A stretch of 64,000 nucleotides of DNA from Bauldia sp. (lineage in GTDB: Bacteria > Pseudomonadota > Alphaproteobacteria > Rhizobiales > Kaistiaceae). A program made the translations under genes and the position numbers. The stretch covers positions 125,058 to 189,057 of the forward strand of contig JAHCJY010000005.1 in the NCBI GenBank assembly GCA_026126065.1, in the 5' to 3' direction. The notes under the pieces were generated by a model that was not told where the DNA came from, searched no databases, and saw nothing but the letters and a program-made list of their open reading frames with translations. Positions 1 to 64,000 of the stretch are shown here, piece after piece; position 1 is the stretch's first letter; the number at the start of each line of letters is the position of its first letter.

Positions 1-396
1 GCGCTCCTGGTCGTCGAGGTGCTCGCTGTGGCCCAGGCAGATCGTCAGGAAAGCGCGCTCGACCAGCTTGAACGGCTGCATGCCGCCGGCGGTCGCGACC
101 TTCACCACGCCACGGGCCTTCTCGTCGAAGGAGTAGCTTCTGGCCTCTCCCCGAAAGACGCTGCGGGGAAACTGGTCGAGAAGGACCACCAGCCCAGTTT
201 GCTGCGATGGGGTTAGGACGGCAACGTCGATCGCAGCACCGTCAGCCTCGGCAAGGGCGGCCGAGAACAGTCCCGCAATCTCGGCATCCCGACCGCCGCC
301 AAACCAGAGGGAGAAGCGATCGTCGTTGAAGGATGCGAAGTCGGGGACGGGGCCAAACCAGAACAGATGCACGTCGTCGAGGATTTGCGGCTGCAT
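1..396 (-). CDS. DUF924 family protein, N-terminal 132 codons (CDS continues past the left window edge)
   Basis: Not in the ORF track because it has no stop in the window. Minus-strand translation from the ATG (complement of 394-396) gives MQPQILDDVHLFWFGPVPDFASFNDDRFSLWFGGGRDAEIAGLFSAAL...VERAFLTICLGHSEHLDDQER. The FWFG...WF.G pattern and the H-SE motif are typical of DUF924. Third-position GC is high. Confidence 0.55.
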   Translation of the reverse strand, partial: MQPQILDDVHLFWFGPVPDFASFNDDRFSLWFGGGRDAEIAGLFSAALAEADGAAIDVAVLTPSQQTGLVVLLDQFPRSVFRGEARSYSFDEKARGVVKVATAGGMQPFKLVERAFLTICLGHSEHLDDQER

Positions 397-503
397 CTCG
401 CTTCTCAGTACCCACTTCGTCGTAGGTATCGAACGCCGTCCCGGCACCGCATGCAAGGGTATATTCGTCTGGCTCCTCGCGCTGGATATCGTATCAGGAC
501 CGA

Positions 504-602
504 ATTCCAATGCAGCAGCAATGGACCAGGTCGTGACAATGGGCTGAAAGGGCCCCGCAACTCAGCAGCCCGCGCTTCGCCATCGCCCCGATGATGGACT
601 GG
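504..602 (+). repeat. Orphan dusA 5' fragment (attL-like copy)
   Basis: attccaatgcagcag...cccgcgcttcgccAtcgccccgatgatggactgg aligns with 13302-13410. This copy has a 12-nt deletion and a 1-nt insertion (GGGCTG vs GGCTG) that creates an early stop (MDQVVTMG*). Similarity stops abruptly after 602. Confidence 0.75.
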
Positions 603-779
603 CGCGAAAACATCGTGATCGCCGGCATACATGGCTCGTCTGCTGCACTGGCGCTGCAGAGCGGCTCACTGGAGCGCCTCGCGTCACAAGAGAGATCGCG
701 ATCCACGTCCCAGCGCGGGACGCTGGCGGTCTCCGGCTCTGCGTTCGAAGTCGGGAGAACGACTGAGATCCAATGATCT

Positions 780-802
780 CCGCCCCGCCCCGCCCCGCCC
801 CG
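780..802. repeat. Pentanucleotide simple sequence repeat (CGCCC) x4.6
   Basis: Direct reading gives c cgccc cgccc cgccc cgccc cg. The repeat is non-coding and lies about 160 nt upstream of the 964 start codon. Confidence 0.9.
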
Positions 803-963
803 ATTGAACCCTGCGCCTCCGCGCGTTGGCCGTAGGCGACCTGCGCCGCGGGCCAACTCTCGAGATCACCGGCTGTGCTTCTCGGCACAGCATCTCGAAG
901 TCGATCCTGAGAAGGATGCTTCGCCGACCACATGTCGGTGGCCTCCAACAAAGGAAAACAACG

Positions 964-1245
964 ATGACCCTCAAGATCAACAACCTCCTCCGCGTCTCGC
1001 TCATTGGCGCGCTCGCGGCCGCAACGGTCCCCGCGATCCCGACGATGGCCCTCGCGGCCGGCGATGCGGATTACTGCAATAGCGCCTTCTTTGCCGGCTA
1101 TGTTCGCGCCGCCGACGTCGGCGAGAAGTGCAATGGCACTCGCACGCACTTCGATGACCGAGATTGCGCCGCCGACGATCCGTTCGTGTTCGTCATCGCC
1201 GAACGCCGCAACGGCGTGGTCTATGTCGACTGCGTCTCTCACTAG
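964..1245 (+). CDS. Small secreted 4-Cys protein (island paralog P1)
   Basis: ATG at 964 is preceded by AAAGGAAAA. The Sec-type signal is MTLKINNLLRVSLIGALAAATVPAIPTMALAAG. The mature part has 4 Cys. It is a paralog of the protein at 11389-11721. Confidence 0.6.
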   Translation: MTLKINNLLRVSLIGALAAATVPAIPTMALAAGDADYCNSAFFAGYVRAADVGEKCNGTRTHFDDRDCAADDPFVFVIAERRNGVVYVDCVSH

Positions 1246-1326
1246 CTATGGAGTTACACTAGGTTGTCCATCCGGTCCTGACCGTGGAAGCTGGAGTTGC
1301 GAAGCTTCAGAACCTCGGAGGACCGG

Positions 1327-1498
1327 ATGAACATCTACAAGAATGCCCGTGACGCCGATTGGTCGAGAGCGTCTGGTTGTGGCTGTGCGGAGCGGGCAGA
1401 GCCCGGAGGCCGCCGCACCAGGCAAATTGGGGCAACGTCACGCTGATCCTTGTCGCGGATCGCGGATTCCATCATCGGTCGACCGCTACAAGCGCTGA
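1327..1498 (+). pseudogene. IS481-family transposase N-terminal (HTH) remnant, frameshifted and truncated
   Basis: GGAGG sits 5 nt before the ATG at 1327, which opens MNIYKNAR. Reading the adjacent frame from about 1351 (a 1-nt shift relative to the ATG frame) gives VTPIGRERLVVAVRSGQSPEAAA...VDRYKR*. This matches the canonical IS481 N-terminus (MN.HKNARLTP.GRE.lV..v..Gq.p.aAA....W..R). No DDE catalytic domain follows. Confidence 0.5.
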
Positions 1499-1565
1499 GT
1501 GCAATTCGCCGTGCTCCGCCACTGGCCCCGCCGTGATGCTGCGTTAGTAATCCACATCGCGCTGT

Positions 1566-4500
1566 CTATAGATTAACCTCATCCCGGACCTCGAATACTA
1601 CAGTGGGCGTGCTCACGTTTTTCAACTGGACTGGGCCAAGGCATTTCAGGTCCATTCCCTCTGGCAGCGTCTCCTTCGTCTGTTCTCCGACGAGAATCGC
1701 TCCGTCGCGTGCGTGGGCGGCGATCCGCGCCGCGACATTCACCGACGACCCAATTGCTGTGAACAGACGGCGGTCGACATCTTTCGCAGCGATCTTGTAG
1801 CAGCCGACGATCGCTTGGCCGGTGTTGACACCGATGTTGACAGTCACATTGCACGAATGGCGGCTGACGAGGTTCAGACGCCGCGTGGCGCGACGCAGCA
1901 AAAGCGCGGTCTTGACGGCGCGATGCGGGCTTTCGTCGCCATCGAAGATCGCGAGAAGGGAATCCCCTTCGATCTGACTTATCTCGCCTCCCATTTTGAG
2001 AATATCGTCGTAGAAGGCGGAGAAGTACTCCTCGACGAGACGCTTGGAGTTCGCCGCGCCGATGGACTCGACGATCAGCGTGTATCCTTGGATGTCGAGG
2101 AAGAGCGACGACACCACCGTCTCCCGCTGCTCCTCGATCTCCCTACCGCCGCCGTTGAGAAAGTCGTTGGCGTAGCGCTTGGTGGCAAAGGTTTCGAGCT
2201 GCTGCCGCAGATGCTCCATGAGTTGAAGCTTCTTTGCGGCGCGCCGGAGGGCGACCTGGTGACTGTCGAGGCTCTGGCCGGACCGCTGCCGCAGCAGGAC
2301 GTTGCCCAGCTCCGAAGTCGCCACGCGGAGGTCCCGCACGAGATCGTCAGACAGGTGTCCCGCCCTGGCGCTGGTGAGAAAGAGCAAGGCCCGGCCCCCT
2401 TCGCTGACGTGGCGGGCGCCGCAGTAGACCATCCCCCCGTGGGTAGCGTCGTCGCGGGCAAAGCGGGGATCGGCGGCTGTATCTGCGATCATCAGGTCGT
2501 GACCGGTGCGGCGGACGAGATCGATGATGTCGCCTCGGAGACCGCTGTGTTGTTGAATCCGAGACTCCTGGCCCACGCACATCGCCGATATCCCGTCGCG
2601 TGATTGCGCGATCACGGCCGGCTGCCCGTCGTCCACCCAGACGAGCCAGGCGGCGTCGGCGCCGGTCTCGTCTGCCACGGCCCGCAACAGCACCGGAATG
2701 CGCTCGGCCAGTTCGACGTCCTTGCCCAATGCGTGCTCGATGACGCCGGTCCGGTTGAGTTCCACGACTTTGCCAGGGGGCTCCAAGGACGCCGGCGCCT
2801 CCGCCAGGTCCGCCAGGGCCCGCTTCACCAGGGCGGTTGCCTTCCATGCCGCGAACCGCTTTCGTGCTTCTTCCAGATAGGCCGATCGTGACCGGGAGGA
2901 GCCCAGCTTCCTGGAGGCGTCGGCGGCGCGGAAGGCTGCGAGGCCGGCGATGTTCGGCATGCCGGCGCGATCGGCCGCTTCAATGGCGGCTTCGAACGCG
3001 CTTAGGGCGGTGCCATGGCCCCTGATCGCCATCGTCTCGGCCTCGAGAAGGAGGCGGTGTGGCTCGAAGTTTGCGGGGACCATGGCCGCGAGCCGGCGAA
3101 ACTTCTTGAGGCCCCGGTTGAGGAGCTTCAGCCTCCGGCCAAGCATGGCCGCCGCGATCGCGCGATAGAAGGCATAGTCCGCCAGCATGATCTGGCCCGG
3201 CATGGCATCGAGGTACCGGCTGGCCCGATCGCCGTAGCCAAGTGCCGCACCGGGTGACCCGAACAGGCATTCGAGTTGCAGCCTCATCACAAGATAGTAG
3301 CCGACGGCGGTGAGGTTGTTGCTCGCGAGCATCCGCTCGACGAATGCGTCGCCGGCCGCCGCCGATTTCATGATCGGCTCGCCGGGCTCGGCTTCGTCGC
3401 GCAGGAGACGGACTGCGCCTGACCACACGGCGTAGCTGCCGATCACAAATGGATCGCGGCTTTGGTTGATGAAATGAAGGCGCTTCCGGAAGTCCGATTG
3501 CAGAACCTCCAGGTCCTTCCCGCGAAAGAAGTTGAGGAACCACTGGAGCAGTATCCCATAGTAGGCGTACTGACGGTCACCGACCGCCACCGCGCCGTCG
3601 TATCCAATGCGGAGGAAGTTCAGGCACTCCGATATTGGACGCTGCCAGAGACCCACGAACGCCCCGTAGATGATCTGCACCTTCGGACGCGTCACCGGAT
3701 CCGGAAGCCGTTCGGCGAGCGCAAGTGCGAGCCGGCCGAGCGCGTCACCGCGGACGAAGGCGCCGAGCGCCACATGGCCGAGGCCGAACAGAACGTAGCC
3801 GGAAGGCGAGAGGGGCGAGTTGCCGGCGCGTGCCGAGATGGCGACGATCTTGAGGCCAGCGAGAATCGTGAGGTTGGGATTCACGAAGTAGGCCGCCGGG
3901 CTGACGCTGGTCAGTATCGTCAGCACCTTGAATAGGCGCTCGTCCTCCATCGTACGAAGCTCGACGTAGGATTCGACCGAGTGTCGTCGCATGAGCCAGC
4001 GGACGCGCAGGAATTCCACGATGATCCCTGCCCTCCGGATGGTCTTGTTGAACCGCCATCCGAGCTTGCCGAGCGCGACCACGGCCGCGTCGACCGCGTC
4101 GTTGTTCCTCTGCGCCGCGGTCTCCAGCAGGATCTTGGTGTTGTAGACGTCGGCGGCCTCGAGATCGCTATCGACATGGGTCATCAGGAGGTCGAACAGC
4201 CGCTGCGCGTCGTCGAACCGGCCGGAGAGATAAGCGGCGCCGAACGTCTCGAGGTGCAGCGCCACGCAAAGACGCCTGTCGGTCTTCCAGCTTTCCGGCG
4301 TGAGGAGCCTGGTTCCGGCGCTGAGTTTCAGGAACGCTTCCTCGAACGCCAGGGTCTCGCGAGCCCTGCGGCCGGCCGCGAGATTCAGTTCCGCCAGCTT
4401 TGTCCTCTGGCGGTCCGAGAGGTCTTCGCTGATTCGGTTTATGTTGTTGACGACGACGAACAGGCTGCGCGACCCGATATCATCGAGCGTGTCGAGAAGG

Positions 4501-6497
4501 GCATGACCGATGTCGCGGCGGAGCTGCTGCGCCTCGGTGGGATCGATGAGGGACGTGGCTGCGCTCTGGACGCGATCGTGGGTGAACTGGATGCTGTCGA
4601 GGTCCTCCTCGCCGGGTCGCATGGCGGCCTGGATCGCACCTATGGCGAACGCCTCGTCGAGCGCCGCGCGGAACGCATCCGACGGCATGGCGGAAGCATG
4701 GGCAAGGAGCCGGCGCGGGAACGATGCCCCGAGGAAGGCTGCCGTGGCCAGCAGCCTGCGGCAGTCGTCGCTGAGTTCGGAAAGGCGTCGGGCCACGATG
4801 TTCGCGACGTCGGCGCCGGTATCCTGCGCCTCGATCGCGCCCAGGTCGCAACGCCATGAGCCAGTCGGAAAATCGTACCAGACTAGCCGCCGCGACAGGA
4901 GTGCCTCTACCACCTGGTGGACGTAGAAGGGGTTGCCGCCGGTCCTGTCGTGAAGGTAGGCGGCGAGTCCGGCCCGCTCTTCCTCCGACCTGCCTACTTG
5001 GTCGATGAGCTTTGAGACGCTGCCCGATCCGAGGCCGGCGAGGCCGACGTGACTGACAGGATGATGCCGCCCGAGCGCCGCTTCCGCCCGGCCGAGGGCG
5101 GCGAGATGCGCCGGATCGTTGTCACGAAAGGCTCCGACGAACAGGATTCCGGCGAGCGATGGATCTCCGAACAGCATCTCCACCAGGTCGAGCGTCGCCA
5201 GGTCGGCCCACTGCATGTCATCAAGGAAGATGCACAGCGGTCGATTCCGGTTGGCGAAGCCGCGAAGGAGACCGACAACGGCATCCTTGAACCGGTTGGT
5301 CTGCTGTTCGGGTCCGATTTCCGGAGGAAGGCCCTGGTTGCCCAGCAGCGTCCCGAACTCGGGCGCGAGCGCGCAGATCACACCCTCAAGGCCCCCAAGT
5401 TCCGCCCGCAGCCTGTCGACCGTGCGATGGCGGGACTGGGTCGGCTGGTTCGCCGCCCACCGCGCCAGGCTGCCCAGCGACTTCGTGAGGGAGGACAGCG
5501 GCTCTTCCATGGCAAACTGGTCGGACTTGCCGCCAACGAAGACGCCGCGGCCTTCGACCACGCTGCGTTCGAACTCCTGGACGAGGCGCGTCTTGCCGAC
5601 CCCGGGCGGCCCGGTAACGAAGGCTGTGGCAGCACTCCGGCGCGCGCTGCGCAGCGCCCGGCGCAGCGTGGCCAGTTCGTTGTCGCGTCCAATCAGGGTG
5701 GCGCCGAACGCGATCGCCGGCGCGCCGTCCTGCTGGCCGAGGACCTGGATGCTAGGCGGTCCACCCAACTCGAAATGCCGCAGGCATTGATGAAGGTCGG
5801 CAGCCACGCCCCTGGCCGTCGCGTAACGTCGCCGGCCCGGGAGGTCGGCGAGCCGATTGATCACCTCGGAAACAGTCTCGAGGCCCGCTCCGCCCGCCTC
5901 TGAAAGGTCGTTCGGATCAACCGGCAGGGAGACCCGGTTTCGCCCGGTGCAGGCCCAGAACAGGAATGCGCCGAGCCCGAACAGATCGGTGGAACGGCTC
6001 GGCACCCCCATCGGGCGAACTCGGAACTCGGGGGCCAGAAACTCCGCATCATCGAGGGCGGCGAACTCCTCCTGCTCGTCGGCCCGCAGAGGCGCGCCTT
6101 CCCGGAAGGGGTGCAACGGGAGAAGGGCAACCCTGTCGAGCGTGCGGTTGGCCCATACCGTGCCGGGTCCGATCCGTCCGTAGACCCAACCGTGGTCGTG
6201 AAGGACGGCGAGCCGCCGTGCGAGCGCGGCCGTCAGCCTCAGGGCATGGCCGACCGTCGTCTGGATCTGGGAGCCGAGCTCCAGCGCCGGACGGAACTCG
6301 TCGCTGCGGATGCTCCAGGGCTGTGTCGCATGCCTTGCGAACGGCACGAGCGTGTCGGCGAGATTACGCTGATCCGGAATCCACGGCCGGCTGCCCGGAG
6401 TCCACGTGGAGACGGCAATACTGTCGACCACGGACGGATCGACGCCCATATGTTCATCGGGCTCCTGTACCGACGCACTGGGTATTGAGGTACCCAT
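1566..6497 (-). CDS. Multidomain signalling protein: truncated pseudokinase, AAA_16/STAND ATPase, helical/TPR-like region, GAF, class III nucleotidyl cyclase
   Basis: 1643-aa ORF. Kinase C-lobe remnants are LHDHGWVYGRIGPGTVW (HRD lost), FLAPEF and STDLFGLGAFLFWACTG. Walker A is GPPGVGKT (aa 296-302) and Walker B is CIFLDDMQWAD (aa 422-431). The GAF domain spans about aa 1252-1405. The cyclase domain spans aa 1461-1643 with FLDIQGYT, IEGDSLLAIF and GSSVNVAARI. Confidence 0.85.
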   Translation of the reverse strand: MGTSIPSASVQEPDEHMGVDPSVVDSIAVSTWTPGSRPWIPDQRNLADTLVPFARHATQPWSIRSDEFRPALELGSQIQTTVGHALRLTAALARRLAVLHDHGWVYGRIGPGTVWANRTLDRVALLPLHPFREGAPLRADEQEEFAALDDAEFLAPEFRVRPMGVPSRSTDLFGLGAFLFWACTGRNRVSLPVDPNDLSEAGGAGLETVSEVINRLADLPGRRRYATARGVAADLHQCLRHFELGGPPSIQVLGQQDGAPAIAFGATLIGRDNELATLRRALRSARRSAATAFVTGPPGVGKTRLVQEFERSVVEGRGVFVGGKSDQFAMEEPLSSLTKSLGSLARWAANQPTQSRHRTVDRLRAELGGLEGVICALAPEFGTLLGNQGLPPEIGPEQQTNRFKDAVVGLLRGFANRNRPLCIFLDDMQWADLATLDLVEMLFGDPSLAGILFVGAFRDNDPAHLAALGRAEAALGRHHPVSHVGLAGLGSGSVSKLIDQVGRSEEERAGLAAYLHDRTGGNPFYVHQVVEALLSRRLVWYDFPTGSWRCDLGAIEAQDTGADVANIVARRLSELSDDCRRLLATAAFLGASFPRRLLAHASAMPSDAFRAALDEAFAIGAIQAAMRPGEEDLDSIQFTHDRVQSAATSLIDPTEAQQLRRDIGHALLDTLDDIGSRSLFVVVNNINRISEDLSDRQRTKLAELNLAAGRRARETLAFEEAFLKLSAGTRLLTPESWKTDRRLCVALHLETFGAAYLSGRFDDAQRLFDLLMTHVDSDLEAADVYNTKILLETAAQRNNDAVDAAVVALGKLGWRFNKTIRRAGIIVEFLRVRWLMRRHSVESYVELRTMEDERLFKVLTILTSVSPAAYFVNPNLTILAGLKIVAISARAGNSPLSPSGYVLFGLGHVALGAFVRGDALGRLALALAERLPDPVTRPKVQIIYGAFVGLWQRPISECLNFLRIGYDGAVAVGDRQYAYYGILLQWFLNFFRGKDLEVLQSDFRKRLHFINQSRDPFVIGSYAVWSGAVRLLRDEAEPGEPIMKSAAAGDAFVERMLASNNLTAVGYYLVMRLQLECLFGSPGAALGYGDRASRYLDAMPGQIMLADYAFYRAIAAAMLGRRLKLLNRGLKKFRRLAAMVPANFEPHRLLLEAETMAIRGHGTALSAFEAAIEAADRAGMPNIAGLAAFRAADASRKLGSSRSRSAYLEEARKRFAAWKATALVKRALADLAEAPASLEPPGKVVELNRTGVIEHALGKDVELAERIPVLLRAVADETGADAAWLVWVDDGQPAVIAQSRDGISAMCVGQESRIQQHSGLRGDIIDLVRRTGHDLMIADTAADPRFARDDATHGGMVYCGARHVSEGGRALLFLTSARAGHLSDDLVRDLRVATSELGNVLLRQRSGQSLDSHQVALRRAAKKLQLMEHLRQQLETFATKRYANDFLNGGGREIEEQRETVVSSLFLDIQGYTLIVESIGAANSKRLVEEYFSAFYDDILKMGGEISQIEGDSLLAIFDGDESPHRAVKTALLLRRATRRLNLVSRHSCNVTVNIGVNTGQAIVGCYKIAAKDVDRRLFTAIGSSVNVAARIAAHARDGAILVGEQTKETLPEGMDLKCLGPVQLKNVSTPTVVFEVRDEVNL

Positions 6498-6524
6498 CCA
6501 AGCCCTGCAACCAGCCGATCGAGC

Positions 6525-7388
6525 TCAAGGTCCAGGTTTTCTGGCACGAAGATGCGCGTAGAACCAGCCACCGGCCTGCAACGCGCGATACTGGAGCCGG
6601 GAGGACATGAGGTTCTCCCGCTGGACCTCGGTTCTAAGACCCAAAACACTGAGTAGGTTGTGCGCCGGCAGTCCGGCAAAAGTAAGGTTGTGTAGCAGAT
6701 ACAGTGATGGCTCGACATACTCAGTGACATCCATCACTGCGACGTCGTCGAGGCCCGCGGCTGCGGCGTGGGCGAGATGAGACACGCCGGAGTCGAGCCC
6801 CGGTATAGCCCAGCCGCGCAGCCACTCGGCGTTTGTCGATGTGTCGAGTTCGTCGGGCCACCGGTCCGGCAGCATGTACTCGGCCATCGCCAGTCTGCCG
6901 CCCGGCTTCAGAACGCGTGCGGCCTCGCGATAGAAGGCAGCTTTGTCAGGCGCATGGACCACGCTCTCGATCGCGATGACGGCATCGACGGATGCGGTCC
7001 TGAGCGGCATGGCGGTGTAGTCGCCAATGACGAAGCGAGCCCTCCGGCTGAGCCCGCGTTCGGCGGCCGATTGCCTCGCCAGGACCATCTGGCGGAAGTT
7101 GACGTTGAGGCCGACGACGCGTGCCTGACGTTCGCTTGCCAGCCACAGCGACGACCCGCCGAGACCGCAGCCGGCGTCCACCACCAGGCTCCCCTCGCTG
7201 ATCGCCGCCAGGTCCGCAATGCGCCGGCTCGTTGCGATCAATGCTTCCGAGTGACTACGGGCGCCGTCGCCGAAATAGCCGAAGTGCACCGCGGAGACGG
7301 ACTTGTTCGTCCAAGCCAGCCAATAGTCACCCACGGTACCGTTGTAGTACCGATTGACCGAGCCAAATTCGGGATCTTCGATCGTCAA
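6525..7388 (-). CDS. Class I SAM-dependent methyltransferase (sterol-C24 / gamma-tocopherol / sarcosine-dimethylglycine MT-like subfamily)
   Basis: 287 aa. N-terminal YYNGTVGDYW...VHFGYF is followed by motif I VVDAGCGLGGSS and post-I/II motifs (VVGLNV, VDAVIAIESVVH, LKPGGRL). The start is TTG at 7388, 9 nt after the upstream stop. Confidence 0.75.
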   Translation of the reverse strand: MTIEDPEFGSVNRYYNGTVGDYWLAWTNKSVSAVHFGYFGDGARSHSEALIATSRRIADLAAISEGSLVVDAGCGLGGSSLWLASERQARVVGLNVNFRQMVLARQSAAERGLSRRARFVIGDYTAMPLRTASVDAVIAIESVVHAPDKAAFYREAARVLKPGGRLAMAEYMLPDRWPDELDTSTNAEWLRGWAIPGLDSGVSHLAHAAAAGLDDVAVMDVTEYVEPSLYLLHNLTFAGLPAHNLLSVLGLRTEVQRENLMSSRLQYRALQAGGWFYAHLRARKPGP

Positions 7389-7397
7389 GGTGCTGCG

Positions 7398-9329
7398 CTA
7401 TTCTTTCTCGTCGACGCCAAGGTCCTGATCCACGTGCTTCCGCCGCGGCGGAAGCACGCGTTCCTCCCGCAGGAACCGGGCGACCTTCCTCCTGATGCGG
7501 TGGGCGATCGCGAAGACCGCCTCGGCGGGGTTGGCCATTCCACCAGATGCTGCCCACTCGTCGATGGCCTGCGGGAGATCGAAGACGAGTGATTCGTCGT
7601 GGGTGAAGACGCGAACGCGTTCCGGAGACGTCCCCACCCTGGCGAGGATCGCGTTGACGGCCCGGCGGGCCGCCTCGTTCGCGCCCTCCATGCAGGCGAG
7701 ATCGGTGTCGGTGCTGACATAGTCGGCGGCGAGGAACATGTTCTTGAGCCCGACATCGGCCTCGGGACGACTCTTCGCCGAGTTGACGGTATTGATGAAC
7801 AGCGGCTCGGCGTTGTCGAGCTTGATGGTAATCGCGGAAGCCGGAGGCATCGATTCTCCCAGGAACACGTCCTCCTTCGGAAGCTCGACCTTCAGGTCCT
7901 CGAATCTCTGGACGGCGATCGTGCTGCCGACGAAGCCACTGGCCACCAACGCCCGTAGTGCCCTCCAATCCACCTTGACGAACCAGTTCAGACTGGAATC
8001 GATCTCGTAGTCGACGATGTTGTCGGAGGCGAGAGCCGGGATGCCGGGCTGATGCCGCTGTAGCTGTGCGAGCACCTCCGCGACGAGATTGGAGGGCATC
8101 GCCTTCCGGGCCCGTCGTGGAGCATGATCGGAATCGCCGGGATGAATGAAGAAGTCCGAGATGATGACCGACACCACCTCCTTCACGCCGCTGGCGGCGT
8201 TGTATGTAGTCACAGGCCGGCGCCAGTAACGCGTGGGTGCGATCGATGTGAGCGCCCAGGCCGAGTTTATGTGGGCGACGTGACCCGGGAGAAGACCGAC
8301 CCGGCTCCGCGAATAGAACGAAATGCCAGCCATCCAGTTCACGCCGAGCGTGGCCTTATTCATCTTTGCCAAGGCCGGAAAACGCTCGATGCGATTGCGC
8401 GCAGACCAGGGGCCAACCAGCTTGCGCGCTACCTCGAGAGGCACGCACAGGAGGTAGTAGTCGGCCTTGATGGGCTCCTGCTCGTCGGGCGCGTCTTCCG
8501 GTGCATCGCCGAGACGCCACTTAACGCCGACGATCTCCTTGCCTCTCAACGTCAGCGCGACGGCCTGGACGTTCGGGCGGAACTTGACACCGATGGCGTC
8601 GCCGTCGGCCGTTTCCAGAAAAGCCTTCCACGGATCGATCCAGATCTCGCTGGTCGGTCCGGCGAGAATCCAGTCCATTCCCTTGCCGGACCAGAAATCG
8701 TCGAACATCCGGGCGAGGATGGTGACCACGGTCTTCGTGCTCGATGACTGCGCATCCATCGCGACGAAGTTTTGGGTAAGGCCGTCGACGATGGCGGTGC
8801 GGTAGGCCAGCGACATCCTGTCGGCCTCCATGAAGTCCCACCACGATTTGAGGTCGAGCTCCTCCCAACGCCGAAGCGCCGACGTCGAAAGCGCAATACC
8901 GATCTTGCGGGCCGCGAAGGCTGCTTCGCCCGGCCCAAGGCCAAGATCTGGATTGCTGAAGCCCGTCTGCAGGGCGCGGAACAATTCGTTCAGGGTCTTG
9001 GGCCGGCGGGTCGGAAAGCGAAACGGTTCCTTCTTGAGCCGCGACAGCGCGCCTTCCGGTACCTCGACAAGATCCTTCGCGACGCTTCCGTTGAGGCCCG
9101 GAATGCGCGCCATGGTGTCCCGGACATTCCGATAGAAGCTCGGGAAGAAGCGGAAGCCGTGCTCCGCCGGGAGGCCTTTGATCTTCTCCTTGTCGCTGCA
9201 ATAGCTCCGTGCCTTGCCGCCGAAGATCGTCCGTCGCTCGTAGACAGTGACGTCGAAGCCCCGCTCCCTGAGTTCGTGGGCAGCCGTCAGTCCGGCGATG
9301 CCACCACCAATGATCGCTACCGTCGTCAC
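7398..9329 (-). CDS. FAD-dependent oxidoreductase, amine-oxidase/phytoene-desaturase superfamily (paralog 2, about 643 aa)
   Basis: The GTG start at 9329 is preceded by AGGGGGAAGG. The dinucleotide-binding motif is VAIIGGGIAGLTAAHEL, the GG motif is FGGKARS, and the C-terminal FAD motif is FLAADYVSTDTDLACMEGANEAARRAVNAIL. The longer 718-aa ORF-track version would overlap the upstream gene. Confidence 0.75.
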   Translation of the reverse strand: MTTVAIIGGGIAGLTAAHELRERGFDVTVYERRTIFGGKARSYCSDKEKIKGLPAEHGFRFFPSFYRNVRDTMARIPGLNGSVAKDLVEVPEGALSRLKKEPFRFPTRRPKTLNELFRALQTGFSNPDLGLGPGEAAFAARKIGIALSTSALRRWEELDLKSWWDFMEADRMSLAYRTAIVDGLTQNFVAMDAQSSSTKTVVTILARMFDDFWSGKGMDWILAGPTSEIWIDPWKAFLETADGDAIGVKFRPNVQAVALTLRGKEIVGVKWRLGDAPEDAPDEQEPIKADYYLLCVPLEVARKLVGPWSARNRIERFPALAKMNKATLGVNWMAGISFYSRSRVGLLPGHVAHINSAWALTSIAPTRYWRRPVTTYNAASGVKEVVSVIISDFFIHPGDSDHAPRRARKAMPSNLVAEVLAQLQRHQPGIPALASDNIVDYEIDSSLNWFVKVDWRALRALVASGFVGSTIAVQRFEDLKVELPKEDVFLGESMPPASAITIKLDNAEPLFINTVNSAKSRPEADVGLKNMFLAADYVSTDTDLACMEGANEAARRAVNAILARVGTSPERVRVFTHDESLVFDLPQAIDEWAASGGMANPAEAVFAIAHRIRRKVARFLREERVLPPRRKHVDQDLGVDEKE

Positions 9330-9363
9330 GCCTTCCCCCTTTCCCGCCGGAGCGGACGGGCAG

Positions 9364-11190
9364 CTACGGCCCGGGTTTCCTGCGGTTGTTTCGCCGCGCG
9401 GCGAAGCGCCGGACGACGCCGGCGGGTATGCTTCCCGGCGATGGGAAGTTGCGCTGGAACAGCCACCGGTCGATCGACCGCGCGGGTGCGAAAACCGACG
9501 GCTCCGGGTAGGACCAGACTGAACAGGGGCGACGGTCCGGAGCCGCGAGGGCAAGGATGGCGTTCACCGCCCTCCGGCCCGCCTCGTTGGCGCCCTCCAT
9601 GGTCGCGAGGTCGGCGTTCGTCCGCACATAGTCGGCCGCCAGGAACGCGTTCTTGATGCCGACGTTCGTGCGTGGCCTGAGCTTCCAGGAGCCCACAGTG
9701 TTGATGAACAGCGGCGCGGCGTTGCCGGCTATCCGGACCAGGCGCGGATCGTCGTCGAGAAACTGCTCGACGAAGGCGGCGGGCGACACGAGTTGGCCAA
9801 GCAGTTCGGCCCTGCCGGGCGTGAAGTCCAGATCGGGATCGAGCTGGAAGTCGATCAGCGAATCGTCGAGATTTGGCCGCCCGGCAATATGGTCCTGAAG
9901 CTGCCTGAGAGCTTCAACCTTTATTTCCTCGGCGCTGTCCGCGTGCTTTGCCGCGTCATCTCCGCCGGCGTGGAAATTCGAGATGATGACCGACAGCACC
10001 TCACGAACGGCGCTATCCTTGAGAGCATACTTCTTCAGACTTGCCTGCCAGTGGCGGGTTTGGGCTATCGACGTGAGGGCCCACGACGAATCGAGAAACG
10101 CCGCGTGGTTGGCTAGAGTCGGTACCTCTTCACGAAGATAAAGGATCAGCCCAGACATCCAGCTTACCTTCAGTCCGATCTCGGGATCAATACAGTTATC
10201 GAGAACCGGCTTTAGTGCGGGATGCTGGCCAACAATCTCCTGGTTCTTCTCGAGAACCCCTGCCATCACTTCTACCGGAAGCGCGAACACGAAGTAGTCG
10301 GCTTCGATGAGACCACCTCCGGGCTCCTGCATGGGCATCTCGCAGTCGCGCTCGGACACGATCCAGTCGACGCTGACGACGCTTTTCGTGACCGGATCAT
10401 AGTTGATGGTCCCTGCAGCACACCCGCAGTTGAACAACACCTTCCGACGGCCGCGCTCGGGTTCGTCCCGGCTCAAGTAGTCGACCCACGGCTGGATCCA
10501 GACATCGCTCGTCGGGCCGTTGAGTATCCGGTCCATGCCGTCCTCGGACCAGAAGTCACGAAGAAGACGGGCGAGGATATTGATAACGGTCTTGGTGCTC
10601 GAGTGATCGGCGTCCATCGCCACGAAATTCTGCGTAAGGCCGTCGACGATGACGGCCCGGTAGGCCGGCGACATCATGTCGGCCTCCATGTATTTCGCCC
10701 AGGGCATGTCCTCGAGTTCATGCAGACGGCGTTCGTCGCTCATGGACAGGGCCGCCACCAACTTCGTCGTCGCAAAGGCGATCTCAGTTGCAGTCAGTCC
10801 GAGACCCGGATTGCTGAACATCTTGCGGATCATCCCGAGCGCTTCGCTGATGCCGCGAGGACTGCGGGTCGGGACGCGGAAGGGCGAACTGCCGATGCGG
10901 GAAAGGATGGCCTCTGGCACGGGGACCAGGTCAGCCAGCACGCTCCCGTGGCGGCCCGGAATCCGTGACAGAGTATCGTTCAGGTGTTGGTAGAAGCTCG
11001 GGAAGAACCGGAAGCCGTGCTCGGCTGGAAGGCCCGCCACGGTGGCCTTTTCGGAGGGGAAGCTTCGCGCCTTGCCACCTAAGACACGGCGCTTCTCCCA
11101 GACGGTGACCTTGAATCCGCGCTCCCGCAACTCGTGGGCCGCGGTCAGGCCGGCGACACCACCGCCGATAACGGCAACAGTCTTGGTCAT
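9364..11190 (-). CDS. FAD-dependent oxidoreductase, amine-oxidase/phytoene-desaturase superfamily (paralog 1, 608 aa)
   Basis: MTKTVAVIGGGVAGLTAAHELRERGF...LGGKARS...EHGFRFFPSFY...FLAADYVRTNADLATMEGANEAGRRAVNAIL. It is collinear with the protein at 7398-9329, with 55/76 identical residues over the N-terminal block counted by hand. ATG at 11190 follows a G10 tract, and an in-frame upstream ATG at 11244 is also possible. Confidence 0.75.
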   Translation of the reverse strand: MTKTVAVIGGGVAGLTAAHELRERGFKVTVWEKRRVLGGKARSFPSEKATVAGLPAEHGFRFFPSFYQHLNDTLSRIPGRHGSVLADLVPVPEAILSRIGSSPFRVPTRSPRGISEALGMIRKMFSNPGLGLTATEIAFATTKLVAALSMSDERRLHELEDMPWAKYMEADMMSPAYRAVIVDGLTQNFVAMDADHSSTKTVINILARLLRDFWSEDGMDRILNGPTSDVWIQPWVDYLSRDEPERGRRKVLFNCGCAAGTINYDPVTKSVVSVDWIVSERDCEMPMQEPGGGLIEADYFVFALPVEVMAGVLEKNQEIVGQHPALKPVLDNCIDPEIGLKVSWMSGLILYLREEVPTLANHAAFLDSSWALTSIAQTRHWQASLKKYALKDSAVREVLSVIISNFHAGGDDAAKHADSAEEIKVEALRQLQDHIAGRPNLDDSLIDFQLDPDLDFTPGRAELLGQLVSPAAFVEQFLDDDPRLVRIAGNAAPLFINTVGSWKLRPRTNVGIKNAFLAADYVRTNADLATMEGANEAGRRAVNAILALAAPDRRPCSVWSYPEPSVFAPARSIDRWLFQRNFPSPGSIPAGVVRRFAARRNNRRKPGP

Positions 11191-11193
11191 GCT

Positions 11194-11203
11194 CCCCCCC
11201 CCC
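11194..11203 (-). repeat. Homopolymeric G10 tract (C10 on the plus strand) at the 5' end of the first oxidoreductase gene
   Basis: The minus strand reads CCC GGGGGGGGGG AGC ATG. The tract lies 3 nt upstream of ATG 11190 and in frame inside the alternative ORF starting at 11244. Confidence 0.9.
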
Positions 11204-11388
11204 GGGTCGCTGCTAGCATTGGATGCAGGACGACATCGTGTCAACTGAACCGCGCATTACGCGTCTGCTGAACGTGAAGTCGCCATGTTTTTGCCTGCAG
11301 AGGGAACACCTTGAAAGACGAGCACCGCGAGTGCGCTATCGCGATGCTTCTTGCCATCTGGGGCGGTACTTACTGCTATCCAGGGTAG

Positions 11389-11721
11389 CTACGCGCACCC
11401 GAAGTAGAACACCCCGCCCCGCAGTTCCGCGCGGGCCCGGCGGTGGGAGACGCCGTCCGCGCCGCAGTCGGTCCGCTGCGCGGTCGCACCAGTGCGGGTC
11501 CAGCAGATCCATTCGAACTCGCCGCTGTGATCCACACGTACGTAGCCGTCGAAGAATGTATCCCGGCCGGGCGCCAGGACGTTGCCCTGGAACTCGACGC
11601 TTTCGCAGCGCTCGAAGGTCTGGCCGGCGGCGAGCGCGGTGGCAGGAACGCCCGGGCCGGCCGCGAGAGCGAGGGCGCCGATCATCGCAACGCGAAGAAG
11701 GGGATTGCTGGTCAACCTCAT
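11389..11721 (-). CDS. Small secreted 4-Cys protein (island paralog P2)
   Basis: 110 aa. The signal peptide MRLTSNPLLRVAMIGALALAAGPGVPATALAAG shares 17/26 positions with P1 over LLRV..IGALA...ALAAG. The mature part shares the C(N/E)S..F.G and DC.AD...G.V.Y..C patterns. Confidence 0.6.
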   Translation of the reverse strand: MRLTSNPLLRVAMIGALALAAGPGVPATALAAGQTFERCESVEFQGNVLAPGRDTFFDGYVRVDHSGEFEWICWTRTGATAQRTDCGADGVSHRRARAELRGGVFYFGCA

Positions 11722-11734
11722 TGTCGTGTGCCTT

Positions 11735-11762
11735 TGTGAGTGGTCACCGATCTCATGATCGG
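11735..11762. promoter_or_regulatory. Two adjacent inverted repeats in the divergent P2/crp-like intergenic region (candidate operator)
   Basis: TGTGAgtggTCAC lies at 11735-11747 (a CRP-like half-site, but with a 4-nt spacer). CCGATCtcatGATCGG lies at 11747-11762 (perfect 6-bp arms). Confidence 0.25.
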
Positions 11763-11882
11763 AGTTCCATCCTCCACAGGCGGCCTGCGCTATGATGTGC
11801 TGCGCGGCACGGCCGGATACATGGGGAGAACGACGGGACTGTCGCGATCGGGGGCAAGGGGCCGCGGGCAAGGGGGGACATC

Positions 11883-12566
11883 TTGGAAGCAAGTCTTGAG
11901 GTTGCTTCGCGCCTACTGGGAAGCTGCGTCCTGTTCCGCGATCTCGAAGTGGCCGATATCGCCGAACTCGCCGGGCAGGCGTCGCTGCGTCGCTACTCCG
12001 CCGGAGAGACAATCTTCCACATGGGCGATCCCGGCGAGAGCATGATGGGCATCGTGGCGGGGACAGTGCGCGTGGCACGAATTACGGCCCAGGGCGATGA
12101 ACTCGTCCTTGCGGATTTCGGGGCTGGCGACGTGTTCGGCGAGATCGCACTCCTTGACGGCCGGGGGCGTTCCGCAACCGCGAGTGCGGTCACCAACTGC
12201 ACGCTGGTCTACCTCTCCCGGACGGAGTTTCTGACATTCCTCGGGAGCCGGCCTGACGTTGCCGCATCGATCATCAGGCTCCTGTGCGGCAAGCTCCGAA
12301 CGGCGGATGACCGCTCGTCGGATCTCATCTTCCTCAGCCTCGGCGGTCGTTTGGCGAAGGCCCTTCTGGCGCGTGCGGTAACCTCCCCCGCCCACCCCGG
12401 AGGGCGGGTCTCCCTGAGCCAGTCGGAGCTCGCGACGATGATCGGCGCCACACGATCCAACGTGAACCGGCAGCTCAAGGCGTGGGAGCGCGCCGGCATC
12501 GTGGCGATGACCCGTGGCTGGATCGTGGTTCTGGACCGCGGCGCCCTGGCGGCGGAGGTCGACTAA
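11883..12566 (+). CDS. Crp/Fnr family transcriptional regulator (cNMP-binding domain plus C-terminal HTH)
   Basis: 227 aa. The phosphate-binding cassette is FGEIALLDGRGRSATASA (aa 85-100). The HTH is LSQSELATMIGATRSNVNRQLKAWERAGIV. The TTG start is preceded by AAGGGGGGA. Confidence 0.85.
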   Translation: MEASLEVASRLLGSCVLFRDLEVADIAELAGQASLRRYSAGETIFHMGDPGESMMGIVAGTVRVARITAQGDELVLADFGAGDVFGEIALLDGRGRSATASAVTNCTLVYLSRTEFLTFLGSRPDVAASIIRLLCGKLRTADDRSSDLIFLSLGGRLAKALLARAVTSPAHPGGRVSLSQSELATMIGATRSNVNRQLKAWERAGIVAMTRGWIVVLDRGALAAEVD

Positions 12567-12706
12567 CCGTCCGGTCAGCCAGACCATCGGCCGCACCAGA
12601 TAGTTCGTCGCGACGGCTCCGGCGCGCGCGTCGCCGAGCACGGTCCCTTCCGCCTCGTCCTTGAGGCAACGCCGGTCAACCCGCGCGCCAGAGATTGTCG
12701 GACCAG

Positions 12707-13003
12707 CTAGTAGACGTTGTAGGCAACGGTCGGATAGCCGAGGCCGCCCGGGCGGGTGTTCGAGACGCAGTTGCGCTCGGCGTCGGTGCGGCCGACGCGC
12801 GGCGCGAAGGTCAGATAGACGCCGAGGCTGTCGGGCGAACTCGGCCCCGGCCGTTCGCCCTCGAGCATCATGGCAAGACGGGCGCCGAGGGCATTCGCCG
12901 ATTTCGTCGGAGATGGCGACGCGGCAAGCGAAGCGTGCCTGCTATTGCAGGTCGGAAGGCCACAGGCATTGACGATCGTGAGGATAAACGTGCTGTGCTT
13001 CAA
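12707..13003 (-). CDS. Putative small lipoprotein (possible third, diverged member of the island Cys-protein family)
   Basis: From TTG at 13003 the translation is [14 protein letters not shown]|GLPTCNS...DAERNCVSN...VAYNVY, with a lipobox-like VNAC. Third-position GC is very high over the last ~60 codons. CNS and D.ERNC echo P1/P2 motifs. The ORF-track entry 12707-13240 fuses it in frame to the integrase stub. Confidence 0.35.
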
Positions 13004-13089
13004 TCGGCGAGTGGTTTCACCTTCACCACTTGGCGGGACGGTCCGAATCGGTTCGGTCCGACCCTCTACGGTATTGTCTACCGCGGCGT

Positions 13090-13240
13090 CTGGCCTCGCG
13101 CCGCGGTCGAGCTTGTGCCCTTGCCCGCGCGCCCAGGCGACCGCATCTTTGTGGTCTGCAAAGGTCCTGAATACCTTTGGCTGTGTCGAACGCCGGACTT
13201 GGGCCTGCCAACTCGATCTGCGGCGAACGATCGGCGCCAC
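13090..13240 (-). pseudogene. Tyrosine integrase N-terminal stub (about 50 codons)
   Basis: [47 protein letters not shown] matches the common integrase N-terminal pattern (W/Y-RAQVRRKG...SKTF.T...A..WAR..E..mdRG). Third-position GC is lower than in neighbouring genes. No core-binding or catalytic domain follows in any frame. Confidence 0.5.
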
Positions 13241-13301
13241 TGGGCTTCCTCTGCAGCAGTTTCGCAGCAGTGAGAGCCGCGAAAGACGGTATCACGACTG
13301 T

Positions 13302-13410
13302 ATTCCAATGCAGCAGAACTGCAGCAGCAATGGACCAAGCCGCGAAAATGGCTGAAAAACCCGCGCAATTCCGACGCCCGCGCTTCGCCGTCGCCCCGAT
13401 GATGGACTGG
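13302..13410 (+). repeat. dusA 5' segment, functional copy (attR-like)
   Basis: Direct repeat of 504-602 (see that entry). It contains the dusA start codon and the codons for RFAVAPMMDW. Confidence 0.75.
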
Positions 13411-14355
13411 ACGGACCGGCATTGCCGCGTCTTCCATCGCCGGCTGACGCGCAGTGCACTCCTCTACACCGAGATGGTGACGGCGGAGGCGATCCTCCGT
13501 GGCGACCGCGAGCGGCTCCTCGGCTTCAGCCCCGAGGAGCAGCCGGTGGCGCTCCAGCTCGGCGGCTCGGACCCGGTGCGGCTCGCCGAGGCGGCGCGGA
13601 TCGGGGAGGGGTTTGGCTATGCCGAGATCAATCTCAATGTCGGCTGCCCGTCGGATCGCGTGAAGTCGGGGGATTTCGGCGCCTGCCTGATGCTGCGGCC
13701 GGAACTCGTCGGTGACTGCGTGGCCGCGATGAAGTCCGCCGTGACCATCCCGGTGACGGTGAAATGCCGGCTTGGCGTGGACGAGCAGGACACCGAGACC
13801 GCGCTCGACGCGCTGGCCGATGCGGTGCTTGCCTCCGGCGCCGATGGTATCTGGGTGCACGCGCGGAAGGCCTGGCTGCAAGGCCTCAGCCCCAAGGAAA
13901 ACCGCACCGTCCCGCCGCTCGACTACGGCCGCGTCCGCCGCCTCAAGGAGCGGCTGCCGCACGTATTCGTCGGAATCAATGGCGGTATCCCCGACATCGA
14001 CGCCGCGGAAGCGGAGCTTGCCCATGTCGACGGCGTCATGCTCGGCCGTGCCGCGTATGAGCGGCCCGGCGTGCTTGCGGAGGTCGACCGCCGCCTCTTC
14101 GGCGCGACGGAGCCTGACCCCGATCCGGTCGCCGTCGCGCGCGCGATGATCCCGTATGTCGACGCCCTCGTGGCTGTCGGACGGCCAGCCAACCGGGCGA
14201 CCCGGCACATGCTCGGCCTCTTCCACGGCCGGCCGGGGGCGCGGGCGTGGCGCCGGGTGATGACGCTCGGCCCGACACGACCCGGAGCGGCCGGCGCCGT
14301 GATCGAGGACGCACTGGCGGCGATGGCCCGTGAGGGCGAGCGCCTCGCCGCCTGA
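13348..14355 (+). CDS. dusA: tRNA-dihydrouridine(20/20a) synthase DusA
   Basis: MAEKPAQFRRPRFAVAPMMDWTDRHCRVFHRRLT...EINLNVGCPSDRV...VTVKCRLG are hallmark DusA motifs. An alternative in-frame ATG lies at 13330. Confidence 0.9.
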   Translation: MAEKPAQFRRPRFAVAPMMDWTDRHCRVFHRRLTRSALLYTEMVTAEAILRGDRERLLGFSPEEQPVALQLGGSDPVRLAEAARIGEGFGYAEINLNVGCPSDRVKSGDFGACLMLRPELVGDCVAAMKSAVTIPVTVKCRLGVDEQDTETALDALADAVLASGADGIWVHARKAWLQGLSPKENRTVPPLDYGRVRRLKERLPHVFVGINGGIPDIDAAEAELAHVDGVMLGRAAYERPGVLAEVDRRLFGATEPDPDPVAVARAMIPYVDALVAVGRPANRATRHMLGLFHGRPGARAWRRVMTLGPTRPGAAGAVIEDALAAMAREGERLAA

Positions 14356-14358
14356 GGC

Positions 14359-15018
14359 CTAGTTCGCGCGCTTGGTCGGCCTCGCCGGGCCGGTGTCGAC
14401 CGGGTAGTCGACGATCCGCACTAGGTCGATCTCGCCATTGTAGGTCGGGTCGACCTCGAACGTGACGAGCACGAACTGGCCGTTCCGGAACTGCCAGGTG
14501 CCGATGCTCGACGCATCGCAGAGGCCGCGCCAGCACGCATTCTCGGTCACCGTCCGCGTCGCGAGGTCGAAGGTCGCGTTGACCAGCTGGTTCTCGGTGG
14601 TCATCCCGGTGATCGGGATGGCGTTGACCGTGATGCAGTCGAGGTTCTCGAAGCCGCCCATGCGGCAGTCGGGTTCGAAGGTCGGGATCGCGAAGGCGAC
14701 CGGCTGGACGCCGTTGTACTCGTCCCACGACAGGAACATGTCGAACCGGTTGTAGGCGCCCGAGCCGCAGTAGAACTTGTACAGACGGTATTCGACATCC
14801 GTCGCGCCCTCGAAATCCTGGCGATAGGTGAGGTCGAATATCTCCGGGACTCCGATCGGCTCGGGGCCGCCGAAGCACGCTGTCTCCGAGAGCACGGCGA
14901 AAGCGGCGATGACCTGGTCGTCGATCGCGTCGGCCCGCACGGGGCCGGTCGCGAGGAGGCCGGCGAGTGCGGCTGTCCACGCCGCGGTGCTGAATCTGCG
15001 CAAACGTTCGGCGATCAT
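14359..15018 (-). CDS. Secreted hypothetical protein (DUF1176-like, tentative)
   Basis: ATG at 15018 is preceded by GGAGGAGG. The signal peptide is MIAERLRRFSTAAWTAALAGLLATGPVRA. The protein has several Cys and the motif CGSGAYN. Confidence 0.45.
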   Translation of the reverse strand: MIAERLRRFSTAAWTAALAGLLATGPVRADAIDDQVIAAFAVLSETACFGGPEPIGVPEIFDLTYRQDFEGATDVEYRLYKFYCGSGAYNRFDMFLSWDEYNGVQPVAFAIPTFEPDCRMGGFENLDCITVNAIPITGMTTENQLVNATFDLATRTVTENACWRGLCDASSIGTWQFRNGQFVLVTFEVDPTYNGEIDLVRIVDYPVDTGPARPTKRAN

Positions 15019-15082
15019 CGGAGCCTCCTCCAGTGCAACCACGCGCCAGTGATAGCCGGGCGACCGTCCGGCCGCCAAGCGG

Positions 15083-15811
15083 TCACGGCGAAAGCATGAG
15101 CCGGCCGCCGGCAAACGTGTAGCTCGACAGCGACGACAGGAAATTGAGGCCGAGGAGGCTCGTCTCGAGCATGCCCTCCTGGGTGACGAGGGCCGCCACG
15201 CGGCGCCGCTCGATCGAGCCGACGGTCAGCGTGTCGATGAGGACGGGGGCGGCCAGCGCCGAACCGTTCGCCGTCTGCACCGAGACCCGATAATTGAGCC
15301 CGCGCGTGTCGATGCCCGCAAGGCGCGCATCGCCTGGCGTGAGCGTGACCACGCTCGCCCCGGTGTCGACCATCATCTCGATCGGCGCGTTGTTGAGCGT
15401 CGCGACGAGCACGAAATGGCCGCCGCGCTGGCGGCTCACCACGACCTGCTCGGCGCCGGTCGCGTCGGTCGTCACCACCGCGGTCCCCGGGAAGAGCTCG
15501 CCCGAAACGCGCTGCACGACCCATTCGAGTTCGCCACGGAACGTCCAGCCGACCATGAGCACGGCGATCACGAGGCCCCAGATCAGGGCATAGCGCAGCG
15601 ATTGCCCGAGCGCGCCGCGGCCGATGACGCTGAACAACGCCACCACCAGGATGATGCCGAGGAAGACGAGCTGCGCGATCCGGCCGCCGTCGAGATCCGA
15701 TCCGGGCGGCGCGCGGTCCCGGAACAGCAGCAGCACCAGCGCGATGCCGATGATGCAGAGGAGCAGCCAGAGGAAGGGCGAGCGGCGCATGCTGTCCATC
15801 GTAAGGGCCAC
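15083..15811 (-). CDS. Membrane-anchored retropepsin-like (clan AA, TIGR02281-type) aspartic protease
   Basis: N-terminal TM helices are followed by FVLVATLNNAPIEMMVDTGASVVTL (the DTGA active-site motif). Confidence 0.7.
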   Translation of the reverse strand: MALTMDSMRRSPFLWLLLCIIGIALVLLLFRDRAPPGSDLDGGRIAQLVFLGIILVVALFSVIGRGALGQSLRYALIWGLVIAVLMVGWTFRGELEWVVQRVSGELFPGTAVVTTDATGAEQVVVSRQRGGHFVLVATLNNAPIEMMVDTGASVVTLTPGDARLAGIDTRGLNYRVSVQTANGSALAAPVLIDTLTVGSIERRRVAALVTQEGMLETSLLGLNFLSSLSSYTFAGGRLMLSP

Positions 15812-15923
15812 CCCACCGATCCGGCGTCACCCGTACGTTAGATGGGTATCACGATCACCGAACGGAATGGTGGCAGATGGCGGCGAAAGCAGGGCGTCAG
15901 CGTTTGGTTGCGTTGGTGTTGGA

Positions 15924-15953
15924 TTCCCCTCGCCCCGTTCGGGGAGAGGGGAA
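15924..15953. repeat. GGGGAGAGGGGAA-type hairpin repeat (REP-like)
   Basis: ttcccctcgcccc gttc ggggagaggggaa forms a 13-bp stem with one mismatch. The same arm sequence recurs at 54108-54139. Confidence 0.6.
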
Positions 15954-16000
15954 GCGACCAGACCTGGCGAGGCCAAGTCTCGATCAAGAAGCGCCTTGCG

Positions 16001-17827
16001 TCAGCGTCCGGGCCAACGAGCGATGCCGTCCGTGCCTGCCGGCCGCGGCGCTTCGGCGAGCGCCATACGCGGCGGCGATGCGGGGGCCCGATCCGACACT
16101 GGCATCGGTCGGTCCTCGGCGGCCACCTCGCGCGGCCGCTTGAGGATCGGGCTCTCGAAGCCCGTCGTCTCCTCGTCGACGAGGTCGATCGCCCGCCGCC
16201 GCCGGCTCATGCTGGCGCCGCGCCAGCGTTCGACGACGGCCGCGATGACGGCGGCGTCGAGCGGTCCGGAATCGCTGGCGAACTGCCCGACCGTGGCCGC
16301 CCGCGGCAGGAATTCCTTCGGCACCTCGCCGAAGCGGATGCGGGTGGGCAGCGCCACGCCCTCGCCGAAGGCGAACACCTCGCGGACGCCGAGCGCCGGC
16401 ACGAAAGCGAGGAGTCCCGCCGCAGCGTCCGAGACGGCCGATCGGACGATCGCCTGGTCGAGGTCGTTCGCCATGCGCATGGCAAACAGCGTCGAGCATT
16501 GCGAAACGATCGTGGCGTCGAGCTCCGCCGGACGCTGGGTGACGAGGCCGATGAAGACGCCGTACTTGCGGCCCTCCTTCGCGATCCGCGAGACCGCCTT
16601 CCGCGTCGGGCCGAAGCCGACGGACCGGTCCGCCGGCGCATACCGGTGCGCTTCCTCGCAGACGATGAGGAGCGGCGCGAGGCCGCCGCCCCACAGGCCG
16701 AACTCGAACGCCATGCGGCAGAGGACCGAGACGACCGAATCGACCACCTCGCCCGGGAAGCCGGCGAGCTGCATCACGGTCACCGGCTTCGAGCTGTCCG
16801 TGAGGTTGAAGAGCCCCGACAGGACCTCGACCATCGTGTCGCCGCCGACATTGGCGTTCTGGAACATGAAGCGGTAGCGCGGGTCGTTCGAGACCGTCTC
16901 GATCCGGGTGATCAGCCGGTGGTATTTCGGGAACGCCGAGCGGTTCTCGAGCTTGCCCATCCGCTTGTCGATGAGCGCCAGGAGGTCGCTCATCCGGTAC
17001 GGAACGGGGGTGTCGACCGTGTATCCGGCGCCCTCGGACTCGACCTTGCGCAGGCGCGGCCGGTTGGAGTCGCGCTCCTCGGCAAACAGGTTCTTCGCCT
17101 CGGCGATCACCTGGCTGAGGATCTCGACCTCTTCCTCGATGCCCGGCCGGGCGCGGAAGATGACGTCGACCATCTCCTCGAAATTGAACAGCCAATACGG
17201 GAGGCGGAGGTTGGTTGGCGACAGCACTTCGGCCTTGTCACCGAAGCAGGCGGCGTACTCGTTGTGCGGGTCGATCAGGAAGATGCGCTGCTTGGGCCGC
17301 GCGCGCAGCACCTCGCGGAGGAGGAGCGCGACGCCTGTCGACTTGCCGACGCCGGTCGTGCCGAGCACGGCGAAATGCTTGTGCAGCATCTCGTCGACAT
17401 TGATGTAGGCGCCGACCGAGCTGTCCTGCGACAGCGTGCCGATGTTGATCGTCCGCGGTCCGGCGATGTCGTAGATCAGCCGGAGGTGCTCGCGGCTCAG
17501 CATCGCCGCCGGGCTGCCGACCGACGGATACTCGGTGATGCCGCGCTGGAAGAATGGGCCGTTCTCGCCCTGTACGATCTCGCCGAGGAGGTCCACCTCG
17601 GCCGAGGTACCGCCGCTCTCGCGGTGCTCCGCAACCGACGTCACGACGGCAATGGCCCAGGCATTCAGGGCCTGGATCTCCAGCATCTTGCCGACGGTGA
17701 GATCGTCGATCGCCCCCGGCGTCGCCGGGCGCGCGAGCTGGACGGTTGCATGGGAGCCTCCGACGGCGGTCACATGTCCGCGGCGCGGCCGGGCCGCATC
17801 CGAATTGCTGTCGCTCACCACGTCCAC
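16001..17827 (-). CDS. HerA-like (DUF87) ATPase
   Basis: 608 aa. Walker A is VLGTTGVGKST, followed by FLIDPHNEY. The N-terminal barrel-like region is typical of HerA/COG0433 proteins. Confidence 0.75.
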   Translation of the reverse strand: MDVVSDSNSDAARPRRGHVTAVGGSHATVQLARPATPGAIDDLTVGKMLEIQALNAWAIAVVTSVAEHRESGGTSAEVDLLGEIVQGENGPFFQRGITEYPSVGSPAAMLSREHLRLIYDIAGPRTINIGTLSQDSSVGAYINVDEMLHKHFAVLGTTGVGKSTGVALLLREVLRARPKQRIFLIDPHNEYAACFGDKAEVLSPTNLRLPYWLFNFEEMVDVIFRARPGIEEEVEILSQVIAEAKNLFAEERDSNRPRLRKVESEGAGYTVDTPVPYRMSDLLALIDKRMGKLENRSAFPKYHRLITRIETVSNDPRYRFMFQNANVGGDTMVEVLSGLFNLTDSSKPVTVMQLAGFPGEVVDSVVSVLCRMAFEFGLWGGGLAPLLIVCEEAHRYAPADRSVGFGPTRKAVSRIAKEGRKYGVFIGLVTQRPAELDATIVSQCSTLFAMRMANDLDQAIVRSAVSDAAAGLLAFVPALGVREVFAFGEGVALPTRIRFGEVPKEFLPRAATVGQFASDSGPLDAAVIAAVVERWRGASMSRRRRAIDLVDEETTGFESPILKRPREVAAEDRPMPVSDRAPASPPRMALAEAPRPAGTDGIARWPGR

Positions 17828-17950
17828 CGCTCCGTATCGAGTCGCCGGCGTTCTGCCGCCGGGACTGCCGATAGCAGGGAGAGCGTGCCGGCCGGTTAAC
17901 CACGCCCGGCGGAACGAAGGCAGCGTAAACAGCGGCTTAAGGCAAACGCT

Positions 17951-19078
17951 TCAAGTGTCGATGACGATCCGCGGCGGCGCGCGGCGTCCGTCGGCCCGGA
18001 CCCGCGCCACTTCCGCCCAGGCGCGCGCGGCGATCGCCCGGTAGGCGGCGGCGTGCGGGCCGTCGGGGTCGGTGGCGACCACTGGCGTACCCGCGTCAGA
18101 CGTCTCCCGGATCGCGATGTGGAGCGGCACCTCGCCGAGGAACGGCACGCCGAGCGTCTCCGCCTCGTGCCGCGCCCCGCCATGGCCGAAGAGCTGCGTC
18201 TCGGTTCCGCAATGCGGGCAGATGAACGTGCTCATGTTCTCGACGATGCCGAGGACGGGCACCTCGACGCGCTGGAACATGGCAAGGCCTTTCCGTGCGT
18301 CGATGAGGGCGAGGTCCTGCGGCGTCGAGACGATCACGGCGCCGGCGAGCGGCACCTGCTGCGCCATGGTGAGCTGCGCGTCGCCGGTGCCGGGCGGCAT
18401 GTCGACGACGAGCACGTCGAGTTCGCCCCACGCCACTTCGCGCAGCATCTGCGTCAGCGCCGAGATCACCATCGGGCCGCGCCAGATCATCGGCGTGCCT
18501 TCGTCCACCAGGAAGCCCATCGACATCGCCTTGATGCCGTACGCCTCCATCGGCTTCATCGTGCGCCCGGAAACGAGCTCGGGCCGGCCGGTGAGGCCGA
18601 GGAGCCGCGGTACCGACGGGCCGTAGACATCCGCGTCGAGGAGCCCGACCGCGAGCCCGTTGGCCTGGAGGGCGAGCGCGAAATTGACTGCCGTCGTCGA
18701 CTTCCCGACGCCGCCCTTGCCGCTCGCCACGGCGATGATCGCGCCGATCCCCGGCACGCCCGCCTTGCCGCCGGCCGGGGCGCGGGCGGGCTGCGGCGCC
18801 GGTCGCGGCGGAGGCCGCCGCACCGGCGGCGCTTCCGCCGTCAGCACGACTGTCGCGCTCGCAACGCCCGGCATCGCCTTCACGGCGGCCTCGGCAGCGG
18901 CGCGCACCGGCTCCATCGCCGCGGCGCGTGCGGGATCGGCGGTGATGGCGAACATCACGCGCCCGTTCGAGAGGACGATGTCCGACACGAGCCCCAGCGC
19001 AACGACGTCGCCGGCGCCATCAAGGCTCTGGATGGTCCGCAGGCGATCGAGGATCGTCGCTTTGCTGAGCTCGGCCAT
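17951..19078 (-). CDS. apbC: Mrp/NBP35 family iron-sulfur cluster carrier ATPase ApbC
   Basis: Motifs seen: [13 protein letters not shown]..., [30 protein letters not shown]. Start is at ATG 19078; the longer ORF-track version is an upstream extension. Confidence 0.9.
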
Positions 19079-19168
19079 GGACAGGATTTGTTGGAGGGGC
19101 GGCGGCGCGCAGATAGGCTCGCACGGAGCCGCGGTCAACCAAGCGGCGCGGAAGACACGAGGTGTTGC

Positions 19169-20050
19169 GTGGCGCGGATTGGCTTTGTCGGACTGGGCGT
19201 GATGGGCGGACCGATGGCAGGGCATCTCGTCCGTCACGGCCATGACGTCATCGTGTTCAACCGTTCCGCCGCCAAGGCCGATGCCTGGCGCGCGAAGCAC
19301 GGCGGCTCGGTCGCGTCGTCTCCGGCCGAGGCCGCGGCAGGCGCCGACTTCTTTGTGCTGTGCGTCGGCAATGACGACGACGTCCGCTCGGTGGTCCTCG
19401 GGGCGGACGGCGCACTCGCGGCGCTTCCGGCCGGCGCTGTGATCGTCGACCACACCACCGCATCGGCAGGCGTTGCGCGCGAACTGCACGACATCGCGCG
19501 AAGCCGCAGCATCGGCTTCCTCGACGCGCCGATCTCCGGCGGCCAGGTCGGTGCCGAGACCGGCAAGCTCAGCGTGATGGTCGGCGGCGATCCGGCCGAC
19601 TTCCTCAAGGCCGAGGCAATCATCAACTGCTACGCCGCGACCGTGGGCCTGATGGGGCCGCCCGGCGCCGGACAGCTGACGAAGATGGTCAACCAGATCA
19701 TGGTCGTCGGGCTTGTCGAAGGCCTTGCGGAAGGCCTCCGCTTCGCCGAGATCGCCGGGCTCGACCTCGACCGCGTCATGAGCGTGCTGACCAGGGGCGC
19801 CGGCCGTTCCTGGCTGATGGAAAGCCGCTGGCGGACGATGACCGACCGGAAATTCGACTTCGGCTTCACCGTCGACCTGATGCGAAAAGACCTCGCGATC
19901 TGTCTCGCCGAGGCAGCGCGGAACGGCGCGCCGCTGCCCGCGACGGCGCTCATCGACGGCTTCTACGCCGAACTGCAGGCGATGGGCGGTGGCGGCTGGG
20001 ACAATTCGAGCCTCATCGCCCGGCTCGACCGCGTCCCGGACGAGGCGTGA
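19169..20050 (+). CDS. NAD(P)-dependent 3-hydroxyisobutyrate dehydrogenase-family oxidoreductase
   Basis: GTG start at 19169. The Rossmann motif is [17 protein letters not shown], with further motifs DAPISGG and [11 protein letters not shown]. Confidence 0.8.
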
Positions 20051-20790
20051 GCGTGGTGGAAACCGAACCCACAGCGGCGGCGATCCTCGCCGAACTCCGC
20101 GCCATGGGCTCGGAGGCGGGGAGGGCCGGCATGGCCCGCTTCGGCATCAATGCGGAGCGTGCGCTCGGCGTTTCGATGACGGCCATGCGGCCGCTGGAAA
20201 GACGCCTGCGCCGCAACCACGGGCTTGCCGCCGACCTGTGGGCCACGGGCGTCCACGAGGCGCGCATCCTCGCGGCCCTGATCGACGATCCGATGGCCGT
20301 CACGCCCGCCCAGATGGATGCGTGGGTGGTCGCGTTCGATTCGTGGGACCTCTGCGACCAGGCCTGCATGAAGGTCTTCGCCCGCACGCCACACGTGGCG
20401 GAGAAGGTGCGGCAGTGGGCCGACGACGACCGCGAATTCGTCCGCCGCGCGGCCTTCGCCCTGATCGCCGGCTACGCAGTCGCGGCCAAGAAGGCGCCGG
20501 ACCACGAGTTCCTCGCCTTCCTGCCGCTCATCGAACGCCACGCGACCGACGGGCGGAACTTCGTCAAGAAGGCCGTGAACTGGGCGCTCCGCCAGATCGG
20601 CAAGCGGTCGATGTCGCTGCATGGCCCTGCGCTCTCGCTGGCCGAGAGGCTGGCGGCGTCACCGGACCGCACGGCGCGCTGGATCGGGAAGGACGCCGTG
20701 AGGGAACTGACGGACTTGAAGCAGATCGAGAGGATTGCGCGGCGAGCGGCGAGTGGACGGCAGGCCGGAGGCAGTCACTCGAACAGCTAG
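20047..20790 (+). CDS. DNA alkylation repair protein (AlkD-like HEAT-repeat family)
   Basis: 247 aa. Motifs seen: [43 protein letters not shown]. There is a GTGA overlap with the upstream stop. Confidence 0.7.
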
Positions 20791-20874
20791 ACACCGGACA
20801 CAATTGGCGGCTGAACCTCCCCGCAAGGTGGAGGCTCAAAATGACAGAATACCGGCAGGCAATTGAGTACGGAC

Positions 20875-21315
20875 CTAGGCACCGAGGCTCGATTCAACCC
20901 GCCGTTTGAGCGCAAGGTTCATTGCCCGGTAGCCCTGCTCCGTCGGGCCGAACATCTTGCCCATGAAGAGCACCATCGGGCCCATGAACCGCTCGCGTTG
21001 CCGGAAGCGCGTCCTGTCCCCGGGCAAGGGATCGATCCGCATCGTGTGGTCGCCCCGATAGACGACGAGAAGGAAACTGCCGCCCCAGGTGATCTCCTCG
21101 CCCTCTCTCATCGAGAGGACCCGGGGCTTGAAGACCATCGGTTTGAGACCGAGGGGCGAGACCGTCATCTGCAGGCGGGCGCCCGGCTGGAACACCCCTG
21201 TAATCGACGGAATGAACGGGTTCCATTCCGTCCACGCCGGGAGGTCGCTCAGGACGTCCCAGACCGACCGCGTCGGGGCGTTGATGTCGATGTGCGTCTC
21301 GATGAGCCGGTACAT
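20875..21315 (-). CDS. SRPBCC (polyketide cyclase/START-like) domain protein
   Basis: 146 aa. The N-terminus MYRLIETHIDINAPTRSVWDVLSDLPAWTEWNPF is typical of SRPBCC proteins. Confidence 0.7.
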   Translation of the reverse strand: MYRLIETHIDINAPTRSVWDVLSDLPAWTEWNPFIPSITGVFQPGARLQMTVSPLGLKPMVFKPRVLSMREGEEITWGGSFLLVVYRGDHTMRIDPLPGDRTRFRQRERFMGPMVLFMGKMFGPTEQGYRAMNLALKRRVESSLGA

Positions 21316-21327
21316 TGCCGTCCACCG

Positions 21328-21816
21328 TTAGCCGACCGACTTCTCCTTGCTCAGCACGAGGTAGCTCAGCGGCATCTGCGTGGTGTACTTGATCTGCTCC
21401 ATCGCGAAGCTCGTCGAGACGTCGGAAATGTCGATCTTGGCGATCAGCCGCTTGTAGAAGCCGTCATAGGCCTCGATGTCCGGCACGACGACGCGGAGGA
21501 GGTAATCCACCGCGCCGGCCATCCGGTAGAACTCGACGACTTCCGGGAAGTCGCGGATCACCTCGGCAAACCGCCGCAGCCACTCGTCGTTGTGCTGGTT
21601 GGTCGTGATGGCAACGAAGGCCGTGACCTTCACGTTGATCTTCTTCGGGTCGAGGAGGGCTACGCGTCCGGTGATGACGCCTTCTTCCTCGAGCTTCTGG
21701 ATGCGGCGCCAGCACGGTGTCGTCGAGAGGCCGACGCGCCGGCCGATCTCGGCGACGGGGACGGTGGCATCCTCCTGCAGGATCTGCAGGATCTTGCGGT
21801 CGAGACGATCGATCAT
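21328..21816 (-). CDS. lrp: Lrp/AsnC family transcriptional regulator
   Basis: MIDRLDRKILQILQEDATVPVAEIGRRVGLSTTPCWRRIQKLEEEGVI... is collinear with E. coli Lrp. The 730-aa ORF-track entry is an artefactual upstream extension. Confidence 0.85.
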   Translation of the reverse strand: MIDRLDRKILQILQEDATVPVAEIGRRVGLSTTPCWRRIQKLEEEGVITGRVALLDPKKINVKVTAFVAITTNQHNDEWLRRFAEVIRDFPEVVEFYRMAGAVDYLLRVVVPDIEAYDGFYKRLIAKIDISDVSTSFAMEQIKYTTQMPLSYLVLSKEKSVG

Positions 21817-22125
21817 CGCGTTCACTCCGGGCGGGACTGCGGGCGGCGTTGGGAAGGATTTTCCCAAACGGCCCATCCAGCACGCAGATTGTAGATTATC
21901 ATTCCAATTCCGGTCGGTCCACCGCCATCCGCCTCGCGATGCCGGCGACGGCCGCGACCTCCGACCGCAGGCCGCACCGACGCGGGCCGGCGGCCACGGC
22001 ATCAGGCCGTCGCCGGAGCGGCGTGGTGAAGGCCCGTTAACCAAGCTCCTGAAAGCGATCTTAAGCGTTAAGGACGATAGTCGGCCGCCACAGAAACGCG
22101 CGTTGTACGGCGGCACAATCACGGC

Positions 22126-23655
22126 ATGTCGGACCTGAAGCCCGCCGAGGCAGACAAGATCGCCATGAACAGGCAGCGCGCCGACCGCCGTCGGGCGGTC
22201 GCGCGCACCGTCCGCGACCACCGCGAACGCCTCGCATCCAGCACCGGCACGCGGCCGGCCTTCGACTACGAACTCCTCGTCACCTACGCCCGCAACCGGA
22301 AGAGCGCGGTTCCGGCGCTCCTCCTGGTCGTGCTCCTCGTGGGCGGCACCGCGCTCCTCTGGATCGATGCGATCTGGGTGGCCGCGTGGGCGGCCGTGGT
22401 CGCGGTTCTCCAGGGCATCATGTTCCTGATGTGCCGGCGGCTGATCGCGAGCGCGCCGGGCGCGGTGAAGGTCCGCGCCTGGACGACGCGCTTTGCCGTC
22501 GCCGAACTGTTGGGCGGCGCGGCGTGGTGCGCGATCCTCGTGCTGAGCTGGGCGGTGCCTTCGGCCGAGAGCATTGCGGTATTCCAGTTCGCAGTGGCGG
22601 TTGTCATCATCTCGGCCGGCGCGATGGTGGCGGCGACGATTCCGCCCGCCGCCATCGCCGGCACGCTGCCCATGGTGCTGACGGCGGCGCTCCTCTTCGC
22701 GAGCCGCGGCGAGACGCTCTACTACGCCATGGCGACGCTGGTCGGCGCCGCCGAGCTGTTCTTCCTGCTGCTGGCCAACCGCTTCTACTGGGCTACGCTC
22801 GGCACGCTGGAATCGAAGGCCGAAAAGGACGCCCTCATCGGCGAACTCGGCACGGCCAAGGCGATCTCCGACGAGTCCCGCCGCCGCGCCGAGGAGGCGA
22901 ACCTTGCGAAGTCGCGCTTCCTCGCCACCATGAGCCACGAACTCCGGACGCCGCTCAACGCCATCCTCGGATTCTCCGAGGTGATGAAGAACGAGGTCCT
23001 CGGGCCGATGGAGAACAAGGCGTATCGCGATTATGCCGGCGACATCCACCAGAGCGGCACGCACCTCCTCAACCTCATCAACGAGATCCTCGACCTCTCG
23101 CGGATCGAGGCCGGCCGCTACAAGCTCAGCGAGGAGCCCGTGCACCTCGCGCACCTGATTGAGGAGTGCCGCCACCTCGTCCAACTCAAGGCGAAGAGCA
23201 AGGGACTGACCCTCGATGAAGTGATCGAGCCCAACCTGCCCCGGCTGTGGGCCGATGCCCGCGCCGTGCGCCAGGTCGTCCTGAACCTCCTGTCGAACGC
23301 GGTGAAGTTCACGCAGCCGGGCGGACGGATCGAGGTGAAGGTCGGCTGGACCTCCGGCGGCGGCCAGTACGTCACCGTCTCGGACAACGGTCCCGGCATC
23401 CCGGAGGAGGAGATTCCGATCGTCCTGTCCGCCTTCGGCCAGGGCTCCATCGCCATCAAGGGCGCGGAGGAGGGGACCGGCCTCGGCCTGCCGATCGTGC
23501 AGGCGCTGATGCACACGCATGACGGCTCGTTCGAGCTGTCGTCGAAGCTGCGCCAGGGCACCACCGCCACGGCCATCTTCCCGCGCACCCGCGTGATGGA
23601 AGCGCTGCCTCCGATCGACGACGCCAGCCGCCTGCGCTTGCGCCGGACGGGTTGA
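22126..23655 (+). CDS. Membrane sensor histidine kinase
   Basis: The N-terminal half has multiple TM helices. The H-box is FLATMSHELRTPLNAILGFSE, with N, G1 and G2 boxes (LLSNAVKFT, DNGPGI, GTGLGL). Confidence 0.85.
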   Translation: MSDLKPAEADKIAMNRQRADRRRAVARTVRDHRERLASSTGTRPAFDYELLVTYARNRKSAVPALLLVVLLVGGTALLWIDAIWVAAWAAVVAVLQGIMFLMCRRLIASAPGAVKVRAWTTRFAVAELLGGAAWCAILVLSWAVPSAESIAVFQFAVAVVIISAGAMVAATIPPAAIAGTLPMVLTAALLFASRGETLYYAMATLVGAAELFFLLLANRFYWATLGTLESKAEKDALIGELGTAKAISDESRRRAEEANLAKSRFLATMSHELRTPLNAILGFSEVMKNEVLGPMENKAYRDYAGDIHQSGTHLLNLINEILDLSRIEAGRYKLSEEPVHLAHLIEECRHLVQLKAKSKGLTLDEVIEPNLPRLWADARAVRQVVLNLLSNAVKFTQPGGRIEVKVGWTSGGGQYVTVSDNGPGIPEEEIPIVLSAFGQGSIAIKGAEEGTGLGLPIVQALMHTHDGSFELSSKLRQGTTATAIFPRTRVMEALPPIDDASRLRLRRTG

Positions 23656-23688
23656 TGAGGGCCGGCCGCTAGCGAAGGACTCTGCGCC

Positions 23689-24289
23689 TTGAAACTCGCT
23701 TCTAGCTTCCCGGGATTCTCAGACACTTTCTCCGTGATGGAGGCCGGTGGGGAGCACCAGTTTCGTGCAACGCTCGATCTCACTAGGGAGCATATGTGGG
23801 AGTTGCTTACCGGGGGGCGCCAAGGAGACGCTACTATATCAGCGCGCTGGATTGCTGGCGATGCTGAGCCGGGAGATGTGGTTTGGACAAACGACCTCTT
23901 TCCGATTCTGATTAGTAGCAAGGTTTGCTCCATCTTTGCCGCGCAGAATTTCTCAGGATGGAGGGTAGTGCCTGTCGATCTTCGCGGAAAAGAGGGCGAG
24001 GATATTCCGAACTACCACTTCCTGTGTTTTACTGGTCGTTGCGGTCCATTTAGTAGTGAAGGCAGGAGTTGAATTCGAGAAGATCAAGCCAGGCGGGATA
24101 ATTATGTATCGTCGTGGATTATTCTTTGACCCGGCCTCGTGGGATGGATCAGATTTATTCATGTTTCCGGGCAAAGGATACCGAATTGTTCTCAAGCCGG
24201 TGAGAGACGCGTTGCTCTCTGTAGCATCGTACAACTTGGATTTTGCGCCGCTCGATCAGATTGAATTAAGGGTTGGTCGAAAATTCTGA
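23689..24289 (+). pseudogene. Low-GC orphan gene split by a frameshift, resembling Imm11/DUF1629 immunity-type proteins
   Basis: Two ORFs in different frames (23689-24072 and 24056-24289) overlap by 17 nt. Motifs LISSKVCSIFAAQNFSGWRVVPV, YHFLCFTGRCGPF and PASWDGSDLFMFPG...IVLKPVRDAL...LDFAPL resemble one ~200-aa family member. Hand counts of three 60-nt lines give 45-47% GC, against 68% in the adjacent kinase gene. Confidence 0.45.
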
Positions 24290-24507
24290 TCGATTGAGTC
24301 ATTCGCGGCCGGGGCTGGTCTTCTTGTTCGAGACCAAAGCTTCCAACGGACTCATTGGTTGAGCAGGATGGTTCTGGCGGGTGGCCATCTGCCGCGCGAA
24401 CTTCCATCTTCCCCTATTCGACGACTGGCTCGCATGGGCAATGCTGGAGTCTCGGCCTGCGCATTCCGCAGAGACTCTCGAAATCTGCAACGCCTGAACG
24501 CGAAAGC

Positions 24508-24529
24508 GGCGGACCGTTTCCGGCCCGCC
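24508..24529 (-). terminator. Candidate intrinsic terminator downstream of the DUF1028 gene
   Basis: The minus strand reads ggcgggccg gaaa cggtccgcc, followed by GCTTTCGCGTT. The stem is 9 bp with one mismatch. Confidence 0.35.
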
Positions 24530-24587
24530 GCCTCCCGACAGGGGGTGGGCATGCCCATGCGGGGGCATGCCCTTGTCGAAGTGGTCG

Positions 24588-25685
24588 CTAGGGCGTGGTG
24601 GTCGCCCACGGAGCCGGCATGTTCTCCATCGGAGGCAACGGCATGCCTTCGCCGCCCGGCACGCTCGGCTCGAGCGGGTGGAACAGCGAGATGTCGCCAA
24701 GCGCGAGGAAGGCGGGGTCGGCCCAGATCGGCTCGAAGTCGTCGTCGCGGAGGATCTGGTTGAACGCCTTCGGGTTGAGCTCGATCGACATGGCGAGCGC
24801 CTCGATCGCCGCCGGCAAATCGCCCATCGCGACGTACACGTCGGCCATCTGGAGGTACGCCGCATCGCGGAGCGGATCGAGCTCGAGCGCGGCGTTGATG
24901 CGGGTGAGCGCCTCTTCGTAGTCGCCCGCCTCGATGATCTGGGCGAGGCCCTGCGTCGCCCGGCCGGCGATGTTGGCGTTGTAGATGCGGCGGAGCTCCG
25001 GAATTGGCGCCTGGGATTCGTCGACGCGGATGTCGAGGGCCCAGTCACCATAGCCGGCGATCGCCCGCTCCCGGAAGACCATGAGGCCGGCCGACTGGGT
25101 GCCGCGGCGGTCGCCGCCGGCTGCCTCGGCCGCCTCGAGCGCGGCGAGAAGACGCTCCGCGAGGGGGAGTCCTTCTCCGGTTGCCGTCATGTAGGCGATG
25201 GCCATGTCGTTCACGACCTCGGGGCCGGTCATCGTGTTGGCCTCGACGCAGAAGTTGAGCGCGCAGATATGGCCCGCCCAGCCCGAATTGCTCGAGCCGG
25301 TCCAGCCAGCCGAGTTGCCCTGGGTGTCCACGATCGCGAACTGGCGGTTGTTGGCGCCATTGTCCATCGCGACGAGCATGTCGCGCGCCTCGACGGCCGT
25401 GAAGCCGCGCTGGATGAGGAGGACGCCGATCTCGCCCATCATCGGGTTGGAGCTCGCCTGCGAGGCGATTGCCGCGACGCCGGCGCGGCCCCAGCGGACG
25501 CGCGAGCCGACCGAGATCGTGTTCGACTGGACCGCGACGCCGAGTTCGCCGGTGTCCGGGTCGAAGGCGACGATCGAATAGGTGCCGGACGGCTCCTGGT
25601 ACTTATAGTCACCGGGCTCGGCATACGCTGTCCCGGCCATCATGGTCACCGCCGCGGCGGCGATGATAATTTGCTTGTTGAACAT
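24588..25685 (-). CDS. Secreted DUF1028 (Ntn-hydrolase fold) protein with C-terminal TPR-like region
   Basis: ATG at 25685. The signal peptide is MFNKQIIIAAAAVTMMAGTAYA. TYSIVAFD (N-terminal nucleophile Thr context) and GVAVQS are typical of DUF1028. Confidence 0.65.
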   Translation of the reverse strand: MFNKQIIIAAAAVTMMAGTAYAEPGDYKYQEPSGTYSIVAFDPDTGELGVAVQSNTISVGSRVRWGRAGVAAIASQASSNPMMGEIGVLLIQRGFTAVEARDMLVAMDNGANNRQFAIVDTQGNSAGWTGSSNSGWAGHICALNFCVEANTMTGPEVVNDMAIAYMTATGEGLPLAERLLAALEAAEAAGGDRRGTQSAGLMVFRERAIAGYGDWALDIRVDESQAPIPELRRIYNANIAGRATQGLAQIIEAGDYEEALTRINAALELDPLRDAAYLQMADVYVAMGDLPAAIEALAMSIELNPKAFNQILRDDDFEPIWADPAFLALGDISLFHPLEPSVPGGEGMPLPPMENMPAPWATTTP

Positions 25686-26060
25686 GTGTTGTCGCTTCCC
25701 ACCAGGAACACGTAAGACTGCGCGTGACGACGGCCGCCCAGCCGGCGTGAGCCGGTTGCCTTGTTTCAGTTGGTTGTTGCTGTCCCGGACAGGACGAGTC
25801 TTGGAGGAACGTCCCACGGCAGCCGAACCGTCCGTGGCAAGCGTCATGCCACAATGCCGGGACGCACAAGAATGCGTGCCTGCCGCCAAGGACTTCTTCC
25901 AGGCGACTGCAGTGGATCAGCGCTTCCTGCCGATGGCCGGAGCAGCAAGCGCGCTTTTCATGCAGGTGATGTTGTTCGTGAGGCCACGACGTCGTGATGC
26001 ATGCAATACAGCGTGGGCCGACCGCCGCAGAAGGGCGATCGGTCGCGCTCGTCTATGCTG

Positions 26061-27395
26061 TCACCCGGACTTCGTGACGCGCAGGAGTTGCCGAAGTTCT
26101 TGCTGCAAGCGCATTTCTTCCTGGTGGATTTCGCCAACCCGGTCATGCAGCGTCGCGCGAAGCGCCTCGTACTGGGCGGCATCGAGTGGGAAGCAGTCGG
26201 CCATTTCGACGCCGATGGCGGCGAGTTCCCGCCGGATGTCGGCGGTGCGATCATTTGCCTCCGGGCGTCCGGCTGACCTTTGGCTCACCAGCTCCCTGCC
26301 CAGCCGCCAGGCCCGGCCGAAGGCGGGCACATCTCGGGGGAGTGCGGCCTCGGCAAGTCCGGTCCAACGGCGACCGAGGGCGCGGTAACTTTCGCCCAGC
26401 GGCGCTGCCCCCGGCACGATATCGTCGACGGCGGCGAGGAAGTCCGCAAACATCGGCCGGCAGAGTCCCGGCGCGCGGGACTCGACGAAATCGACGAGCA
26501 TCGAGAGGACGCTCCAGAGCCGTCGGCCCGGCGGCAGCGTGGCCGCCCAGGAGTCCTTGCCGGAACCGCCGATCTTCCGGGCGAGGTCGTGAAGTCCGTC
26601 GAGCGAGAAATTGCGCGTGGCGCCGCCGATCGCGTCCGCCCCGTCGAGGCCGGCCACGCATGCCGCAAGCGCGTCGCGGGTTGCCGTCGCGAGGTCGAGG
26701 GGCGCGTTGGTGCGGGCAAGGGCGACGACGCGGTTCCTGTTCTTGCGGATCCGCTTCCGCGCTTCCGCGAACGCGTCGAGCGGCACGGCATCCGGCGCGG
26801 CGGCAAGGTCGCCGACAAGGACCTGCTCTCCATCCATCGCGTAGACCGTCACGAGATGGTAGCCGCCGCCGAGCGTCGCTTCCGGCATCTGGCGGTGCGG
26901 GAGGAGGCCCGCCTCGACGAACGCGGTCGCGGGTCGCCCCGACGCGAGGATTTCGCGGAGCGCGGCATCGGTCGCCCGCGGAGTCCCTTCGTGTACCTCG
27001 ATCGGCACGCCGAGCCGGGCGGCCGCGCGCCGGAGCCACGCATCGTCGTCCTGCCACAGGTGCCGGCCGCCAATGAACAGCGAGGCGAAATCAGCCTTGT
27101 CGTAGACGAAGCCGAAGACGCCGATTCCGATGCCGCCCGCCAGACCGAAGGTCATTGCCTCGGTGAAGGGCTGCCCGGTGCGGGGATCGCGAACGCCGGC
27201 CGCGGCGAGCATGATGCGCAGCGCCGCCGCGCCCGGCACCGTGCCCGGCTGATGCCAGTCGCCCGGCGAGACGGCCCGGCTGCCTCCCGGCGGCGGGGCC
27301 TCGGCCACGACGTGGCGTCGGGCGGCGGTGTAGCGCTCGCCGGTCTTTTCCATGCGGGCGCGGACGAGTTGCTTGACGTGCTTGTTGCGTGTCAT
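26061..27395 (-). CDS. BtrH_N/DUF4872-like protein with a basic N-terminal extension
   Basis: 444 aa from ATG 27395. MTRNKHVKQLVRARMEKTGERYTAARRHV is followed by a Gly-rich hydrophobic segment and a YHLVTVYAMDG block. The family call is from memory and tentative. Confidence 0.4.
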   Translation of the reverse strand: MTRNKHVKQLVRARMEKTGERYTAARRHVVAEAPPPGGSRAVSPGDWHQPGTVPGAAALRIMLAAAGVRDPRTGQPFTEAMTFGLAGGIGIGVFGFVYDKADFASLFIGGRHLWQDDDAWLRRAAARLGVPIEVHEGTPRATDAALREILASGRPATAFVEAGLLPHRQMPEATLGGGYHLVTVYAMDGEQVLVGDLAAAPDAVPLDAFAEARKRIRKNRNRVVALARTNAPLDLATATRDALAACVAGLDGADAIGGATRNFSLDGLHDLARKIGGSGKDSWAATLPPGRRLWSVLSMLVDFVESRAPGLCRPMFADFLAAVDDIVPGAAPLGESYRALGRRWTGLAEAALPRDVPAFGRAWRLGRELVSQRSAGRPEANDRTADIRRELAAIGVEMADCFPLDAAQYEALRATLHDRVGEIHQEEMRLQQELRQLLRVTKSG

Positions 27396-27597
27396 CGGTT
27401 CCTCTCGGGCCGAGAGCCGAAACCCCACGCATTCCGGCGCCCGGCTGCGGGAAGAGCCGAAGACAGCCGACAGGCGCTACGAGGACATCATCCCCTTTAC
27501 CTCCCGGGGCCGGCCGCGCGGGGGCCGGGGCGGAGGTCGGGCGCAAGCATCGCCACCGCCAGTATGCCGCAAGCGCCGCCGGCGCAACGCCGCCGGT

Positions 27598-28305
27598 TCA
27601 GCCGCCGAGATAGGCGGCGCGCAGCACCTCGCCCACGGCGGGGTCCTCGGGCGGAGCCGAGAGCACGACCCGGCCGCCGGCGAGGACGTGGACTTCGCCG
27701 ACGAGTCCGCGCAGCGCCAGGAGGTTCTGCTCCACGAGCAGGAGCGACAGGCCGTCCCGCGCGCGCACCAGGGCCAGCGCTTCGACGAGCGCTGCCACGA
27801 TCCGCGGCGCCAGCCCGAATGACGGTTCGTCGAGCATCAGGAGGCGCGGGCGCATCATCAGCCCGCGGCCGATCGCCAGCATCTGCTGCTCGCCGCCGCT
27901 CATCGTGCCGGCGATCTGGCGCCGCCGGTCGGCGAGAGTCGGAAACAGCGAAAAGACCGTCGCCATTCGCTCCGCGATCTCGTCGCGCGGCGCGGCCGCG
28001 GCGCCGATCAGGAGGTTCTCCTCGACCGAGAAGCCGGTGAAGTTCCCGCGCCCCTCGGGCACGTGGGCGATGCCCTGTCGGGCGATCGCCTCCGGCGCCC
28101 TGCCAATGAGGTCCGTCCCGTCGAAGCTGATCGTCCCCCTTGCGGCGATGAGCCCGCTGATGGCGCGCAGAAGGGTTGTCTTTCCCGCGCCGTTGACCCC
28201 GAGAACCGCCGCCGCCGTCCCCGCCGGTACAGCAAGGTCGAGGGCCGAGATGACCGGGAGGCCGCCATAGCCTGCCTCGACGCCGCGCAGGAGAAGCCCG
28301 CTCAC
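27598..28305 (-). CDS. livF: Branched-chain amino acid ABC transporter ATP-binding protein LivF
   Basis: Motifs seen: GVNGAGKTTLL, LSGGEQQMLAIGRGL, LLMLDEPS. There is a GTGA overlap with livG. Confidence 0.85.
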   Translation of the reverse strand: MSGLLLRGVEAGYGGLPVISALDLAVPAGTAAAVLGVNGAGKTTLLRAISGLIAARGTISFDGTDLIGRAPEAIARQGIAHVPEGRGNFTGFSVEENLLIGAAAAPRDEIAERMATVFSLFPTLADRRRQIAGTMSGGEQQMLAIGRGLMMRPRLLMLDEPSFGLAPRIVAALVEALALVRARDGLSLLLVEQNLLALRGLVGEVHVLAGGRVVLSAPPEDPAVGEVLRAAYLGG

Positions 28306-29051
28306 GCAGCGCTCCCCAGATAGGCGGACAACACGGCCGGATGGCGCCGGATCTCCGCTGGCGTGCCTTCGGCAATCGTCCGGCCGAAATCGAGCGCCAC
28401 GACCCGGTCGGAGAGCGACATCACCACCGGCATCTGGTGCTCCACCAGAAGCGTGGTGAAGCCGAGCGCCTCGTGCTGTCGCCGGATGACGGCCACGACA
28501 TCGGCTGCCTCGATGTCGGAAAGGCCGGCGGTCGGTTCATCGAGCAGGAGAAGGCGTGGCCGGCCGGCGATCGCTCGGGCAAGCTCGACCTTCCGCCGTG
28601 TCCCCATCGGGAGTCCACGCACCCTTCCGCCTGCGATCGCCGACAGTCCGAAGGCGTCGAGAAGTCGGGCCGCGTCGGTCCGCGCCGAAGCCGCGCTGCG
28701 GCGCGCGGCCTGCTCGGCCGCAAGGCGTACATTGTCGAGGACGGAGAGGCCGTCGAGGAGCGCGAGGTTCTGGAATGTCCGGGTGAGGCCGATCCTGGCG
28801 CGGCGGTACGGCGGCAGCGCGTCGACCGGCTTCCCGTCGAGGCGAATCGTGCCTTCGTCCTGGCGGATCGTCCCGCTGATGCAGTTGAACAGCGTCGTCT
28901 TGCCGGCGCCGTTTGGCCCGATAATGCCGACGATCTCTCCCGGCGAAGCCGAGAGGCTCACGTCGTCGAGGGCGGTCACGCCGCCGAAACGGACGCGCAG
29001 CCCGTCGAGTTCGAGCCGGGCTCCCGAGACGGCCAGCGCGTCCTCGGCCAC
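28302..29051 (-). CDS. livG: Branched-chain amino acid ABC transporter ATP-binding protein LivG
   Basis: The GTG start at 29051 immediately follows the upstream stop. Motifs seen: GPNGAGKTTLFN, RTFQN, LLLLDEPTAGL. Confidence 0.85.
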   Translation of the reverse strand: MAEDALAVSGARLELDGLRVRFGGVTALDDVSLSASPGEIVGIIGPNGAGKTTLFNCISGTIRQDEGTIRLDGKPVDALPPYRRARIGLTRTFQNLALLDGLSVLDNVRLAAEQAARRSAASARTDAARLLDAFGLSAIAGGRVRGLPMGTRRKVELARAIAGRPRLLLLDEPTAGLSDIEAADVVAVIRRQHEALGFTTLLVEHQMPVVMSLSDRVVALDFGRTIAEGTPAEIRRHPAVLSAYLGSAA

Positions 29052-29053
29052 GC

Positions 29054-30250
29054 CTACGGCGCGCCCGGGATGACCGGCCCGAACGGCACGAAGGCGGTCC
29101 CGTCGAAGCGCGCCATCTGGAACTGCTCGATCGGCGCGTAGTCGGTGGGGCTCGTTTGGAGGACGATCCCCGGCAAAAGCCCCGCCGCTTCCGTGTCGAG
29201 GTTGGCGGCAAGATCCATCACGGTGCTCCGGCTGAGATCGTCGCCGGCGGCGCGCAGGATGTCGACGAGCGTGGTCGCGGCCGAATAGGCGGCGAGCGCA
29301 TAAAGGCCCGCCGCCTCGCCCTCCGGATAGTGCTCCGCGAGGAACGCGCGATAGGCGGCAATGTCCGGATCGCCCGCCCAGGCAGGAAGCCCCGGGTCCT
29401 TCATGAAGATCGCCGACACGACCCCGACGGCATTGCCGGGGCCGGCCGCGTCGAGCACATCGGCACCAGTCGACGTGCTGGTGAGGATGTGGTGCGGCCG
29501 CCAGCCGATCTCCGCCGCGCGCGCGATCGCCCGGCTCGCGCCGTTGGTGATGGCGAAGTCGAGGAAGACCTCGACCCCATCGGCCTGGAACGCGGAAATC
29601 TGGGCATCGACCGTCGGGTCGGCGACATCGTAGGGGAGGGCGAGAATCGGCGTTCCGGCCGGCAGGGCCGCCCGCATCGCGGCGACATAGCCCACGCCTG
29701 CTTCGTCGTTCCGGTAAAGGATGCCCACGCGGGCGCCCGGGAAGTTCTCGGCAATGTAGTGAACATAGACCCCCGCTTCCGCCTGGAACGAAGGGTTCCA
29801 TCGCATCGTCCACGGATAGCTGGCCGGGTCGTCCAGAAGCGGGCTGCCGCTCGAGACGAAGAGTTGCGGGACCCCCGCCTCGTTGAGGTACTCGCGGACG
29901 GCAAGGTTGGGATCCGTTCCGACCTGCTGGAACATCAACAGCACATCGTCCTGCTCGACGAGCCGCCGCACCCGCTCGATCGCGACCGGCGGACTGAAAC
30001 CGTCGTCATAGGAGATGAAGCGGATCATGCGCCCGTTGATCCCGCCCTGGGCGTTGACCATCTCGAAATACGCCTCGAGCGTATGACCCAGAGCACCGTA
30101 CGCGGCGGCCGGACCCGTATAGGGCAGCGTGTTGCCGATACGGATCTCGGTCGCCGAGACCCCCGGAAGGTCCTGGGCCGCCGCAGTGAAACCCAGCACG
30201 ACCGCGCCGGCAAACGCAATGGCCAGGATCGGACCTCTTGGCGTGGTCAT
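29054..30250 (-). CDS. ABC transporter periplasmic substrate-binding protein (LivK/LivJ family)
   Basis: 398 aa with signal peptide MTTPRGPILAIAFAGAVVLGFTAAAQ. EIRIGNTLPYTGPAAAYG is typical of type I PBPs. There is an ATGA overlap with livM. Confidence 0.8.
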   Translation of the reverse strand: MTTPRGPILAIAFAGAVVLGFTAAAQDLPGVSATEIRIGNTLPYTGPAAAYGALGHTLEAYFEMVNAQGGINGRMIRFISYDDGFSPPVAIERVRRLVEQDDVLLMFQQVGTDPNLAVREYLNEAGVPQLFVSSGSPLLDDPASYPWTMRWNPSFQAEAGVYVHYIAENFPGARVGILYRNDEAGVGYVAAMRAALPAGTPILALPYDVADPTVDAQISAFQADGVEVFLDFAITNGASRAIARAAEIGWRPHHILTSTSTGADVLDAAGPGNAVGVVSAIFMKDPGLPAWAGDPDIAAYRAFLAEHYPEGEAAGLYALAAYSAATTLVDILRAAGDDLSRSTVMDLAANLDTEAAGLLPGIVLQTSPTDYAPIEQFQMARFDGTAFVPFGPVIPGAP

Positions 30251-31239
30251 GGCATTCCTCCCGCGGGACGGCCCTTTCTGGCCTCCCGTTGTGTCACGAG
30301 CCGCACCAGACGCGGTGCGGAAACCTGAATGTACAGGAGAACGAGAAGCGTTCCCCCGTACACCGCCCATGAGAGGTCCCGCGACACACCCTCCGCCCAG
30401 TTGGGCACGAAGACGATGAGGGCGCCGCCAATGTAGGCGGCCGGGAGCGACCGGATGCCCGTCACGGCCATGCCGACGAACAGCAGGATCGACAGCGTGT
30501 AGTGGAAGCTCCCGGGATCGATATAGGTCAGGACGCCCGCGAGCAGGCCGCCGGCAATGCCGGCGCATGCGCCGCTGATCGCGAACGCCGCGACATCGAC
30601 GAGCGCCGTGTTGACCCCAAGCGCGCCCGCGGCAAGCGCATTGTCGCGGCTGGCCTGGAGCGCGCGGCCGAACCGGCTGCGGATCAGGGCGTGGATGCCG
30701 ACCGTGACGGCCGCCGCGACGGCGACTGCGGTCCAGTACCAGAAGAGGTCGCGTCCGTAGCTGGTGGCCGCGGGCAGCGGTACGCGGAACGACAGGCCGG
30801 ACGAGCCGCCGGTAACCGGCACGAGCACCGAGGCTTTCGGCACCTGGATGATGGCGAGCGCCACCATGAAGGTGAGGAGCCCGAGATAGTGCCCTTTGAT
30901 CCGTAGGCCGGCGAGCCCCAGCAGCGCCCCCAGGAGCATCGCGGCGACCGCAGCCAGGGCCACCGCGAGCGGGAAGCCGATCGTCGGCGCCAGGATGATC
31001 GCCACATAGGCGCCCAGCATGAGGAACGCGCTGTGGCCGAGGGAGAACTGGCCGCCATATCCGGTCAGCAGCTTCAGGCCGACAATGCCGATGCCGTAGC
31101 AGATCGCCTTCGTCATCGCGAAGAGGGCATAGCCCGGCAGCACGAACGGGAGGGTGACAGCAGCGGCGACGACCAGCACCGTGAGCGTGGCGTTGCCCCG
31201 CGTCGTGACGAACGCGGCGAGGCGCCCCGCGCCGCTCAC
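30247..31239 (-). CDS. livM: Branched-chain amino acid ABC transporter permease LivM
   Basis: 330-aa polytopic membrane protein. It sits in operon position between livH and the binding protein, with 4-nt overlaps on both sides. Confidence 0.8.
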   Translation of the reverse strand: MSGAGRLAAFVTTRGNATLTVLVVAAAVTLPFVLPGYALFAMTKAICYGIGIVGLKLLTGYGGQFSLGHSAFLMLGAYVAIILAPTIGFPLAVALAAVAAMLLGALLGLAGLRIKGHYLGLLTFMVALAIIQVPKASVLVPVTGGSSGLSFRVPLPAATSYGRDLFWYWTAVAVAAAVTVGIHALIRSRFGRALQASRDNALAAGALGVNTALVDVAAFAISGACAGIAGGLLAGVLTYIDPGSFHYTLSILLFVGMAVTGIRSLPAAYIGGALIVFVPNWAEGVSRDLSWAVYGGTLLVLLYIQVSAPRLVRLVTQREARKGRPAGGMP

Positions 31240-32135
31240 AGCCGTGCCCGCGTGCGTCGGACGAACAGCCCCTCCGGCTTCACCAGGAGGATGCCGAGGA
31301 TTGCCGCAAGCACGATCGACATCTTCAGTTCGCGCCCGATGAGCGGAGCGAACGTCGTGACGAGCGTCTCCACCACGCCGAGGACCAGTCCGCCCACGAC
31401 AGCGCCGAGCGGGCTCGACACGCCACCAAGCACGACGGCGGCAAAGGCGAACGGGAGCACGTTGAACATCATCTGAGGATCGAGCGCCACGATGGGCGCC
31501 AGCAGCATCCCGGCCGCGGCGCCAATCGCCGCCGCAAGCCCCCAGCCGACCATCATCATCCGGCCGACGGCGATCCCGGCCAGGCGCGCCGACACAGGAT
31601 TCGCCGCGGTTGCGCGGAGGGAGAGGCCGAGCCGCGTGCCGCGCAGCAGGAAGGTGAGGAACACCACCAGGGCGAGCCCGATGAGGATGATCCCCAGCCG
31701 CTGGCCGCTGATCGGGGCGCCTTCATAGAGCGGCCGGGCCGGGAAAGGCGACGGGAATGACCGGCCGATGCTTCCCCACACCGCGTTGGTGATGCTGTTG
31801 ATGACGAGGAACAGGCCGATCATCGCAGCGAACTGGATGAAGCCGGACCCGGCGCGAAGCGGATGCATGATCACCCGCTGGATGGCCGCGCCGGCGATGT
31901 AGGACACCGCGAGCGTGACGGCGAATGCGGCCCAGTAGGGGAAGCCCCAGGCGAGCAATTGCCAGGCCGCGAAGGTGCTCATCGTCGCCATCTCGCCCTG
32001 GGCGAGATTGAGGTGATGCGTCGTTTGATGGATCACCACCAGGGCGAGCGCCATCAATGAATAGACCGCCCCCGTCGTCAGCCCCGACAGCAATTGCTGC
32101 AGCAGCAAGACCAAGCCCCCCAAAGCCGGGGCCAT
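31236..32135 (-). CDS. livH: Branched-chain amino acid ABC transporter permease LivH
   Basis: 299-aa polytopic membrane protein. LLQQLLSGLTTGAVYSLMALALVVI is typical of the LivH N-terminus. Confidence 0.8.
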   Translation of the reverse strand: MAPALGGLVLLLQQLLSGLTTGAVYSLMALALVVIHQTTHHLNLAQGEMATMSTFAAWQLLAWGFPYWAAFAVTLAVSYIAGAAIQRVIMHPLRAGSGFIQFAAMIGLFLVINSITNAVWGSIGRSFPSPFPARPLYEGAPISGQRLGIILIGLALVVFLTFLLRGTRLGLSLRATAANPVSARLAGIAVGRMMMVGWGLAAAIGAAAGMLLAPIVALDPQMMFNVLPFAFAAVVLGGVSSPLGAVVGGLVLGVVETLVTTFAPLIGRELKMSIVLAAILGILLVKPEGLFVRRTRARL

Positions 32136-32205
32136 CTTGGGATGCCGCGCCGAGGCAAGTCAATTTTGGGGTGCGCCCGGCCGCAGCGCGGCCGGGGTCC
32201 GATTC

Positions 32206-33588
32206 CTATTCGCCCGCCGCGACCCGGTGGCCGTTGGGTTGCCGGCCCCGCTTGAGGAGGTCCGAGATCAGGAAGGCGAGTTCCAGCGCCTGGTCGGCAT
32301 TGAGCCGCGGGTCGCAATAGGTGTGGTAGCGGCTCGACAGATCCGCTTCCGAGATCGCCCGTGCGCCGCCGGTGCATTCGGTGACGTTGCTGCCGGTCAT
32401 CTCGATGTGAACCCCGCCGGGGAACGTCCCCTCGGCGCGGTGCACGTCGAAGAACCGCTCGACTTCGCGGAGGATGCGGTCGAACGGCCGCGTCTTGTAG
32501 CCATTCGCGGCCTTGATGGTGTTGCCGTGCATCGGGTCCGACGCCCAGGCGACGATCCGCCCCTCGCGCTCGACCGCGCGGATGAGCTGCGGCAGGTGCG
32601 CCTCGACCTTGTCCGCGCCGAAGCGGGCGATCAGCGTCAGCCGCCCGGGCTCGTTCTTCGGATTGAGCACGTCGATGAGCTTCAGGAGATCGGTCGTCGA
32701 CAGCGACGGGCCGCACTTCAGGCCGATCGGGTTCTGCACGCCGCGGGCGTATTCGACATGGGCATTGTCGAGCTGGCGCGTGCGGTCGCCGATCCAGATC
32801 ATGTGGCCGGACGTGGAGTACCAGTCGCCCGACGTCGAATCGACCCGCGTCATGGCCTGCTCGTACCCGAGCAGCAGCGCCTCGTGGCTGGTGAAGAAAT
32901 CGGTCGTCTGCAGCGTCGGCGTCGTCTGCGAATCGATCCCGCAGGCGCGCATGAAGGCCATCGCCTCCGAAATGCGGTCGGCGATCTCCTGGTACTGGTG
33001 GCTCTGCGGGCTGTCCTTCACGAACCCCAGCATCCACTGGTGGACGTGCTCGAGATTGGCGTAGCCGCCGGTCGCGAAGGCGCGGAGGAGGTTGAGCGTC
33101 GCCGCAGACTGGCGGTACGCCATTTCGAGCCGTGCCGGATCGGGAAGGCGGGCCGATTCCGTGAACTCGATGCCGTTGATGATGTCACCGCGATAGGCGG
33201 GCAGTTCCTTGCCGCCAACTTCCTCCATCGGCGCGGAACGCGGCTTGGCAAACTGGCCGGCGACGCGACCGACCTTCACGACCGGCATCGCGCCGGCGAA
33301 GGTCATGACGACCGCCATCTGGAGGTACAGGCGGAACAGGTCGCGGATCGTGTCCGCGCCGTGCTCGGCGAAGCTCTCGGCGCAGTCGCCGCCCTGCAGC
33401 ATGAAGGCCTCGCCCGCCGCCACCTTGGCGAGCTGGCGCTTCAGCTTCCGCGCCTCGCCGGCAAAGACGAGGGGCGGGAAGGTCGCAAGGCGCGCTTCCA
33501 TCGCCGCGAGCGCGGCGGGATCGGGATATTCCGGGGACTGCTCGATCGGTCGCGACCGCCAGCTGTCCGGGGACCAGACCTTGCCCAT
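32206..33588 (-). CDS. aroH: Class II 3-deoxy-7-phosphoheptulonate (DAHP) synthase
   Basis: From ATG 33588 the translation is [23 protein letters not shown]...[12 protein letters not shown]...[14 protein letters not shown], at about 460 aa. These are hallmark class II motifs. Confidence 0.85.
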
Positions 33589-33668
33589 GAAAGCCACTCC
33601 AGAATGCGGCGGGCCGCGCAGCGTTTCGGCCGCCTCCGCCGGGAAGGGCGGCGTTATACACATGGAAG

Positions 33669-34130
33669 ATGGAGATCACCATTCCCGCGCGGAAGAGCTG
33701 GCATCGGGTCGCGGTCCGCGTGATCGCCGGCGCATGCATGCTCGCCGTCTCCTCGGCCGGCGCGCAGCCGCTGGCGACCGGGGGACGCGTCATCGCCGAT
33801 GCCGGCCGCGTGCGCATCGCGATCGAGGTACCGGAGGCGCTGCCGCACCGCGCCACGATCGCGGCCGGGACGAACGTCCTGAACATCGACCTGCCGGGCA
33901 ATGTCGACGTCCATCCCGTGGTCTGCGAGGGCATCCTGGCCTCGCCGGCCATCCTTGGGTGCAGCTTCGGCCGTCTGCTGGTCGGCTATGCCCGCCTCAG
34001 GATCGTGCTGCCCGGCTGCGGAACGATCGACGAGAGCCGGCTCATCGAGCCGCTCGCCGGCGAGCCCGGCCAGATCCTGGTCGACGTGGTCTACGGTCGG
34101 CCCGTGCGGTGCGTGACCGCGGCTAGCTGA
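33669..34130 (+). CDS. Secreted hypothetical protein (AMIN-domain-like, tentative)
   Basis: 153 aa with high third-position GC and a signal-like [29 protein letters not shown]...LNIDLPG...LRIVLPG...ILVDVVY resembles AMIN beta-strand repeats. Confidence 0.4.
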
Positions 34131-35514
34131 CCATTTCGTCGCGGCGCCACCTGCGGCTGGGAGTCCGGATCGTGACGATCTCTTCCGCCACCGTCGGGTG
34201 GAGCGCCATCGTGGCATCGATTCCGGCCTTGGTCGCACCGAGCTTGAGCGCCACGGCCATCAGCTGGATCAGCTCCGGCGCCTCGTCGCCGAGGATATGG
34301 CATCCGAGAATGCGGTCGGTGCCGGCATCGACGATCAGCTTGATGTGGACGCGCTCGTCGCGCCCGGAGAGCTGATTCCGCATCGGGTTGAAGACGGTCT
34401 CGTAGAAATCGAGCGCGGCGTGGTCGCGCTTCGCCTCTTCCTCGGTCAGTCCGACCGCGCCGATCTCCGGGATGCCGAACACGGCATGGGGCACGCCCGA
34501 ATGGTCGACGATCACGTCCTTGCCGCCGAACAGATTGTCCGCGACCGCATGTCCTTCGCGGATCGCGACCGGCGTGAGGTTGATGCGGTTCGAGACGTCG
34601 CCGATGGCGTAGATGTTCGGGACCGAGGTCCGGTGCCTGTCGTCCACGATGATGGCGCCACTGTCGTCAAGGCGGACGCCTGCCTCGGCAAGCCCGATCC
34701 CCCTCGTGTTGGGGGTCCGGCCGATTGCCATCAGCACGTTGTCGGCCTCGATTTCCGCGCCGCCCCGCGTGCGGGCAAGGAGTCCCGCGGACGTGCGCTC
34801 GATCGAGGCGAGACGGTCGCCGAGGCGGATCGTAATCCCGCGTTTCTCCATGGCGGCATGCATCGCGTCCCGGATCGACACGTCGAACGGGCGGAGGATT
34901 TCGTTGCCGCGGTGGAGGATCGTCGTCTCGGCGCCGAGGCCATTCATGATCCCGGCGAATTCGACCGCGACGTAGCCGGCCCCGACGATGAGGATGGCCT
35001 TCGGCAGGGCCGGGAGGTGGAACATCTCGTCCGAACTGATCGCCAGATCGCCGCCTGGAATCCCCGTATCGAGGTTGGGATGCCCGCCCGTGGCAATGAG
35101 GATATTCGCCGCGGTCACTTCCCTGCCGGAAGACACGAGGCGGACGCGGTTGGGCGAGACGAGCACGGCGCGGTCGTGGAGCACCGCAACGCCCGCCGCC
35201 TCGAGGCCGCGGATGTAGGCCGCGTTGATCCGGTCGATCTCGCGGTCCTTGTTCGCGATCAGCTTTGCCCAGTCGAAGGTCGGTTCGCCGGGGTCGAAGC
35301 CGTAGCCGACGCTGTCCTCGAATGCATCGCGGAAGCGGGCCGCGTAGGCCATCAGCTTCTTCGGCACGCAGCCGCGGATGACGCAGGTCCCGCCGACGCG
35401 GCTCGATTCGGCCAGCGCGACGCGCGCGCCGTGGCGGCCGGAAATGCGGGCGGCCCGGACACCGCCCGAGCCACCGCCGATGACGAAGAGGTCGTAGTCG
35501 AAGGCTTCAGCCAT
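34123..35514 (-). CDS. gor: Glutathione-disulfide reductase
   Basis: ATG at 35514. Motifs seen: FDYDLFVIGGGSGGVRAARI and the redox-active GGTCVIRGCVPKK. The C-terminal HPTVAEE dimerisation motif is present. Confidence 0.85.
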   Translation of the reverse strand: MAEAFDYDLFVIGGGSGGVRAARISGRHGARVALAESSRVGGTCVIRGCVPKKLMAYAARFRDAFEDSVGYGFDPGEPTFDWAKLIANKDREIDRINAAYIRGLEAAGVAVLHDRAVLVSPNRVRLVSSGREVTAANILIATGGHPNLDTGIPGGDLAISSDEMFHLPALPKAILIVGAGYVAVEFAGIMNGLGAETTILHRGNEILRPFDVSIRDAMHAAMEKRGITIRLGDRLASIERTSAGLLARTRGGAEIEADNVLMAIGRTPNTRGIGLAEAGVRLDDSGAIIVDDRHRTSVPNIYAIGDVSNRINLTPVAIREGHAVADNLFGGKDVIVDHSGVPHAVFGIPEIGAVGLTEEEAKRDHAALDFYETVFNPMRNQLSGRDERVHIKLIVDAGTDRILGCHILGDEAPELIQLMAVALKLGATKAGIDATMALHPTVAEEIVTIRTPSRRWRRDEMVS

Positions 35515-35573
35515 GGGCCTCAGATAGGTGCAGGAGAGGCCGCACGGATGCTCCGGCCGCGAAGGGCAGCCAG

Positions 35574-36077
35574 CTAGAAATCGATGTTCTGCGCTTGGAA
35601 CTGCGCCAGCGTGCGCTCCAGCAGTTCGTTGGAAACGCGCTCCGACCATGCCTGCAGCGTCTCGACGGTCTGCTGCATCATCGGCTGGCCCTGGAGGGCG
35701 AGCTTCTGCCCGGCCGGGCTCTGGTAGAACGCGGTGATCTGGCGGAGCTCATCCTCGGTGAAGGTGAGCGCCCAGACCCGCGCGACATCGTTGTTGAGGT
35801 CGAGCCGGCGCTGGACGAGTTCGAGCGCGGCGGCCTGAACGGTCGCGGTGATCTGGCGGTACAGATCCGGCCGCTGCTGCATCAGCACGACTTCCACCTG
35901 GGTGGCCACGTTCGGCAGCACAAGGTCGAAGTCCCGGTCGGTGCCGAGGGCGTGGACTGCCTCCGCGGCCGCCTGGAGGTGGCTGGGGGTGATCTCCTGC
36001 GCGCTGGCCCGGCCGGCCGGCAACGCGGCGATGACCGAAAGGGCGATGGCGCCGATGAGGGCCCGAGCTCTGTTCAT
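35574..36077 (-). CDS. DUF2059 domain-containing periplasmic protein
   Basis: 167 aa with a signal peptide. FTEDELRQITAFYQSPAGQK is characteristic of DUF2059. Confidence 0.65.
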   Translation of the reverse strand: MNRARALIGAIALSVIAALPAGRASAQEITPSHLQAAAEAVHALGTDRDFDLVLPNVATQVEVVLMQQRPDLYRQITATVQAAALELVQRRLDLNNDVARVWALTFTEDELRQITAFYQSPAGQKLALQGQPMMQQTVETLQAWSERVSNELLERTLAQFQAQNIDF

Positions 36078-36086
36078 CCCGTTCTC

Positions 36087-36836
36087 CTAGCGCTGAAGGC
36101 CGGTGGGCTTCAGCCGAATGACGTCGTTCTGCCGCGCGATGACCGCCTCGGTCGCGATACCGAGGAACAGCCCGTGCCCCATAACACCGGCGATCCCGTC
36201 GAGGCCAGCGGCGAGCGCTTCTGGATCGGGAATGCGGCCAAACGATGCGTCGATAATGTAGTGCCCGCCGTCGGTCCTGTACGGATCGGCGCCGGTCTGG
36301 CGCACCTTCATCGGGCCGGCCAGCCCGAGCCTGGCGGCGAGGGCCGCGATGGCGCGTTCCGTGGCGCCGAGGCCGAAGGGGGCGACCTCGATCGGCAGCG
36401 GAAACGCGCCGATCATGTCCACGACCTTCGAATCGTCGGCGATGACGATCATCCGCTTCGACGCGGTCGCCACGATCTTCTCGCGGAGGAGGGCGCCGCC
36501 CCCGCCCTTGACGAGGCGGAGCTGGCTGTCGAGTTCGTCCGCGCCATCGACGGTGACGTCGAGCGCCGGTTCTTCCTCCAGCGTGGCAAGCCGGATGCCC
36601 AGCGAACGCGCAAGGTCGGCCGTCCGCTCGGATGTGGGGACACCGACAATGTCGAGGCCTTCCTTCACCTTTTCGGCGAGTGCGCGGACGAACTGGTCGG
36701 CGGTCGAGCCGGTGCCGAGGCCAAGCTTCATGCCCGAGACGATCCCGTCGAGGGCGGCCACCGCCGCCCGGCGCTTCCTGTCGTCGCCCGACGCGGCTGC
36801 GCTTCCGGGGGAAGCGGCGGGACGGGCGATCTCCAA
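36087..36836 (-). CDS. rpiA: Ribose-5-phosphate isomerase A
   Basis: Motifs seen: [29 protein letters not shown]. Confidence 0.9.
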
Positions 36837-36990
36837 GGCGGGGCTCCATTGCGGCGGCGACGGTCGCGCTGCTTATCACGGGAGGCATGATGGCGCCACA
36901 GCGCCGCGGACGGAGGTTTCGCCGGCCTTCGGCCTTTCATTTCGCGCCATTCTGCTTAGGGTGCGCCCGCTTTCACACCCGGAGCCGACC

Positions 36991-37674
36991 GTGACGCAAC
37001 CCCCGATCCTCGTCCTCGACCTCGACGGCACCCTCGTCGACACCGCGCCCGATCTGATGGCCGCGCTCAATGTGTGCCTGACGCAGGAGGGCCTTCGGAA
37101 CATGACGCTGGAGGAATCGATCTCGATGGTCGGCGCCGGCGCGCGGGCGCTGCTCGAACGCGGCCTCGCCGCGGCGGGCGCGGAGCGCAGCAGCGCCGAG
37201 GTCGATGCGCTGTTCGGCGTGTTCCTCGACCATTATACGGCACACATCGCCGACATGAGCCGGCTCTATCCCGGCGTCATGGACGCGATCGACCATTTCG
37301 CCTCGCGCGGCTGGAAGATCGCGGTCTGCACCAACAAGCTCGAGGGCCTGTCGCGTGCGCTGCTGCGGGCACTGTCGATCGAGGGCCGGTTTGCGGCGGT
37401 CGGCGGAGGCGACACCTTCCCGGTGAAGAAGCCGGACCCGCGCCACCTTCGCGAGACGATCGCGCTCGCCGGCGGCGATCCCGCCCGCGCGGTGATGGTG
37501 GGCGATTCGGAGACCGATATCGCGACGGCAAAGAACGCCGGCATCCCCGTCGTTGCGGTGGACTTCGGCTACACGACCGTCCACGTCCGCGAGTTCGGCC
37601 CGGAGCGGATCATCGGCCACTTCCGCGAACTGCCTGATGCGGTGGCCTCGCTGCCGGGATTCGCCGGCCTCTGA
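36991..37674 (+). CDS. gph: HAD-family phosphoglycolate phosphatase
   Basis: The GTG start at 36991 is preceded by GGAG. Motifs seen: LVLDLDGTLVDT, CTNK, GDSETDIATAKNAG. Confidence 0.8.
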   Translation: MTQPPILVLDLDGTLVDTAPDLMAALNVCLTQEGLRNMTLEESISMVGAGARALLERGLAAAGAERSSAEVDALFGVFLDHYTAHIADMSRLYPGVMDAIDHFASRGWKIAVCTNKLEGLSRALLRALSIEGRFAAVGGGDTFPVKKPDPRHLRETIALAGGDPARAVMVGDSETDIATAKNAGIPVVAVDFGYTTVHVREFGPERIIGHFRELPDAVASLPGFAGL

Positions 37675-37684
37675 GTAAGCTTCT

Positions 37685-40039
37685 CTAGAAGCCGATGCCG
37701 ATGCCGGCGGCGAGGGCGAGCCCGCGGGCGCCGTCGACATTGCCGGCGTCGAGCGAGTAGGTCGCGGCGAGGCGCAGCGTCGACGTGGCGCCGATGCCGA
37801 CCTCGTAGTTGACCCCGAGGTCGAGCTGGCGACCGCCCGGCGCGAGGCTCAGCGTCACCACCTCGGTGGTCACCGCGCCGTCGATCGTGCGCCCGACTGG
37901 CATCCCGATCGCCATCTCGCCGGATGCCACCCGGAGCGGGCGGCTGACCGAGAAGGTAAGGCGGTCGTTGTCGGCGATCACACCGTGCGCGGTGGCGCCG
38001 AGGTTGAAGCCGTTGAAGCCGACCGGACCGATCGAGCGCACGAGGCTGTCGGCGGCAACGCCGAAGGCGTTGGCCAAGCCGACCTCGACATTGGCGAACA
38101 CAGAGAACCGCTCGCCGACCGCGCGCTCATAGCCGAGATGGCCCGCGGTAATCGAAGTGCCGCGCCCAAAATCGAAGGCGTCGTTGCCGACAAGCCCGAG
38201 AAGGGCGCCCTGTTCGATGTTCTGGCTGGCGCCGATGGTGAGATGGCCGCCGAGCGCGTCGAACGTCCGGGCGAGGCCGAAGCCGGCCATGACGTTGTCG
38301 GTTGCCTGCTGGCCGCCGGCATAGGCGAAGGTCGACCAGCCGTCATTGCCCGAGGTCACGTAGGCAGCGTTCCGCGACAGGCCGAGCACCGTGGAGGCGG
38401 CGATCGCATCGCGGCCATAGGCTGCCTCGACCACGCCGCCGCCGGCGAGCGACGGGGCGCCGCCGACCGGATCAAAGTCGCCGGCCCCGACGCGGACGAG
38501 ATCGGTGACCCGCGCAAGCCCGCCGGCGCCGCGATCCCTGACGAGGGCGTCCGCATCGATGACGAAATTGCCGTTGAAGTGGTCGAACACGGTCATCTCG
38601 CGGCCCGCGAGGCCCCGAGCCAGCGCGTCGCCGAACGCGGTGGAGACCGAAACGCCGGCGCTGTCGAGCGGCGCCCGGCGGCCCGTCGCGAGGCTGTCGC
38701 CCATCACGATCGACACCGTGCCGAGCGGCGAGAGGGCGGCCGCAAGGTCGAGGACGCCGTGGCCCCAGATGTTGGAGTAGGCATGCGTGATGCCGCCACC
38801 GAAATCGACCGTTCCGTTGACGGTGACGCCCTCGGCCGCAAACCAGGTGTTGTCGGCCGAGGCGAGGATGCGCGTGGTGATCTCCGCCGGGGAGAGCGTC
38901 GGAAACGCCTGTGCGACGAGGGCGATGCCGCCGGAGACGATCGGGGCCGCGTAGGAGGTGCCGGTGCCGGCGCAATACCGCGACGCCAGCCCTGACCCTA
39001 CACATGTCTGCTTTGTCGGATCGCCGCCTGCGCCGAATGTTGTGCCGTCAGCAGCGATGCAGTAGGGCGCGGCCGGCCCACACCCCGCCGAGACCAACGC
39101 CGCGTAGGTGATTGCCCCGCTGTTGTTCACCTCGAAATAGCCGTTGACCACTGCGATCCACGCTTCATTGAGCGACGTCTGGAAGGTCGGAAGGGCGGCC
39201 AGCACGTCCGTCGGGGCGTCGTTGGACACCGCAAAGACGATGACGCCGGTCTCCTGGAACGCGTCGAGCGCGTCGAGGTAGGCCTGCCATGCGGATGCAC
39301 CACCATATCCGGGAATAACGGCATTCAGGCCCGCGGCGACGGTCGCGCCATTGTTGGCATCCAGATAGTTGTCCAAGGCCTGCGCCGAGACGGGGAAGCC
39401 CCAGGAATTGTTCTGCGCTATCGCACCCATGCCAGCGGCATCGAGCGTGCCTGCAACGACATGGGCGAGGCTGAAGGCACCGTTTGGCTCGAAGGATGTC
39501 AGGTGCAACGAGGCCCTGGGTGCCACGCCGAACATGCCGTTGCCATCCTCGATAGCGGCGATCAGCGAGGCGACGTGCGTGCCGTGGTGTTCCCCCGGCA
39601 GGTTGCCGAACTCGAAGATCGTCTTGCCGTCAAAGGCCTCGTGGTTCGTTCGGAAGCCAATGTCGACGATGGCCACCAGTTGGTCGGTTCCGTCCAGTCC
39701 GGCGGAACGCGCGAGGTGGAGATTCACGAGCGCGTACGGATTGGACTGGGACGCCGGGCAATTGGCCCAGTCGGCGTTGGCGAAGTTGAATTCGTCGTCC
39801 TCGAGATATTGGTCCGCCAGCGTCGGATTGAAGGTGACGTCGTAGGCCATGGCAATCGCGGTGTTGCCGGTCTTCGGCAAGCAACTGGCCGTCCCGCCGC
39901 CACCCCCGCCCCCGCCGCCGCCACCGTTGCAGGCTGCGAGAATCAGGAGGAGCGGTCCCAGCGCCGCAGCGCTGCCAAGGCGGAACACGGAGTGCCCCGA
40001 TCCGGTGCCTGGTCTGTCCTGCCTTGCTCCGATGGCCAT
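37685..40039 (-). CDS. Autotransporter with S8 (subtilisin-like) serine protease passenger, lipobox and Gly11 linker
   Basis: ATG at 40039. The lipobox is LLILAAC, followed by N-G11. The S8 triad contexts are VAIVDIGF, HGTHVASLIAA and GTSYAAPIVSGG. The C-terminal ~280 aa is a beta-barrel ending in GIGIGF. Confidence 0.8.
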   Translation of the reverse strand: MAIGARQDRPGTGSGHSVFRLGSAAALGPLLLILAACNGGGGGGGGGGGTASCLPKTGNTAIAMAYDVTFNPTLADQYLEDDEFNFANADWANCPASQSNPYALVNLHLARSAGLDGTDQLVAIVDIGFRTNHEAFDGKTIFEFGNLPGEHHGTHVASLIAAIEDGNGMFGVAPRASLHLTSFEPNGAFSLAHVVAGTLDAAGMGAIAQNNSWGFPVSAQALDNYLDANNGATVAAGLNAVIPGYGGASAWQAYLDALDAFQETGVIVFAVSNDAPTDVLAALPTFQTSLNEAWIAVVNGYFEVNNSGAITYAALVSAGCGPAAPYCIAADGTTFGAGGDPTKQTCVGSGLASRYCAGTGTSYAAPIVSGGIALVAQAFPTLSPAEITTRILASADNTWFAAEGVTVNGTVDFGGGITHAYSNIWGHGVLDLAAALSPLGTVSIVMGDSLATGRRAPLDSAGVSVSTAFGDALARGLAGREMTVFDHFNGNFVIDADALVRDRGAGGLARVTDLVRVGAGDFDPVGGAPSLAGGGVVEAAYGRDAIAASTVLGLSRNAAYVTSGNDGWSTFAYAGGQQATDNVMAGFGLARTFDALGGHLTIGASQNIEQGALLGLVGNDAFDFGRGTSITAGHLGYERAVGERFSVFANVEVGLANAFGVAADSLVRSIGPVGFNGFNLGATAHGVIADNDRLTFSVSRPLRVASGEMAIGMPVGRTIDGAVTTEVVTLSLAPGGRQLDLGVNYEVGIGATSTLRLAATYSLDAGNVDGARGLALAAGIGIGF

Positions 40040-40147
40040 CGTGCCGCCCCGCCGACATGATTCCCTACACGGCCAATGTCTGCCGAGACGCGCGCAAGTC
40101 AATTGCCGCTGCAACGCGGTGTGAAGTCGGGATGAATCGCGGGGAAA

Positions 40148-40222
40148 TGGTGGACGCGACAGGGATTGAACCTGTGACCCCTCCCGTGTGAAGGGAGTGC
40201 TCTCCCGCTGAGCTACGCGTCC
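40148..40222 (-). tRNA. tRNA-Val (anticodon CAC), CCA encoded
   Basis: Manual cloverleaf: acceptor GGACGCG/CGCGTCC, D stem GCTC/GAGC, anticodon stem CTCCC/GGGAG with loop TTCACAC, T stem ACAGG/CCTGT with loop TTCAATC, discriminator A, then CCA. Confidence 0.9.
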
Positions 40223-40446
40223 GGGCCGGTTCGGCCAAGGCGGCGATTTAGGGTGGGCGGGGTACCTCAGTCAAGGAAGGAGAGGTTGCGGCGGCTTGCA
40301 CCGTTTGTGCGGCGCCGATGGCGAGCTTTCGGAAAGCGCCCACGCGACGGAAGGTCTACCGGAGCCCAAGGGGCGTTCCGGATCGTAGATCGTCCGGATC
40401 GCCAAGTTTCCCGTGCTGAATGACCTGCGCGGGAATCACTTATCAG

Positions 40447-40466
40447 TCCCCGGCGGCCGCCGGGGA
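40447..40466 (-). terminator. Perfect 20-nt palindrome downstream of the small ORF (candidate terminator hairpin)
   Basis: tccccggc ggcc gccgggga lies 8 nt after the TGA of the 47-codon ORF. There is no clear U-tract. Confidence 0.3.
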
Positions 40467-40474
40467 AGTAATCG

Positions 40475-40618
40475 TCACCGGCGCTGGAAGTCGTTCGGCC
40501 GCGAGCGACGGACGCGGGCAAGCGAGCGCTGGCCGTCGGCGTTGTGATAGAGCAACGCCGCCGAGATCACGCAGGACGTCAGGAACAGAACCACGCTCAG
40601 AACCAGCATCGTCGTCAT
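40475..40618 (-). CDS. Candidate 47-aa single-pass membrane protein (below the ORF-track size cutoff)
   Basis: GGAGG sits 7 nt upstream of ATG 40618. The translation is MTTMLVLSVVLFLTSCVISAALLYHNADGQRSLARVRRSRPNDFQRR, a hydrophobic helix with a basic tail. Confidence 0.35.
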   Translation of the reverse strand: MTTMLVLSVVLFLTSCVISAALLYHNADGQRSLARVRRSRPNDFQRR

Positions 40619-40906
40619 CTTGCGCCTCCGTAACCAACCGTCCGCATTTCAACATGCGGTGTCGGGATTGGTTCCGACCTTTCGATTTGACGAAAATGCA
40701 CCGCGATGTCTGAACGTGCGGTGAACCAGGCCGGTGCGGAATGCCCATCGGCGTGAGGCCGAAGCGCTTCCCTGCACGTTGTGGAATCCAGCATCGATAA
40801 GGGTTCGCGCCCCGATCCGGCGAGGGTAGGCGCGTCGCCGCGCGAACCCTTCGTTAACCATAAGTTTGCATCTTCGGCCGGATTGGGAATTTCGGATGCG
40901 GCCAAC

Positions 40907-41818
40907 ATGACCGAAGGACGTGGGCACATCGCCTGGCGGCCGCGCCAGACGGCTTTCGCGAATGGCCGCGGGGTCGCGACGCCGGTCCGGGCGTGCCGGA
41001 TCCCGGTCGTCGCGGCGGCGCTCGCCCTCGCCGGTTGCGCCTCGATGCCGCCCGCAATGCTCCTGAGCGCGAGCGAGGCCACGCTGGTTCCGTCGGAGCA
41101 GGCCTTTGCCGTCCCCGCCCCGAGCGGACCGGCGGTGATCTCGGTTGTCCAGCGCCGTCACATCAATGCGATGGAGCAGGAGATCGTCCTTGCCCAGTCC
41201 TCGAACCGCGAGGGGCAGAACTTCATCCGGATCCAGCTCTTCGGCGAGGCGCCGTTCCGGATGGCGGAGCACGCCACGCTCGACAACAACCTCCTCGACC
41301 TCGGCGAACTGTACCGCGAGATGGACGAGGCGATCCCCGATGTCGGCATGACGGTGTCGCCGTACTTCGTGCAGAACAAGTACGGCGCGTTCGGCTATGC
41401 TGTCGGCTACTACAGCAACGATTTGTGTCTCTACGCCTGGCAGCGCATCGGCGAGGCGAGCACGCGGCTCGAGGACGACAGCCAGGACGCCGCCATCGGC
41501 CTCCGCCTCCGCCTCTGCAAGACCGGCGCGACCGAGGCGCAGCTCATCGAGGTCATGTACGACCTCACGCTCACGACCTACTACAGCGGCGAGTGGGCGC
41601 CCTTCGGCACCGGTATCCTCGACGTCATTCCGCTCCAGGAAATCCGTCCGCCGCGCGCCGTGCTCGAACGGCCGACCGCCCCCCGGACCACCAGCACCGC
41701 AACCGCCACGGCACCACCCGTCATCGTTCCGACCGGCCCCGCGGTGCCGCTGCCTCCGGGCGCCACCGGCGGCGGCACGGGCACGCCGACCGGCCCGACC
41801 GTCCCTTTGCCGCCCTAG
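40907..41818 (+). CDS. bcsN: Cellulose biosynthesis lipoprotein BcsN-like
   Basis: The lipobox is VAAALALAGCAS. It lies immediately upstream of bcsA, as in alphaproteobacterial type III bcs loci. The C-terminal tail is Pro/Thr/Gly-rich. The family call rests on context plus recollection. Confidence 0.5.
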   Translation: MTEGRGHIAWRPRQTAFANGRGVATPVRACRIPVVAAALALAGCASMPPAMLLSASEATLVPSEQAFAVPAPSGPAVISVVQRRHINAMEQEIVLAQSSNREGQNFIRIQLFGEAPFRMAEHATLDNNLLDLGELYREMDEAIPDVGMTVSPYFVQNKYGAFGYAVGYYSNDLCLYAWQRIGEASTRLEDDSQDAAIGLRLRLCKTGATEAQLIEVMYDLTLTTYYSGEWAPFGTGILDVIPLQEIRPPRAVLERPTAPRTTSTATATAPPVIVPTGPAVPLPPGATGGGTGTPTGPTVPLPP

Positions 41819-41935
41819 GCGCGCGCGACATTTCGACCGGGAATGAGAATGCCTGCTTAACCCGCTGATAGCAGCCGCTGATCAATACTTGCACTTCACT
41901 GCCGGCGCTTGTGCCCGGCCGAACCAGCCGGTCCG

Positions 41936-44218
41936 ATGCCAAAGCAGATCGTCATAGCCCTCTGGGGCGTCATCGCCGGCGCGGTGCTGATCCTCATCAC
42001 GCTGCCGATCAGCCTGCAGACGCATCTCATCGCCGGCACGGCGGCGGTGCTTGCGATGATGGTCCTGAAGCTGTTCCGGGCGCAGGGGATCGGCCGCCTC
42101 ATCGCGCTCGCGCTCGGCACGTCGATCGTGCTGCGCTACGTGTTCTGGCGCACCACCAGCACGCTGCCGCCGATCAACCAGCCGGAGAACTTCATCCCCG
42201 GCCTCCTGCTCTATCTCGCCGAAATGTACTCGGTGATGATGCTGTTCCTGTCGCTGTTCGTCGTGATGATGCCGCTGCCGTCGCGGAAGGCGCCGCCGAT
42301 CAGGAAGGGCCAGGAGCCGACGGTCGACGTCTTCATCCCGACCTACAACGAAGACCTCTCGCTGCTGGCGACCACGATGGCCGCGGCAAAGGCGATGGAC
42401 TACCCCGAGGACAGGTTCACCGTCTGGCTGCTCGACGACGGCGGCACGGAGCAGAAGCGCAACTCCGACAAGGCGGAGGACGCCGTGGCGGCCCAGGGCC
42501 GTCATGCCGCGTTGCAGGCCCTGTGCGCCTCGCTCGGCGTCCGCTACCTCACCCGCGCGCAAAACCTGCACGCCAAGGCCGGCAACCTCAACAACGGCCT
42601 GGAACACTCGACCGGCGACCTCATCGCCGTCTTCGACGCCGACCATGCGCCGGCCCGCGATTTCCTGCAGCAGACCGTCGGCTATTTCGCGGAGGACCCG
42701 AAGCTCTTCCTCGTCCAGACACCGCACTTCTTCCTCAATCCCGACCCGCTCGAGCGGAACCTCCAGACGTTCGAGCGGATGCCGTCCGAGAACGAGATGT
42801 TCTACGGCGTCATCCAGCGCGGCCTCGACAAATGGAATGCCTCATTCTTCTGCGGCTCGGCCGCCGTGCTGGCGCGGAAGGCGCTCAACCAGACCAAGGG
42901 CTTTGCCGGCAAGAGCATCACCGAGGACTGCGAGACCGCGCTCGGTCTCCACGCCACCGGCTGGAACTCGGTCTACGTCGACAAGCCGCTGATCGCCGGC
43001 CTCCAGCCCGCGACCTTCACCAGCTTCATCGGCCAGCGCAGCCGCTGGGCGCAGGGGATGATGCAGATCCTCCGCTTCAACTTCCCGCTGTTCAAGCGCG
43101 GACTGAGCATGGCCCAGCGCCTTTGCTACATGTCCAGCATGATGTTCTGGCTGTTCCCGTTCACGCGCGTAATGTTCCTTATCGCGCCGCTGTTCTACCT
43201 GATCTTCGATCTTGAGATATTCGTGGCCTCGGGCCAGGAGTTCCTTGCCTATACGTCGTCCTACATGATCGTGAACCTGATCATGCAGAACTACCTCTAC
43301 GGCGCCTACCGATGGCCCTGGATCTCGGACCTTTATGAGTACATCCAGTCGATCCATCTCCTGCCGGCGCTCATCTCGGTCATCCGCAATCCGACCAAGC
43401 CGACCTTCAAGGTCACGGCCAAGGACGAGTCGATCGAGAAGGCGCGCATCTCGGAGATCGGGCGGCCGTTCTACATCATCTTCGCCTTCCTCCTTCTGGC
43501 GGTCGCGTTCACCGTCTACCGCGTCATCACCGAGCCCTACCGCGCCGACGTCACGCTCGTGGTGGGCGGCTGGAATCTCCTCAACCTGATGATCGTCGGC
43601 TGTGCGCTCGGCGTCGTGTCCGAGCGCAGCGAGCGCCAGCGCACGCGCCGCATTCCGATCCAGCGCCGGGCCGAGTTCTTCTTCAACAACGAGTGGCGGC
43701 CGGCGACCATCGCCGACGTGTCGGTCCACGGCGCCCGCATCCAGGTCGTCGGCGTCGACGACAGCGAACTCCGCGGCATCGTCGAGGGGGCGGTTCGTTT
43801 CACGCCGTACAGCGAGCTGTCGACCAACGTCCTGCCGCTGACGGTCCAGAACATCTCCCGCGACGACAAGGGCATCGCCCTTGGCTGCCGCTTCGCGATC
43901 GCCGAGCCGGTGCACTACCGCCTCGTCGCCGACCTCGTTTTCGCCAATTCCGAGCGCTGGACGGCGATGCAGAAGGCGCGCCGCATCAACATTGGCCTCT
44001 TCCGCGGCACGCTGTGGTTCTACTGGACCGCGCTCTTCCAGACGGGCCGCGGCCTCGGCTACCTCGTCAGGGCCATCGGCAAGCAGCCCGAGCCGGACGT
44101 GACCCGGCTGATCCAGCTCGCCGAGCGGATGCGCCAGGAAGACCAGAAGCCCGGGGCGGGGGCTGCTCCCGTCGCCGCCGGCAATGGCGGCACGCGCGCC
44201 GGCGGGAGCGCGGCGTGA
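41936..44218 (+). CDS. bcsA: Cellulose synthase catalytic subunit BcsA (UDP-forming, c-di-GMP-binding PilZ domain)
   Basis: Motifs seen: DVFIPTYNE, LLDDGG, HAKAGNLN, FDADH, TEDCET, QRSRWAQG. The PilZ motifs are RQRTRR...DVSVHGA. An alternative TTG start lies at 41909. Confidence 0.95.
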   Translation: MPKQIVIALWGVIAGAVLILITLPISLQTHLIAGTAAVLAMMVLKLFRAQGIGRLIALALGTSIVLRYVFWRTTSTLPPINQPENFIPGLLLYLAEMYSVMMLFLSLFVVMMPLPSRKAPPIRKGQEPTVDVFIPTYNEDLSLLATTMAAAKAMDYPEDRFTVWLLDDGGTEQKRNSDKAEDAVAAQGRHAALQALCASLGVRYLTRAQNLHAKAGNLNNGLEHSTGDLIAVFDADHAPARDFLQQTVGYFAEDPKLFLVQTPHFFLNPDPLERNLQTFERMPSENEMFYGVIQRGLDKWNASFFCGSAAVLARKALNQTKGFAGKSITEDCETALGLHATGWNSVYVDKPLIAGLQPATFTSFIGQRSRWAQGMMQILRFNFPLFKRGLSMAQRLCYMSSMMFWLFPFTRVMFLIAPLFYLIFDLEIFVASGQEFLAYTSSYMIVNLIMQNYLYGAYRWPWISDLYEYIQSIHLLPALISVIRNPTKPTFKVTAKDESIEKARISEIGRPFYIIFAFLLLAVAFTVYRVITEPYRADVTLVVGGWNLLNLMIVGCALGVVSERSERQRTRRIPIQRRAEFFFNNEWRPATIADVSVHGARIQVVGVDDSELRGIVEGAVRFTPYSELSTNVLPLTVQNISRDDKGIALGCRFAIAEPVHYRLVADLVFANSERWTAMQKARRINIGLFRGTLWFYWTALFQTGRGLGYLVRAIGKQPEPDVTRLIQLAERMRQEDQKPGAGAAPVAAGNGGTRAGGSAA

Positions 44219-46611
44219 AGCCCGCCCGGCCGCTCGCCGTCCTCCTGCTGGCGACCGCATTCGGAACCGCGCCGGCCGCAGCGCAGGTGGCCGCGCCCTT
44301 CGACATGGGGATCGAACGCGACGCGCTTCCGCCCGGGCTGGCAACGACGCCTGCCGCGACCCCCGGGGCCGCCCCGGCGGCGGCGCCGGCCCTTACCGGC
44401 GAACTTCGCGGCGCGACCGTGACCGAGGTCCCGGCCGTCGCCCTCGCGCCCCCGACCTTCGACCGTCCGATCGTGCCGTACCGGAACTTCCGCCTGGCCG
44501 GCGAAGTCGACGGCCAGTCGTGGACGACGTATCTCACCGCCGCGCAGGCCAGTGCCCCGGCGACGCTCCATCTCGCCTTCCGCAATGCGCTCCTCGTGGC
44601 GCCCGAAGCGTCGCGGCTGCGGCTGCTCATCAACGACCGGCTCGTCATCGAGACCGCCGTAGCGAACTCGGAGGACCCGGCCGAGCTCGCCGTCGAACTG
44701 CCGGCCGGCCTCCTTCACGCCGGCGCCAACCGGATGCGGATCGAGGTGAGCCAGCGGCATCGCACCGACTGCACGGTGCAGTCCACCTACGAGCTGTGGA
44801 CGGACATCGACACCGCGCGGACCTTCATCTCGTTCGCCGATCCCGCGGCCAGCGCCATCACCCAGCTCGGCGACCTGCGCGCCGTCGGCGTCGACGCGAC
44901 AGGGCAGGCTGTCGTCAACATCCTGCTGCCGGGTCTCGAGCAGGCCGCCGCGACGCGCGATCTCATGCGCGTGGCCGAGGCCGTGGCGATCCGGCTCGAC
45001 GCGCCGGCACAAGTCGTCCGTGTCTCCGCGACCGACGGCGGCGGCCATGGCCCCGGCATACTTTCGGTCGTCATCGGGACGGTCGACGAGCTTCGTCCGA
45101 TCCTTGGCGACACAGTCATGGACAGCGTCTCCGGCCCGACGATCGCCTTCCTGCAGGGGCTCGAGGGGCCGACGCTCCTCATCAGCGGCCGCAGTTGGGC
45201 CGACATCGGCGTGGCCGTCGACGGGCTCGTGGGGCCGCTGACACCGCCCGCCGGCGCCACGCGCGTGGCCGTCTCATCCCTTTCCTGGCACTTCCCGGAG
45301 ATCCAGGTGATGGCGGGAAACTCCAGGCTGTCGCTCGCCGAACTCGGCGTGCCGACGACGGAGTTCTCCGGCCGGCGCTTCCGCACCGGCTTCCAGGTCG
45401 CCATGCCGTACGACCTCTACGCCCAGGCCTACGGTTACGCCTCGCTCTTCCTCGACGCCGCCTATGCGCCGGAAGTCCTGCCGGGTGGCCATATCGACGT
45501 CTACGTCAACGGCGAGATCGCGGCGACGACGCCGATCCTGACCCGCGGCGGCGGCATCCTCCGCCATCTCGAGGTCGGCGTGCCGCTCCGGCACTTCAAG
45601 GCCGGCACGAACCTGGTCGAGATCGAGGCCGTGCTGCCGACGGCAAGCGACGGGGTCTGCGTCCCGGGGGCGACGGCGTCCAATGTGAGCCGCTTCGCGC
45701 TGTTCGACACCACCGAGTTCGCCATGCCCGCCTACGCCCGGGCGGCCCAGCTCCCTGACCTTGCGGCCCTCGCCGGCGCCGGCTTCCCGTTCGGGGACGA
45801 GCCGCTCGCTCTCGTGCTCGGCCGGCTCGCGCCCGAGACGATGTCGGCCGCGGCGACCTTCCTCGCCCAACTTGCGGTGATGGGTGGCCGGCCGATCGAC
45901 GTCAATCCGGCGGCGAGCCCGAGCAGTTCCGCCACACCCTTCGGCCTCTTCGTCGGCGCCGCGTCGCAGATGCCGACCGGGGTCGCCGACATCGCCGGCA
46001 TCGCGGACACCGCGATTGGTGGCTGGATCGACCCGGTGGCGGTGGATCCGGGCATTCCCCTCGAAGTGGCGGCGCCAGCCGACAACACGGCGACCTTCGA
46101 TCGCTGGCGCGATACCCTGGCGGGCGGTGGCGGCTGGCGCGGCCAGATCAGCTCGTTCTCGGACTGGCTCAGCCGCACCTTCGACATCTCGCTTGCCACG
46201 CTCCGCTTCGGCGGGGCGCAGCGCCTCGACTACCTCCCGCCGGACGGCGCCGGGCTCCTGCTGGCGCAGGGTGCCCCGCAGGCCGGCCAGACCTCGTGGA
46301 CTGTGCTGACCGCGCCGACGGGCGACACGCTCCAGCGCACGACCGAGCTCCTCGTGCGGCCCGAGAACTGGGGCCGTGTCGAGGGCCAGGTCGCGACGTA
46401 CTGGCCGGCCACCGGCGCCGTCGAGGTCGTGCCGCTCGCCGGCGCCGACATCGTCTTCACCCAGCCGGCCACGCCCACCAATCTCCGGATGGTCGCGACC
46501 AACTGGCTGTCGAAGAACCTCCTCGTCTATGGCGGCCTTCTCCTCGGCCTCTGCATCCTTCTCGGCATCGCCACCTCGTGGCTGCTCAAATCCGTTGGAC
46601 GGCAATCATGA
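44215..46611 (+). CDS. bcsB: Cellulose synthase periplasmic subunit BcsB
   Basis: The GTG start overlaps the bcsA stop (GTGA). The signal peptide is VKPARPLAVLLLATAFGTAPAAAQ. The protein is about 798 aa with a C-terminal TM anchor (LLVYGGLLLGLCILLGIATSWLL). Confidence 0.85.
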   Translation: MKPARPLAVLLLATAFGTAPAAAQVAAPFDMGIERDALPPGLATTPAATPGAAPAAAPALTGELRGATVTEVPAVALAPPTFDRPIVPYRNFRLAGEVDGQSWTTYLTAAQASAPATLHLAFRNALLVAPEASRLRLLINDRLVIETAVANSEDPAELAVELPAGLLHAGANRMRIEVSQRHRTDCTVQSTYELWTDIDTARTFISFADPAASAITQLGDLRAVGVDATGQAVVNILLPGLEQAAATRDLMRVAEAVAIRLDAPAQVVRVSATDGGGHGPGILSVVIGTVDELRPILGDTVMDSVSGPTIAFLQGLEGPTLLISGRSWADIGVAVDGLVGPLTPPAGATRVAVSSLSWHFPEIQVMAGNSRLSLAELGVPTTEFSGRRFRTGFQVAMPYDLYAQAYGYASLFLDAAYAPEVLPGGHIDVYVNGEIAATTPILTRGGGILRHLEVGVPLRHFKAGTNLVEIEAVLPTASDGVCVPGATASNVSRFALFDTTEFAMPAYARAAQLPDLAALAGAGFPFGDEPLALVLGRLAPETMSAAATFLAQLAVMGGRPIDVNPAASPSSSATPFGLFVGAASQMPTGVADIAGIADTAIGGWIDPVAVDPGIPLEVAAPADNTATFDRWRDTLAGGGGWRGQISSFSDWLSRTFDISLATLRFGGAQRLDYLPPDGAGLLLAQGAPQAGQTSWTVLTAPTGDTLQRTTELLVRPENWGRVEGQVATYWPATGAVEVVPLAGADIVFTQPATPTNLRMVATNWLSKNLLVYGGLLLGLCILLGIATSWLLKSVGRQS

Positions 46612-47687
46612 CGCCTGTGTCCCGCCGTCCCTTCGCCCGCCTCCGGGCCGGCGTCGCCGCGCTCGCCGTGGCGGCGGGAATTGCAGCGCCCGCGTCAGCG
46701 CAGGCGCAGGATCTCGCCGCCGGCAGCCGCGACCTCTGGCCCGCCTACAAGGCGCGGTTCGTCGAACCCGGCGGCCGCGTCGTCGACAATGCCAACGGGT
46801 CCATCTCGCACAGCGAAGGGCAGGGCTACGGCATGCTCCTCGCCTACTTCGCGGGCGACGAGGCGAGCTTCCGGCAGATCTGGCGCTTTACCGACCGGCA
46901 GCTCTATGTCCGTTCCGACGGCCTCGCCGCCTGGCGCTGGGAGCCGAACGCCGTGCCGCCGATCACCGACATGAACAACGCCACCGACGGCGACATCCTG
47001 ATCGCCTACGCCCTCGCCCTCGCCGGCGAGGCGTGGGGCGACGCGGCGCTCACCGCGGCGGCGACCGAGATCGCCGAGGCGATCGGCCGGGAGACGATCG
47101 CCGACAACGGCACCTTCACCTACATCCTGCCGGGAGTGCTGGGCTTCAAGGCGAGCGACCGCGCCGACGGCCCGGTCGTGAACATCTCCTACTGGGTCTT
47201 CGAGGCGCTGCCGGTGCTGAGCCGGCTGGCGCCCGCCTATCCGTGGGAGGCCGTCACCTCCTCCGGCATTGCGCTCCTCAACCAGTCCCGCACCGGTCCG
47301 GCCGAACTGCCGCCGGAATGGTCGTCGCTCGCCAACATCCGGCCGCAGCCGGCATCAGGCTTCGATCGCGTTTTCGGCTATAACGCCATCCGCATCCCGC
47401 TCTACCTGATGCGTTCCGATCTCGCGACGCCCGGGCTTCTCGCGCCGTTCCTTCGCAACCGCACGGCGGATGGCGCGAGCGCCGTGGTGCTGCTCGAGAC
47501 CGGCGCTCCGCTCGAGCCGCTGTCCGATCCGGGCTACCGCATGGTCCTGGCGGCAGCCGACTGCGCGGTGAACGGGGCGCCGATTCCCGACGCGCTACTC
47601 CGCTTCGAGCCCGATCTGTACTACTCGGCGACGCTGTACCTGCTCTCGTGGTTCTACCTCGCCGAGCGTCACCCCGCCTGCCTATGA
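46608..47687 (+). CDS. bcsZ: Endoglucanase BcsZ (glycoside hydrolase family 8)
   Basis: There is an ATGA overlap with bcsB and a signal peptide. SHSEGQGYGMLLA and NATDGDILIAYAL are typical GH8 motifs. Confidence 0.85.
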   Translation: MTPVSRRPFARLRAGVAALAVAAGIAAPASAQAQDLAAGSRDLWPAYKARFVEPGGRVVDNANGSISHSEGQGYGMLLAYFAGDEASFRQIWRFTDRQLYVRSDGLAAWRWEPNAVPPITDMNNATDGDILIAYALALAGEAWGDAALTAAATEIAEAIGRETIADNGTFTYILPGVLGFKASDRADGPVVNISYWVFEALPVLSRLAPAYPWEAVTSSGIALLNQSRTGPAELPPEWSSLANIRPQPASGFDRVFGYNAIRIPLYLMRSDLATPGLLAPFLRNRTADGASAVVLLETGAPLEPLSDPGYRMVLAAADCAVNGAPIPDALLRFEPDLYYSATLYLLSWFYLAERHPACL

Positions 47688-50029
47688 AGGTTCGGCCGTC
47701 CCAGATCCTGCTCTTTCTGGTCCTCCTGGTGGGGGGCTTCTTCGTGCTGCGCGGCTTCTTCAGCGACGGCGGGACGTCGGGCATGCCGACCGTGGCTACG
47801 ACCCAGCAACAGGTGCCGGTCGCCACAATCTCCGTCGTTGGTGCCACGACCCCGCAAACGACTGGCTTAACCCCGACGACGACGATCAACGTCGGGACAA
47901 CGCCGACGACCACGATCAATGCCGGTGCCGCCGCCCCCACGACGGCGCCGGCCACCGTCGATACGACGCCCGTCGTGGTCGCGGCGAACGGCGTCAACAC
48001 CGCGATCGTCCCGGAGGTCGACACCGCCGCGCTGCGCTACTTCGCCCGCCAGGGCGACACCGTCCGGCTCCAGGCCGAGATCGCTCGCCTGCAGGCGCTC
48101 TACCCGACCTGGACGCCGCCGGCCGATCCGCTCGCCACTCCGGTGTACACGGACACCGAGATGGACCGCATGTGGGCCCTCTACTCCGAGGCCCGGTACG
48201 CCGAAGTCCGCACCGCGATCGCCGGGCGCCAGCAGCGCGAGCCCGGCTGGTCCCCCCCGGCGGCGCTCCTCGACCTGCTCGTCATCGGCGAGGCGCGCGA
48301 TCGGCTCGTCGCCGCATCGAATTCGCGGCGCTACGAGGAGGTCATCGTGGCGGCGGCGCAGACGCCGTCACTCCTCGTCTGCCTGGAGATGGACGTCATG
48401 TGGCGCGTCGCCGAGGCGTTTGCGCTCACCGGCCGCGAGCCGCGCGCGCTCGACGTCTACACGTATATTCTCCAGAACTGCGATGGCGCTCAGGAGCGCT
48501 TCGCCACGATGCAGAAGGCGCTCGGCCATCTCGAGCAGGGCGACTTCCGGACGCTCTACGCCTACGAACGGACCGGTGCGGCCGGTTCGCCCGAGTTCGA
48601 CGGCATCCGCACCGAGGAGGCGCGCACGGACCTCGTCCTCGGCGCGGAGGACGACGCGATCGTCCTCACGCCGGATGAGATCGCGCGGATGGAAGCGGCG
48701 GCGCGGGCCGGCGACGGTCCGTCCGATGCGCTTCTCCTCGGCTGGTACTACCAGCTCCGCGACGAGGCGCGCCGCTCCGAGCCCTGGTTCCGCCTCGCCT
48801 TCCAGCGCGAGGCGACGGCCGAGGCGGCCCAGGGTCTTGCCCTCGCCCTCATCGATCTCAATCGCGCCGACGAGGCCGAGGACATCGTCTATGCGTACCG
48901 CGACGATTCGGACGAGGTCATGGCGGTCTATCTCGCCGCTGTTGCGACCTATCTTGCCGAGGTGCCGATCCCCGACGTGACGCCGGCCGTGCTGCGGCGG
49001 ATGGCCGAGACGGTCGGCGGAGTCCGCGACGGCGTCGGCGCGCGCCAGCTCGGCTGGTACGCCTACAATCTCAGCCAGGTGACGACGGCCGTGGTCTGGT
49101 TCCAGACCTCGCTCGCCTGGCTTGCCGACAACGAGGAGGCCGCCTATGGCCTCGGCGTCTCGTACCAGCGCCTCCAGGATACGGCGAACCTCAACGCCCT
49201 CGTCCAGCAATGGGGCGCGCGCTCGCTCCGCATTCGCGCGCTGACCGACCCCGACGCGGCACGCCAGCTGCAGCAGCAGGGCGGCCTGATCCAGACGACC
49301 GTGCCGGTGCCGACGGTCGTCACGACCGGGACCCGCGCCGGCACGACGGCGGTGACGACCTACGCGGCCCCGGTCGGCGTCACCTATGCGACGGTGCCGG
49401 CCGCGACCCCCGCTCCGACGACGGGGACCTACGTGCCCGTCGCCACCGCGACCACGACCACGACCACACCAGCGACCACGACGACGGGCGGCGGGGGAGG
49501 CGGGGCGACGACCTCCTGCTCCACCTCGGTCAATCCGGAGACGCTGTCGCCCGCCGCCGCGCTCAATCGCGCGTGGTGCCTGATGGAGCTGAACCGTCCG
49601 ACAGAGGCCGCGGCGGCGTTCGGCGTCGCACTGCGAAGTACGTCCGCCGCGACCCGCTCCGATGCCGCTTATGGCCAGTCGCTTGCCTATCTCCGTCTCG
49701 GTGTCACCGATCGCGCCGCGATCGCTGCCACCCAGGCGGAGATGACGCCGGCGCGGGCGGACGAGGTCCAGGCCAACATCCTCTCGCAGCGCGCCGTCGC
49801 CGCCTACCAGGACGGCCGTTACTCCGAAGCGCTCCGCATCCTCGACGAGCGCGCCCGCATCGCCGGTGAGCAGAACGATCTCATGATCATCCGCGGCTAC
49901 AGCTACATGTACATGGGGAATCTGGTGGCCGCGCGCTGGGTGTTCGGCATGCTCGCCAACGCCGGCGTTCCCGACGCCCGAACCGGCCTCGCCGAGGTCG
50001 AGCGGCGCAGCAGCATCTTTGTCGAGTAG
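47684..50029 (+). CDS. bcsK: BcsK-like TPR protein of type III cellulose operons (no BcsC beta-barrel)
   Basis: There is an ATGA overlap with bcsZ. An N-terminal TM anchor is followed by Thr/Pro-rich linkers and TPR-like helical repeats. Confidence 0.5.
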   Translation: MKVRPSQILLFLVLLVGGFFVLRGFFSDGGTSGMPTVATTQQQVPVATISVVGATTPQTTGLTPTTTINVGTTPTTTINAGAAAPTTAPATVDTTPVVVAANGVNTAIVPEVDTAALRYFARQGDTVRLQAEIARLQALYPTWTPPADPLATPVYTDTEMDRMWALYSEARYAEVRTAIAGRQQREPGWSPPAALLDLLVIGEARDRLVAASNSRRYEEVIVAAAQTPSLLVCLEMDVMWRVAEAFALTGREPRALDVYTYILQNCDGAQERFATMQKALGHLEQGDFRTLYAYERTGAAGSPEFDGIRTEEARTDLVLGAEDDAIVLTPDEIARMEAAARAGDGPSDALLLGWYYQLRDEARRSEPWFRLAFQREATAEAAQGLALALIDLNRADEAEDIVYAYRDDSDEVMAVYLAAVATYLAEVPIPDVTPAVLRRMAETVGGVRDGVGARQLGWYAYNLSQVTTAVVWFQTSLAWLADNEEAAYGLGVSYQRLQDTANLNALVQQWGARSLRIRALTDPDAARQLQQQGGLIQTTVPVPTVVTTGTRAGTTAVTTYAAPVGVTYATVPAATPAPTTGTYVPVATATTTTTTPATTTTGGGGGGATTSCSTSVNPETLSPAAALNRAWCLMELNRPTEAAAAFGVALRSTSAATRSDAAYGQSLAYLRLGVTDRAAIAATQAEMTPARADEVQANILSQRAVAAYQDGRYSEALRILDERARIAGEQNDLMIIRGYSYMYMGNLVAARWVFGMLANAGVPDARTGLAEVERRSSIFVE

Positions 50030-50369
50030 GGACGGCAAGGAGGCCGCCTCAGCCGGGGGTCAAGACGCTCTTTCGCGAGGCAGTTCCCCAGCATCGGCGG
50101 GCCTAGCACGTCATCGGCTGACCGGCACAAGGCGTCTCGGATCGGCCGGGTTGCGTGGCGACCACACGGCAATCGGCCCGGCTGCCGGTGCCGCGGGGTG
50201 AGGATCCTGATCGGCAATCACTTCGACTCGATCTGCGTTTCCTTCACTGACAGGGGAACAGGGTCCCGCGCACGGAGGAGCCGACACTTGGCTCACCACG
50301 CGGCGCGCAGCCATTGACTAAGGATCGAGGCTCGCCAAGATCAGGCGGGCCCTGTGTGGAGCGAGCGCT

Positions 50370-50915
50370 ATGCGGTTTGGATTGGTCGTCGGAGCGGCTG
50401 TCGCCGCCACTGTTTTGGCATCGCCTTCCTTCGCGCAGGACGACGCTCCGCCGTCCTGGCTTTTTGTGCTTCAGGGCATCGTGACGGAAGTGGCGGACGG
50501 CCGCATTGCGCTCGCGCCTGATCCGAAGACGGTGGCCTTCACCGACCGGCCGGCCAGGCAGATTGTTCTCCTGGAGACCGTCGAGTTCATCGCCGCCGCA
50601 TGGGCGGAGGGCGGTGACTTCCGCGCGCTTCCGCCGAACGCCTCTATTGTCGACGAGGACGCCGGCACGATCGGCGTTGTTGAGATATTCAACGCGGTCC
50701 TGAGCGAGGGGGCTGTCGTTTTCGACTTCCGCTCGCTCATCGGGTTCCTCCCGCTCGCGGGCGATCGTGTCGCGCTCACGATCGACGGCTCCGTGTGCTG
50801 GGTGACAACGACGGACTCGGCAACCGTCACCACGACTTCAACGCCCTGCGATGATGGCGACATCGGCGGGCAGGTCCAAGCGGGGTTCGACGTCGGCCCG
50901 ACGAAGACGCCATGA
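50370..50915 (+). CDS. Secreted hypothetical protein
   Basis: 181 aa with signal peptide MRFGLVVGAAVAATVLASPSFAQ. SWLFVLQG...VAFTDRP resembles a conserved but unnamed periplasmic family. Confidence 0.5.
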   Translation: MRFGLVVGAAVAATVLASPSFAQDDAPPSWLFVLQGIVTEVADGRIALAPDPKTVAFTDRPARQIVLLETVEFIAAAWAEGGDFRALPPNASIVDEDAGTIGVVEIFNAVLSEGAVVFDFRSLIGFLPLAGDRVALTIDGSVCWVTTTDSATVTTTSTPCDDGDIGGQVQAGFDVGPTKTP

Positions 50916-51173
50916 TGTCACAGTGCGAAAGGCGGCCGCGGGGCGGAGGCGTGGTGCAAGAAGGCTGACCTACGAGGGTCGGTCTTCTGGAGGCGATTCC
51001 TCGGGCAGGGACACGAGCGTTAGGACAAAGGCGAGCGCGAGCCCAAAGGCCATGTCGCTCGGCGATCACCTGATGCCAATCGTCCTTCGCGCCCTGGGTC
51101 ATTCCTCACTCGCACGAATCAGGGTTGTCGCAACCGATGCAGTCCGGGTGCGCTTCTGCTGAGCTGCGGACAC

Positions 51174-51533
51174 TCAGCGCCCCAGCCCCTTCTGCGCCAG
51201 TTCCGACAGATAGCCGCTCCACAGCGAATCCCGTTCGCTCGCCAGCTTGCCAAAATAGTCCCAGGTGAAGATCCCGGTGTTGTGGCCGTCGTCGAAGGTG
51301 AGGCGCACCGCGTAATTCCCCACCGGCTCGATCGCCATGATGCGGACGCGGCTCTTGCCGGCGATCAGCCGGCGCTGCTCCGGGCTGTGGCCCTGCACCT
51401 CGGCGGAGGGCGAAAACACGCGAAGATATTCGGCATCGAAACTTTCCGCCCGGCCGTCATCGTAAGTGATGGCGATGACCCGCTTGTCGCGGTCAAGGCG
51501 GATTTTGGTCGGCCAGAGCGTTGCGTCGTTCAT
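51174..51533 (-). CDS. DUF971 domain-containing protein (gamma-butyrobetaine hydroxylase N-terminal-like)
   Basis: 119 aa. Motifs seen: YLRVFSPSAEVQGH and GNYAVRLTFDDGHNTGIFTWDYF. Confidence 0.7.
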   Translation of the reverse strand: MNDATLWPTKIRLDRDKRVIAITYDDGRAESFDAEYLRVFSPSAEVQGHSPEQRRLIAGKSRVRIMAIEPVGNYAVRLTFDDGHNTGIFTWDYFGKLASERDSLWSGYLSELAQKGLGR

Positions 51534-51642
51534 CGCGGTCTCCTTGCGGCGGTGTTAGCACGGCCGGCCATGCGGCGCGGTACAGGCGGCCCCTCTTGTG
51601 TCGCGGCGCCGATGGATCGAAGCTGGGGCAGGAACGAGCCGC

Positions 51643-52671
51643 ATGTCCTTCATGTCAGTCCCGCCGCTCCGGGCGCCGCAGGCGCTGGTCGATCCCTTCG
51701 GCCGGCGCGTGACCTATCTCCGCCTGTCGGTCACGGACCGCTGCGACCTTCGCTGCGTCTACTGCATGAAGGAGGACATGACCTTCCTGCCGCGGAAGGA
51801 GGTGCTGACGCTGGACGAACTCGACCGGCTTGCCTCCGCCTTCATCCGCCAGGGCGTGACGAAGCTCCGCATAACCGGCGGCGAGCCGCTGGTTCGCCGG
51901 GACGTGATGGACCTGTTCCGGAGCCTGTCGCGGCATCTCCGCTCCGGCGCGCTGGCCGAGCTGACGCTGACCACCAACGGCTCGCAGCTTGCCCGCCACG
52001 CCGACGAGCTCGCGGCCTGCGGCGTCCGGCGGATCAACGTCTCGCTCGATTCGCTGGACCGCGCCCGCTACGCCGCCATCACGCGCGGCGGCCGGCTCGA
52101 CGCCGTGCTGGACGGCGTCGCGGCGGCGCGCGCGGCCGGGATTGTGGTCAAGGTCAACACGGTCGCGCTCCGCGGTGGCAACGAGGACGAGGTCGAGGGG
52201 CTCGTGCGCTGGTGCCACGAGCGCGGCATGGACATCACCTTGATCGAGGTGATGCCGCTCGGCGAGACCGGCGAGGACCGCACCGACCAGTTCCTGTCGC
52301 TCGCGGACGTGCGCCGGCGCCTCGCTGCGCGGTTCACCCTGACCGACCTGCCGCTCCGCACCGGCGGGCCTGCGCGCTACGTCCATGTCGAGGAGACCGG
52401 CGGCCGGATCGGGTTCATCACGCCGCTCACCCACAATTTCTGTGAAAGCTGCAATCGCGTCCGCGTCACCTGCACCGGAACGCTCTTCATGTGCCTCGGG
52501 CAGGCCGGTGCCGTCGACCTTCGCGCCCCGCTTCGCGCGTCGTCGGATGACGCAGCCCTGAGCGAGGCGATCGCAGGCGCGATCGCGGCAAAGCCGAGGG
52601 GCCACGACTTCGTCATTGACCGCGGCCGGCCCGCGGCCCTAGCACGGCACATGAGCGTCACCGGCGGCTGA
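51643..52671 (+). CDS. moaA: GTP 3',8-cyclase MoaA (radical SAM)
   Basis: Motifs seen: [24 protein letters not shown], and the C-terminal [12 protein letters not shown] cluster. Confidence 0.9.
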
Positions 52672-52702
52672 GGGAGCCTCCGGCACGCGCCGGACCCCCG
52701 CC

Positions 52703-53611
52703 TTGCCAACGCACCATTCCCACCGCCAGAATCTGGCCGGCATCGCCGCCATGTGCGTGGCGATGATCGGCTTCGTCAGCAACGACACCCAGGTGAAGCT
52801 CGCGAGCGAGCACATCCCGCTGGGTGAGGTGATGTTCCTGCGCGGCCTCGTCACCGTGGCGCTCGTCGGCGCGCTTGTCGTCGCCGGTGGTCATGCCCGG
52901 GAATGGCACGCCGTCCGCCGTCCCGCCGTGCTCCTGCGGACATTGGGCGAGGTCGCCGCCTCGATCCTGTTCCTCACCGCGCTGACCCACATCGATCTTT
53001 CGCACGGCACGACGCTGATGCAGGCCGTCCCGCTCGTCGTCACGGCGGCGAGCGCCATCTTCTTCAGGGAGTGGGTGTCGTGGCGGCGCTGGACGGCGAT
53101 CGTCATCGGCTTCATCGGCGTCGTCGTCGTTATGCGGCCCGGCTTCGTGGCGATCGACACCTGGTCGATCATGGTGCTGGCGGCGGTCCTCTTCGTGGCG
53201 CTCCGCGACCTGTCGACCCGCTCGATCCCCGGCTCGGTGCCGACGGTCATCATCGTTGGCATCGCCTGCGTCGGCGTGACGCTGGCCGGCGGCGTCATGG
53301 GGCTGACGGTGGACGAGCCCTGGCATATGCCCGACCTGTCGGTTCTGCCCCTCCTTTTCGGCTCGGCGGTCTGCCTCATCATCGGCTACTGGTTCGTGAT
53401 CTTCGCCATGCGGACAGGCGATGCGGGTGCGAGCGCGCCATTCCGCTACACCGTGATCGTCTGGGCGACGCTCTACGGCTTCCTCATCTGGGGCGACCGG
53501 CCGGACCTGTGGACCGGCATCGGCACGGTGCTCATCGTTGCGCCGAGCCTCTATGTGTTCTACCGCGAGCGCCGGCTCGCGCGGGAAGACCCGGCGAACC
53601 GTCGCGAATAG
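52703..53611 (+). CDS. DMT (EamA) family transporter
   Basis: About 10 TM helices in two EamA-like halves. The start codon is uncertain (TTG at 52703). Confidence 0.7.
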   Translation: MPTHHSHRQNLAGIAAMCVAMIGFVSNDTQVKLASEHIPLGEVMFLRGLVTVALVGALVVAGGHAREWHAVRRPAVLLRTLGEVAASILFLTALTHIDLSHGTTLMQAVPLVVTAASAIFFREWVSWRRWTAIVIGFIGVVVVMRPGFVAIDTWSIMVLAAVLFVALRDLSTRSIPGSVPTVIIVGIACVGVTLAGGVMGLTVDEPWHMPDLSVLPLLFGSAVCLIIGYWFVIFAMRTGDAGASAPFRYTVIVWATLYGFLIWGDRPDLWTGIGTVLIVAPSLYVFYRERRLAREDPANRRE

Positions 53612-53643
53612 CCCGTCAGAGGCTCGGAAGGGGAGAGAAGAAC

Positions 53644-53925
53644 GTGGAACACAAGCTGGCGGAAGAGGCGGCGGCGGAGTCCGGTGTCGACCTGCACAAA
53701 TTCGTGCGCGTGGTCGACGACCTTATCCAGCTCGCCAATCAGAGCAATCTGGACCTCAAATCCGCGACGGGCGTGAACCTTGCGCTGCTCTACGGCCTGT
53801 CGCGCTACGGCGCCTTCGTCGGCCGCACCCGCACCGGCGCCGACCGCGACGCCTACATCAAGAGCCTCACCGACCGGTACGAGGCGATGCTCAAGGCGCA
53901 GTTCGCGGACCCCGCGCTGAAGTAG
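53644..53925 (+). CDS. DUF3144 domain-containing protein
   Basis: The GTG start is preceded by GGAAGGGGAGAG. The 93-aa product contains FVRVVDDLIQLANQ...ALLYGLSRYGAF. Confidence 0.55.
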   Translation: MEHKLAEEAAAESGVDLHKFVRVVDDLIQLANQSNLDLKSATGVNLALLYGLSRYGAFVGRTRTGADRDAYIKSLTDRYEAMLKAQFADPALK

Positions 53926-54022
53926 GCCTTCCCCCGCGCCGTCCCGATCCCGACGCGCGTATGAGTTGGGCACTTCATTCGATCGAAGCGGTCGCAACGC
54001 TCGCGCGCGGTGATCGAAGGAG

Positions 54023-54068
54023 GGTGAGGGGGTCTCACGGTCTGAACGGGACGCGACACCCCCTCACC
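54023..54068. repeat. Hairpin repeat GGTGAGGGGGT / ACCCCCTCACC
   Basis: Perfect 11-bp arms at 54023-54033 and 54058-54068 flank a 24-nt loop. The element is intergenic. Confidence 0.7.
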
Positions 54069-54107
54069 ATCCAGCCCCAATCTCGGCTTCGCCTCGCCAA
54101 GGGCTGA

Positions 54108-54139
54108 GTTCCTCTCCCCGCCCGGCGGGGAGAGGGAAC
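54108..54139. repeat. GGGGAGAGGGAAC-type hairpin repeat (REP-like), second copy
   Basis: gttcctctcccc gcccggc ggggagagggaac shares its arm sequence with 15924-15953. Confidence 0.6.
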
Positions 54140-54254
54140 GGCCGCTGTCACTGGATTCTCCTGCCAGCACATGCCGGACAAAGGCACGTGTTGACCGCGA
54201 CGCCGGCACTCGCTTAGTTGAACGTTCAATCAACTAGCGGAGGGACCGCCTCAC

Positions 54255-54836
54255 ATGGGCGAATCGCTGACTGAGAAGGGGCGGGAAACCCAGCTCCGGA
54301 ACATCGAGCAGAAGACCGGCCGAACGTTCGCCGAACTGAAGGCACTGATCGCGGCGACCGGTCTCTCCCGGCATGGCGAGATCCGCGACCACCTCAAGGC
54401 GACCCTCGGCCTTGGCCACGGCGATGCCAACGCGCTCACCCACTACGCGCTCGGCTCGGATGGCGAGTCGCGCGCAGCCGTCGCCGGCGCCTCGGCCGAA
54501 GATGTCCTCGCCGACATTTACGCCGGCCCGAAAGCGGCGCTCCGGCCTATCCACGACCGGTTCATCGCGGCGCTCGGCTCCTTCGGCGCGTACGAGACGG
54601 CACCGAAGAAGGGCTATGTCAGCCTTCGGCGGAAGAAGCAGTTCGTGATGGTCGGACCCGGCCCCAAGGGCACCGTCGAGATCGGTTTCAACATGAAGGG
54701 CGTGGAACCTACCGCGCGGCTCGCAGCGCTCCCGCCCGGCGGCATGTGCCAGTTCCGGACCCGTGTCACGGAGGCCGCCGAGATCGATGCGGAACTGATC
54801 GCGTGGGCACGGATCGCATTCGATGCCGCCGGCTGA
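54255..54836 (+). CDS. DUF4287 plus DUF5655 domain-containing protein
   Basis: 193 aa. NIEQKTGRTFAELKALI...SRHGEIRDHLK...GLGHGDANAL matches the DUF4287 pattern. The C-terminal KKGYVSLRRKKQF is DUF5655-like. Confidence 0.6.
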   Translation: MGESLTEKGRETQLRNIEQKTGRTFAELKALIAATGLSRHGEIRDHLKATLGLGHGDANALTHYALGSDGESRAAVAGASAEDVLADIYAGPKAALRPIHDRFIAALGSFGAYETAPKKGYVSLRRKKQFVMVGPGPKGTVEIGFNMKGVEPTARLAALPPGGMCQFRTRVTEAAEIDAELIAWARIAFDAAG

Positions 54837-54990
54837 ACTCTGGCATCGCGTTGCCGAGGTGACGGACATGTGATCGGTCCGCCCTGAAACGTTCGGGCGC
54901 TCATGATCGAATGGTTTGCGTGGACGGATGCTTCCGCCCACGTCGCAAGGGGCGCATGCTCTGCCCCCGTTCGATCTCACGGAGGAATCC

Positions 54991-55482
54991 ATGATCTCCC
55001 GTCGCGCAATGCTCCTTTCGACGGCCGCCGTCGGCGCCGCCGGCATGTTCGCCGTGATCGGACGCGCCCAGGAGGGGACGCCCGAGATCTTCGAGATCAT
55101 GCGGACGGAGGACGAATGGCGGGCGATCCTGACGCCCGAGCAGTACTACGTGCTGCGGACCGAGGGCACGGAATACCCGTATACGAGCCCGCTTCTCGAC
55201 GAGCACCGTCCCGGCACCTTCAACTGCGCCGGCTGCGACCTGCCGCTCTACTCGTCGGAAACCAAGTACGATTCCCGCACCGGTTGGCCGAGCTTCTGGC
55301 AGGAGATTCCGGACGCGATCCGCACCAAGGTCGACTACGTGCTCATCGTGCCGCGGACCGAATGCCATTGCCGCCGTTGCGGCGGACATCTCGGCCACAT
55401 CTTCACGGACGGGCCGCCGCCGACCGGACTTCGCCACTGCATCAACGGCGTCTCGCTCACCTTCGTCGCGGCCGCCGCCTGA
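54991..55482 (+). CDS. msrB: Peptide-methionine (R)-S-oxide reductase MsrB with Tat-type signal
   Basis: GGAGGAATCC precedes ATG 54991. The twin-arginine signal is MISRRAMLL. Motifs seen: CAGCDLPLY, GWPSF, CRRCGGHLGHIF. Confidence 0.85.
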   Translation: MISRRAMLLSTAAVGAAGMFAVIGRAQEGTPEIFEIMRTEDEWRAILTPEQYYVLRTEGTEYPYTSPLLDEHRPGTFNCAGCDLPLYSSETKYDSRTGWPSFWQEIPDAIRTKVDYVLIVPRTECHCRRCGGHLGHIFTDGPPPTGLRHCINGVSLTFVAAAA

Positions 55483-55537
55483 TCCCGCGACCGCGTCGTC
55501 CATTGAAGCTGCCCATGCGGCGGGCTAGACCCGCCGC

Positions 55538-57211
55538 ATGGCCGTCATGCCCGCGGACCGGCTCCGCATCGCCGTAGCCCAGCTGAATCCGGTGGTCGGC
55601 GACATTGCCGGCAACCTCGCAATGGCGCACGCCGCGCGCGCCGACGCCGCCGGCCGCGATGCCGACCTCCTCGTCCTCACCGAACTGTTCCTCTCGGGCT
55701 ATCCACCCGAGGACCTCGTCCTTCGGCCGGCCTTCCTGGACGCCTGCGAGAGCGCGATCGCGGCCCTTGCCGCTGCGACGGCGGACGGCGGCCCCGCGGT
55801 GCTCATCGGCGTGCCGTGGCGCGGATCGGACGGTGGCGTCTTCAACGCCGTGCTGCTCCTCGACGGCGGCGCGATCCATTCGGTGCGCTTCAAGGTCGAA
55901 TTGCCGAACTACGGTGTCTTCGACGAGAAGCGCGTCTTCCGGGCCGGTCCGCTGCCAGATCCGGTCGTGTTCCGCGGTGTTCGCATCGGCGTGCCGATCT
56001 GCGAGGATTTGTGGGGCAGCGACGTCACGGCGCACCTTGCCACCCTCGGCGCCGAACTCCTGATCGTTCCCAACGGCTCGCCCTACTGGCGCGACAAGCA
56101 TGGCGAGCGCCTCCGGATCGCCACCACCGCCGCCGTCGCGGCGGCAGCGCCGGTCATCTACGCCAACATGCTCGGCGGGCAGGACGAGCTCGTCTTCGAC
56201 GGCGGTTCGTTCGCCCTCGACGCTCGCGGGGCCGTGATGTGGCGGCTGCCGCAGTTCGAGCCGGGGATGGCGCTGGCCGATTGCGCGCACGCCGGGGGAC
56301 GGTGGACGATCGCCCCGGGCGACACCGCGCCGGACCTGCGCGGCCCCGAGCCGGACTGGCGTGCGTCCGTCCTCGGGCTCCGGGACTATGTGGCCAAGAA
56401 CCGCTTCCCCGGCGTCGTCCTCGGGCTCTCCGGCGGCATCGATTCGGCAGTGGTCGCCGCGCTGGCGGTGGATGCCCTCGGCGCGGATCGCGTCCACTGC
56501 GTGATGCTGCCCTACCGCTTCACGTCGGAGCAGAGCGTCAACGACGCTGCCGCCTGCGCCGCCCTCCTCGGCGTCCGGCTCGACGTCGTGCCGATCGAGG
56601 CGCCCGTCAAAGGCTTCGAGACGGCGCTCGCCCCGCTGTTCGAAGGCCGCGCCCGGGACACGACGGAGGAAAACCTGCAGGCCCGGTCGCGCGGCGTCGT
56701 GCTGATGGCGCTGTCCAACAAGTCCGGCTCGCTGCTGCTGACAACGGGCAACAAGTCGGAGATCTCGGTCGGCTACGCCACGCTCTACGGCGACATGAAC
56801 GGCGGCTTCAATCCGATCAAGGACCTCTTCAAGACCGAGGTCTACCGGCTTGCCGCGTGGCGGAACGGGACGTCGGCGCAAGGCCTTCTCGGGCCCGCCG
56901 GGCGGGTGATCCCGCAGGCGATCATCGACCGGCCGCCGACGGCGGAACTGCGCGAGAACCAGCGCGACCAGGATTCGCTGCCGCCCTACGACATCCTCGA
57001 CGCCATCCTCGCCGAACTCGTCGAGCGGGAGCGGTCGGTGCCCGAGATCATCAGGTTGGGCTTCGACGCGGCGACGGTGCGCCGCGTCGAGCATCTCGTG
57101 GCCATCTCGGAATACAAGCGCCGGCAGGCCGCCCCGGGGGTGAAGATCACCGCCCGGAATTTCGGCCGCGACCGGCGCTATCCGATCACCAATCGCTACC
57201 GCGACGGTTGA
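55538..57211 (+). CDS. nadE: Glutamine-dependent NAD+ synthetase
   Basis: 557 aa. The N-terminal nitrilase-like domain has LRIAVAQLNP and ELFLSGYPPEDL. The C-terminal synthetase domain has LGLSGGIDSAV. Confidence 0.9.
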   Translation: MAVMPADRLRIAVAQLNPVVGDIAGNLAMAHAARADAAGRDADLLVLTELFLSGYPPEDLVLRPAFLDACESAIAALAAATADGGPAVLIGVPWRGSDGGVFNAVLLLDGGAIHSVRFKVELPNYGVFDEKRVFRAGPLPDPVVFRGVRIGVPICEDLWGSDVTAHLATLGAELLIVPNGSPYWRDKHGERLRIATTAAVAAAAPVIYANMLGGQDELVFDGGSFALDARGAVMWRLPQFEPGMALADCAHAGGRWTIAPGDTAPDLRGPEPDWRASVLGLRDYVAKNRFPGVVLGLSGGIDSAVVAALAVDALGADRVHCVMLPYRFTSEQSVNDAAACAALLGVRLDVVPIEAPVKGFETALAPLFEGRARDTTEENLQARSRGVVLMALSNKSGSLLLTTGNKSEISVGYATLYGDMNGGFNPIKDLFKTEVYRLAAWRNGTSAQGLLGPAGRVIPQAIIDRPPTAELRENQRDQDSLPPYDILDAILAELVERERSVPEIIRLGFDAATVRRVEHLVAISEYKRRQAAPGVKITARNFGRDRRYPITNRYRDG

Positions 57212-57214
57212 TGC

Positions 57215-57889
57215 CTACGCCGAAAGGACCGTGACGCGCGTTCCCACGGGGACGCGGTTGTACAGGTCGATCACGTCCTGGTTGATCATCCGGATGCAGC
57301 CCGACGAGACGTCGCTCCCGATGGTCCATGGCGCGTTCGTTCCGTGGATGCGGTACAGCGTGTCGCGGCCTCCCTGGTAGAGGTAGTGCGCGCGGGCGCC
57401 GAGCGGGTTTTCGAGCCCGCCGGGCATTCCGTTGGCCCACGGCCGGGCAGCGGGATCGCGGGCGACCATCGCGGCGGGCGGCGTCCAGGTCGGCCACTCC
57501 GCCTTGCGCGCGATGTTCGCCACGCCGGACCAGCCGAAACCCTCGCGGCCTACGCCAACGCCGTAGCGGTACGACAGGCCCTCCGGCTGCAGGAAATAGA
57601 GGTACTTGTTGCGCGGATCGACGACGATCTCGCCCGCCCGCTGCGTGAAGGACGTCGGCGTCAGGACCGTGGTCCGGTAGAATGCGGGGTTGATGTAGCG
57701 AGGATCGACGGCCGGGATCGGGAAGCGCTCGTCGGGCAGCGGCCCGTAGAGAGTCGCAACCGGATCTTCGAGAAGCGGAATGGTCGTGCAGGCCGCCATT
57801 GCAAGCGGCAGGCCGACGATGAAGGCCCGACGCGTCACGTCAGTCCCGGTCCGGCCGGATTTCAAGGTTGCAGCGCCCCCCGGCGACAT
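57215..57889 (-). CDS. L,D-transpeptidase (YkuD domain) lipoprotein
   Basis: The Tat/lipobox-like N-terminus is [15 protein letters not shown]. The catalytic motif is [23 protein letters not shown]. Confidence 0.85.
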
Positions 57890-58047
57890 GTGATCAGCCC
57901 CATGAATAGAAAAGACGAAAGGTGGGGCGCCCGATTCGGGCGCTTACCCAAGTGTGGGAGACCATTGTTAACGAGACCCTCCCGCCCGGCAACGCGCGTC
58001 AAGCAACAGTGATTGCCGCAGGAAGCGGCGGCAGCTAGGGACAGGGA

Positions 58048-59421
58048 ATGGCGCCGATAGTCCGTTTTGCCCCGTCCCCGACTGGGTTTATTCACGTTGG
58101 CAATGCGCGCACGGCCCTGTTCAACTGGCTGTTCGCCCTGCGGGAAGGCGGGCGCTTCCTGCTGCGTTTTGATGACACTGATGCAAAACGGTCACGGTCC
58201 GACCTCGCGGAAGCGATCTCCCGCGACCTCGCCTGGCTCGGAATCGAGCCCGCCGCCACCTATCGCCAGTCCGATCGTCTGGCCCTTTATGCCGATGCGG
58301 CGGATCGCCTGAAGGCGGGAGGCCGCCTCTACGCCTGCTACGAGACCGCCGAAGAGCTCGAGGCCCGCCGGCAAAGCCAGCGCCGCCGCGGTCTGCCGCC
58401 GGTCTATGATCGCGCGGCGTTGCGCCTGACCGTTGCCGAACGCAGCGCGCTCGAGGCGCAGGGGAGGCGGCCGCACTGGCGCTTCCTCCTCGGCAGCCCC
58501 GCAGCAGAGCGCGCCGCGGGCGAGATTGCCTGGCGCGACCTGTTCCGCGGCCCGCAGGCCATCGACCTCGGCTCGCTGTCCGACCCGGTCCTCGTCCGCG
58601 AGGATGGCACCTACCCCTACACCTTGCCGTCCGTGGCCGACGACATCGACATGGGCACGACCCATGTGATCCGCGGTGAGGACCATGTCACCAACACGGC
58701 CGTCCAGGTCGAACTCTTCCGCGCCCTCGGTGCCGCGGAGCCCGGATTCGGCCACCACAACCTCCTCGTCAACGCCGAAGGGGAGGGGCTGTCGAAGCGC
58801 ATGGGCTCCCAGTCGGTCGCCTCCTACCGCGATGCCGGCTACGAGGCGATGGCCGTTGCCTCGCTCGCCGTGCTCATCGGGACGTCCGAGGCCGTGGAAC
58901 CGGCGCTCGACCTCGCCGACCTCGCCCGCCGCTTCGCGCCGGCCAGGGTCTCCCGTGCCCCGGCGCGCTTCGACGAGGCGGAACTCGCCGCCGTCAATGC
59001 GCGCCTTCTCCATGTCCTGCCCTGGCCCGCCGTGGCGGACCGGCTGGATTCCCTCGGAGTCGGAGGCGGCGAAGCCTTCTGGAACGCCGTGCGGAAGAAC
59101 TGCGTGCGTCTGGCCGATGCCCGCGTGTGGTGGGACCTCGTCAACGGCGCGCCGCCGGCGGCGGCAGTCGCCGAGGCCGACGATGCCGCCTTCATCGCCG
59201 CGGCGGCCGAACTCCTGCCGGCCGAACCATGGGATTCATCGACGTGGAGCGCGTGGATCGGAGCGGTCAAGGCGGCCACGGGGCGCTCGGGCAAGCGGCT
59301 GTTCATGCCGCTTCGGCTTGCCTTGACCGGCCTTGATCACGGGCCGGAGCTGGCGGCGCTCCTGCCGTTCATTGGGCGTAGTAATACGCTGGCCCGATTA
59401 GCCTTATCCCGCCCTCGGTAA
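58048..59421 (+). CDS. gltX: Glutamate--tRNA ligase
   Basis: [22 protein letters not shown] carries the HIGH-type motif. Further motifs are GEDH and LSKR (KMSKS-type). Confidence 0.9.
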
Positions 59422-60376
59422 CGCCGGCCACCGTGGCTTCCGCCGGCGTTGCGCCGATACCGGGCGTGAGCCCGCCGGCGCGGTTGGCGACCGTCTCGGG
59501 ATCCTCGCTCGGCTCGGGCCGGCGCAGCGGCACCGGCACGACCGAGCGCAGTGCCGCAAGCTGTTCCTGCGCCGTCGGGACGTACTGCGCCACCGCGACC
59601 GGTGTCGTGCCGTTGCCGGGGTGGCAGCCGCACGTCGGATTGAAGGCGGTCTGGTAGAGGAACGCGTTGGGGCTCGCCGTGTAGCGCTCGCCGGCGAGGT
59701 TGGTCGCCGTGGACATGTCGCCGCCCGGGTTCCGGTAGACGTACAGCTGGGCGCCGGGACATTGCTGCCGGCAGGTCGCCTCGTCGGCAGGGAACTGGGC
59801 CTGTGTGGTCGCGAAGCTGATCGGGAAGAAGCCCCCGTCGCAGGAGCGGACGCAGACCGTCCGGAACGTCTCGACGTTCGGCACCACCGCGCCCGGATAG
59901 GGGATCGTGGTCGTCGGCGTGCCGAACAGGCGGTCGAGAAGGCCGCCGCCCTGCTGCGGACCGCCATAGGCAGCATATTGCGGGCCGCAATTGTTGGCGG
60001 CGAGCGCGCGCAGGATGCTCTCCCGCTGGGCGTTCACCTGGCCCGGATTGGCCGCCGCAAGCGCCTGCTCGAGCTGGCGGACGCCGGCCTGGCGCTGGTC
60101 GAGATTGGCCAGAATCGCAGTGCACTGCGGCGGCGCGAACCGCCGGAACAGGACGATGCAGCCAGCCTGCTCGGCCTGACGGTAGGCCGTGTCGTACGCG
60201 GCGCGCTGCTGCTGGTACTGGGCGTTGAGCTGGTTGTATTGCTGCTGGGCGCCGCCACGGTCGATCGCTGCCAGCTGGCTTTCAAGCTGCAGGCAGGCCT
60301 GCTGCGCGACTGCCGGGGTGGCAGCCAGCAGAAAGACCGCAATTGCCAGCGGTTTGAACCGTATTCCCAGCCGCAT
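59369..60376 (-). CDS. DUF2865 domain-containing secreted protein
   Basis: ATG at 60376, with a signal peptide and a Gln-rich coiled region. [18 protein letters not shown] is the DUF2865 hallmark. The 3' end overlaps gltX by 53 nt. Confidence 0.7.
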
Positions 60377-60571
60377 TCGAACAGATCCGCATTCAAAGCC
60401 CCCAACCCGCTGAATAACACGGAGTTCTGTCTGCCGCACCACAGCGGGGCGGAACCGGGGGGTGCGGCCATTCTGAGTCTGGTCAACACTTCGCGACGCG
60501 GATAAAAGACGCGCGACATAGGTCGGCGCCACGAGGGAACCGGGCGGCCGCTTCATGAAAATCCTGGGGGG

Positions 60572-61252
60572 ATGACAGTGGTCCTAGAGCGCTACGACAA
60601 CCGGATCAGCATCGGCCATGTGATCGTGTTCCTCGTGATCGCGGTCGCCCTTGGCGCGTATCTCGCCTTCGTGACCGGCCCGCATCTCCGCGAGGCGATC
60701 GACGCGGGCGTGGCCACCATCGTCGAGACGCCGGCCGAGGGCGCCGCTGCGATCGAGGAAGGCGTCGAGGAAGAGCGTGGCGTAACGCTCCTCGACATGC
60801 GCTTCACCGGCTTCGAGCATGAGGACGTCGACAACCTCAAGGCGGCGCTGACCGACGAGGACGTGTCGTACTACACCGGCAACCACCTCGTTGCGGACCT
60901 CTTCTTCGCCCCGGCCTTCTTCCTCGCCTTCTCGTGCCTCTTCATCTTCCTCACCAAGCCGGGCCGCCGCTTTGCGGTCCCGCTCCCGGAAGGTGTTCGC
61001 CTCGTGGTGCTTTCGCTCGGCCTTGCCGCCTTCGTGGCGGATGTCGGCGAGAACATCTGCCTGTGGATCATCATGGGCAGCGAGGATCCGGCCAACGGCC
61101 TCCTGTTCCTCGGCGCCACGCTGACCGGGATCAAGTGGCTTGCCTATTCGGCCGCGGCGGCTGCCATCCTCGCCACGGTGGTCCTTGCGGTGCTGCGCGG
61201 CCTCGGCGGCGGCAATTCGGCGCCGGCCCGTCCGGCGGGCGCGCGCCACTAG
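60572..61252 (+). CDS. Hypothetical membrane protein
   Basis: 226 aa with about 4-5 predicted TM helices and high third-position GC. No family was recognised. Confidence 0.5.
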   Translation: MTVVLERYDNRISIGHVIVFLVIAVALGAYLAFVTGPHLREAIDAGVATIVETPAEGAAAIEEGVEEERGVTLLDMRFTGFEHEDVDNLKAALTDEDVSYYTGNHLVADLFFAPAFFLAFSCLFIFLTKPGRRFAVPLPEGVRLVVLSLGLAAFVADVGENICLWIIMGSEDPANGLLFLGATLTGIKWLAYSAAAAAILATVVLAVLRGLGGGNSAPARPAGARH

Positions 61253-61464
61253 GCGCGCCCCAAACGCTGCGACGAGGCTTGACGCTCCGACAGGAATGCG
61301 CGAAGATGCCCGGCATGACGGCCCGGGCGCCTTCGTGCGCTATCAAGATCTGTCGGATCATTATTACCTGCTAGCAACCCTGCTGGCTGAGGCCGTCCCC
61401 TCCTGACTTCCTGATACCACTCGAGAGGATTGCCCCCGGCCAGCGGGCCAGGGAGCTGTTTCTC

Positions 61465-62883
61465 GTGTCGGCTGAGACGCAATCGGGCCCGTCGGGGCTC
61501 AAGCTGTTCAATACGCTGTCGCGTTCGAAGGAGCTTTTCGCTCCGCTCGATCCGTCGAATGTGCGTGTCTATGTCTGCGGGCCGACGGTCTACGACCTCG
61601 CCCACATCGGCAACGCGCGGCCGGTCATCGTCTTCGATCTCCTGTTCCGGCTCCTTCGCCATCTCTATGGCGAGGATCACGTCACCTATGTCCGCAACAT
61701 CACGGACGTGGACGACAAGATCAACGCGCGGGCGGCCCGCGACTTCCCAGGCATGCCGCTGAACCAGGCGATCCGGCGCGTCACTGCCGGGACGGAGCGC
61801 CAGTTCCGCGAGGACGTGGCCGCACTTGGCACGCTACCGCCGACGCTCGAGCCCCGCGCGACCGACCACATCGAGGAGATGCTCCGCATGACGGAGCGCC
61901 TCGTCGAGCGCGGCTATGCCTATGTGGCCGAAGGCCACGCGCTGTTCGATGTCCACGCCTGGACGAACCCGGACGGTTCGCTCGAATACGGCAAGCTTTC
62001 CAACCGCACGCTCGACGACATGATCGCCGGCGCCCGCGTCGAGGTCGCGCCCTACAAGCGCAACGCGATGGACTTCGTGCTGTGGAAGCCCTCGAAGGAG
62101 GACGAACCGAGCTGGCCGTCGACCTTCGGCAATGGCCGCCCCGGCTGGCACATCGAGTGCTCGGCGATGGCGGAAAAGCATCTCGGCACGACGTTTGACA
62201 TCCACGGCGGCGGCATCGACCTGGTGTTCCCGCACCACGAGAACGAGATCGCCCAGTCGCGCTGCGCGCACGGCACCTCGATCATGGCGCAGGTCTGGAT
62301 GCACAACGGGTTCCTCCAGGTGGAGGGCGAGAAGATGTCCAAGAGCACCGGCAACTTCATCACCATGCGCGATGTCCTGAAGGACTGGCCGGGCGACGTG
62401 GTGCGCCTCAACATGCTGCGGACCCACTACCGCCAGCCGATCGACTGGACCGTCGCCTCGCTCGAGGAGAGCGAGAAGATGCTCGGCCACTGGTTCGACG
62501 CCGCGTCGGACGACGCCGAGCCGCGTCCCGCGGCCGCCGTCATCGAGGCGCTCGAAGACGATCTCAACACGCCGAAGGCAATCGCCGAACTCCACGGCCT
62601 CCGCAGCCGCGCCGGGCACAAATCGCTGGCGGGCTCGCTTGCATTCCTCGGCTTTCGCCGCGAAGCACTGGCCGATTGGCGCGCCGCGCATGCCCCAACA
62701 CTGGCCGTGTCGGTGGCGGAGATCGAAGAGAGGCTCGCCGCGCGCATCGCCGCCCGCACCGCGAAGGATTTCGCCGCGGCAGATCGCATCCGCGGCGAAC
62801 TCGAAGCCCTCGGCATCCGCCTGACCGACCGCCGCGATCCCGTGACCGGCGATGTGACGACGACCTGGGAGGCGGCGCGATGA
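61465..62883 (+). CDS. cysS: Cysteine--tRNA ligase
   Basis: Motifs seen: [46 protein letters not shown]. Confidence 0.95.
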
Positions 62884-63028
62884 GCGCGGCGATCTTCATG
62901 AACCGGTGGAAGAGCCGCGGCCAACCGATTCTGTCGAATCGGGAATCCCGGTCCACCCTGACGGCACCGCTTGCTCCGCGTTCACCCTCCCACCCGCGCC
63001 GCGTGTCGGCTCGGCAGAGGAGCGCCGC

Positions 63029-63505
63029 ATGACCGACCATCCGGTCTCCCTTTCCGGTGGCTGTCAGTGCGGCGCGGTGCGGTTCCGCGTCGGTGCGGTC
63101 GGCCGCGCCTCGATCTGCCATTGCCGGATGTGTCAGAAGGCGTTCGGCTCGTTCTTCGGTCCGCTCGTCACCGTCTCGGACCTCACCTGGACACGTGGCC
63201 GGCCCAAGCGGTTCTGGAGCTCCAACCTCGTCCAGCGCGGTTTTTGCGCCGAGTGCGGCACGCCGCTCACCTTCGAGCACCCGGCCGGCGTCGAACTCGC
63301 CATCGGCGCATTCGACGATCCGTCGGCGGTCCCGCCGACCATCCAGGTCAGCCGCGAGGAACGGCTGCCGTTCTTCGACGGGCTGCCCGGACTGCCGCTC
63401 AAGCCCGGCCACGAGGCCGCGCTGTTCCTCGCCACCGTCGTGAGCCGCCAGCACCCGGACTACGACACCGCGATCTGGCCTCCCGAAGAGCCGACCGATG
63501 ACTAG
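63029..63505 (+). CDS. GFA (CENP-V/glutathione-dependent formaldehyde-activating) family protein
   Basis: MTDHPVSLSGGCQCGAVRF...ICHCRMCQK...FCAECGTPL are zinc-binding Cys motifs. Confidence 0.75.
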   Translation: MTDHPVSLSGGCQCGAVRFRVGAVGRASICHCRMCQKAFGSFFGPLVTVSDLTWTRGRPKRFWSSNLVQRGFCAECGTPLTFEHPAGVELAIGAFDDPSAVPPTIQVSREERLPFFDGLPGLPLKPGHEAALFLATVVSRQHPDYDTAIWPPEEPTDD

Positions 63506-64000
63506 GGAGCGCCTCAGCCTGTTCGACACGACACTGCGTGACGGCGCCCAGACGCCGGGCATCGACTTCACGCTCGTCGACAAGGAACTGGTGGCGGAAC
63601 TCCTCGACTCCTTCGGCATGGACTATGTCGAGGGCGGCTACCCCGGTGCGAACCCGCTCGACACCGAGTTCTTTGCCGCCCGGCGCACGAAGCGCGCGAA
63701 GTTCACCGCGTTCGGCCGCGTGAAGAAGGCCGGCGCCAGCGTCTCCAACGATCTCGGTCTCCGCGCGCTCCTTGATGCGAAGGCGGATGCCATCTGCTTC
63801 GTGGCGAAGGCGTCCGACTACCAGGTCCGCGTCGCCCTCGGCATCGGCAGGGAGGACAACCTCGAGAGCGTCCGCCTGTCCGTCGAGGCGGCGGGCGCCC
63901 TGGGCCGCGAGGCTCTCGTCGACTGCGAGCACTTCTTCGACGGCTACAAGGCCGACCCGGCCTATGCGCTGGCCGTGGCGAAGACCGCATACGACGCCGG
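63498..64000 (+). CDS. cimA: Citramalate synthase / LeuA-family protein, N-terminal part (runs off the right edge)
   Basis: Not in the ORF track because it has no stop in the window. ATG at 63498 overlaps the upstream gene's 3' end by 8 nt. MTRERLSLFDTTLRDGAQTPGIDFT...YVEGGYPGANP is typical of CimA/LeuA. Confidence 0.7.
   Translation, partial: MTRERLSLFDTTLRDGAQTPGIDFTLVDKELVAELLDSFGMDYVEGGYPGANPLDTEFFAARRTKRAKFTAFGRVKKAGASVSNDLGLRALLDAKADAICFVAKASDYQVRVALGIGREDNLESVRLSVEAAGALGREALVDCEHFFDGYKADPAYALAVAKTAYDA

Follow-up and report, generated by a model that had tools for sequence, protein, structure and literature searches.

The tRNA-modification gene dusA is the target of specific islands and prophages that carry DusA-associated integrases (DAIs), such as D1279779_RGP05 of Acinetobacter baumannii and Prophage 03 of Pseudomonas protegens Pf-5 (Farrugia 2015, PMC4482086). 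A DAI is a tyrosine recombinase with an RHRH tetrad and a catalytic Tyr, encoded next to dusA (PMC4482086). These islands insert in the conserved 5′ end of dusA and are bounded by imperfect direct repeats with a 21-bp consensus and sites of 26–28 bp; the element supplies a new 5′ end of dusA, and the original 5′ end of the host gene is displaced to the distal side (PMC4482086). Islands of this kind are known in Alphaproteobacteria and can be as small as 4.8 kb, their cargo is variable, absent from related strains and atypical in composition, and they excise as a circle, restoring attB (PMC4482086). A PrtN/RdfN-type factor lies at the end opposite int in 64% of the islands (PMC4482086), and a recombination directionality factor of this type is required for excision in Vibrio (Durand 2021, PMC8409611).

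The stretch examined here (the window) comprises 64 kb of Bauldia sp. (GCA_026126065.1, contig JAHCJY010000005.1, positions 125,058–189,057). Bauldia is an uncultured soil genus. The original prediction, made from the sequence of the window, had read the region upstream of dusA as the architecture produced by dusA-specific integrases. This reading is supported by the repeats, the replacement 5′ end and the adjoining integrase remnant described below, and we conclude that positions 491–13410 are, with good probability, a decayed dusA-targeting island bounded by att-type repeats. The independently assembled MAG of a sister strain (GCA_026126085.1) has the same locus structure at 99.3–99.5% identity, and an assembly artefact is therefore unlikely. 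The features of the locus are the following:

1–396, minus strand: 5′ part of the DUF924 gene, 199 aa, running off the left edge of the window (Pfam DUF924 5e-21; GC3 0.82)
397–483, minus strand: conserved upstream region of the DUF924 gene, which aligns with the DUF924 upstream regions of loci L088 and L091, whose neighbours differ
491–602, plus strand: left, dead copy of the dusA leader, attL-type (core-like 34 nt at 569–602)
603–963, no strand: non-coding island end next to attL, hypervariable between the sister strains, with a (CCCCG)n run at ~780–802
964–1245, plus strand: small protein of 93 aa that contains Cys and begins with a hydrophobic segment resembling a signal peptide; also an annotated gene of the sister strain
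1566–6449, minus strand: ATPase-cyclase signalling protein, 1627 aa, with a C-terminal class III adenylate/guanylate cyclase domain (Pfam AAA_16 5e-29, Guanylate_cyc 6.5e-13)
6525–7388, minus strand: SAM-dependent methyltransferase, 287 aa (Pfam Methyltransf_11 9e-21, CMAS 2.5e-12)
7398–9329, minus strand: FAD amine-oxidase/desaturase-like protein, 643 aa (Pfam Amino_oxidase 3e-17)
9364–11190, minus strand: FAD amine-oxidase/desaturase-like protein, 608 aa (Pfam Amino_oxidase 1e-17)
11389–11721, minus strand: small protein of 110 aa that contains Cys and begins with a hydrophobic segment resembling a signal peptide; both the sister strain and L089 have a gene call for it
11883–12566, plus strand: Crp/Fnr-type cyclic-nucleotide-binding transcription regulator, 227 aa (Pfam cNMP_binding 8e-25, HTH_Crp_2 4e-16)
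12707–12898, minus strand: 3′ fragment of eutC, ethanolamine ammonia-lyase light chain (Pfam EutC 1e-19, profile positions 156–215 of 235)
13088–13240, minus strand: integrase stub, divergent from dusA and consisting of the initial ~51 codons of a gene for a tyrosine recombinase (N-terminal profile E=6e-12)
13289–13410, plus strand: right, working copy of the dusA leader, attR-type, with a 41-nt 5′ UTR, the ATG at 13330 and 27 codons ending in MMDW (core-like 34 nt at 13377–13410)
13330–14355, plus strand: dusA, intact, 341 aa, with an element-type extended N-terminus (Pfam Dus 3e-79)

The leader and first codons of dusA occur twice in direct orientation, at 491–602 and 13289–13410. The copies share 95 of 111 aligned bases (85.6%), with one 11-nt and one 1-nt indel, and in their 3′-terminal 34 nt (569–602 and 13377–13410) 33 bases are identical. 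The similarity ends directly after ...GATGATGGACTGG, both copies ending at ...CCGATGATGGACTGG, which corresponds to the codons APMMDW. The duplication, the best agreement at the 3′ ends and the loss of similarity after MMDW had all been predicted, and the alignment bears them out, extending the similarity slightly further to the left (to 491 and 13289). Self-BLAST of the 64 kb, a comparison proposed along with the prediction, gave three non-self matches at E<1e-6, two of which are due to the paralogous oxidase genes and the third to the leader repeat (E=2e-21). The leader repeat is far beyond chance. The 5′ UTRs of the two copies are 93% identical and the leader codons 74.5%. An exact scan of viral and metagenome collections for the leader ATTCCAATGCAGCAG..CAATGGACCA gave no match.

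The left copy is dead, as had been predicted: from the ATG at 521 it encodes MDQVVTMG followed by TGA at 545–547, an ORF of 9 codons whose stop is due to an extra G relative to the right copy. Its 11-nt gap is found in this strain only, since the left copy of the sister strain keeps those bases; comparison of the two strains indicates a recent deletion private to this strain. Meanwhile, the right copy indeed heads an intact dusA, the 341-aa ORF listed above. The DusA protein shows 100% identity to a database entry named Bauldia sp. DusA and 87–90% identity to the DusA of relatives.

The N-terminal extension common to both leader copies (MDQ..M.AE...Q...PRF) was found in none of the best 120 DusA homologues. 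The closest relative and one outgroup both have MTY(R/A)PRF at the DusA N-terminus, which suggests that this form is likely ancestral in the clade; neither leader copy has it. In the island-free Bauldia relatives examined at dusA (loci L083–L087), homology to the dusA of the window begins at ~13375, about 35 nt before the end of the repeat, and every Bauldia relative loses upstream homology at these conserved dusA codons.

The search for an integrase made use of a profile built from the N-terminal 53 residues of eight integrases encoded beside dusA. Across all six reading frames of the window, positions 13088–13240 were its sole match, which confirms the integrase stub that the original prediction had placed beside the right copy. 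The stub shows 39% identity to the integrase of locus L026 (tblastn). A full-length profile detected no further part of the integrase, including the catalytic domain, in the window or in the 10.4 kb to its left. The stub shares one reading frame with the eutC fragment (NCBIfam EutC 4e-21, positions 166–226 of 261), and this shared frame marks the deletion that took the integrase body: everything from about codon 52 of the integrase onwards was lost in a later deletion, which fused the stub to the 3′ end of eutC.

Among the matches listed, with DusA relatives of ≤71% identity, 17 of 80 dusA loci of Alphaproteobacteria (~20%) have a full integrase that is placed and oriented like the stub. The stub agrees with these occupied loci in position, orientation and approximate spacing, and similar stubs adjoin dusA in the Kaistia loci L002 and L009. 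The outer attL of the 17 occupied loci was not found within their 10-kb flanks. One dusA-adjacent integrase is ~40% identical to the integrase of phage mEp460, which has been named as a DAI homologue (Farrugia 2015, PMC4482086). The nearest full-length relatives of the 51-residue stub, obtained in a search biased by the need for a shared 8-mer, are encoded beside tRNA-Arg(CCG) in metagenome loci L093–L096 and resemble it over the N-terminal ~50 residues (43–52% identity). Over their full length, they are 29–34% identical to the dusA-adjacent integrases and belong to the same broad recombinase clade. They lie downstream of the tRNA gene in the same orientation, whereas the stub is divergent from dusA and has no tRNA gene nearby. 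The integrase family cannot be proven from 51 codons, as ~50 residues cannot place the stub in the DAI/Rci clade.

No ORF in 494–1547 matched a PrtN/RdfN-type excision factor or any other family in Pfam, even at E≤1. Having neither an integrase catalytic domain nor an excision factor, the block cannot move on its own. The proposed search for complete relatives of the island yielded none with a full integrase.

Between the repeats, the ATPase-cyclase has only two close homologues, a 100% entry whose cluster includes the sister copy and one 93% relative, all others being ≤31% identical. The two oxidase genes are tandem paralogues (repeats D1/D2), the two small Cys-containing proteins are paralogous as well (BLASTP 40% identity, E=1e-14), and the Crp/Fnr-type regulator is identical in the sister strain. 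The non-coding segment 603–963 differs between the sister strains by ~9 substitutions and a 10-nt indel. The reference for dN/dS was L089, a relative of 85.5% identity that shares the gene order of the cargo; dN/dS was 0.12 for the ATPase-cyclase, 0.12 for the methyltransferase, 0.17 and 0.21 for the oxidases (7398–9329 and 9364–11190, respectively) and 0.23 for the protein encoded at 11389–11721. These values (0.12–0.23) indicate purifying selection on the cargo that has been kept. None of the cargo proteins received an equivalog-level name from NCBIfam. A defence system was considered and rejected: PADLOC gave only domain-level similarities, of the cyclase domain to PycC and of the cNMP-binding domain to Pycsar effectors.

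The segment between the repeats had been predicted to be accessory, and Bauldia relatives at 90%, 87% and 78% DusA identity indeed lack the cargo at dusA. Its GC content, which had been regarded as native, is not quite so: GC3 is 0.75–0.82 in the cargo genes and 0.80–0.88 in the segment to the left, versus ~0.90–0.92 in the backbone, with most other genes of the window at 0.83–0.93. The predicted empty site, with the DUF924 gene directly divergent from dusA, was present in no relative examined; DUF924 is absent beside dusA in all of them. In the closest relative, DUF2333 lies 210 bp from dusA, and homology to the locus studied here stops ~85 bp past DUF2333 and resumes at window position 13375. 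The dusA neighbours in the island-free relatives are DUF2333, a methyltransferase or a TacAT pair; the small inserts among them are the methyltransferase and MFS plus TacAT. The DNA at this place differs from one relative to the next, which marks the upstream edge of dusA as a site of repeated insertion in Bauldia.

The context to the left of DUF924 was read via the DUF924 protein of the sister MAG and consists of deaminase–hypothetical–RlaP–DUF924. The two closest DUF924 homologues whose context was read (74–75% identity) have unrelated surroundings. Since no relative has DUF924 by dusA and the closest one has DUF2333 there, gene order indicates that the lineage-specific block between DUF2333 and dusA spans ~16.4 kb rather than 12.8 kb, and that DUF924 is part of this block, not of the conserved backbone.

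At synonymous sites, divergence of the sister strains amounts to 0.0064 within the island and to 0.0415 within the core of the right flank, a 6.5-fold difference (Fisher p=1e-12), and the step lies between 13079 and 13446, spanning attR. Positions 1–602 show the same low, island-like divergence (P about 0.002 at the core rate). Divergence of the core is patchy, with only 2 SNPs in 16501–17500.

By analogy with the described elements (Farrugia 2015; Durand 2021), integration would have been the work of a tyrosine recombinase whose gene lay at the end near dusA and which recombined the attP of the element with the conserved dusA stretch encoding ...RFAVAPMMDW. The element would have brought its own dusA-like leader (the 5′ UTR and 27 codons), so that the gene would have been rebuilt from the leader at 13289–13410 and the rest of dusA. 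The previous leader would have been displaced by 12.8 kb to 491–602 and would then have decayed through a frameshift, a stop and, in this strain, an 11-nt slippage deletion. What is left would be an immobilised remnant, with the integrase lost and the cargo kept, locked in place.

We consider it probable, with about an even chance, that this insertion followed another one, the leader now displaced having been brought by an earlier related element of which deaminase–hypothetical–RlaP–DUF924 would be the remainder, which would account for the block of ~16.4 kb. Two successive insertions are favoured over one because both leaders differ from the N-terminus of the clade and because the similarity of the leader copies begins where the conserved upstream region of DUF924 stops; the latter suggests that ~484–490 is a recombination or deletion joint. 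The low strain divergence of positions 1–602, shared with the island, is in line with two insertions, while the failure to find a third, native dusA 5′ remnant near DUF2333 or any integrase trace near the left copy counts against them. The predicted replacement of the dusA 5′ end holds for the right copy, which is the working one, while the left copy is probably not the original 5′ end of the host gene.

These last two absences fit an alternative that we regard as possible though rather doubtful, namely a single integration into a native DUF924–dusA pair. The left copy would then be the species' own dusA 5′ end and promoter, only 12.8 kb would be foreign, and deaminase–RlaP–DUF924 would be ordinary chromosome missing in the sampled relatives; only the two-step detail is contested in this way. 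This model reads the repeats in the simplest way and agrees with the scheme published for such islands, where the 5′ end that the host had originally is the distal copy, and as the dusA upstream region varies across all Bauldia relatives, a lineage-specific native neighbour is conceivable. However, the left copy resembles the element copy in its 5′ UTR (93%) and in an N-terminal extension that none of the best 120 DusA homologues has, and the putative ancestral MTY.PRF is unlike both. Moreover, DUF924 is never found by dusA in the relatives and lies elsewhere in its two closest context-read homologues, DUF924 and its left neighbours have island-like GC3, positions 1–602 diverge little between the strains, and the end of similarity at the edge of the DUF924 module would be a coincidence.

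An origin without any site-specific integration is very unlikely. The repeat would then stem from a segmental duplication at the locus or from gene conversion of the dusA 5′ region, the DNA in between would have come in through homologous or illegitimate recombination, and the piece of integrase would be unrelated debris. The repeat is far longer than a typical att core, the difference between the 5′ UTR (93%) and the leader codons (74.5%) could reflect conversion patches, and the pattern of strain divergence shows that homologous recombination is active at the locus. Nevertheless, the repeat ends at the very dusA codons where dusA-specific elements are reported to insert and where upstream homology of the relatives stops, the stub matches occupied dusA loci in its placement and has counterparts by dusA in Kaistia, and conversion from a 35-nt homology into non-homologous DNA would be mechanistically awkward.

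It is extremely improbable that the leader is maintained in two places for a conserved regulatory function, as a promoter or a structured 5′ UTR. Its 41-nt 5′ UTR did stay 93% identical while the coding part drifted, but the relatives examined have only one dusA 5′ region, which does not resemble this leader, the left copy has nothing to drive except a dead ORF of 9 codons, and the leader had no match in the viral and metagenome collections. The RNA folds of the leader copies were no more stable than shuffled sequences (z-scores +1.4, −0.9 and −0.8), an Rfam search of 1–16000 matched no family, and a sigma-70 promoter/terminator scan of 12600–13450 was negative, leaving the right copy with no sigma-70-like promoter. 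A regulatory RNA was rejected on these grounds.

The decayed island would document the end of life of a dusA-targeting element, with the recombinase deleted, the ends kept and the cargo domesticated, and dusA would now depend permanently on an element-supplied start. It is unlikely that the block still spreads as a satellite-like passenger moved between Bauldia strains by a helper integrase of a related dusA element acting in trans on its intact att-type ends; such mobilisation would explain the 6.5-fold synonymous drop at attR and the 93–97% identity of the 5′ UTR and core despite the drift between them. The island reading also accounts for three oddities of annotation, namely the long N-terminus of DusA, a gene call "EutC" of 54 aa and, in the sister MAG, a "DUF924" call of 280 aa.

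Like the islands described by Farrugia, the island studied here lies within the 5′ end of dusA and has imperfect repeats in direct orientation, a replacement 5′ end, an integrase (here a remnant) by dusA, and cargo that is absent from relatives and atypical in composition. Unlike those islands, it encodes no functional recombinase of the DAI type, only residues ~1–51 of an integrase being left, there is no PrtN-like gene, excision is not expected without the integrase, and the displaced leader appears to be element-derived rather than native. The repeat of 112–123 nt, compared with att sites of 21–28 bp, counts against our explanation, as do the missing catalytic domain, the lack of a PrtN/RdfN homologue, the failure to find an intact relative of the island, the patchy divergence of the core and the position of the stub's nearest full-length relatives beside tRNA-Arg(CCG). 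IMEVchUSA3 and related SGI1-like, dusA-specific elements of Vibrio (Durand 2021, PMC8409611) likewise keep dusA expressed through a new promoter and an altered N-terminus and have int at one end; the IMEVchUSA3-type elements carry rdfN, mobilisation genes and AcaCD-responsive promoters and are mobilised by IncC plasmids, whereas none of these modules is present here. In comparison with tandem accretion and decay of islands at one hotspot, the first insertion is only deduced here, having left neither an integrase remnant nor an outer attL. The likeness lies in two foreign-looking segments at one att site with a hybrid att-like copy between them, in the loss of recombinase genes and in the different small inserts that other Bauldia relatives carry at the same point. 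The known mechanism of dusA-targeting elements is left unchanged; this kind of element is well known, and the island is a further, degraded example of it.

The original prediction held that a dusA 5' segment is duplicated in direct orientation around an accessory island. We found that this feature is real and was rightly recognised, and that it belongs, in degraded and immobilised form, to the already known dusA-targeting island family. The features of the locus are as follows:

1-396, minus strand: DUF924 gene, left window edge
491-602, plus strand: left dusA leader copy
964-1245, plus strand: small Cys-containing protein, signal-peptide-like N-terminus
Plus strand: Crp-type cNMP-binding regulator
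Minus strand: AAA_16 ATPase-class III cyclase protein, 1627 aa
Minus strand: SAM methyltransferase
7398-9329, minus strand: FAD amine-oxidase-like protein
9364-11190, minus strand: FAD amine-oxidase-like protein, tandem paralogue of the preceding one
11389-11721, minus strand: small Cys-containing protein, signal-peptide-like N-terminus, paralogue of 964-1245 (40% identity)
12707-13240, minus strand: 177-codon ORF, an integrase-EutC fusion
13088-13240, minus strand: integrase N-terminus, the first ~51 codons of the fusion ORF
Codons 115-175 of the fusion ORF, minus strand: EutC C-terminal part, a eutC 3' fragment
13289-13410, plus strand: right dusA leader copy

The two leader copies are identical at 95 of 111 aligned bases, with one 11-nt and one 1-nt indel in addition. 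As predicted, they agree best at their 3' ends (33 of the final 34 nt), and the similarity is lost straight after ...GATGATGGACTGG, immediately past the MMDW codons. A comparison of the 64 kb window with itself, proposed along with the prediction, recovered the repeat (E=2e-21) as one of three non-self matches at E<1e-6, the other two being the paralogous oxidase genes. The left copy is indeed dead: the ATG at 521 is followed by MDQVVTMG and a TGA (545-547), which is caused by one extra G. The right copy heads an intact dusA, with a 341-aa ORF starting from the ATG at 13330 and a Pfam Dus match of 3e-79; its product is 87-90% identical to the DusA proteins of the nearest relatives. The repeat structure was also found in the independently assembled sister MAG GCA_026126085.1 (99.3-99.5% identity), which rules out an assembly artefact. 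It should be noted that the 11-nt TGCAGCAGAAC unit (window ~511; ~10110-10120 in the sister locus L090) is absent only from the left copy of the window and is kept in the left copy of the sister strain and in the right copies of both strains. The 11-nt gap arose by a recent deletion, through slippage in a tandem 11-mer, instead of dating back to an early divergence of the copies.

The integrase stub predicted next to the right copy was present as the first ~51 codons of the fusion ORF, part of which is annotated as a 54-aa 'EutC' gene in the sister MAG. Near dusA, neither the window nor the sister strain nor any of the relatives' loci read showed further eut genes. A full-length integrase profile recovered no further integrase piece from the window or from 10.4 kb of sister-strain sequence to the left of the window, and no PrtN/RdfN-type excision factor lay near the left copy. 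In a search that needs a shared 8-mer, the nearest full-length metagenome relatives of the stub were 43-52% identical over ~50 residues and stood beside tRNA-Arg(CCG) genes. Relatives of DusA-associated integrases are known to use other targets, a tRNA-Arg gene among them (Farrugia et al., PMC4482086). The position of the stub and the repeats argue for a dusA-specific enzyme, proof of which lies beyond sequence alone.

The source organism is a Bauldia sp. MAG, and its relatives carry neither the cargo nor DUF924 nor an integrase trace at dusA (five loci, L083-L087). In three of them (L084-86, DusA 90% identity), DUF2333 is divergent from dusA across 210 bp. L083 (DusA 87% identity) has a 266-aa methyltransferase upstream of dusA (L083:8975-9775), while L087 (78%) has an MFS gene and a TacA/TacT toxin-antitoxin pair there (L087:7765-9968); each of these two has its own DusA N-terminus. 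Such differing small inserts and N-termini indicate a recurrent insertion point upstream of dusA in the genus. In the sister MAG, the DUF924 gene is followed leftwards by an RlaP nucleotidyltransferase, a 287-aa hypothetical protein and a deaminase, and then by the backbone genes DUF2333, PepN, PAS kinase and GlnE. Homology to L084 is lost ~85 bp past DUF2333, at a point ~3.07 kb to the left of the window, and regained at 13375, so the lineage-specific block measures ~16.4 kb. Thus, the proposed accessory block upstream of dusA stands, with an extent of ~16.4 kb including DUF924 instead of 12.8 kb; empty sites exist for this larger block, but DUF924 directly facing dusA was found in no relative. 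The two closest DUF924 homologues with context read (74-75% identity) have unrelated neighbourhoods. The island probably belongs to a composite accretion of 16.4 kb.

Over window positions 1884-18777, divergence from the sister loci L082 and L090 was 0.24% in the island and 1.7% from dusA on. Synonymous divergence was 0.0064 in the island genes and 0.0415 from dusA to DUF87 (p=1e-12). The change falls between the final SNP of the island (13079) and the one after it (13446), an interval that contains the right repeat. The shared history of the island is younger than that of the adjacent core. Either the lineages exchanged the block after their split, or replacement affected one of the flanks; as core divergence is patchy, this reading carries only moderate weight. 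The non-coding island end by the left copy (603-820) is hypervariable between the strains (~9 substitutions in 215 nt), and in the sister strain a (CCCCG)n run at ~780-802 is shorter by 10 nt.

The left copy is probably not the native dusA 5' end. The 120 best DusA homologues all lack the N-terminal extension common to both copies, and MTY(R/A)PRF, common to the closest relative and an outgroup, is likely the ancestral N-terminus judging from these sequences. The ~85 nt upstream of DUF924 are conserved with DUF924 loci elsewhere up to ~483 and the copy similarity starts at 491, which places a joint at that point. DUF924 and its left neighbours have an island-like GC3 (0.80-0.88, versus 0.90-0.92 in the backbone), and positions 1-602 are as little diverged between the strains as the island. 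On these grounds we lean, at about even odds, towards related elements having inserted twice in succession; the first element would then be missing its integrase and outer end. The weak points are that neither a third dusA remnant nor a first integrase was found, which speaks for a single integration with the left copy as the native 5' end. This simpler history must, however, contend with the extension, the joint, the GC3 and the low divergence of 1-602, and we consider it rather doubtful.

The cargo genes showed dN/dS of 0.12-0.23 against L089, a relative with the cluster in matching gene order (85.5% identical), indicating that they are maintained. Amino-acid identity to L089 was 75-79% for the oxidases versus 90-91% for the cyclase protein and methyltransferase; between lineages, the oxidase pair evolves faster than the remainder of the cluster. 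The two oxidase genes share 67-75% nucleotide identity in blocks. The small Cys-containing paralogues, which gave no family match, lie in inverted orientation, one at each end of the cyclase-methyltransferase-oxidase operon. A weak Rfam match to gntR-DTE inside an oxidase gene (7586-7722, plus strand; 29 bits, E=0.03) was taken as chance, being below the gathering score of 63.6. The 85-nt tRNA-Trp called by ARAGORN at 17646-17730 (plus strand), opposite the DUF87 coding region, is probably a false positive.

Among the matches listed, 17 of 80 alphaproteobacterial dusA loci had an integrase or integrase fragment directly upstream of and divergent from dusA, in the position of our stub. One of these integrases is ~40% identical to that of phage mEp460, and its best phage match is annotated 'shufflon-specific DNA recombinase'; both likenesses point to the DusA-associated family of Farrugia et al. 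Decayed stubs are not unique to the window, as partial integrase fragments also lie directly upstream of dusA in Kaistia (L002:489-1043 and L009:9687-9971, both minus strand). A 17-residue DusA N-terminus, M-x-x-N-Q-x-H-R-F, is common to many integrase-occupied loci (L055, L069, L076, L080, L074, L017, L068). It also occurs in L015, L036 and L072, where tblastn found no integrase; these may be scars of lost elements. The leader repeat described here greatly exceeds in length the 21-28 bp sites published for dusA-targeting islands. The predicted architecture of elements with DusA-specific integrases was borne out, the layout being exactly the published one: an integrase (here its trace) by the dusA 5' end, a replacement 5' end brought by the island, displacement of the earlier one, and imperfect direct repeats (Farrugia et al., PMC4482086).

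Follow-up and report, generated by a model that had tools for sequence, protein, structure and literature searches.

The four-gene cassette treated here is genuine and conserved as a unit, and it appears not to have been described before; we found no known system of this gene composition. It encodes two paralogous flavoenzymes (FP1 and FP2), a SAM methyltransferase (MT) and a sensor protein, and the trio of FP, MT and STAND/cyclase sensor is recurrent in other genomes, where it has no described function. Our preferred reading, to which we give a probability of about 0.5, is that the cassette is a mobile, self-contained module that tailors a long-chain lipophilic substrate, most probably polyprenyl-derived, and carries its own cyclic-nucleotide signalling arm. 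Coordinates refer to the window, that is, the whole stretch of 64,000 nucleotides that was analyzed.

Operon and genomic island

491..602, plus strand: displaced dusA 5'-end remnant, the far island boundary; direct repeat with 13289-13410
964..1245, plus strand: SP1, 93 aa, a paralogue of SP2; its gene converges on that of the sensor
1566..6497, minus strand: sensor, 1643 aa; pseudokinase – AAA_16 STAND ATPase – helical region – GAF-like – class III nucleotide cyclase
6525..7388, minus strand: MT, 287-aa class I SAM methyltransferase of a natural-product/tocopherol-MT-like clade
7398..9329, minus strand: FP2, 643-aa paralogue of FP1, GTG start
9364..11190, minus strand: FP1, FAD enzyme of 608 aa from a phytoene-desaturase-like family that is uncharacterised; encoded by the first of the enzyme genes in the operon
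11389..11721, minus strand: SP2, protein of 110 aa that contains Cys and has an N-terminus resembling a signal peptide
11883..12566, plus strand: Crp/Fnr-family regulator (cNMP_binding E 8e-25, HTH_Crp_2 E 4e-16), divergent from the operon
12719..12898, minus strand: eutC C-terminal fragment, debris within the island (Pfam EutC E 1e-19, NCBIfam E 4e-21; 60 residues only)
13289..13410, plus strand: dusA 5' end, the near island boundary, joined to intact dusA

The ORFs and their translations bore out the four packed, co-directional minus-strand genes of the sequence-only reading, with gaps of 27 nt (sensor/MT), 9 nt (MT/FP2) and 34 nt (FP2/FP1), and Pfam searches agreed with its product classes: two paralogous FAD enzymes, a SAM methyltransferase and a STAND sensor ending in a class III cyclase. 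Comparison with the closest relative, L001, shows purifying selection on each of the four genes (dN/dS 0.12-0.21; 0.17-0.21 for FP1 and FP2), and the FP genes are more diverged between the two than the remainder of the cassette. Neither promoter or terminator signals nor a Crp-like or Clr-like box were detected above chance. The operon host is a soil alphaproteobacterium.

The island that holds the cassette spans 12.8 kb, is decayed and adjoins the dusA 5' end. The direct repeat that bounds it (491-602 versus 13289-13410, spacing 12.8 kb) is 82-85% identical, and the intact dusA corresponds to ORF 13177-14355 (Dus domain E 3e-79). The repeat narrows what had been called a mobile-element scar to an island of this type, although no integrase could be recognised within it. 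IS elements and transposases adjoin other cassette copies and, together with the dusA island, make the proposed horizontal transfer likely.

A cNMP-receptor regulator had been noted beside the cassette, and this association is found elsewhere: Crp homologues adjoin L001, L002 and L088; in L005 the neighbour is a cNMP-binding protein that stands alone. The Crp neighbour is absent from L003, L008, L096, L103, L108 and L127, and the neighbour in L175 is a GAF-sigma54 activator. SP2 has the orientation of the operon, lies 198 nt upstream of FP1 and is present in L001 at the equivalent position (89% identical); it had no family match in the Pfam search. SP1 is 40% identical to SP2.

Recurrence of the trio

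The sequence-only reading had named beforehand a lack of co-conservation as grounds for its refutation; the trio was found together in at least 12 independent loci, many of them in uncultured bacteria (L001, L002, L003/L004, L005, two JGI contigs, L008, L088, L096, L103, L108 and L127). The same MT and sensor adjoin five of the five close FP1 relatives sampled, and the additional loci came from unbiased scans beyond that sample, with recurrence extending to about 35% identity for the flavoenzyme and about 30% for the sensor. Two further versions, L089 and L175, are not orthologous and have a cyclase-AAA_16-TPR sensor; in L089 a distinct PDS-like flavoprotein has a separate ADC-like gene as its neighbour; in L175 the ADC is fused to the flavoprotein. 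Across 160 unbiased family loci, all three partner domains were denser within 1 kb of FP than at 6-10 kb: 3.9 versus 0.33 per 100 kb for cyclase domains, 3.2 versus 0.5 for AAA_16 and 1.8 versus 0.17 for MT. In several loci the sensor gene lies within the operon between enzyme genes, namely between MT and FP in L103, L108, L127 and the JGI contigs. Two cassettes include an outer-membrane channel for hydrophobic compounds (OmpW in one, a FadL/TodX-family member in the other).

Flavoenzymes and methyltransferase

FP1 and FP2 are about 47% identical and both match Pfam Amino_oxidase and NAD_binding_8; NCBI protein P0006 (FP2) is likewise 643 aa long. Their best NCBIfam matches, HpnE, ZDS and PDS, are below all cut-offs (42-70 bits versus 283-622). 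The AF2 model of FP1 (pLDDT 88, pTM 0.91) finds its best PDB fold match in rice PDS, 5MOG (TM 0.81, E 2e-21), at an identity to PDS of only 16%, and in a PDB profile search with the FP family PDS alone aligned past the FAD motif. The nearest characterised relative of FP1 and FP2 is the plant-type phytoene desaturase, which is also the sole full-length relative of known structure for this large, uncharacterised family. These proteins are not giants of twice the typical size, as had been claimed, but about 1.1-1.3 times the length of their relatives (typically ~540 aa in the FP family; 466-472 residues in the matched PDS chains). The duplication is lineage-specific, and a second one occurred independently elsewhere in the family; FP2 retains all invariant family positions (alignments A1 and A2).

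MT matches Pfam Methyltransf_11/25/31 and CMAS, the latter with 47 bits against a threshold of 27, and reached none of the NCBIfam equivalog cut-offs, including that of CFA synthase. Its AF2 model (pLDDT 90.5) has as fold neighbours AtmM, RebM, MitM, SpnF, TleD, BezA and the GPP and FPP C-methyltransferases, the top matches being sugar or aziridine O-/N-methyltransferases. The MT clade includes several prenyl C-methyltransferases, and the score against the GPP-MT model was 43.5 bits (cut-off 400). JGI labels MT homologues 'CFA-synthase-like'.

In the FP family at large, both isoprenoid genes and signalling genes are found as neighbours. FP is fused to a polyprenyl synthetase in L087 and lies less than ~500 nt from one in Ruegeria, Streptomyces, Acaryochloris, Chthonomonadaceae and L098; in 17 loci (named hosts Bacteroidota) it is followed immediately by a Pyr4-like transmembrane terpene cyclase, and relatives occur in encapsulin operons with polyprenyl synthetases. 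Other neighbours include ADC-family proteins, fused or adjacent to FP, and a class-3 lipase between FP and sensor in Paenibacillus L037; many members show a faint similarity to the fatty-acid hydratase MCRA. The family is mostly chromosomal and stand-alone: about one-fifth of its members adjoin STAND signalling proteins and ~80% have no signalling neighbour. FP and STAND genes are less than 350 nt apart in 9 of 80 genome loci. The hosts in which the FP family neighbours STAND proteins range over Alphaproteobacteria, Paenibacillus, Cyanobacteria, Abditibacteriota, Margulisiibacteriota, Bacteroidota and Betaproteobacteria. The STAND partners have in common only an AAA_16–helical(–GAF) core; their outputs vary (cyclase, HisKA/HATPase or SpoIIE-PP2C), as do their N-termini (kinase in some, zinc-ribbon and cyclase in others). 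The FP family is a recurrent partner of STAND signalling proteins, whichever output domain these carry.

Sensor protein

5721..6293, minus strand: aa 69-259, a kinase C-lobe in degenerate form (from hhalign with relatives' kinase domains)
5136..5696, minus strand: AAA_16 STAND NTPase domain, aa 268-454 (Pfam E 5e-29)
2334..2696, minus strand: GAF-like region, aa ~1268-1388 (GAF_2 E 0.016, sub-threshold)
1617..2132, minus strand: class III cyclase catalytic domain, aa 1456-1627 (Pfam Guanylate_cyc E 6.5e-13)

The sensor had been described as a pseudokinase-STAND-GAF-cyclase. Its AAA_16 and cyclase domains were recovered by Pfam and its dead kinase lobe by hhalign, while the GAF part is sub-threshold in the window and clear in orthologues, where significant matches are placed between the AAA_16 and cyclase domains. 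No Pfam kinase match was obtained even at E<=1, yet hhalign shows aa 69-259 to be homologous to the C-lobe of genuine kinase domains in relatives (probability 98.8%, E 1e-16); no N-lobe could be aligned to these domains, and the catalytic loop reads YGRIGPGT instead of the consensus HKDLKPxN, with Asp, Lys and Asn all replaced. In the translation the P-loop is intact (Walker A GPPGVGKT; Walker B IFLDD). The cyclase retains both metal-binding Asp residues and the transition-state Asn and Arg, and has Gln in place of the substrate-specifying Lys. Against the TOMM kinase/cyclase model the sensor scored 93 bits (cut-off 706).

Proposed function and alternatives

In the module that we favor, the dead kinase lobe would serve as a scaffold only, and a ligand, probably the lipid substrate or else a linked product or stress cue, would activate the sensor through its helical/GAF part. 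The sensor would then produce cAMP, although the non-canonical Gln could permit another cNMP, and the Crp-type regulator would take up the cNMP and raise transcription of the operon. FP1 and FP2 may add double bonds in successive steps, like the paralogous PDS and ZDS of carotenoid synthesis, and MT may methylate the substrate or the product. Because the window cassette has no prenyl synthase, the substrate would be drawn from the host pool or from outside.

That the genes form a module is argued by the gaps of 9-34 nt, the purifying selection, the co-conservation of the trio and the enrichment near FP. A lipid or isoprenoid substrate, as already proposed from the sequence, is the best fit: the PDS-like fold and sequence, the polyprenyl synthetases fused to or neighboring FP, the terpene cyclases and the prenyl-MT fold neighbors point to isoprenoids, and the hydrophobic-compound channels in two cassettes to a lipophilic substrate. 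The intact catalytic residues of the cyclase and the cNMP receptor beside several cassettes argue for the cyclic-nucleotide arm. The cNMP control of the enzymes that was put forward from the sequence is a plausible candidate mechanism. Several observations count against this module. No isoprenoid-pathway gene was found in the window cassette or its closest relatives, so that the isoprenoid link comes from more distant FP family members (<=40% identity). The top folds of MT are not prenyl enzymes but sugar/aziridine methyltransferases, and its CMAS match suits a fatty-acyl substrate equally well. The Crp relay has no box above chance and a Crp neighbor in some cassettes only, and the nucleotide product of the predicted cyclase cannot be predicted. 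In several loci the sensor gene stands between the enzyme genes. Finally, the STAND partners with histidine kinase or PP2C outputs fit an enzyme that feeds the sensor at least equally.

Exchangeable outputs leave room for this reverse logic, which we regard as a tentative and rather unlikely alternative: FP and MT would make or process a lipophilic ligand or chromophore bound by the STAND/GAF sensor, or the enzyme would report substrate flux by protein contact, and the cyclase, elsewhere a histidine kinase or PP2C, would be merely an exchangeable output. Such logic recalls the heme oxygenase BphO, which supplies bacteriophytochrome, and MalY and Aes, enzymes that modulate the STAND regulator MalT. 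It is consistent with the variable outputs and N-termini of FP-adjacent STAND proteins in many phyla, with the close FP/STAND spacing in 9/80 loci and with the position of the sensor between MT and FP; a polyene desaturase would also be a natural source of a conjugated chromophore. However, ~80% of the FP family lacks a signalling neighbor and the enzyme therefore has an independent role, no GAF domain is present in the cyclase-AAA_16-TPR partners, and the enzymes seem to be controlled at the level of transcription, to judge from the divergent Crp and the sigma54 activator that neighbor some cassettes. A fatty-acyl substrate, which would leave the regulatory logic unchanged and make the cassette a stress-lipid counterpart of the furan fatty-acid pathway, seems doubtful to us. 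The CMAS score and JGI name of MT, the FadL/TodX-family channel and OmpW, the Paenibacillus lipase, the ADC-family proteins, the faint MCRA similarity and the description of UfaD as phytoene-dehydrogenase-like all speak for it, but no UfaO/DUF1365-type partner occurs in the cassettes examined, MT has 287 aa where a CFA synthase has ~400 and scores below the equivalog cut-offs for that enzyme, FP family members adjoin polyprenyl synthetases and terpene cyclases or are fused to them, and the best structural match is PDS rather than a fatty-acid enzyme.

The sequence-only reading had also offered phage defence. In such a conflict system, the STAND NTPase would sense infection, the cyclase would issue a Pycsar-like cNMP alarm, and the flavoenzymes and MT would be effectors. 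The mobile island, the IS elements and transposases beside other copies, the STAND ATPase and the higher divergence of the FP genes from L001 are compatible with this, as is the weak resemblance that PADLOC found between the cyclase and PycC (best E 8.5e-15) and between the Crp cNMP domain and Pycsar effectors. Nevertheless, we consider it highly improbable: PADLOC matched at the level of domains only and none of its system models fits, the receptor for the cNMP is a regulator that binds DNA and not a toxic effector, the FP dN/dS indicates no diversifying selection, the FP family is mostly chromosomal and stand-alone and has ties to polyprenyl synthetases and terpene cyclases, and an eLife survey of NTPase conflict systems makes no mention of FAD, flavin or amine-oxidase components. 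The earlier interpretation is borne out in part: it has support for the co-conserved cassette, the lipid/isoprenoid fit and the likely transfer, is wrong on the 'giant' size, and lacks support for phage defence.

Comparison with known systems

With PDS, ZDS and HpnE the flavoenzymes share the FAD-binding amine-oxidase fold, rice PDS being the best structural match, and FP1 and FP2 side by side recall PDS and ZDS, a sequential paralogous pair. They differ in scoring far under the family cut-offs, in their 16% identity to PDS and in their additional insertions and helices at the C-terminus. On a general look through the gene lists of the cassettes, no phytoene or squalene synthase stood out, and those pathways lack MT and STAND/cyclase sensor partners.

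Rv0386-type proteins (cyclase–ATPase–TPR–LuxR) and kinase–AAA_16–TPR–GAF hybrids have the AAA_16 STAND core, helical repeats and class III cyclase in common with the sensor. Rv0386 has been reported with Gln replacing the adenine-specifying Lys, as in the window cyclase, and the order cyclase–AAA_16–TPR is found exactly in relatives beside the FP family. In the window, however, the cyclase is C-terminal, after the GAF-like domain, and the sensor has an N-terminal dead kinase lobe and no DNA-binding domain. It also differs from TOMM kinase/cyclases, scoring under the model cut-off (93 bits versus 706).

In the furan fatty-acid pathway of Rhodobacter sphaeroides, the SAM methylase UfaM and then the FAD enzyme UfaD, which is phytoene-desaturase-like (or phytoene-dehydrogenase-like), methylate and desaturate vaccenate, and UfaM/UfaD/UfaO are stress-regulated via sigma-E/ChrR (PMC7380195). 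The likeness lies in the pairing of a SAM methylase with an FAD enzyme that resembles phytoene desaturase, the two acting in turn on a lipid chain. The cassette differs in lacking a UfaO-type partner, in the size and subfamily of MT, in having a cyclase and Crp in place of sigma-E/ChrR control, and in the link of its FP family to isoprenoid genes.

In 2-methylisoborneol-type clusters and with Family 2B encapsulins, genes for terpenoid enzymes are grouped with those for a SAM C-methyltransferase and a cNMP-binding protein (PMC8346489, PMC11550324). The fold of MT is near those of GPP and FPP C-methyltransferases and FP relatives occur in encapsulin operons, but the window cassette has no terpene cyclase or encapsulin and MT is far from the GPP-MT cut-off (43.5 bits versus 400). 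Here the cNMP source, a STAND cyclase, is itself in the cluster, and the receptor is a Crp-type regulator.

Among dusA-specific genomic islands, the window island is distinguished by its small size (12.8 kb), its eutC debris and the lack of a recognisable integrase. Features that it has in common with these islands are insertion at the dusA 5' end, an imperfect direct repeat and a displaced 5'-end remnant at the far boundary (PMC4482086).

Architecture and island setting of the cassette

The window, from a Bauldia sp. MAG (Hyphomicrobiales), has a GC content of 67.5%. The four minus-strand ORFs of the cassette lie exactly where the sequence-only reading had placed them, with gaps of 27, 9 and 34 nt, and the two flavoenzymes (FP1 and FP2) and the SAM methyltransferase (MT) match NCBI proteins of Bauldia sp. 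at 100% identity.

Genes of the cassette and its borders (coordinates, strand, product)
964-1245, +, SP1, small Cys-containing protein, past the sensor gene and convergent with it
1566-6497, -, sensor ORF
6525-7388, -, MT ORF
7398-9329, -, FP2 ORF
9364-11190, -, FP1 ORF
11389-11721, -, SP2, small Cys-containing protein, upstream of FP1 in the same orientation
11883-12566, +, Crp/Fnr-family regulator (crp; cNMP_binding and HTH_Crp_2), divergent from the operon
13177-14355, +, intact dusA ORF

Regional GC is lower at the cassette than elsewhere in the window, and GC3 of the four genes is approximately 0.8 or lower, versus approximately 0.82-0.92 for most of the remaining window. Because dN/dS between the window and contig L001, which carries the closest relative of the cassette, is 0.12-0.23 for the four genes and a small upstream gene, these are real genes under constraint. 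Synonymous divergence in the same comparison is 0.85 for FP1, 0.76 for FP2, 0.43 for MT, 0.30 for the sensor, and 0.24 for SP2; the cassette is mosaic, and its FP pair seems to have been swapped with that of a relative further away. At 92% identity, the intergenic DNA of the two is too similar for footprinting to be informative. Crp boxes (TGTGA-N6-TCACA) and Clr boxes (TGTT-N8-AACA) were at or below chance, with none in the operon upstream regions, and nothing in a scan of positions 900-12700 for sigma-70 promoters and intrinsic terminators exceeded shuffled sequences.

SP1 and SP2 are 40% identical, have signal-peptide-like N-termini, and form inverted flanks of the cassette. Both are kept in L001, neither was found in more distant cassettes, and neither had a family match.

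The suspected mobile-element setting was borne out. Islands specific for dusA replace the 5′ end of this gene, whose original version stays behind at the far boundary (PMC4482086). The same pattern of 5′-end insertion is seen here, as an imperfect direct repeat of the dusA 5′ end (491-602 versus 13289-13410; 82-85% identical and 12.8 kb apart) bounds the block. No dusA-associated tyrosine integrase was found next to dusA using Pfam, NCBIfam, or tblastn. The first ~50 residues of an ORF at 12707-13240 (-) looked integrase-like by eye, which Pfam, NCBIfam, and tblastn against plasmids failed to support, and this reading was dropped. The C-terminal part of this ORF is a eutC fragment (12719-12898, -), corresponding to 60 C-terminal residues of the ethanolamine ammonia-lyase light chain and lying as debris between crp and dusA. 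With its integrase undetectable and the eutC fragment present, the island is decayed. Two genes just past dusA (14359-15811, -) are unrelated to the cassette. One product is DUF1176-like, and the other is a retropepsin-type aspartyl protease with a hydrophobic N-terminus (gag-asp_proteas, E 2e-23).

Co-conservation of flavoenzyme, methyltransferase and sensor

The sequence-only reading had made its proposal depend on the genes being co-conserved, and this is what we found: in 5/5 cases, the close relatives of FP1 whose contigs were examined adjoin the same MT and a sensor of the same kind. Starting from MT, we also identified L089 and L175, two non-orthologous versions whose MT is accompanied by a cyclase–AAA_16–TPR protein.

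Arrangement of related loci
L001: four-gene order unchanged; crp, SP1 and SP2 present
L002: upstream crp; fragmented FP2 and sensor
Two JGI contigs: MT – sensor – FP – FP – FadL/TodX-family channel
L003/L004: MT – sensor, one FP divergent; adjoining IS elements
L005: MT – split sensor – FP – cNMP-binding protein
L088 (found from MT): FP – OmpW – MT – sensor – transposase – Crp
L089: downstream, an ADC-like protein and a different PDS-like flavoprotein
L175: ADC–flavoprotein fusion and a GAF–sigma54 activator

Unbiased scans revealed further loci carrying all three genes (L008, L096, L103, L108, and L127). Because the trio recurs there at identities of only 36-39% for FP, ~30% for the sensor, and 43-48% for MT, it has been kept well past what synteny through descent alone would preserve. 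Carriers of the cassette are mostly uncultured, and a plasmid search with FP1 returned only distant family members, none with the full trio. A literature search found no description of this gene combination, and the system is apparently undescribed, in keeping with the sequence-only reading.

A branch of the phytoene desaturase superfamily

Both flavoenzymes have the FAD dinucleotide motif, match Amino_oxidase and NAD_binding_8 (Pfam), and keep every invariant position of the family alignment (55 members). They combine the N-terminal dinucleotide motif, the amine-oxidase FAD fold, and the PDS-like substrate domain that characterize PDS/ZDS/HpnE-type enzymes. Their best NCBIfam matches are indeed HpnE, ZDS, and PDS, at 34-70 bits, against equivalog cut-offs of 283 (HpnE, TIGR03467), 622 (ZDS, TIGR02732), and 569 bits (PDS, TIGR02731). 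Neither protein reaches a curated family. The closest PDB structure to the AlphaFold (AF2) model of FP1 (pLDDT 88, pTM 0.91) is rice phytoene desaturase 5MOG (E 2e-21, target TM 0.81), versus ~0.65 for amine oxidases. With the FP family profile, PDS was the sole solved protein aligned (residues 19-311) past the first ~50-90 residues, that is, past the FAD-binding motif.

The FP family comprises 636 representative clusters (50% identity, E<=1e-30), with many fusion architectures of 800-1350 aa. The usual member has ~540 aa, so the earlier description of the two flavoproteins as twice the typical size was overstated. The FP1/FP2 duplication is specific to the window lineage, and another FP pair arose independently. 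FP is fused to ADC in P0062 (a protein) and L175, to DUF6989 in L070, and to DUF5995 in L079; a 1313-aa FP ORF in L015 has a long C-terminal extension that we suspect to be a second flavoenzyme-like module. The neighborhoods of stand-alone ~540-aa members in Bradymonas and Paludibaculum offered no hint of a pathway.

Methyltransferase and sensor

MT is a class I SAM enzyme (Methyltransf_11 and CMAS in Pfam) that matched no NCBIfam equivalog. Homologs at 45-50% identity are common, and are named 'tocopherol O-methyltransferase' or 'CFA-synthase-like' by JGI. The nearest folds to its model (pLDDT 90.5) are AtmM, RebM, MitM, and SpnF, followed by TleD, BezA, and the GPP and FPP C-methyltransferases. 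In this clade, enzymes methylating prenyl double bonds are frequent; the fold by itself does not fix the substrate of MT.

The sensor matches AAA_16 (E 5e-29) and Guanylate_cyc (E 6.5e-13) in Pfam. It is a STAND NTPase: the Walker A (GPPGVGKT) and Walker B (IFLDD) motifs can be read in its translation, and a helical sensor region comes after the AAA_16 domain. TPRs were matched in sensor relatives and none were detected in the window sensor. At its N-terminus, no kinase domain was matched in Pfam even at E<=1; residues 69-259 align to the kinase-domain profile of the relatives (hhalign probability 98.8%, E 1e-16). The label "pseudokinase" was correct, because only the C-lobe aligns, no N-lobe does, and the catalytic loop reads YGRIGPGT instead of the consensus HKDLKPxN. 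The set of features of an active Ser/Thr kinase (Gly-rich loop, VAIK Lys, HRD Asp, and DFG) is lacking. The proposed GAF domain was upheld in part: it is significant in orthologs and sub-threshold in the window sensor itself (GAF_2, E 0.016).

In an alignment of 13 sensor cyclase domains, the window sensor keeps both metal-binding Asp residues as well as the transition-state Asn and Arg (FLD…, …EGD…, …VNVAAR), and it is therefore predicted to be a catalytically competent class III nucleotide cyclase. It carries neither of the canonical specificity pairs, Lys/Asp for ATP or Glu/Cys for GTP. A Gln occupies the Lys position of ATP-specific enzymes, a position that varies across relatives, and the residues do not predict whether the product is cAMP or another cNMP. 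Rv0386, a STAND cyclase, likewise uses Gln at the adenine-specifying Lys position. The sensor scored 93 bits with the TOMM kinase/cyclase fusion model (TIGR03903), against a cut-off of 705.75, with a match to the AAA region only (residues 267-673); that family is also marked by kinase–cyclase order and TOMM neighbors.

Signaling partners of the FP family

Scans of genome and metagenome contigs listed mostly distant FP family members (<=40% identity), and these matches span many bacterial phyla and one archaeal MAG. Haloarchaeal megaplasmids also carry members at 35-37% identity (NC_013747.1 of Haloterrigena turkmenica, NZ_CP063207.1 of Haloferax gibbonsii, and others); in H. turkmenica, another FAD-dependent oxidoreductase is encoded next to FP, as is an HTH protein.

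Among the 80 genome loci in the matches listed, an AAA_16 signaling protein lies within 6 kb of FP in 16 and a class III cyclase lies nearby in 10; such a signaling gene is less than 350 nt away in 9. Across the 160 loci listed, cyclase-domain density is 3.9 per 100 kb within 1 kb of FP versus 0.33 at 6-10 kb, and the corresponding values are 3.2 versus 0.5 for AAA_16 and 1.8 versus 0.17 for MT. The partners share a STAND core and differ in their outputs.

STAND partners of the FP family
Kinase–AAA_16–TPR–GAF–HisKA/HATPase: Paenibacillus, Abditibacterium
Kinase–AAA_16–GAF–PP2C: Microcoleus
(Zinc ribbon–)cyclase–AAA_16–TPR: Margulisiibacteriota, Flavobacteriales, Rubrivivax, Aquabacterium, Acaryochloris, Chthonomonadaceae

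Aquabacterium humicola RJY3 (L062) has a neat array of crp, cyclase-STAND, and FP; it is a cultured carrier of a related arrangement, as are Ruegeria sp. THAF33 (L171) and Paenibacillus ginsengihumi (L084), the latter with a kinase-STAND-GAF-HK. In Paenibacillus provencensis (L037, 12203-13006), FP is separated from a kinase–STAND–GAF–histidine kinase by two genes, for a class-3 lipase and for a protein of 420 aa that had no family match. Near FP in an Ilumatobacteraceae locus (L074, 11478-15141) and in Solirubrobacteraceae (L021, L039, L043, L048, L052, L066, and L077) are genes for an EAL-domain protein and a homolog of ECF-type sigma factors; this clustering in Actinomycetota is another signaling association of the family.

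Probable substrate of the flavoenzymes

A Pyr4-like transmembrane terpene cyclase (PF25129) is encoded directly downstream of FP in at least 17 loci among the matches listed: L051 (3363-3962) and 16 others, such as L023, L025, L029, L034, L133, and L154. Those from named genomes are all Bacteroidota. A polyprenyl synthetase gene lies within ~500 nt of FP in Ruegeria, Streptomyces, Acaryochloris, Chthonomonadaceae, and L098, and one 989-aa ORF of L087 (10001-12970) fuses FP (Amino_oxidase, 12-513) to a polyprenyl synthetase (polyprenyl_synt, 678-920). The cyclases, the synthetases, and the fusion are three independent context signals for isoprenoids, and together with the PDS-like fold they make a polyprenyl-derived substrate our best guess. 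The window cassette itself contains none of these isoprenoid genes. The rival reading is a fatty-acyl substrate, which is consistent with the CMAS similarity of MT, the FadL-family and OmpW channels of some cassettes, the Paenibacillus lipase, the ADC-family partners, and a faint MCRA similarity.

A second conserved FP cassette encodes a cyclase–AAA_16–TPR protein, DUF3237, a Linocin_M18 (family 1) encapsulin shell, FP, and a polyprenyl synthetase. Its carriers are Alphaproteobacteria, one cyanobacterium, and Armatimonadota, and it suggests encapsulated terpenoid chemistry tied to a STAND cyclase.

Loci of the encapsulin cassette
L171 (Ruegeria sp. THAF33 plasmid): 2035-10199
L013: 4632-13066
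L059: 4340-12888
L087: 459-12970

Proposed mechanism and alternatives

The best-supported model, to which we give a probability of about 0.5, has four steps. The domain identities, the catalytic competence at the level of sequence, and the co-conservation of the trio are shown; the ligand, nucleotide, regulatory link, substrate, and reaction order are inferred. The STAND sensor, gated by a ligand, would make a cNMP; the adjacent Crp-type regulator would read this signal and drive the operon; FP1 and FP2 would successively desaturate a polyprenyl-derived lipid; and MT would methylate it.

The main rival inverts this logic, with the enzymes supplying or processing what the sensor detects. It fits the exchangeable sensor outputs and the position of the sensor within several operons, and we regard it as possible, though doubtful. 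Slightly more tentative is the idea that the product of the FP family, aided by MT in loci that have one, is a conjugated or methylated isoprenoid and serves as cognate ligand or chromophore of a previously unrecognized class of STAND–GAF/TPR receptors. If so, FP–STAND pairs in many bacterial phyla would be lipid-hormone-like or light/redox-sensing systems in which cyclase, histidine-kinase, and PP2C outputs can replace one another, and some lineages would enclose the synthesis in an encapsulin shell. The PADLOC results and the gene context led us to reject the phage-responsive role considered earlier as the main explanation. Defense is highly improbable, since PADLOC matches are at the domain level only (best E 8.5e-15, cyclase), the cNMP receptor is of the transcription-factor type with an HTH_Crp_2 DNA-binding domain, and dN/dS between the window and L001 gives no sign of diversifying selection.

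Bacteria have many cyclases of the STAND/TPR type and many kinase–STAND hybrid sensors whose function is largely obscure because their ligands are, and a conserved enzymatic partner offers a handle on the sensor ligand through the FP/MT product. The cassette also defines a large uncharacterized branch of the phytoene desaturase superfamily, associated with polyprenyl synthetases, with membrane terpene cyclases, and, in some bacteria, with encapsulins. This suggests that bacteria harbor lipid or terpenoid chemistry, as yet unexplored, that is controlled by second messengers and carried on mobile DNA.

Comparison with known systems

The FPs have the fold of the PDS/ZDS/HpnE desaturases in common, and differ from them in falling below the family cut-offs. 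No phytoene or squalene synthase stood out in the gene lists of the examined cassettes. The UfaM/UfaD furan-fatty-acid pathway (PMC7380195) likewise has an MT and a FAD enzyme of PDS-like type that work on a lipid, but its UfaO partner (RSP1090-type) is absent from the examined cassettes. Compared with CFA-synthase-type methylases, the window MT scores 29-62 bits against cut-offs of 400-650. Pycsar requires PycC and an effector that joins a cNMP-binding domain to a killing domain of TM or TIR type, a combination that the cassette lacks. Among the closest known systems are Rv0386-type STAND cyclases and the cNMP-linked terpenoid clusters (2-MIB with Family 2B encapsulins; PMC8346489, PMC11550324). 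The latter have a cNMP-binding protein beside biosynthetic genes, as does the window with crp (11883-12566). However, the window MT reaches only 43.5 bits against 400 for the GPP 2-C-methyltransferase (NF041943), and the terpene cyclase of 2-MIB-type clusters has no counterpart among the four window genes. None of the closest known systems shares the composition of the cassette, which we classify as a second-messenger-coupled lipid or terpenoid tailoring cluster.
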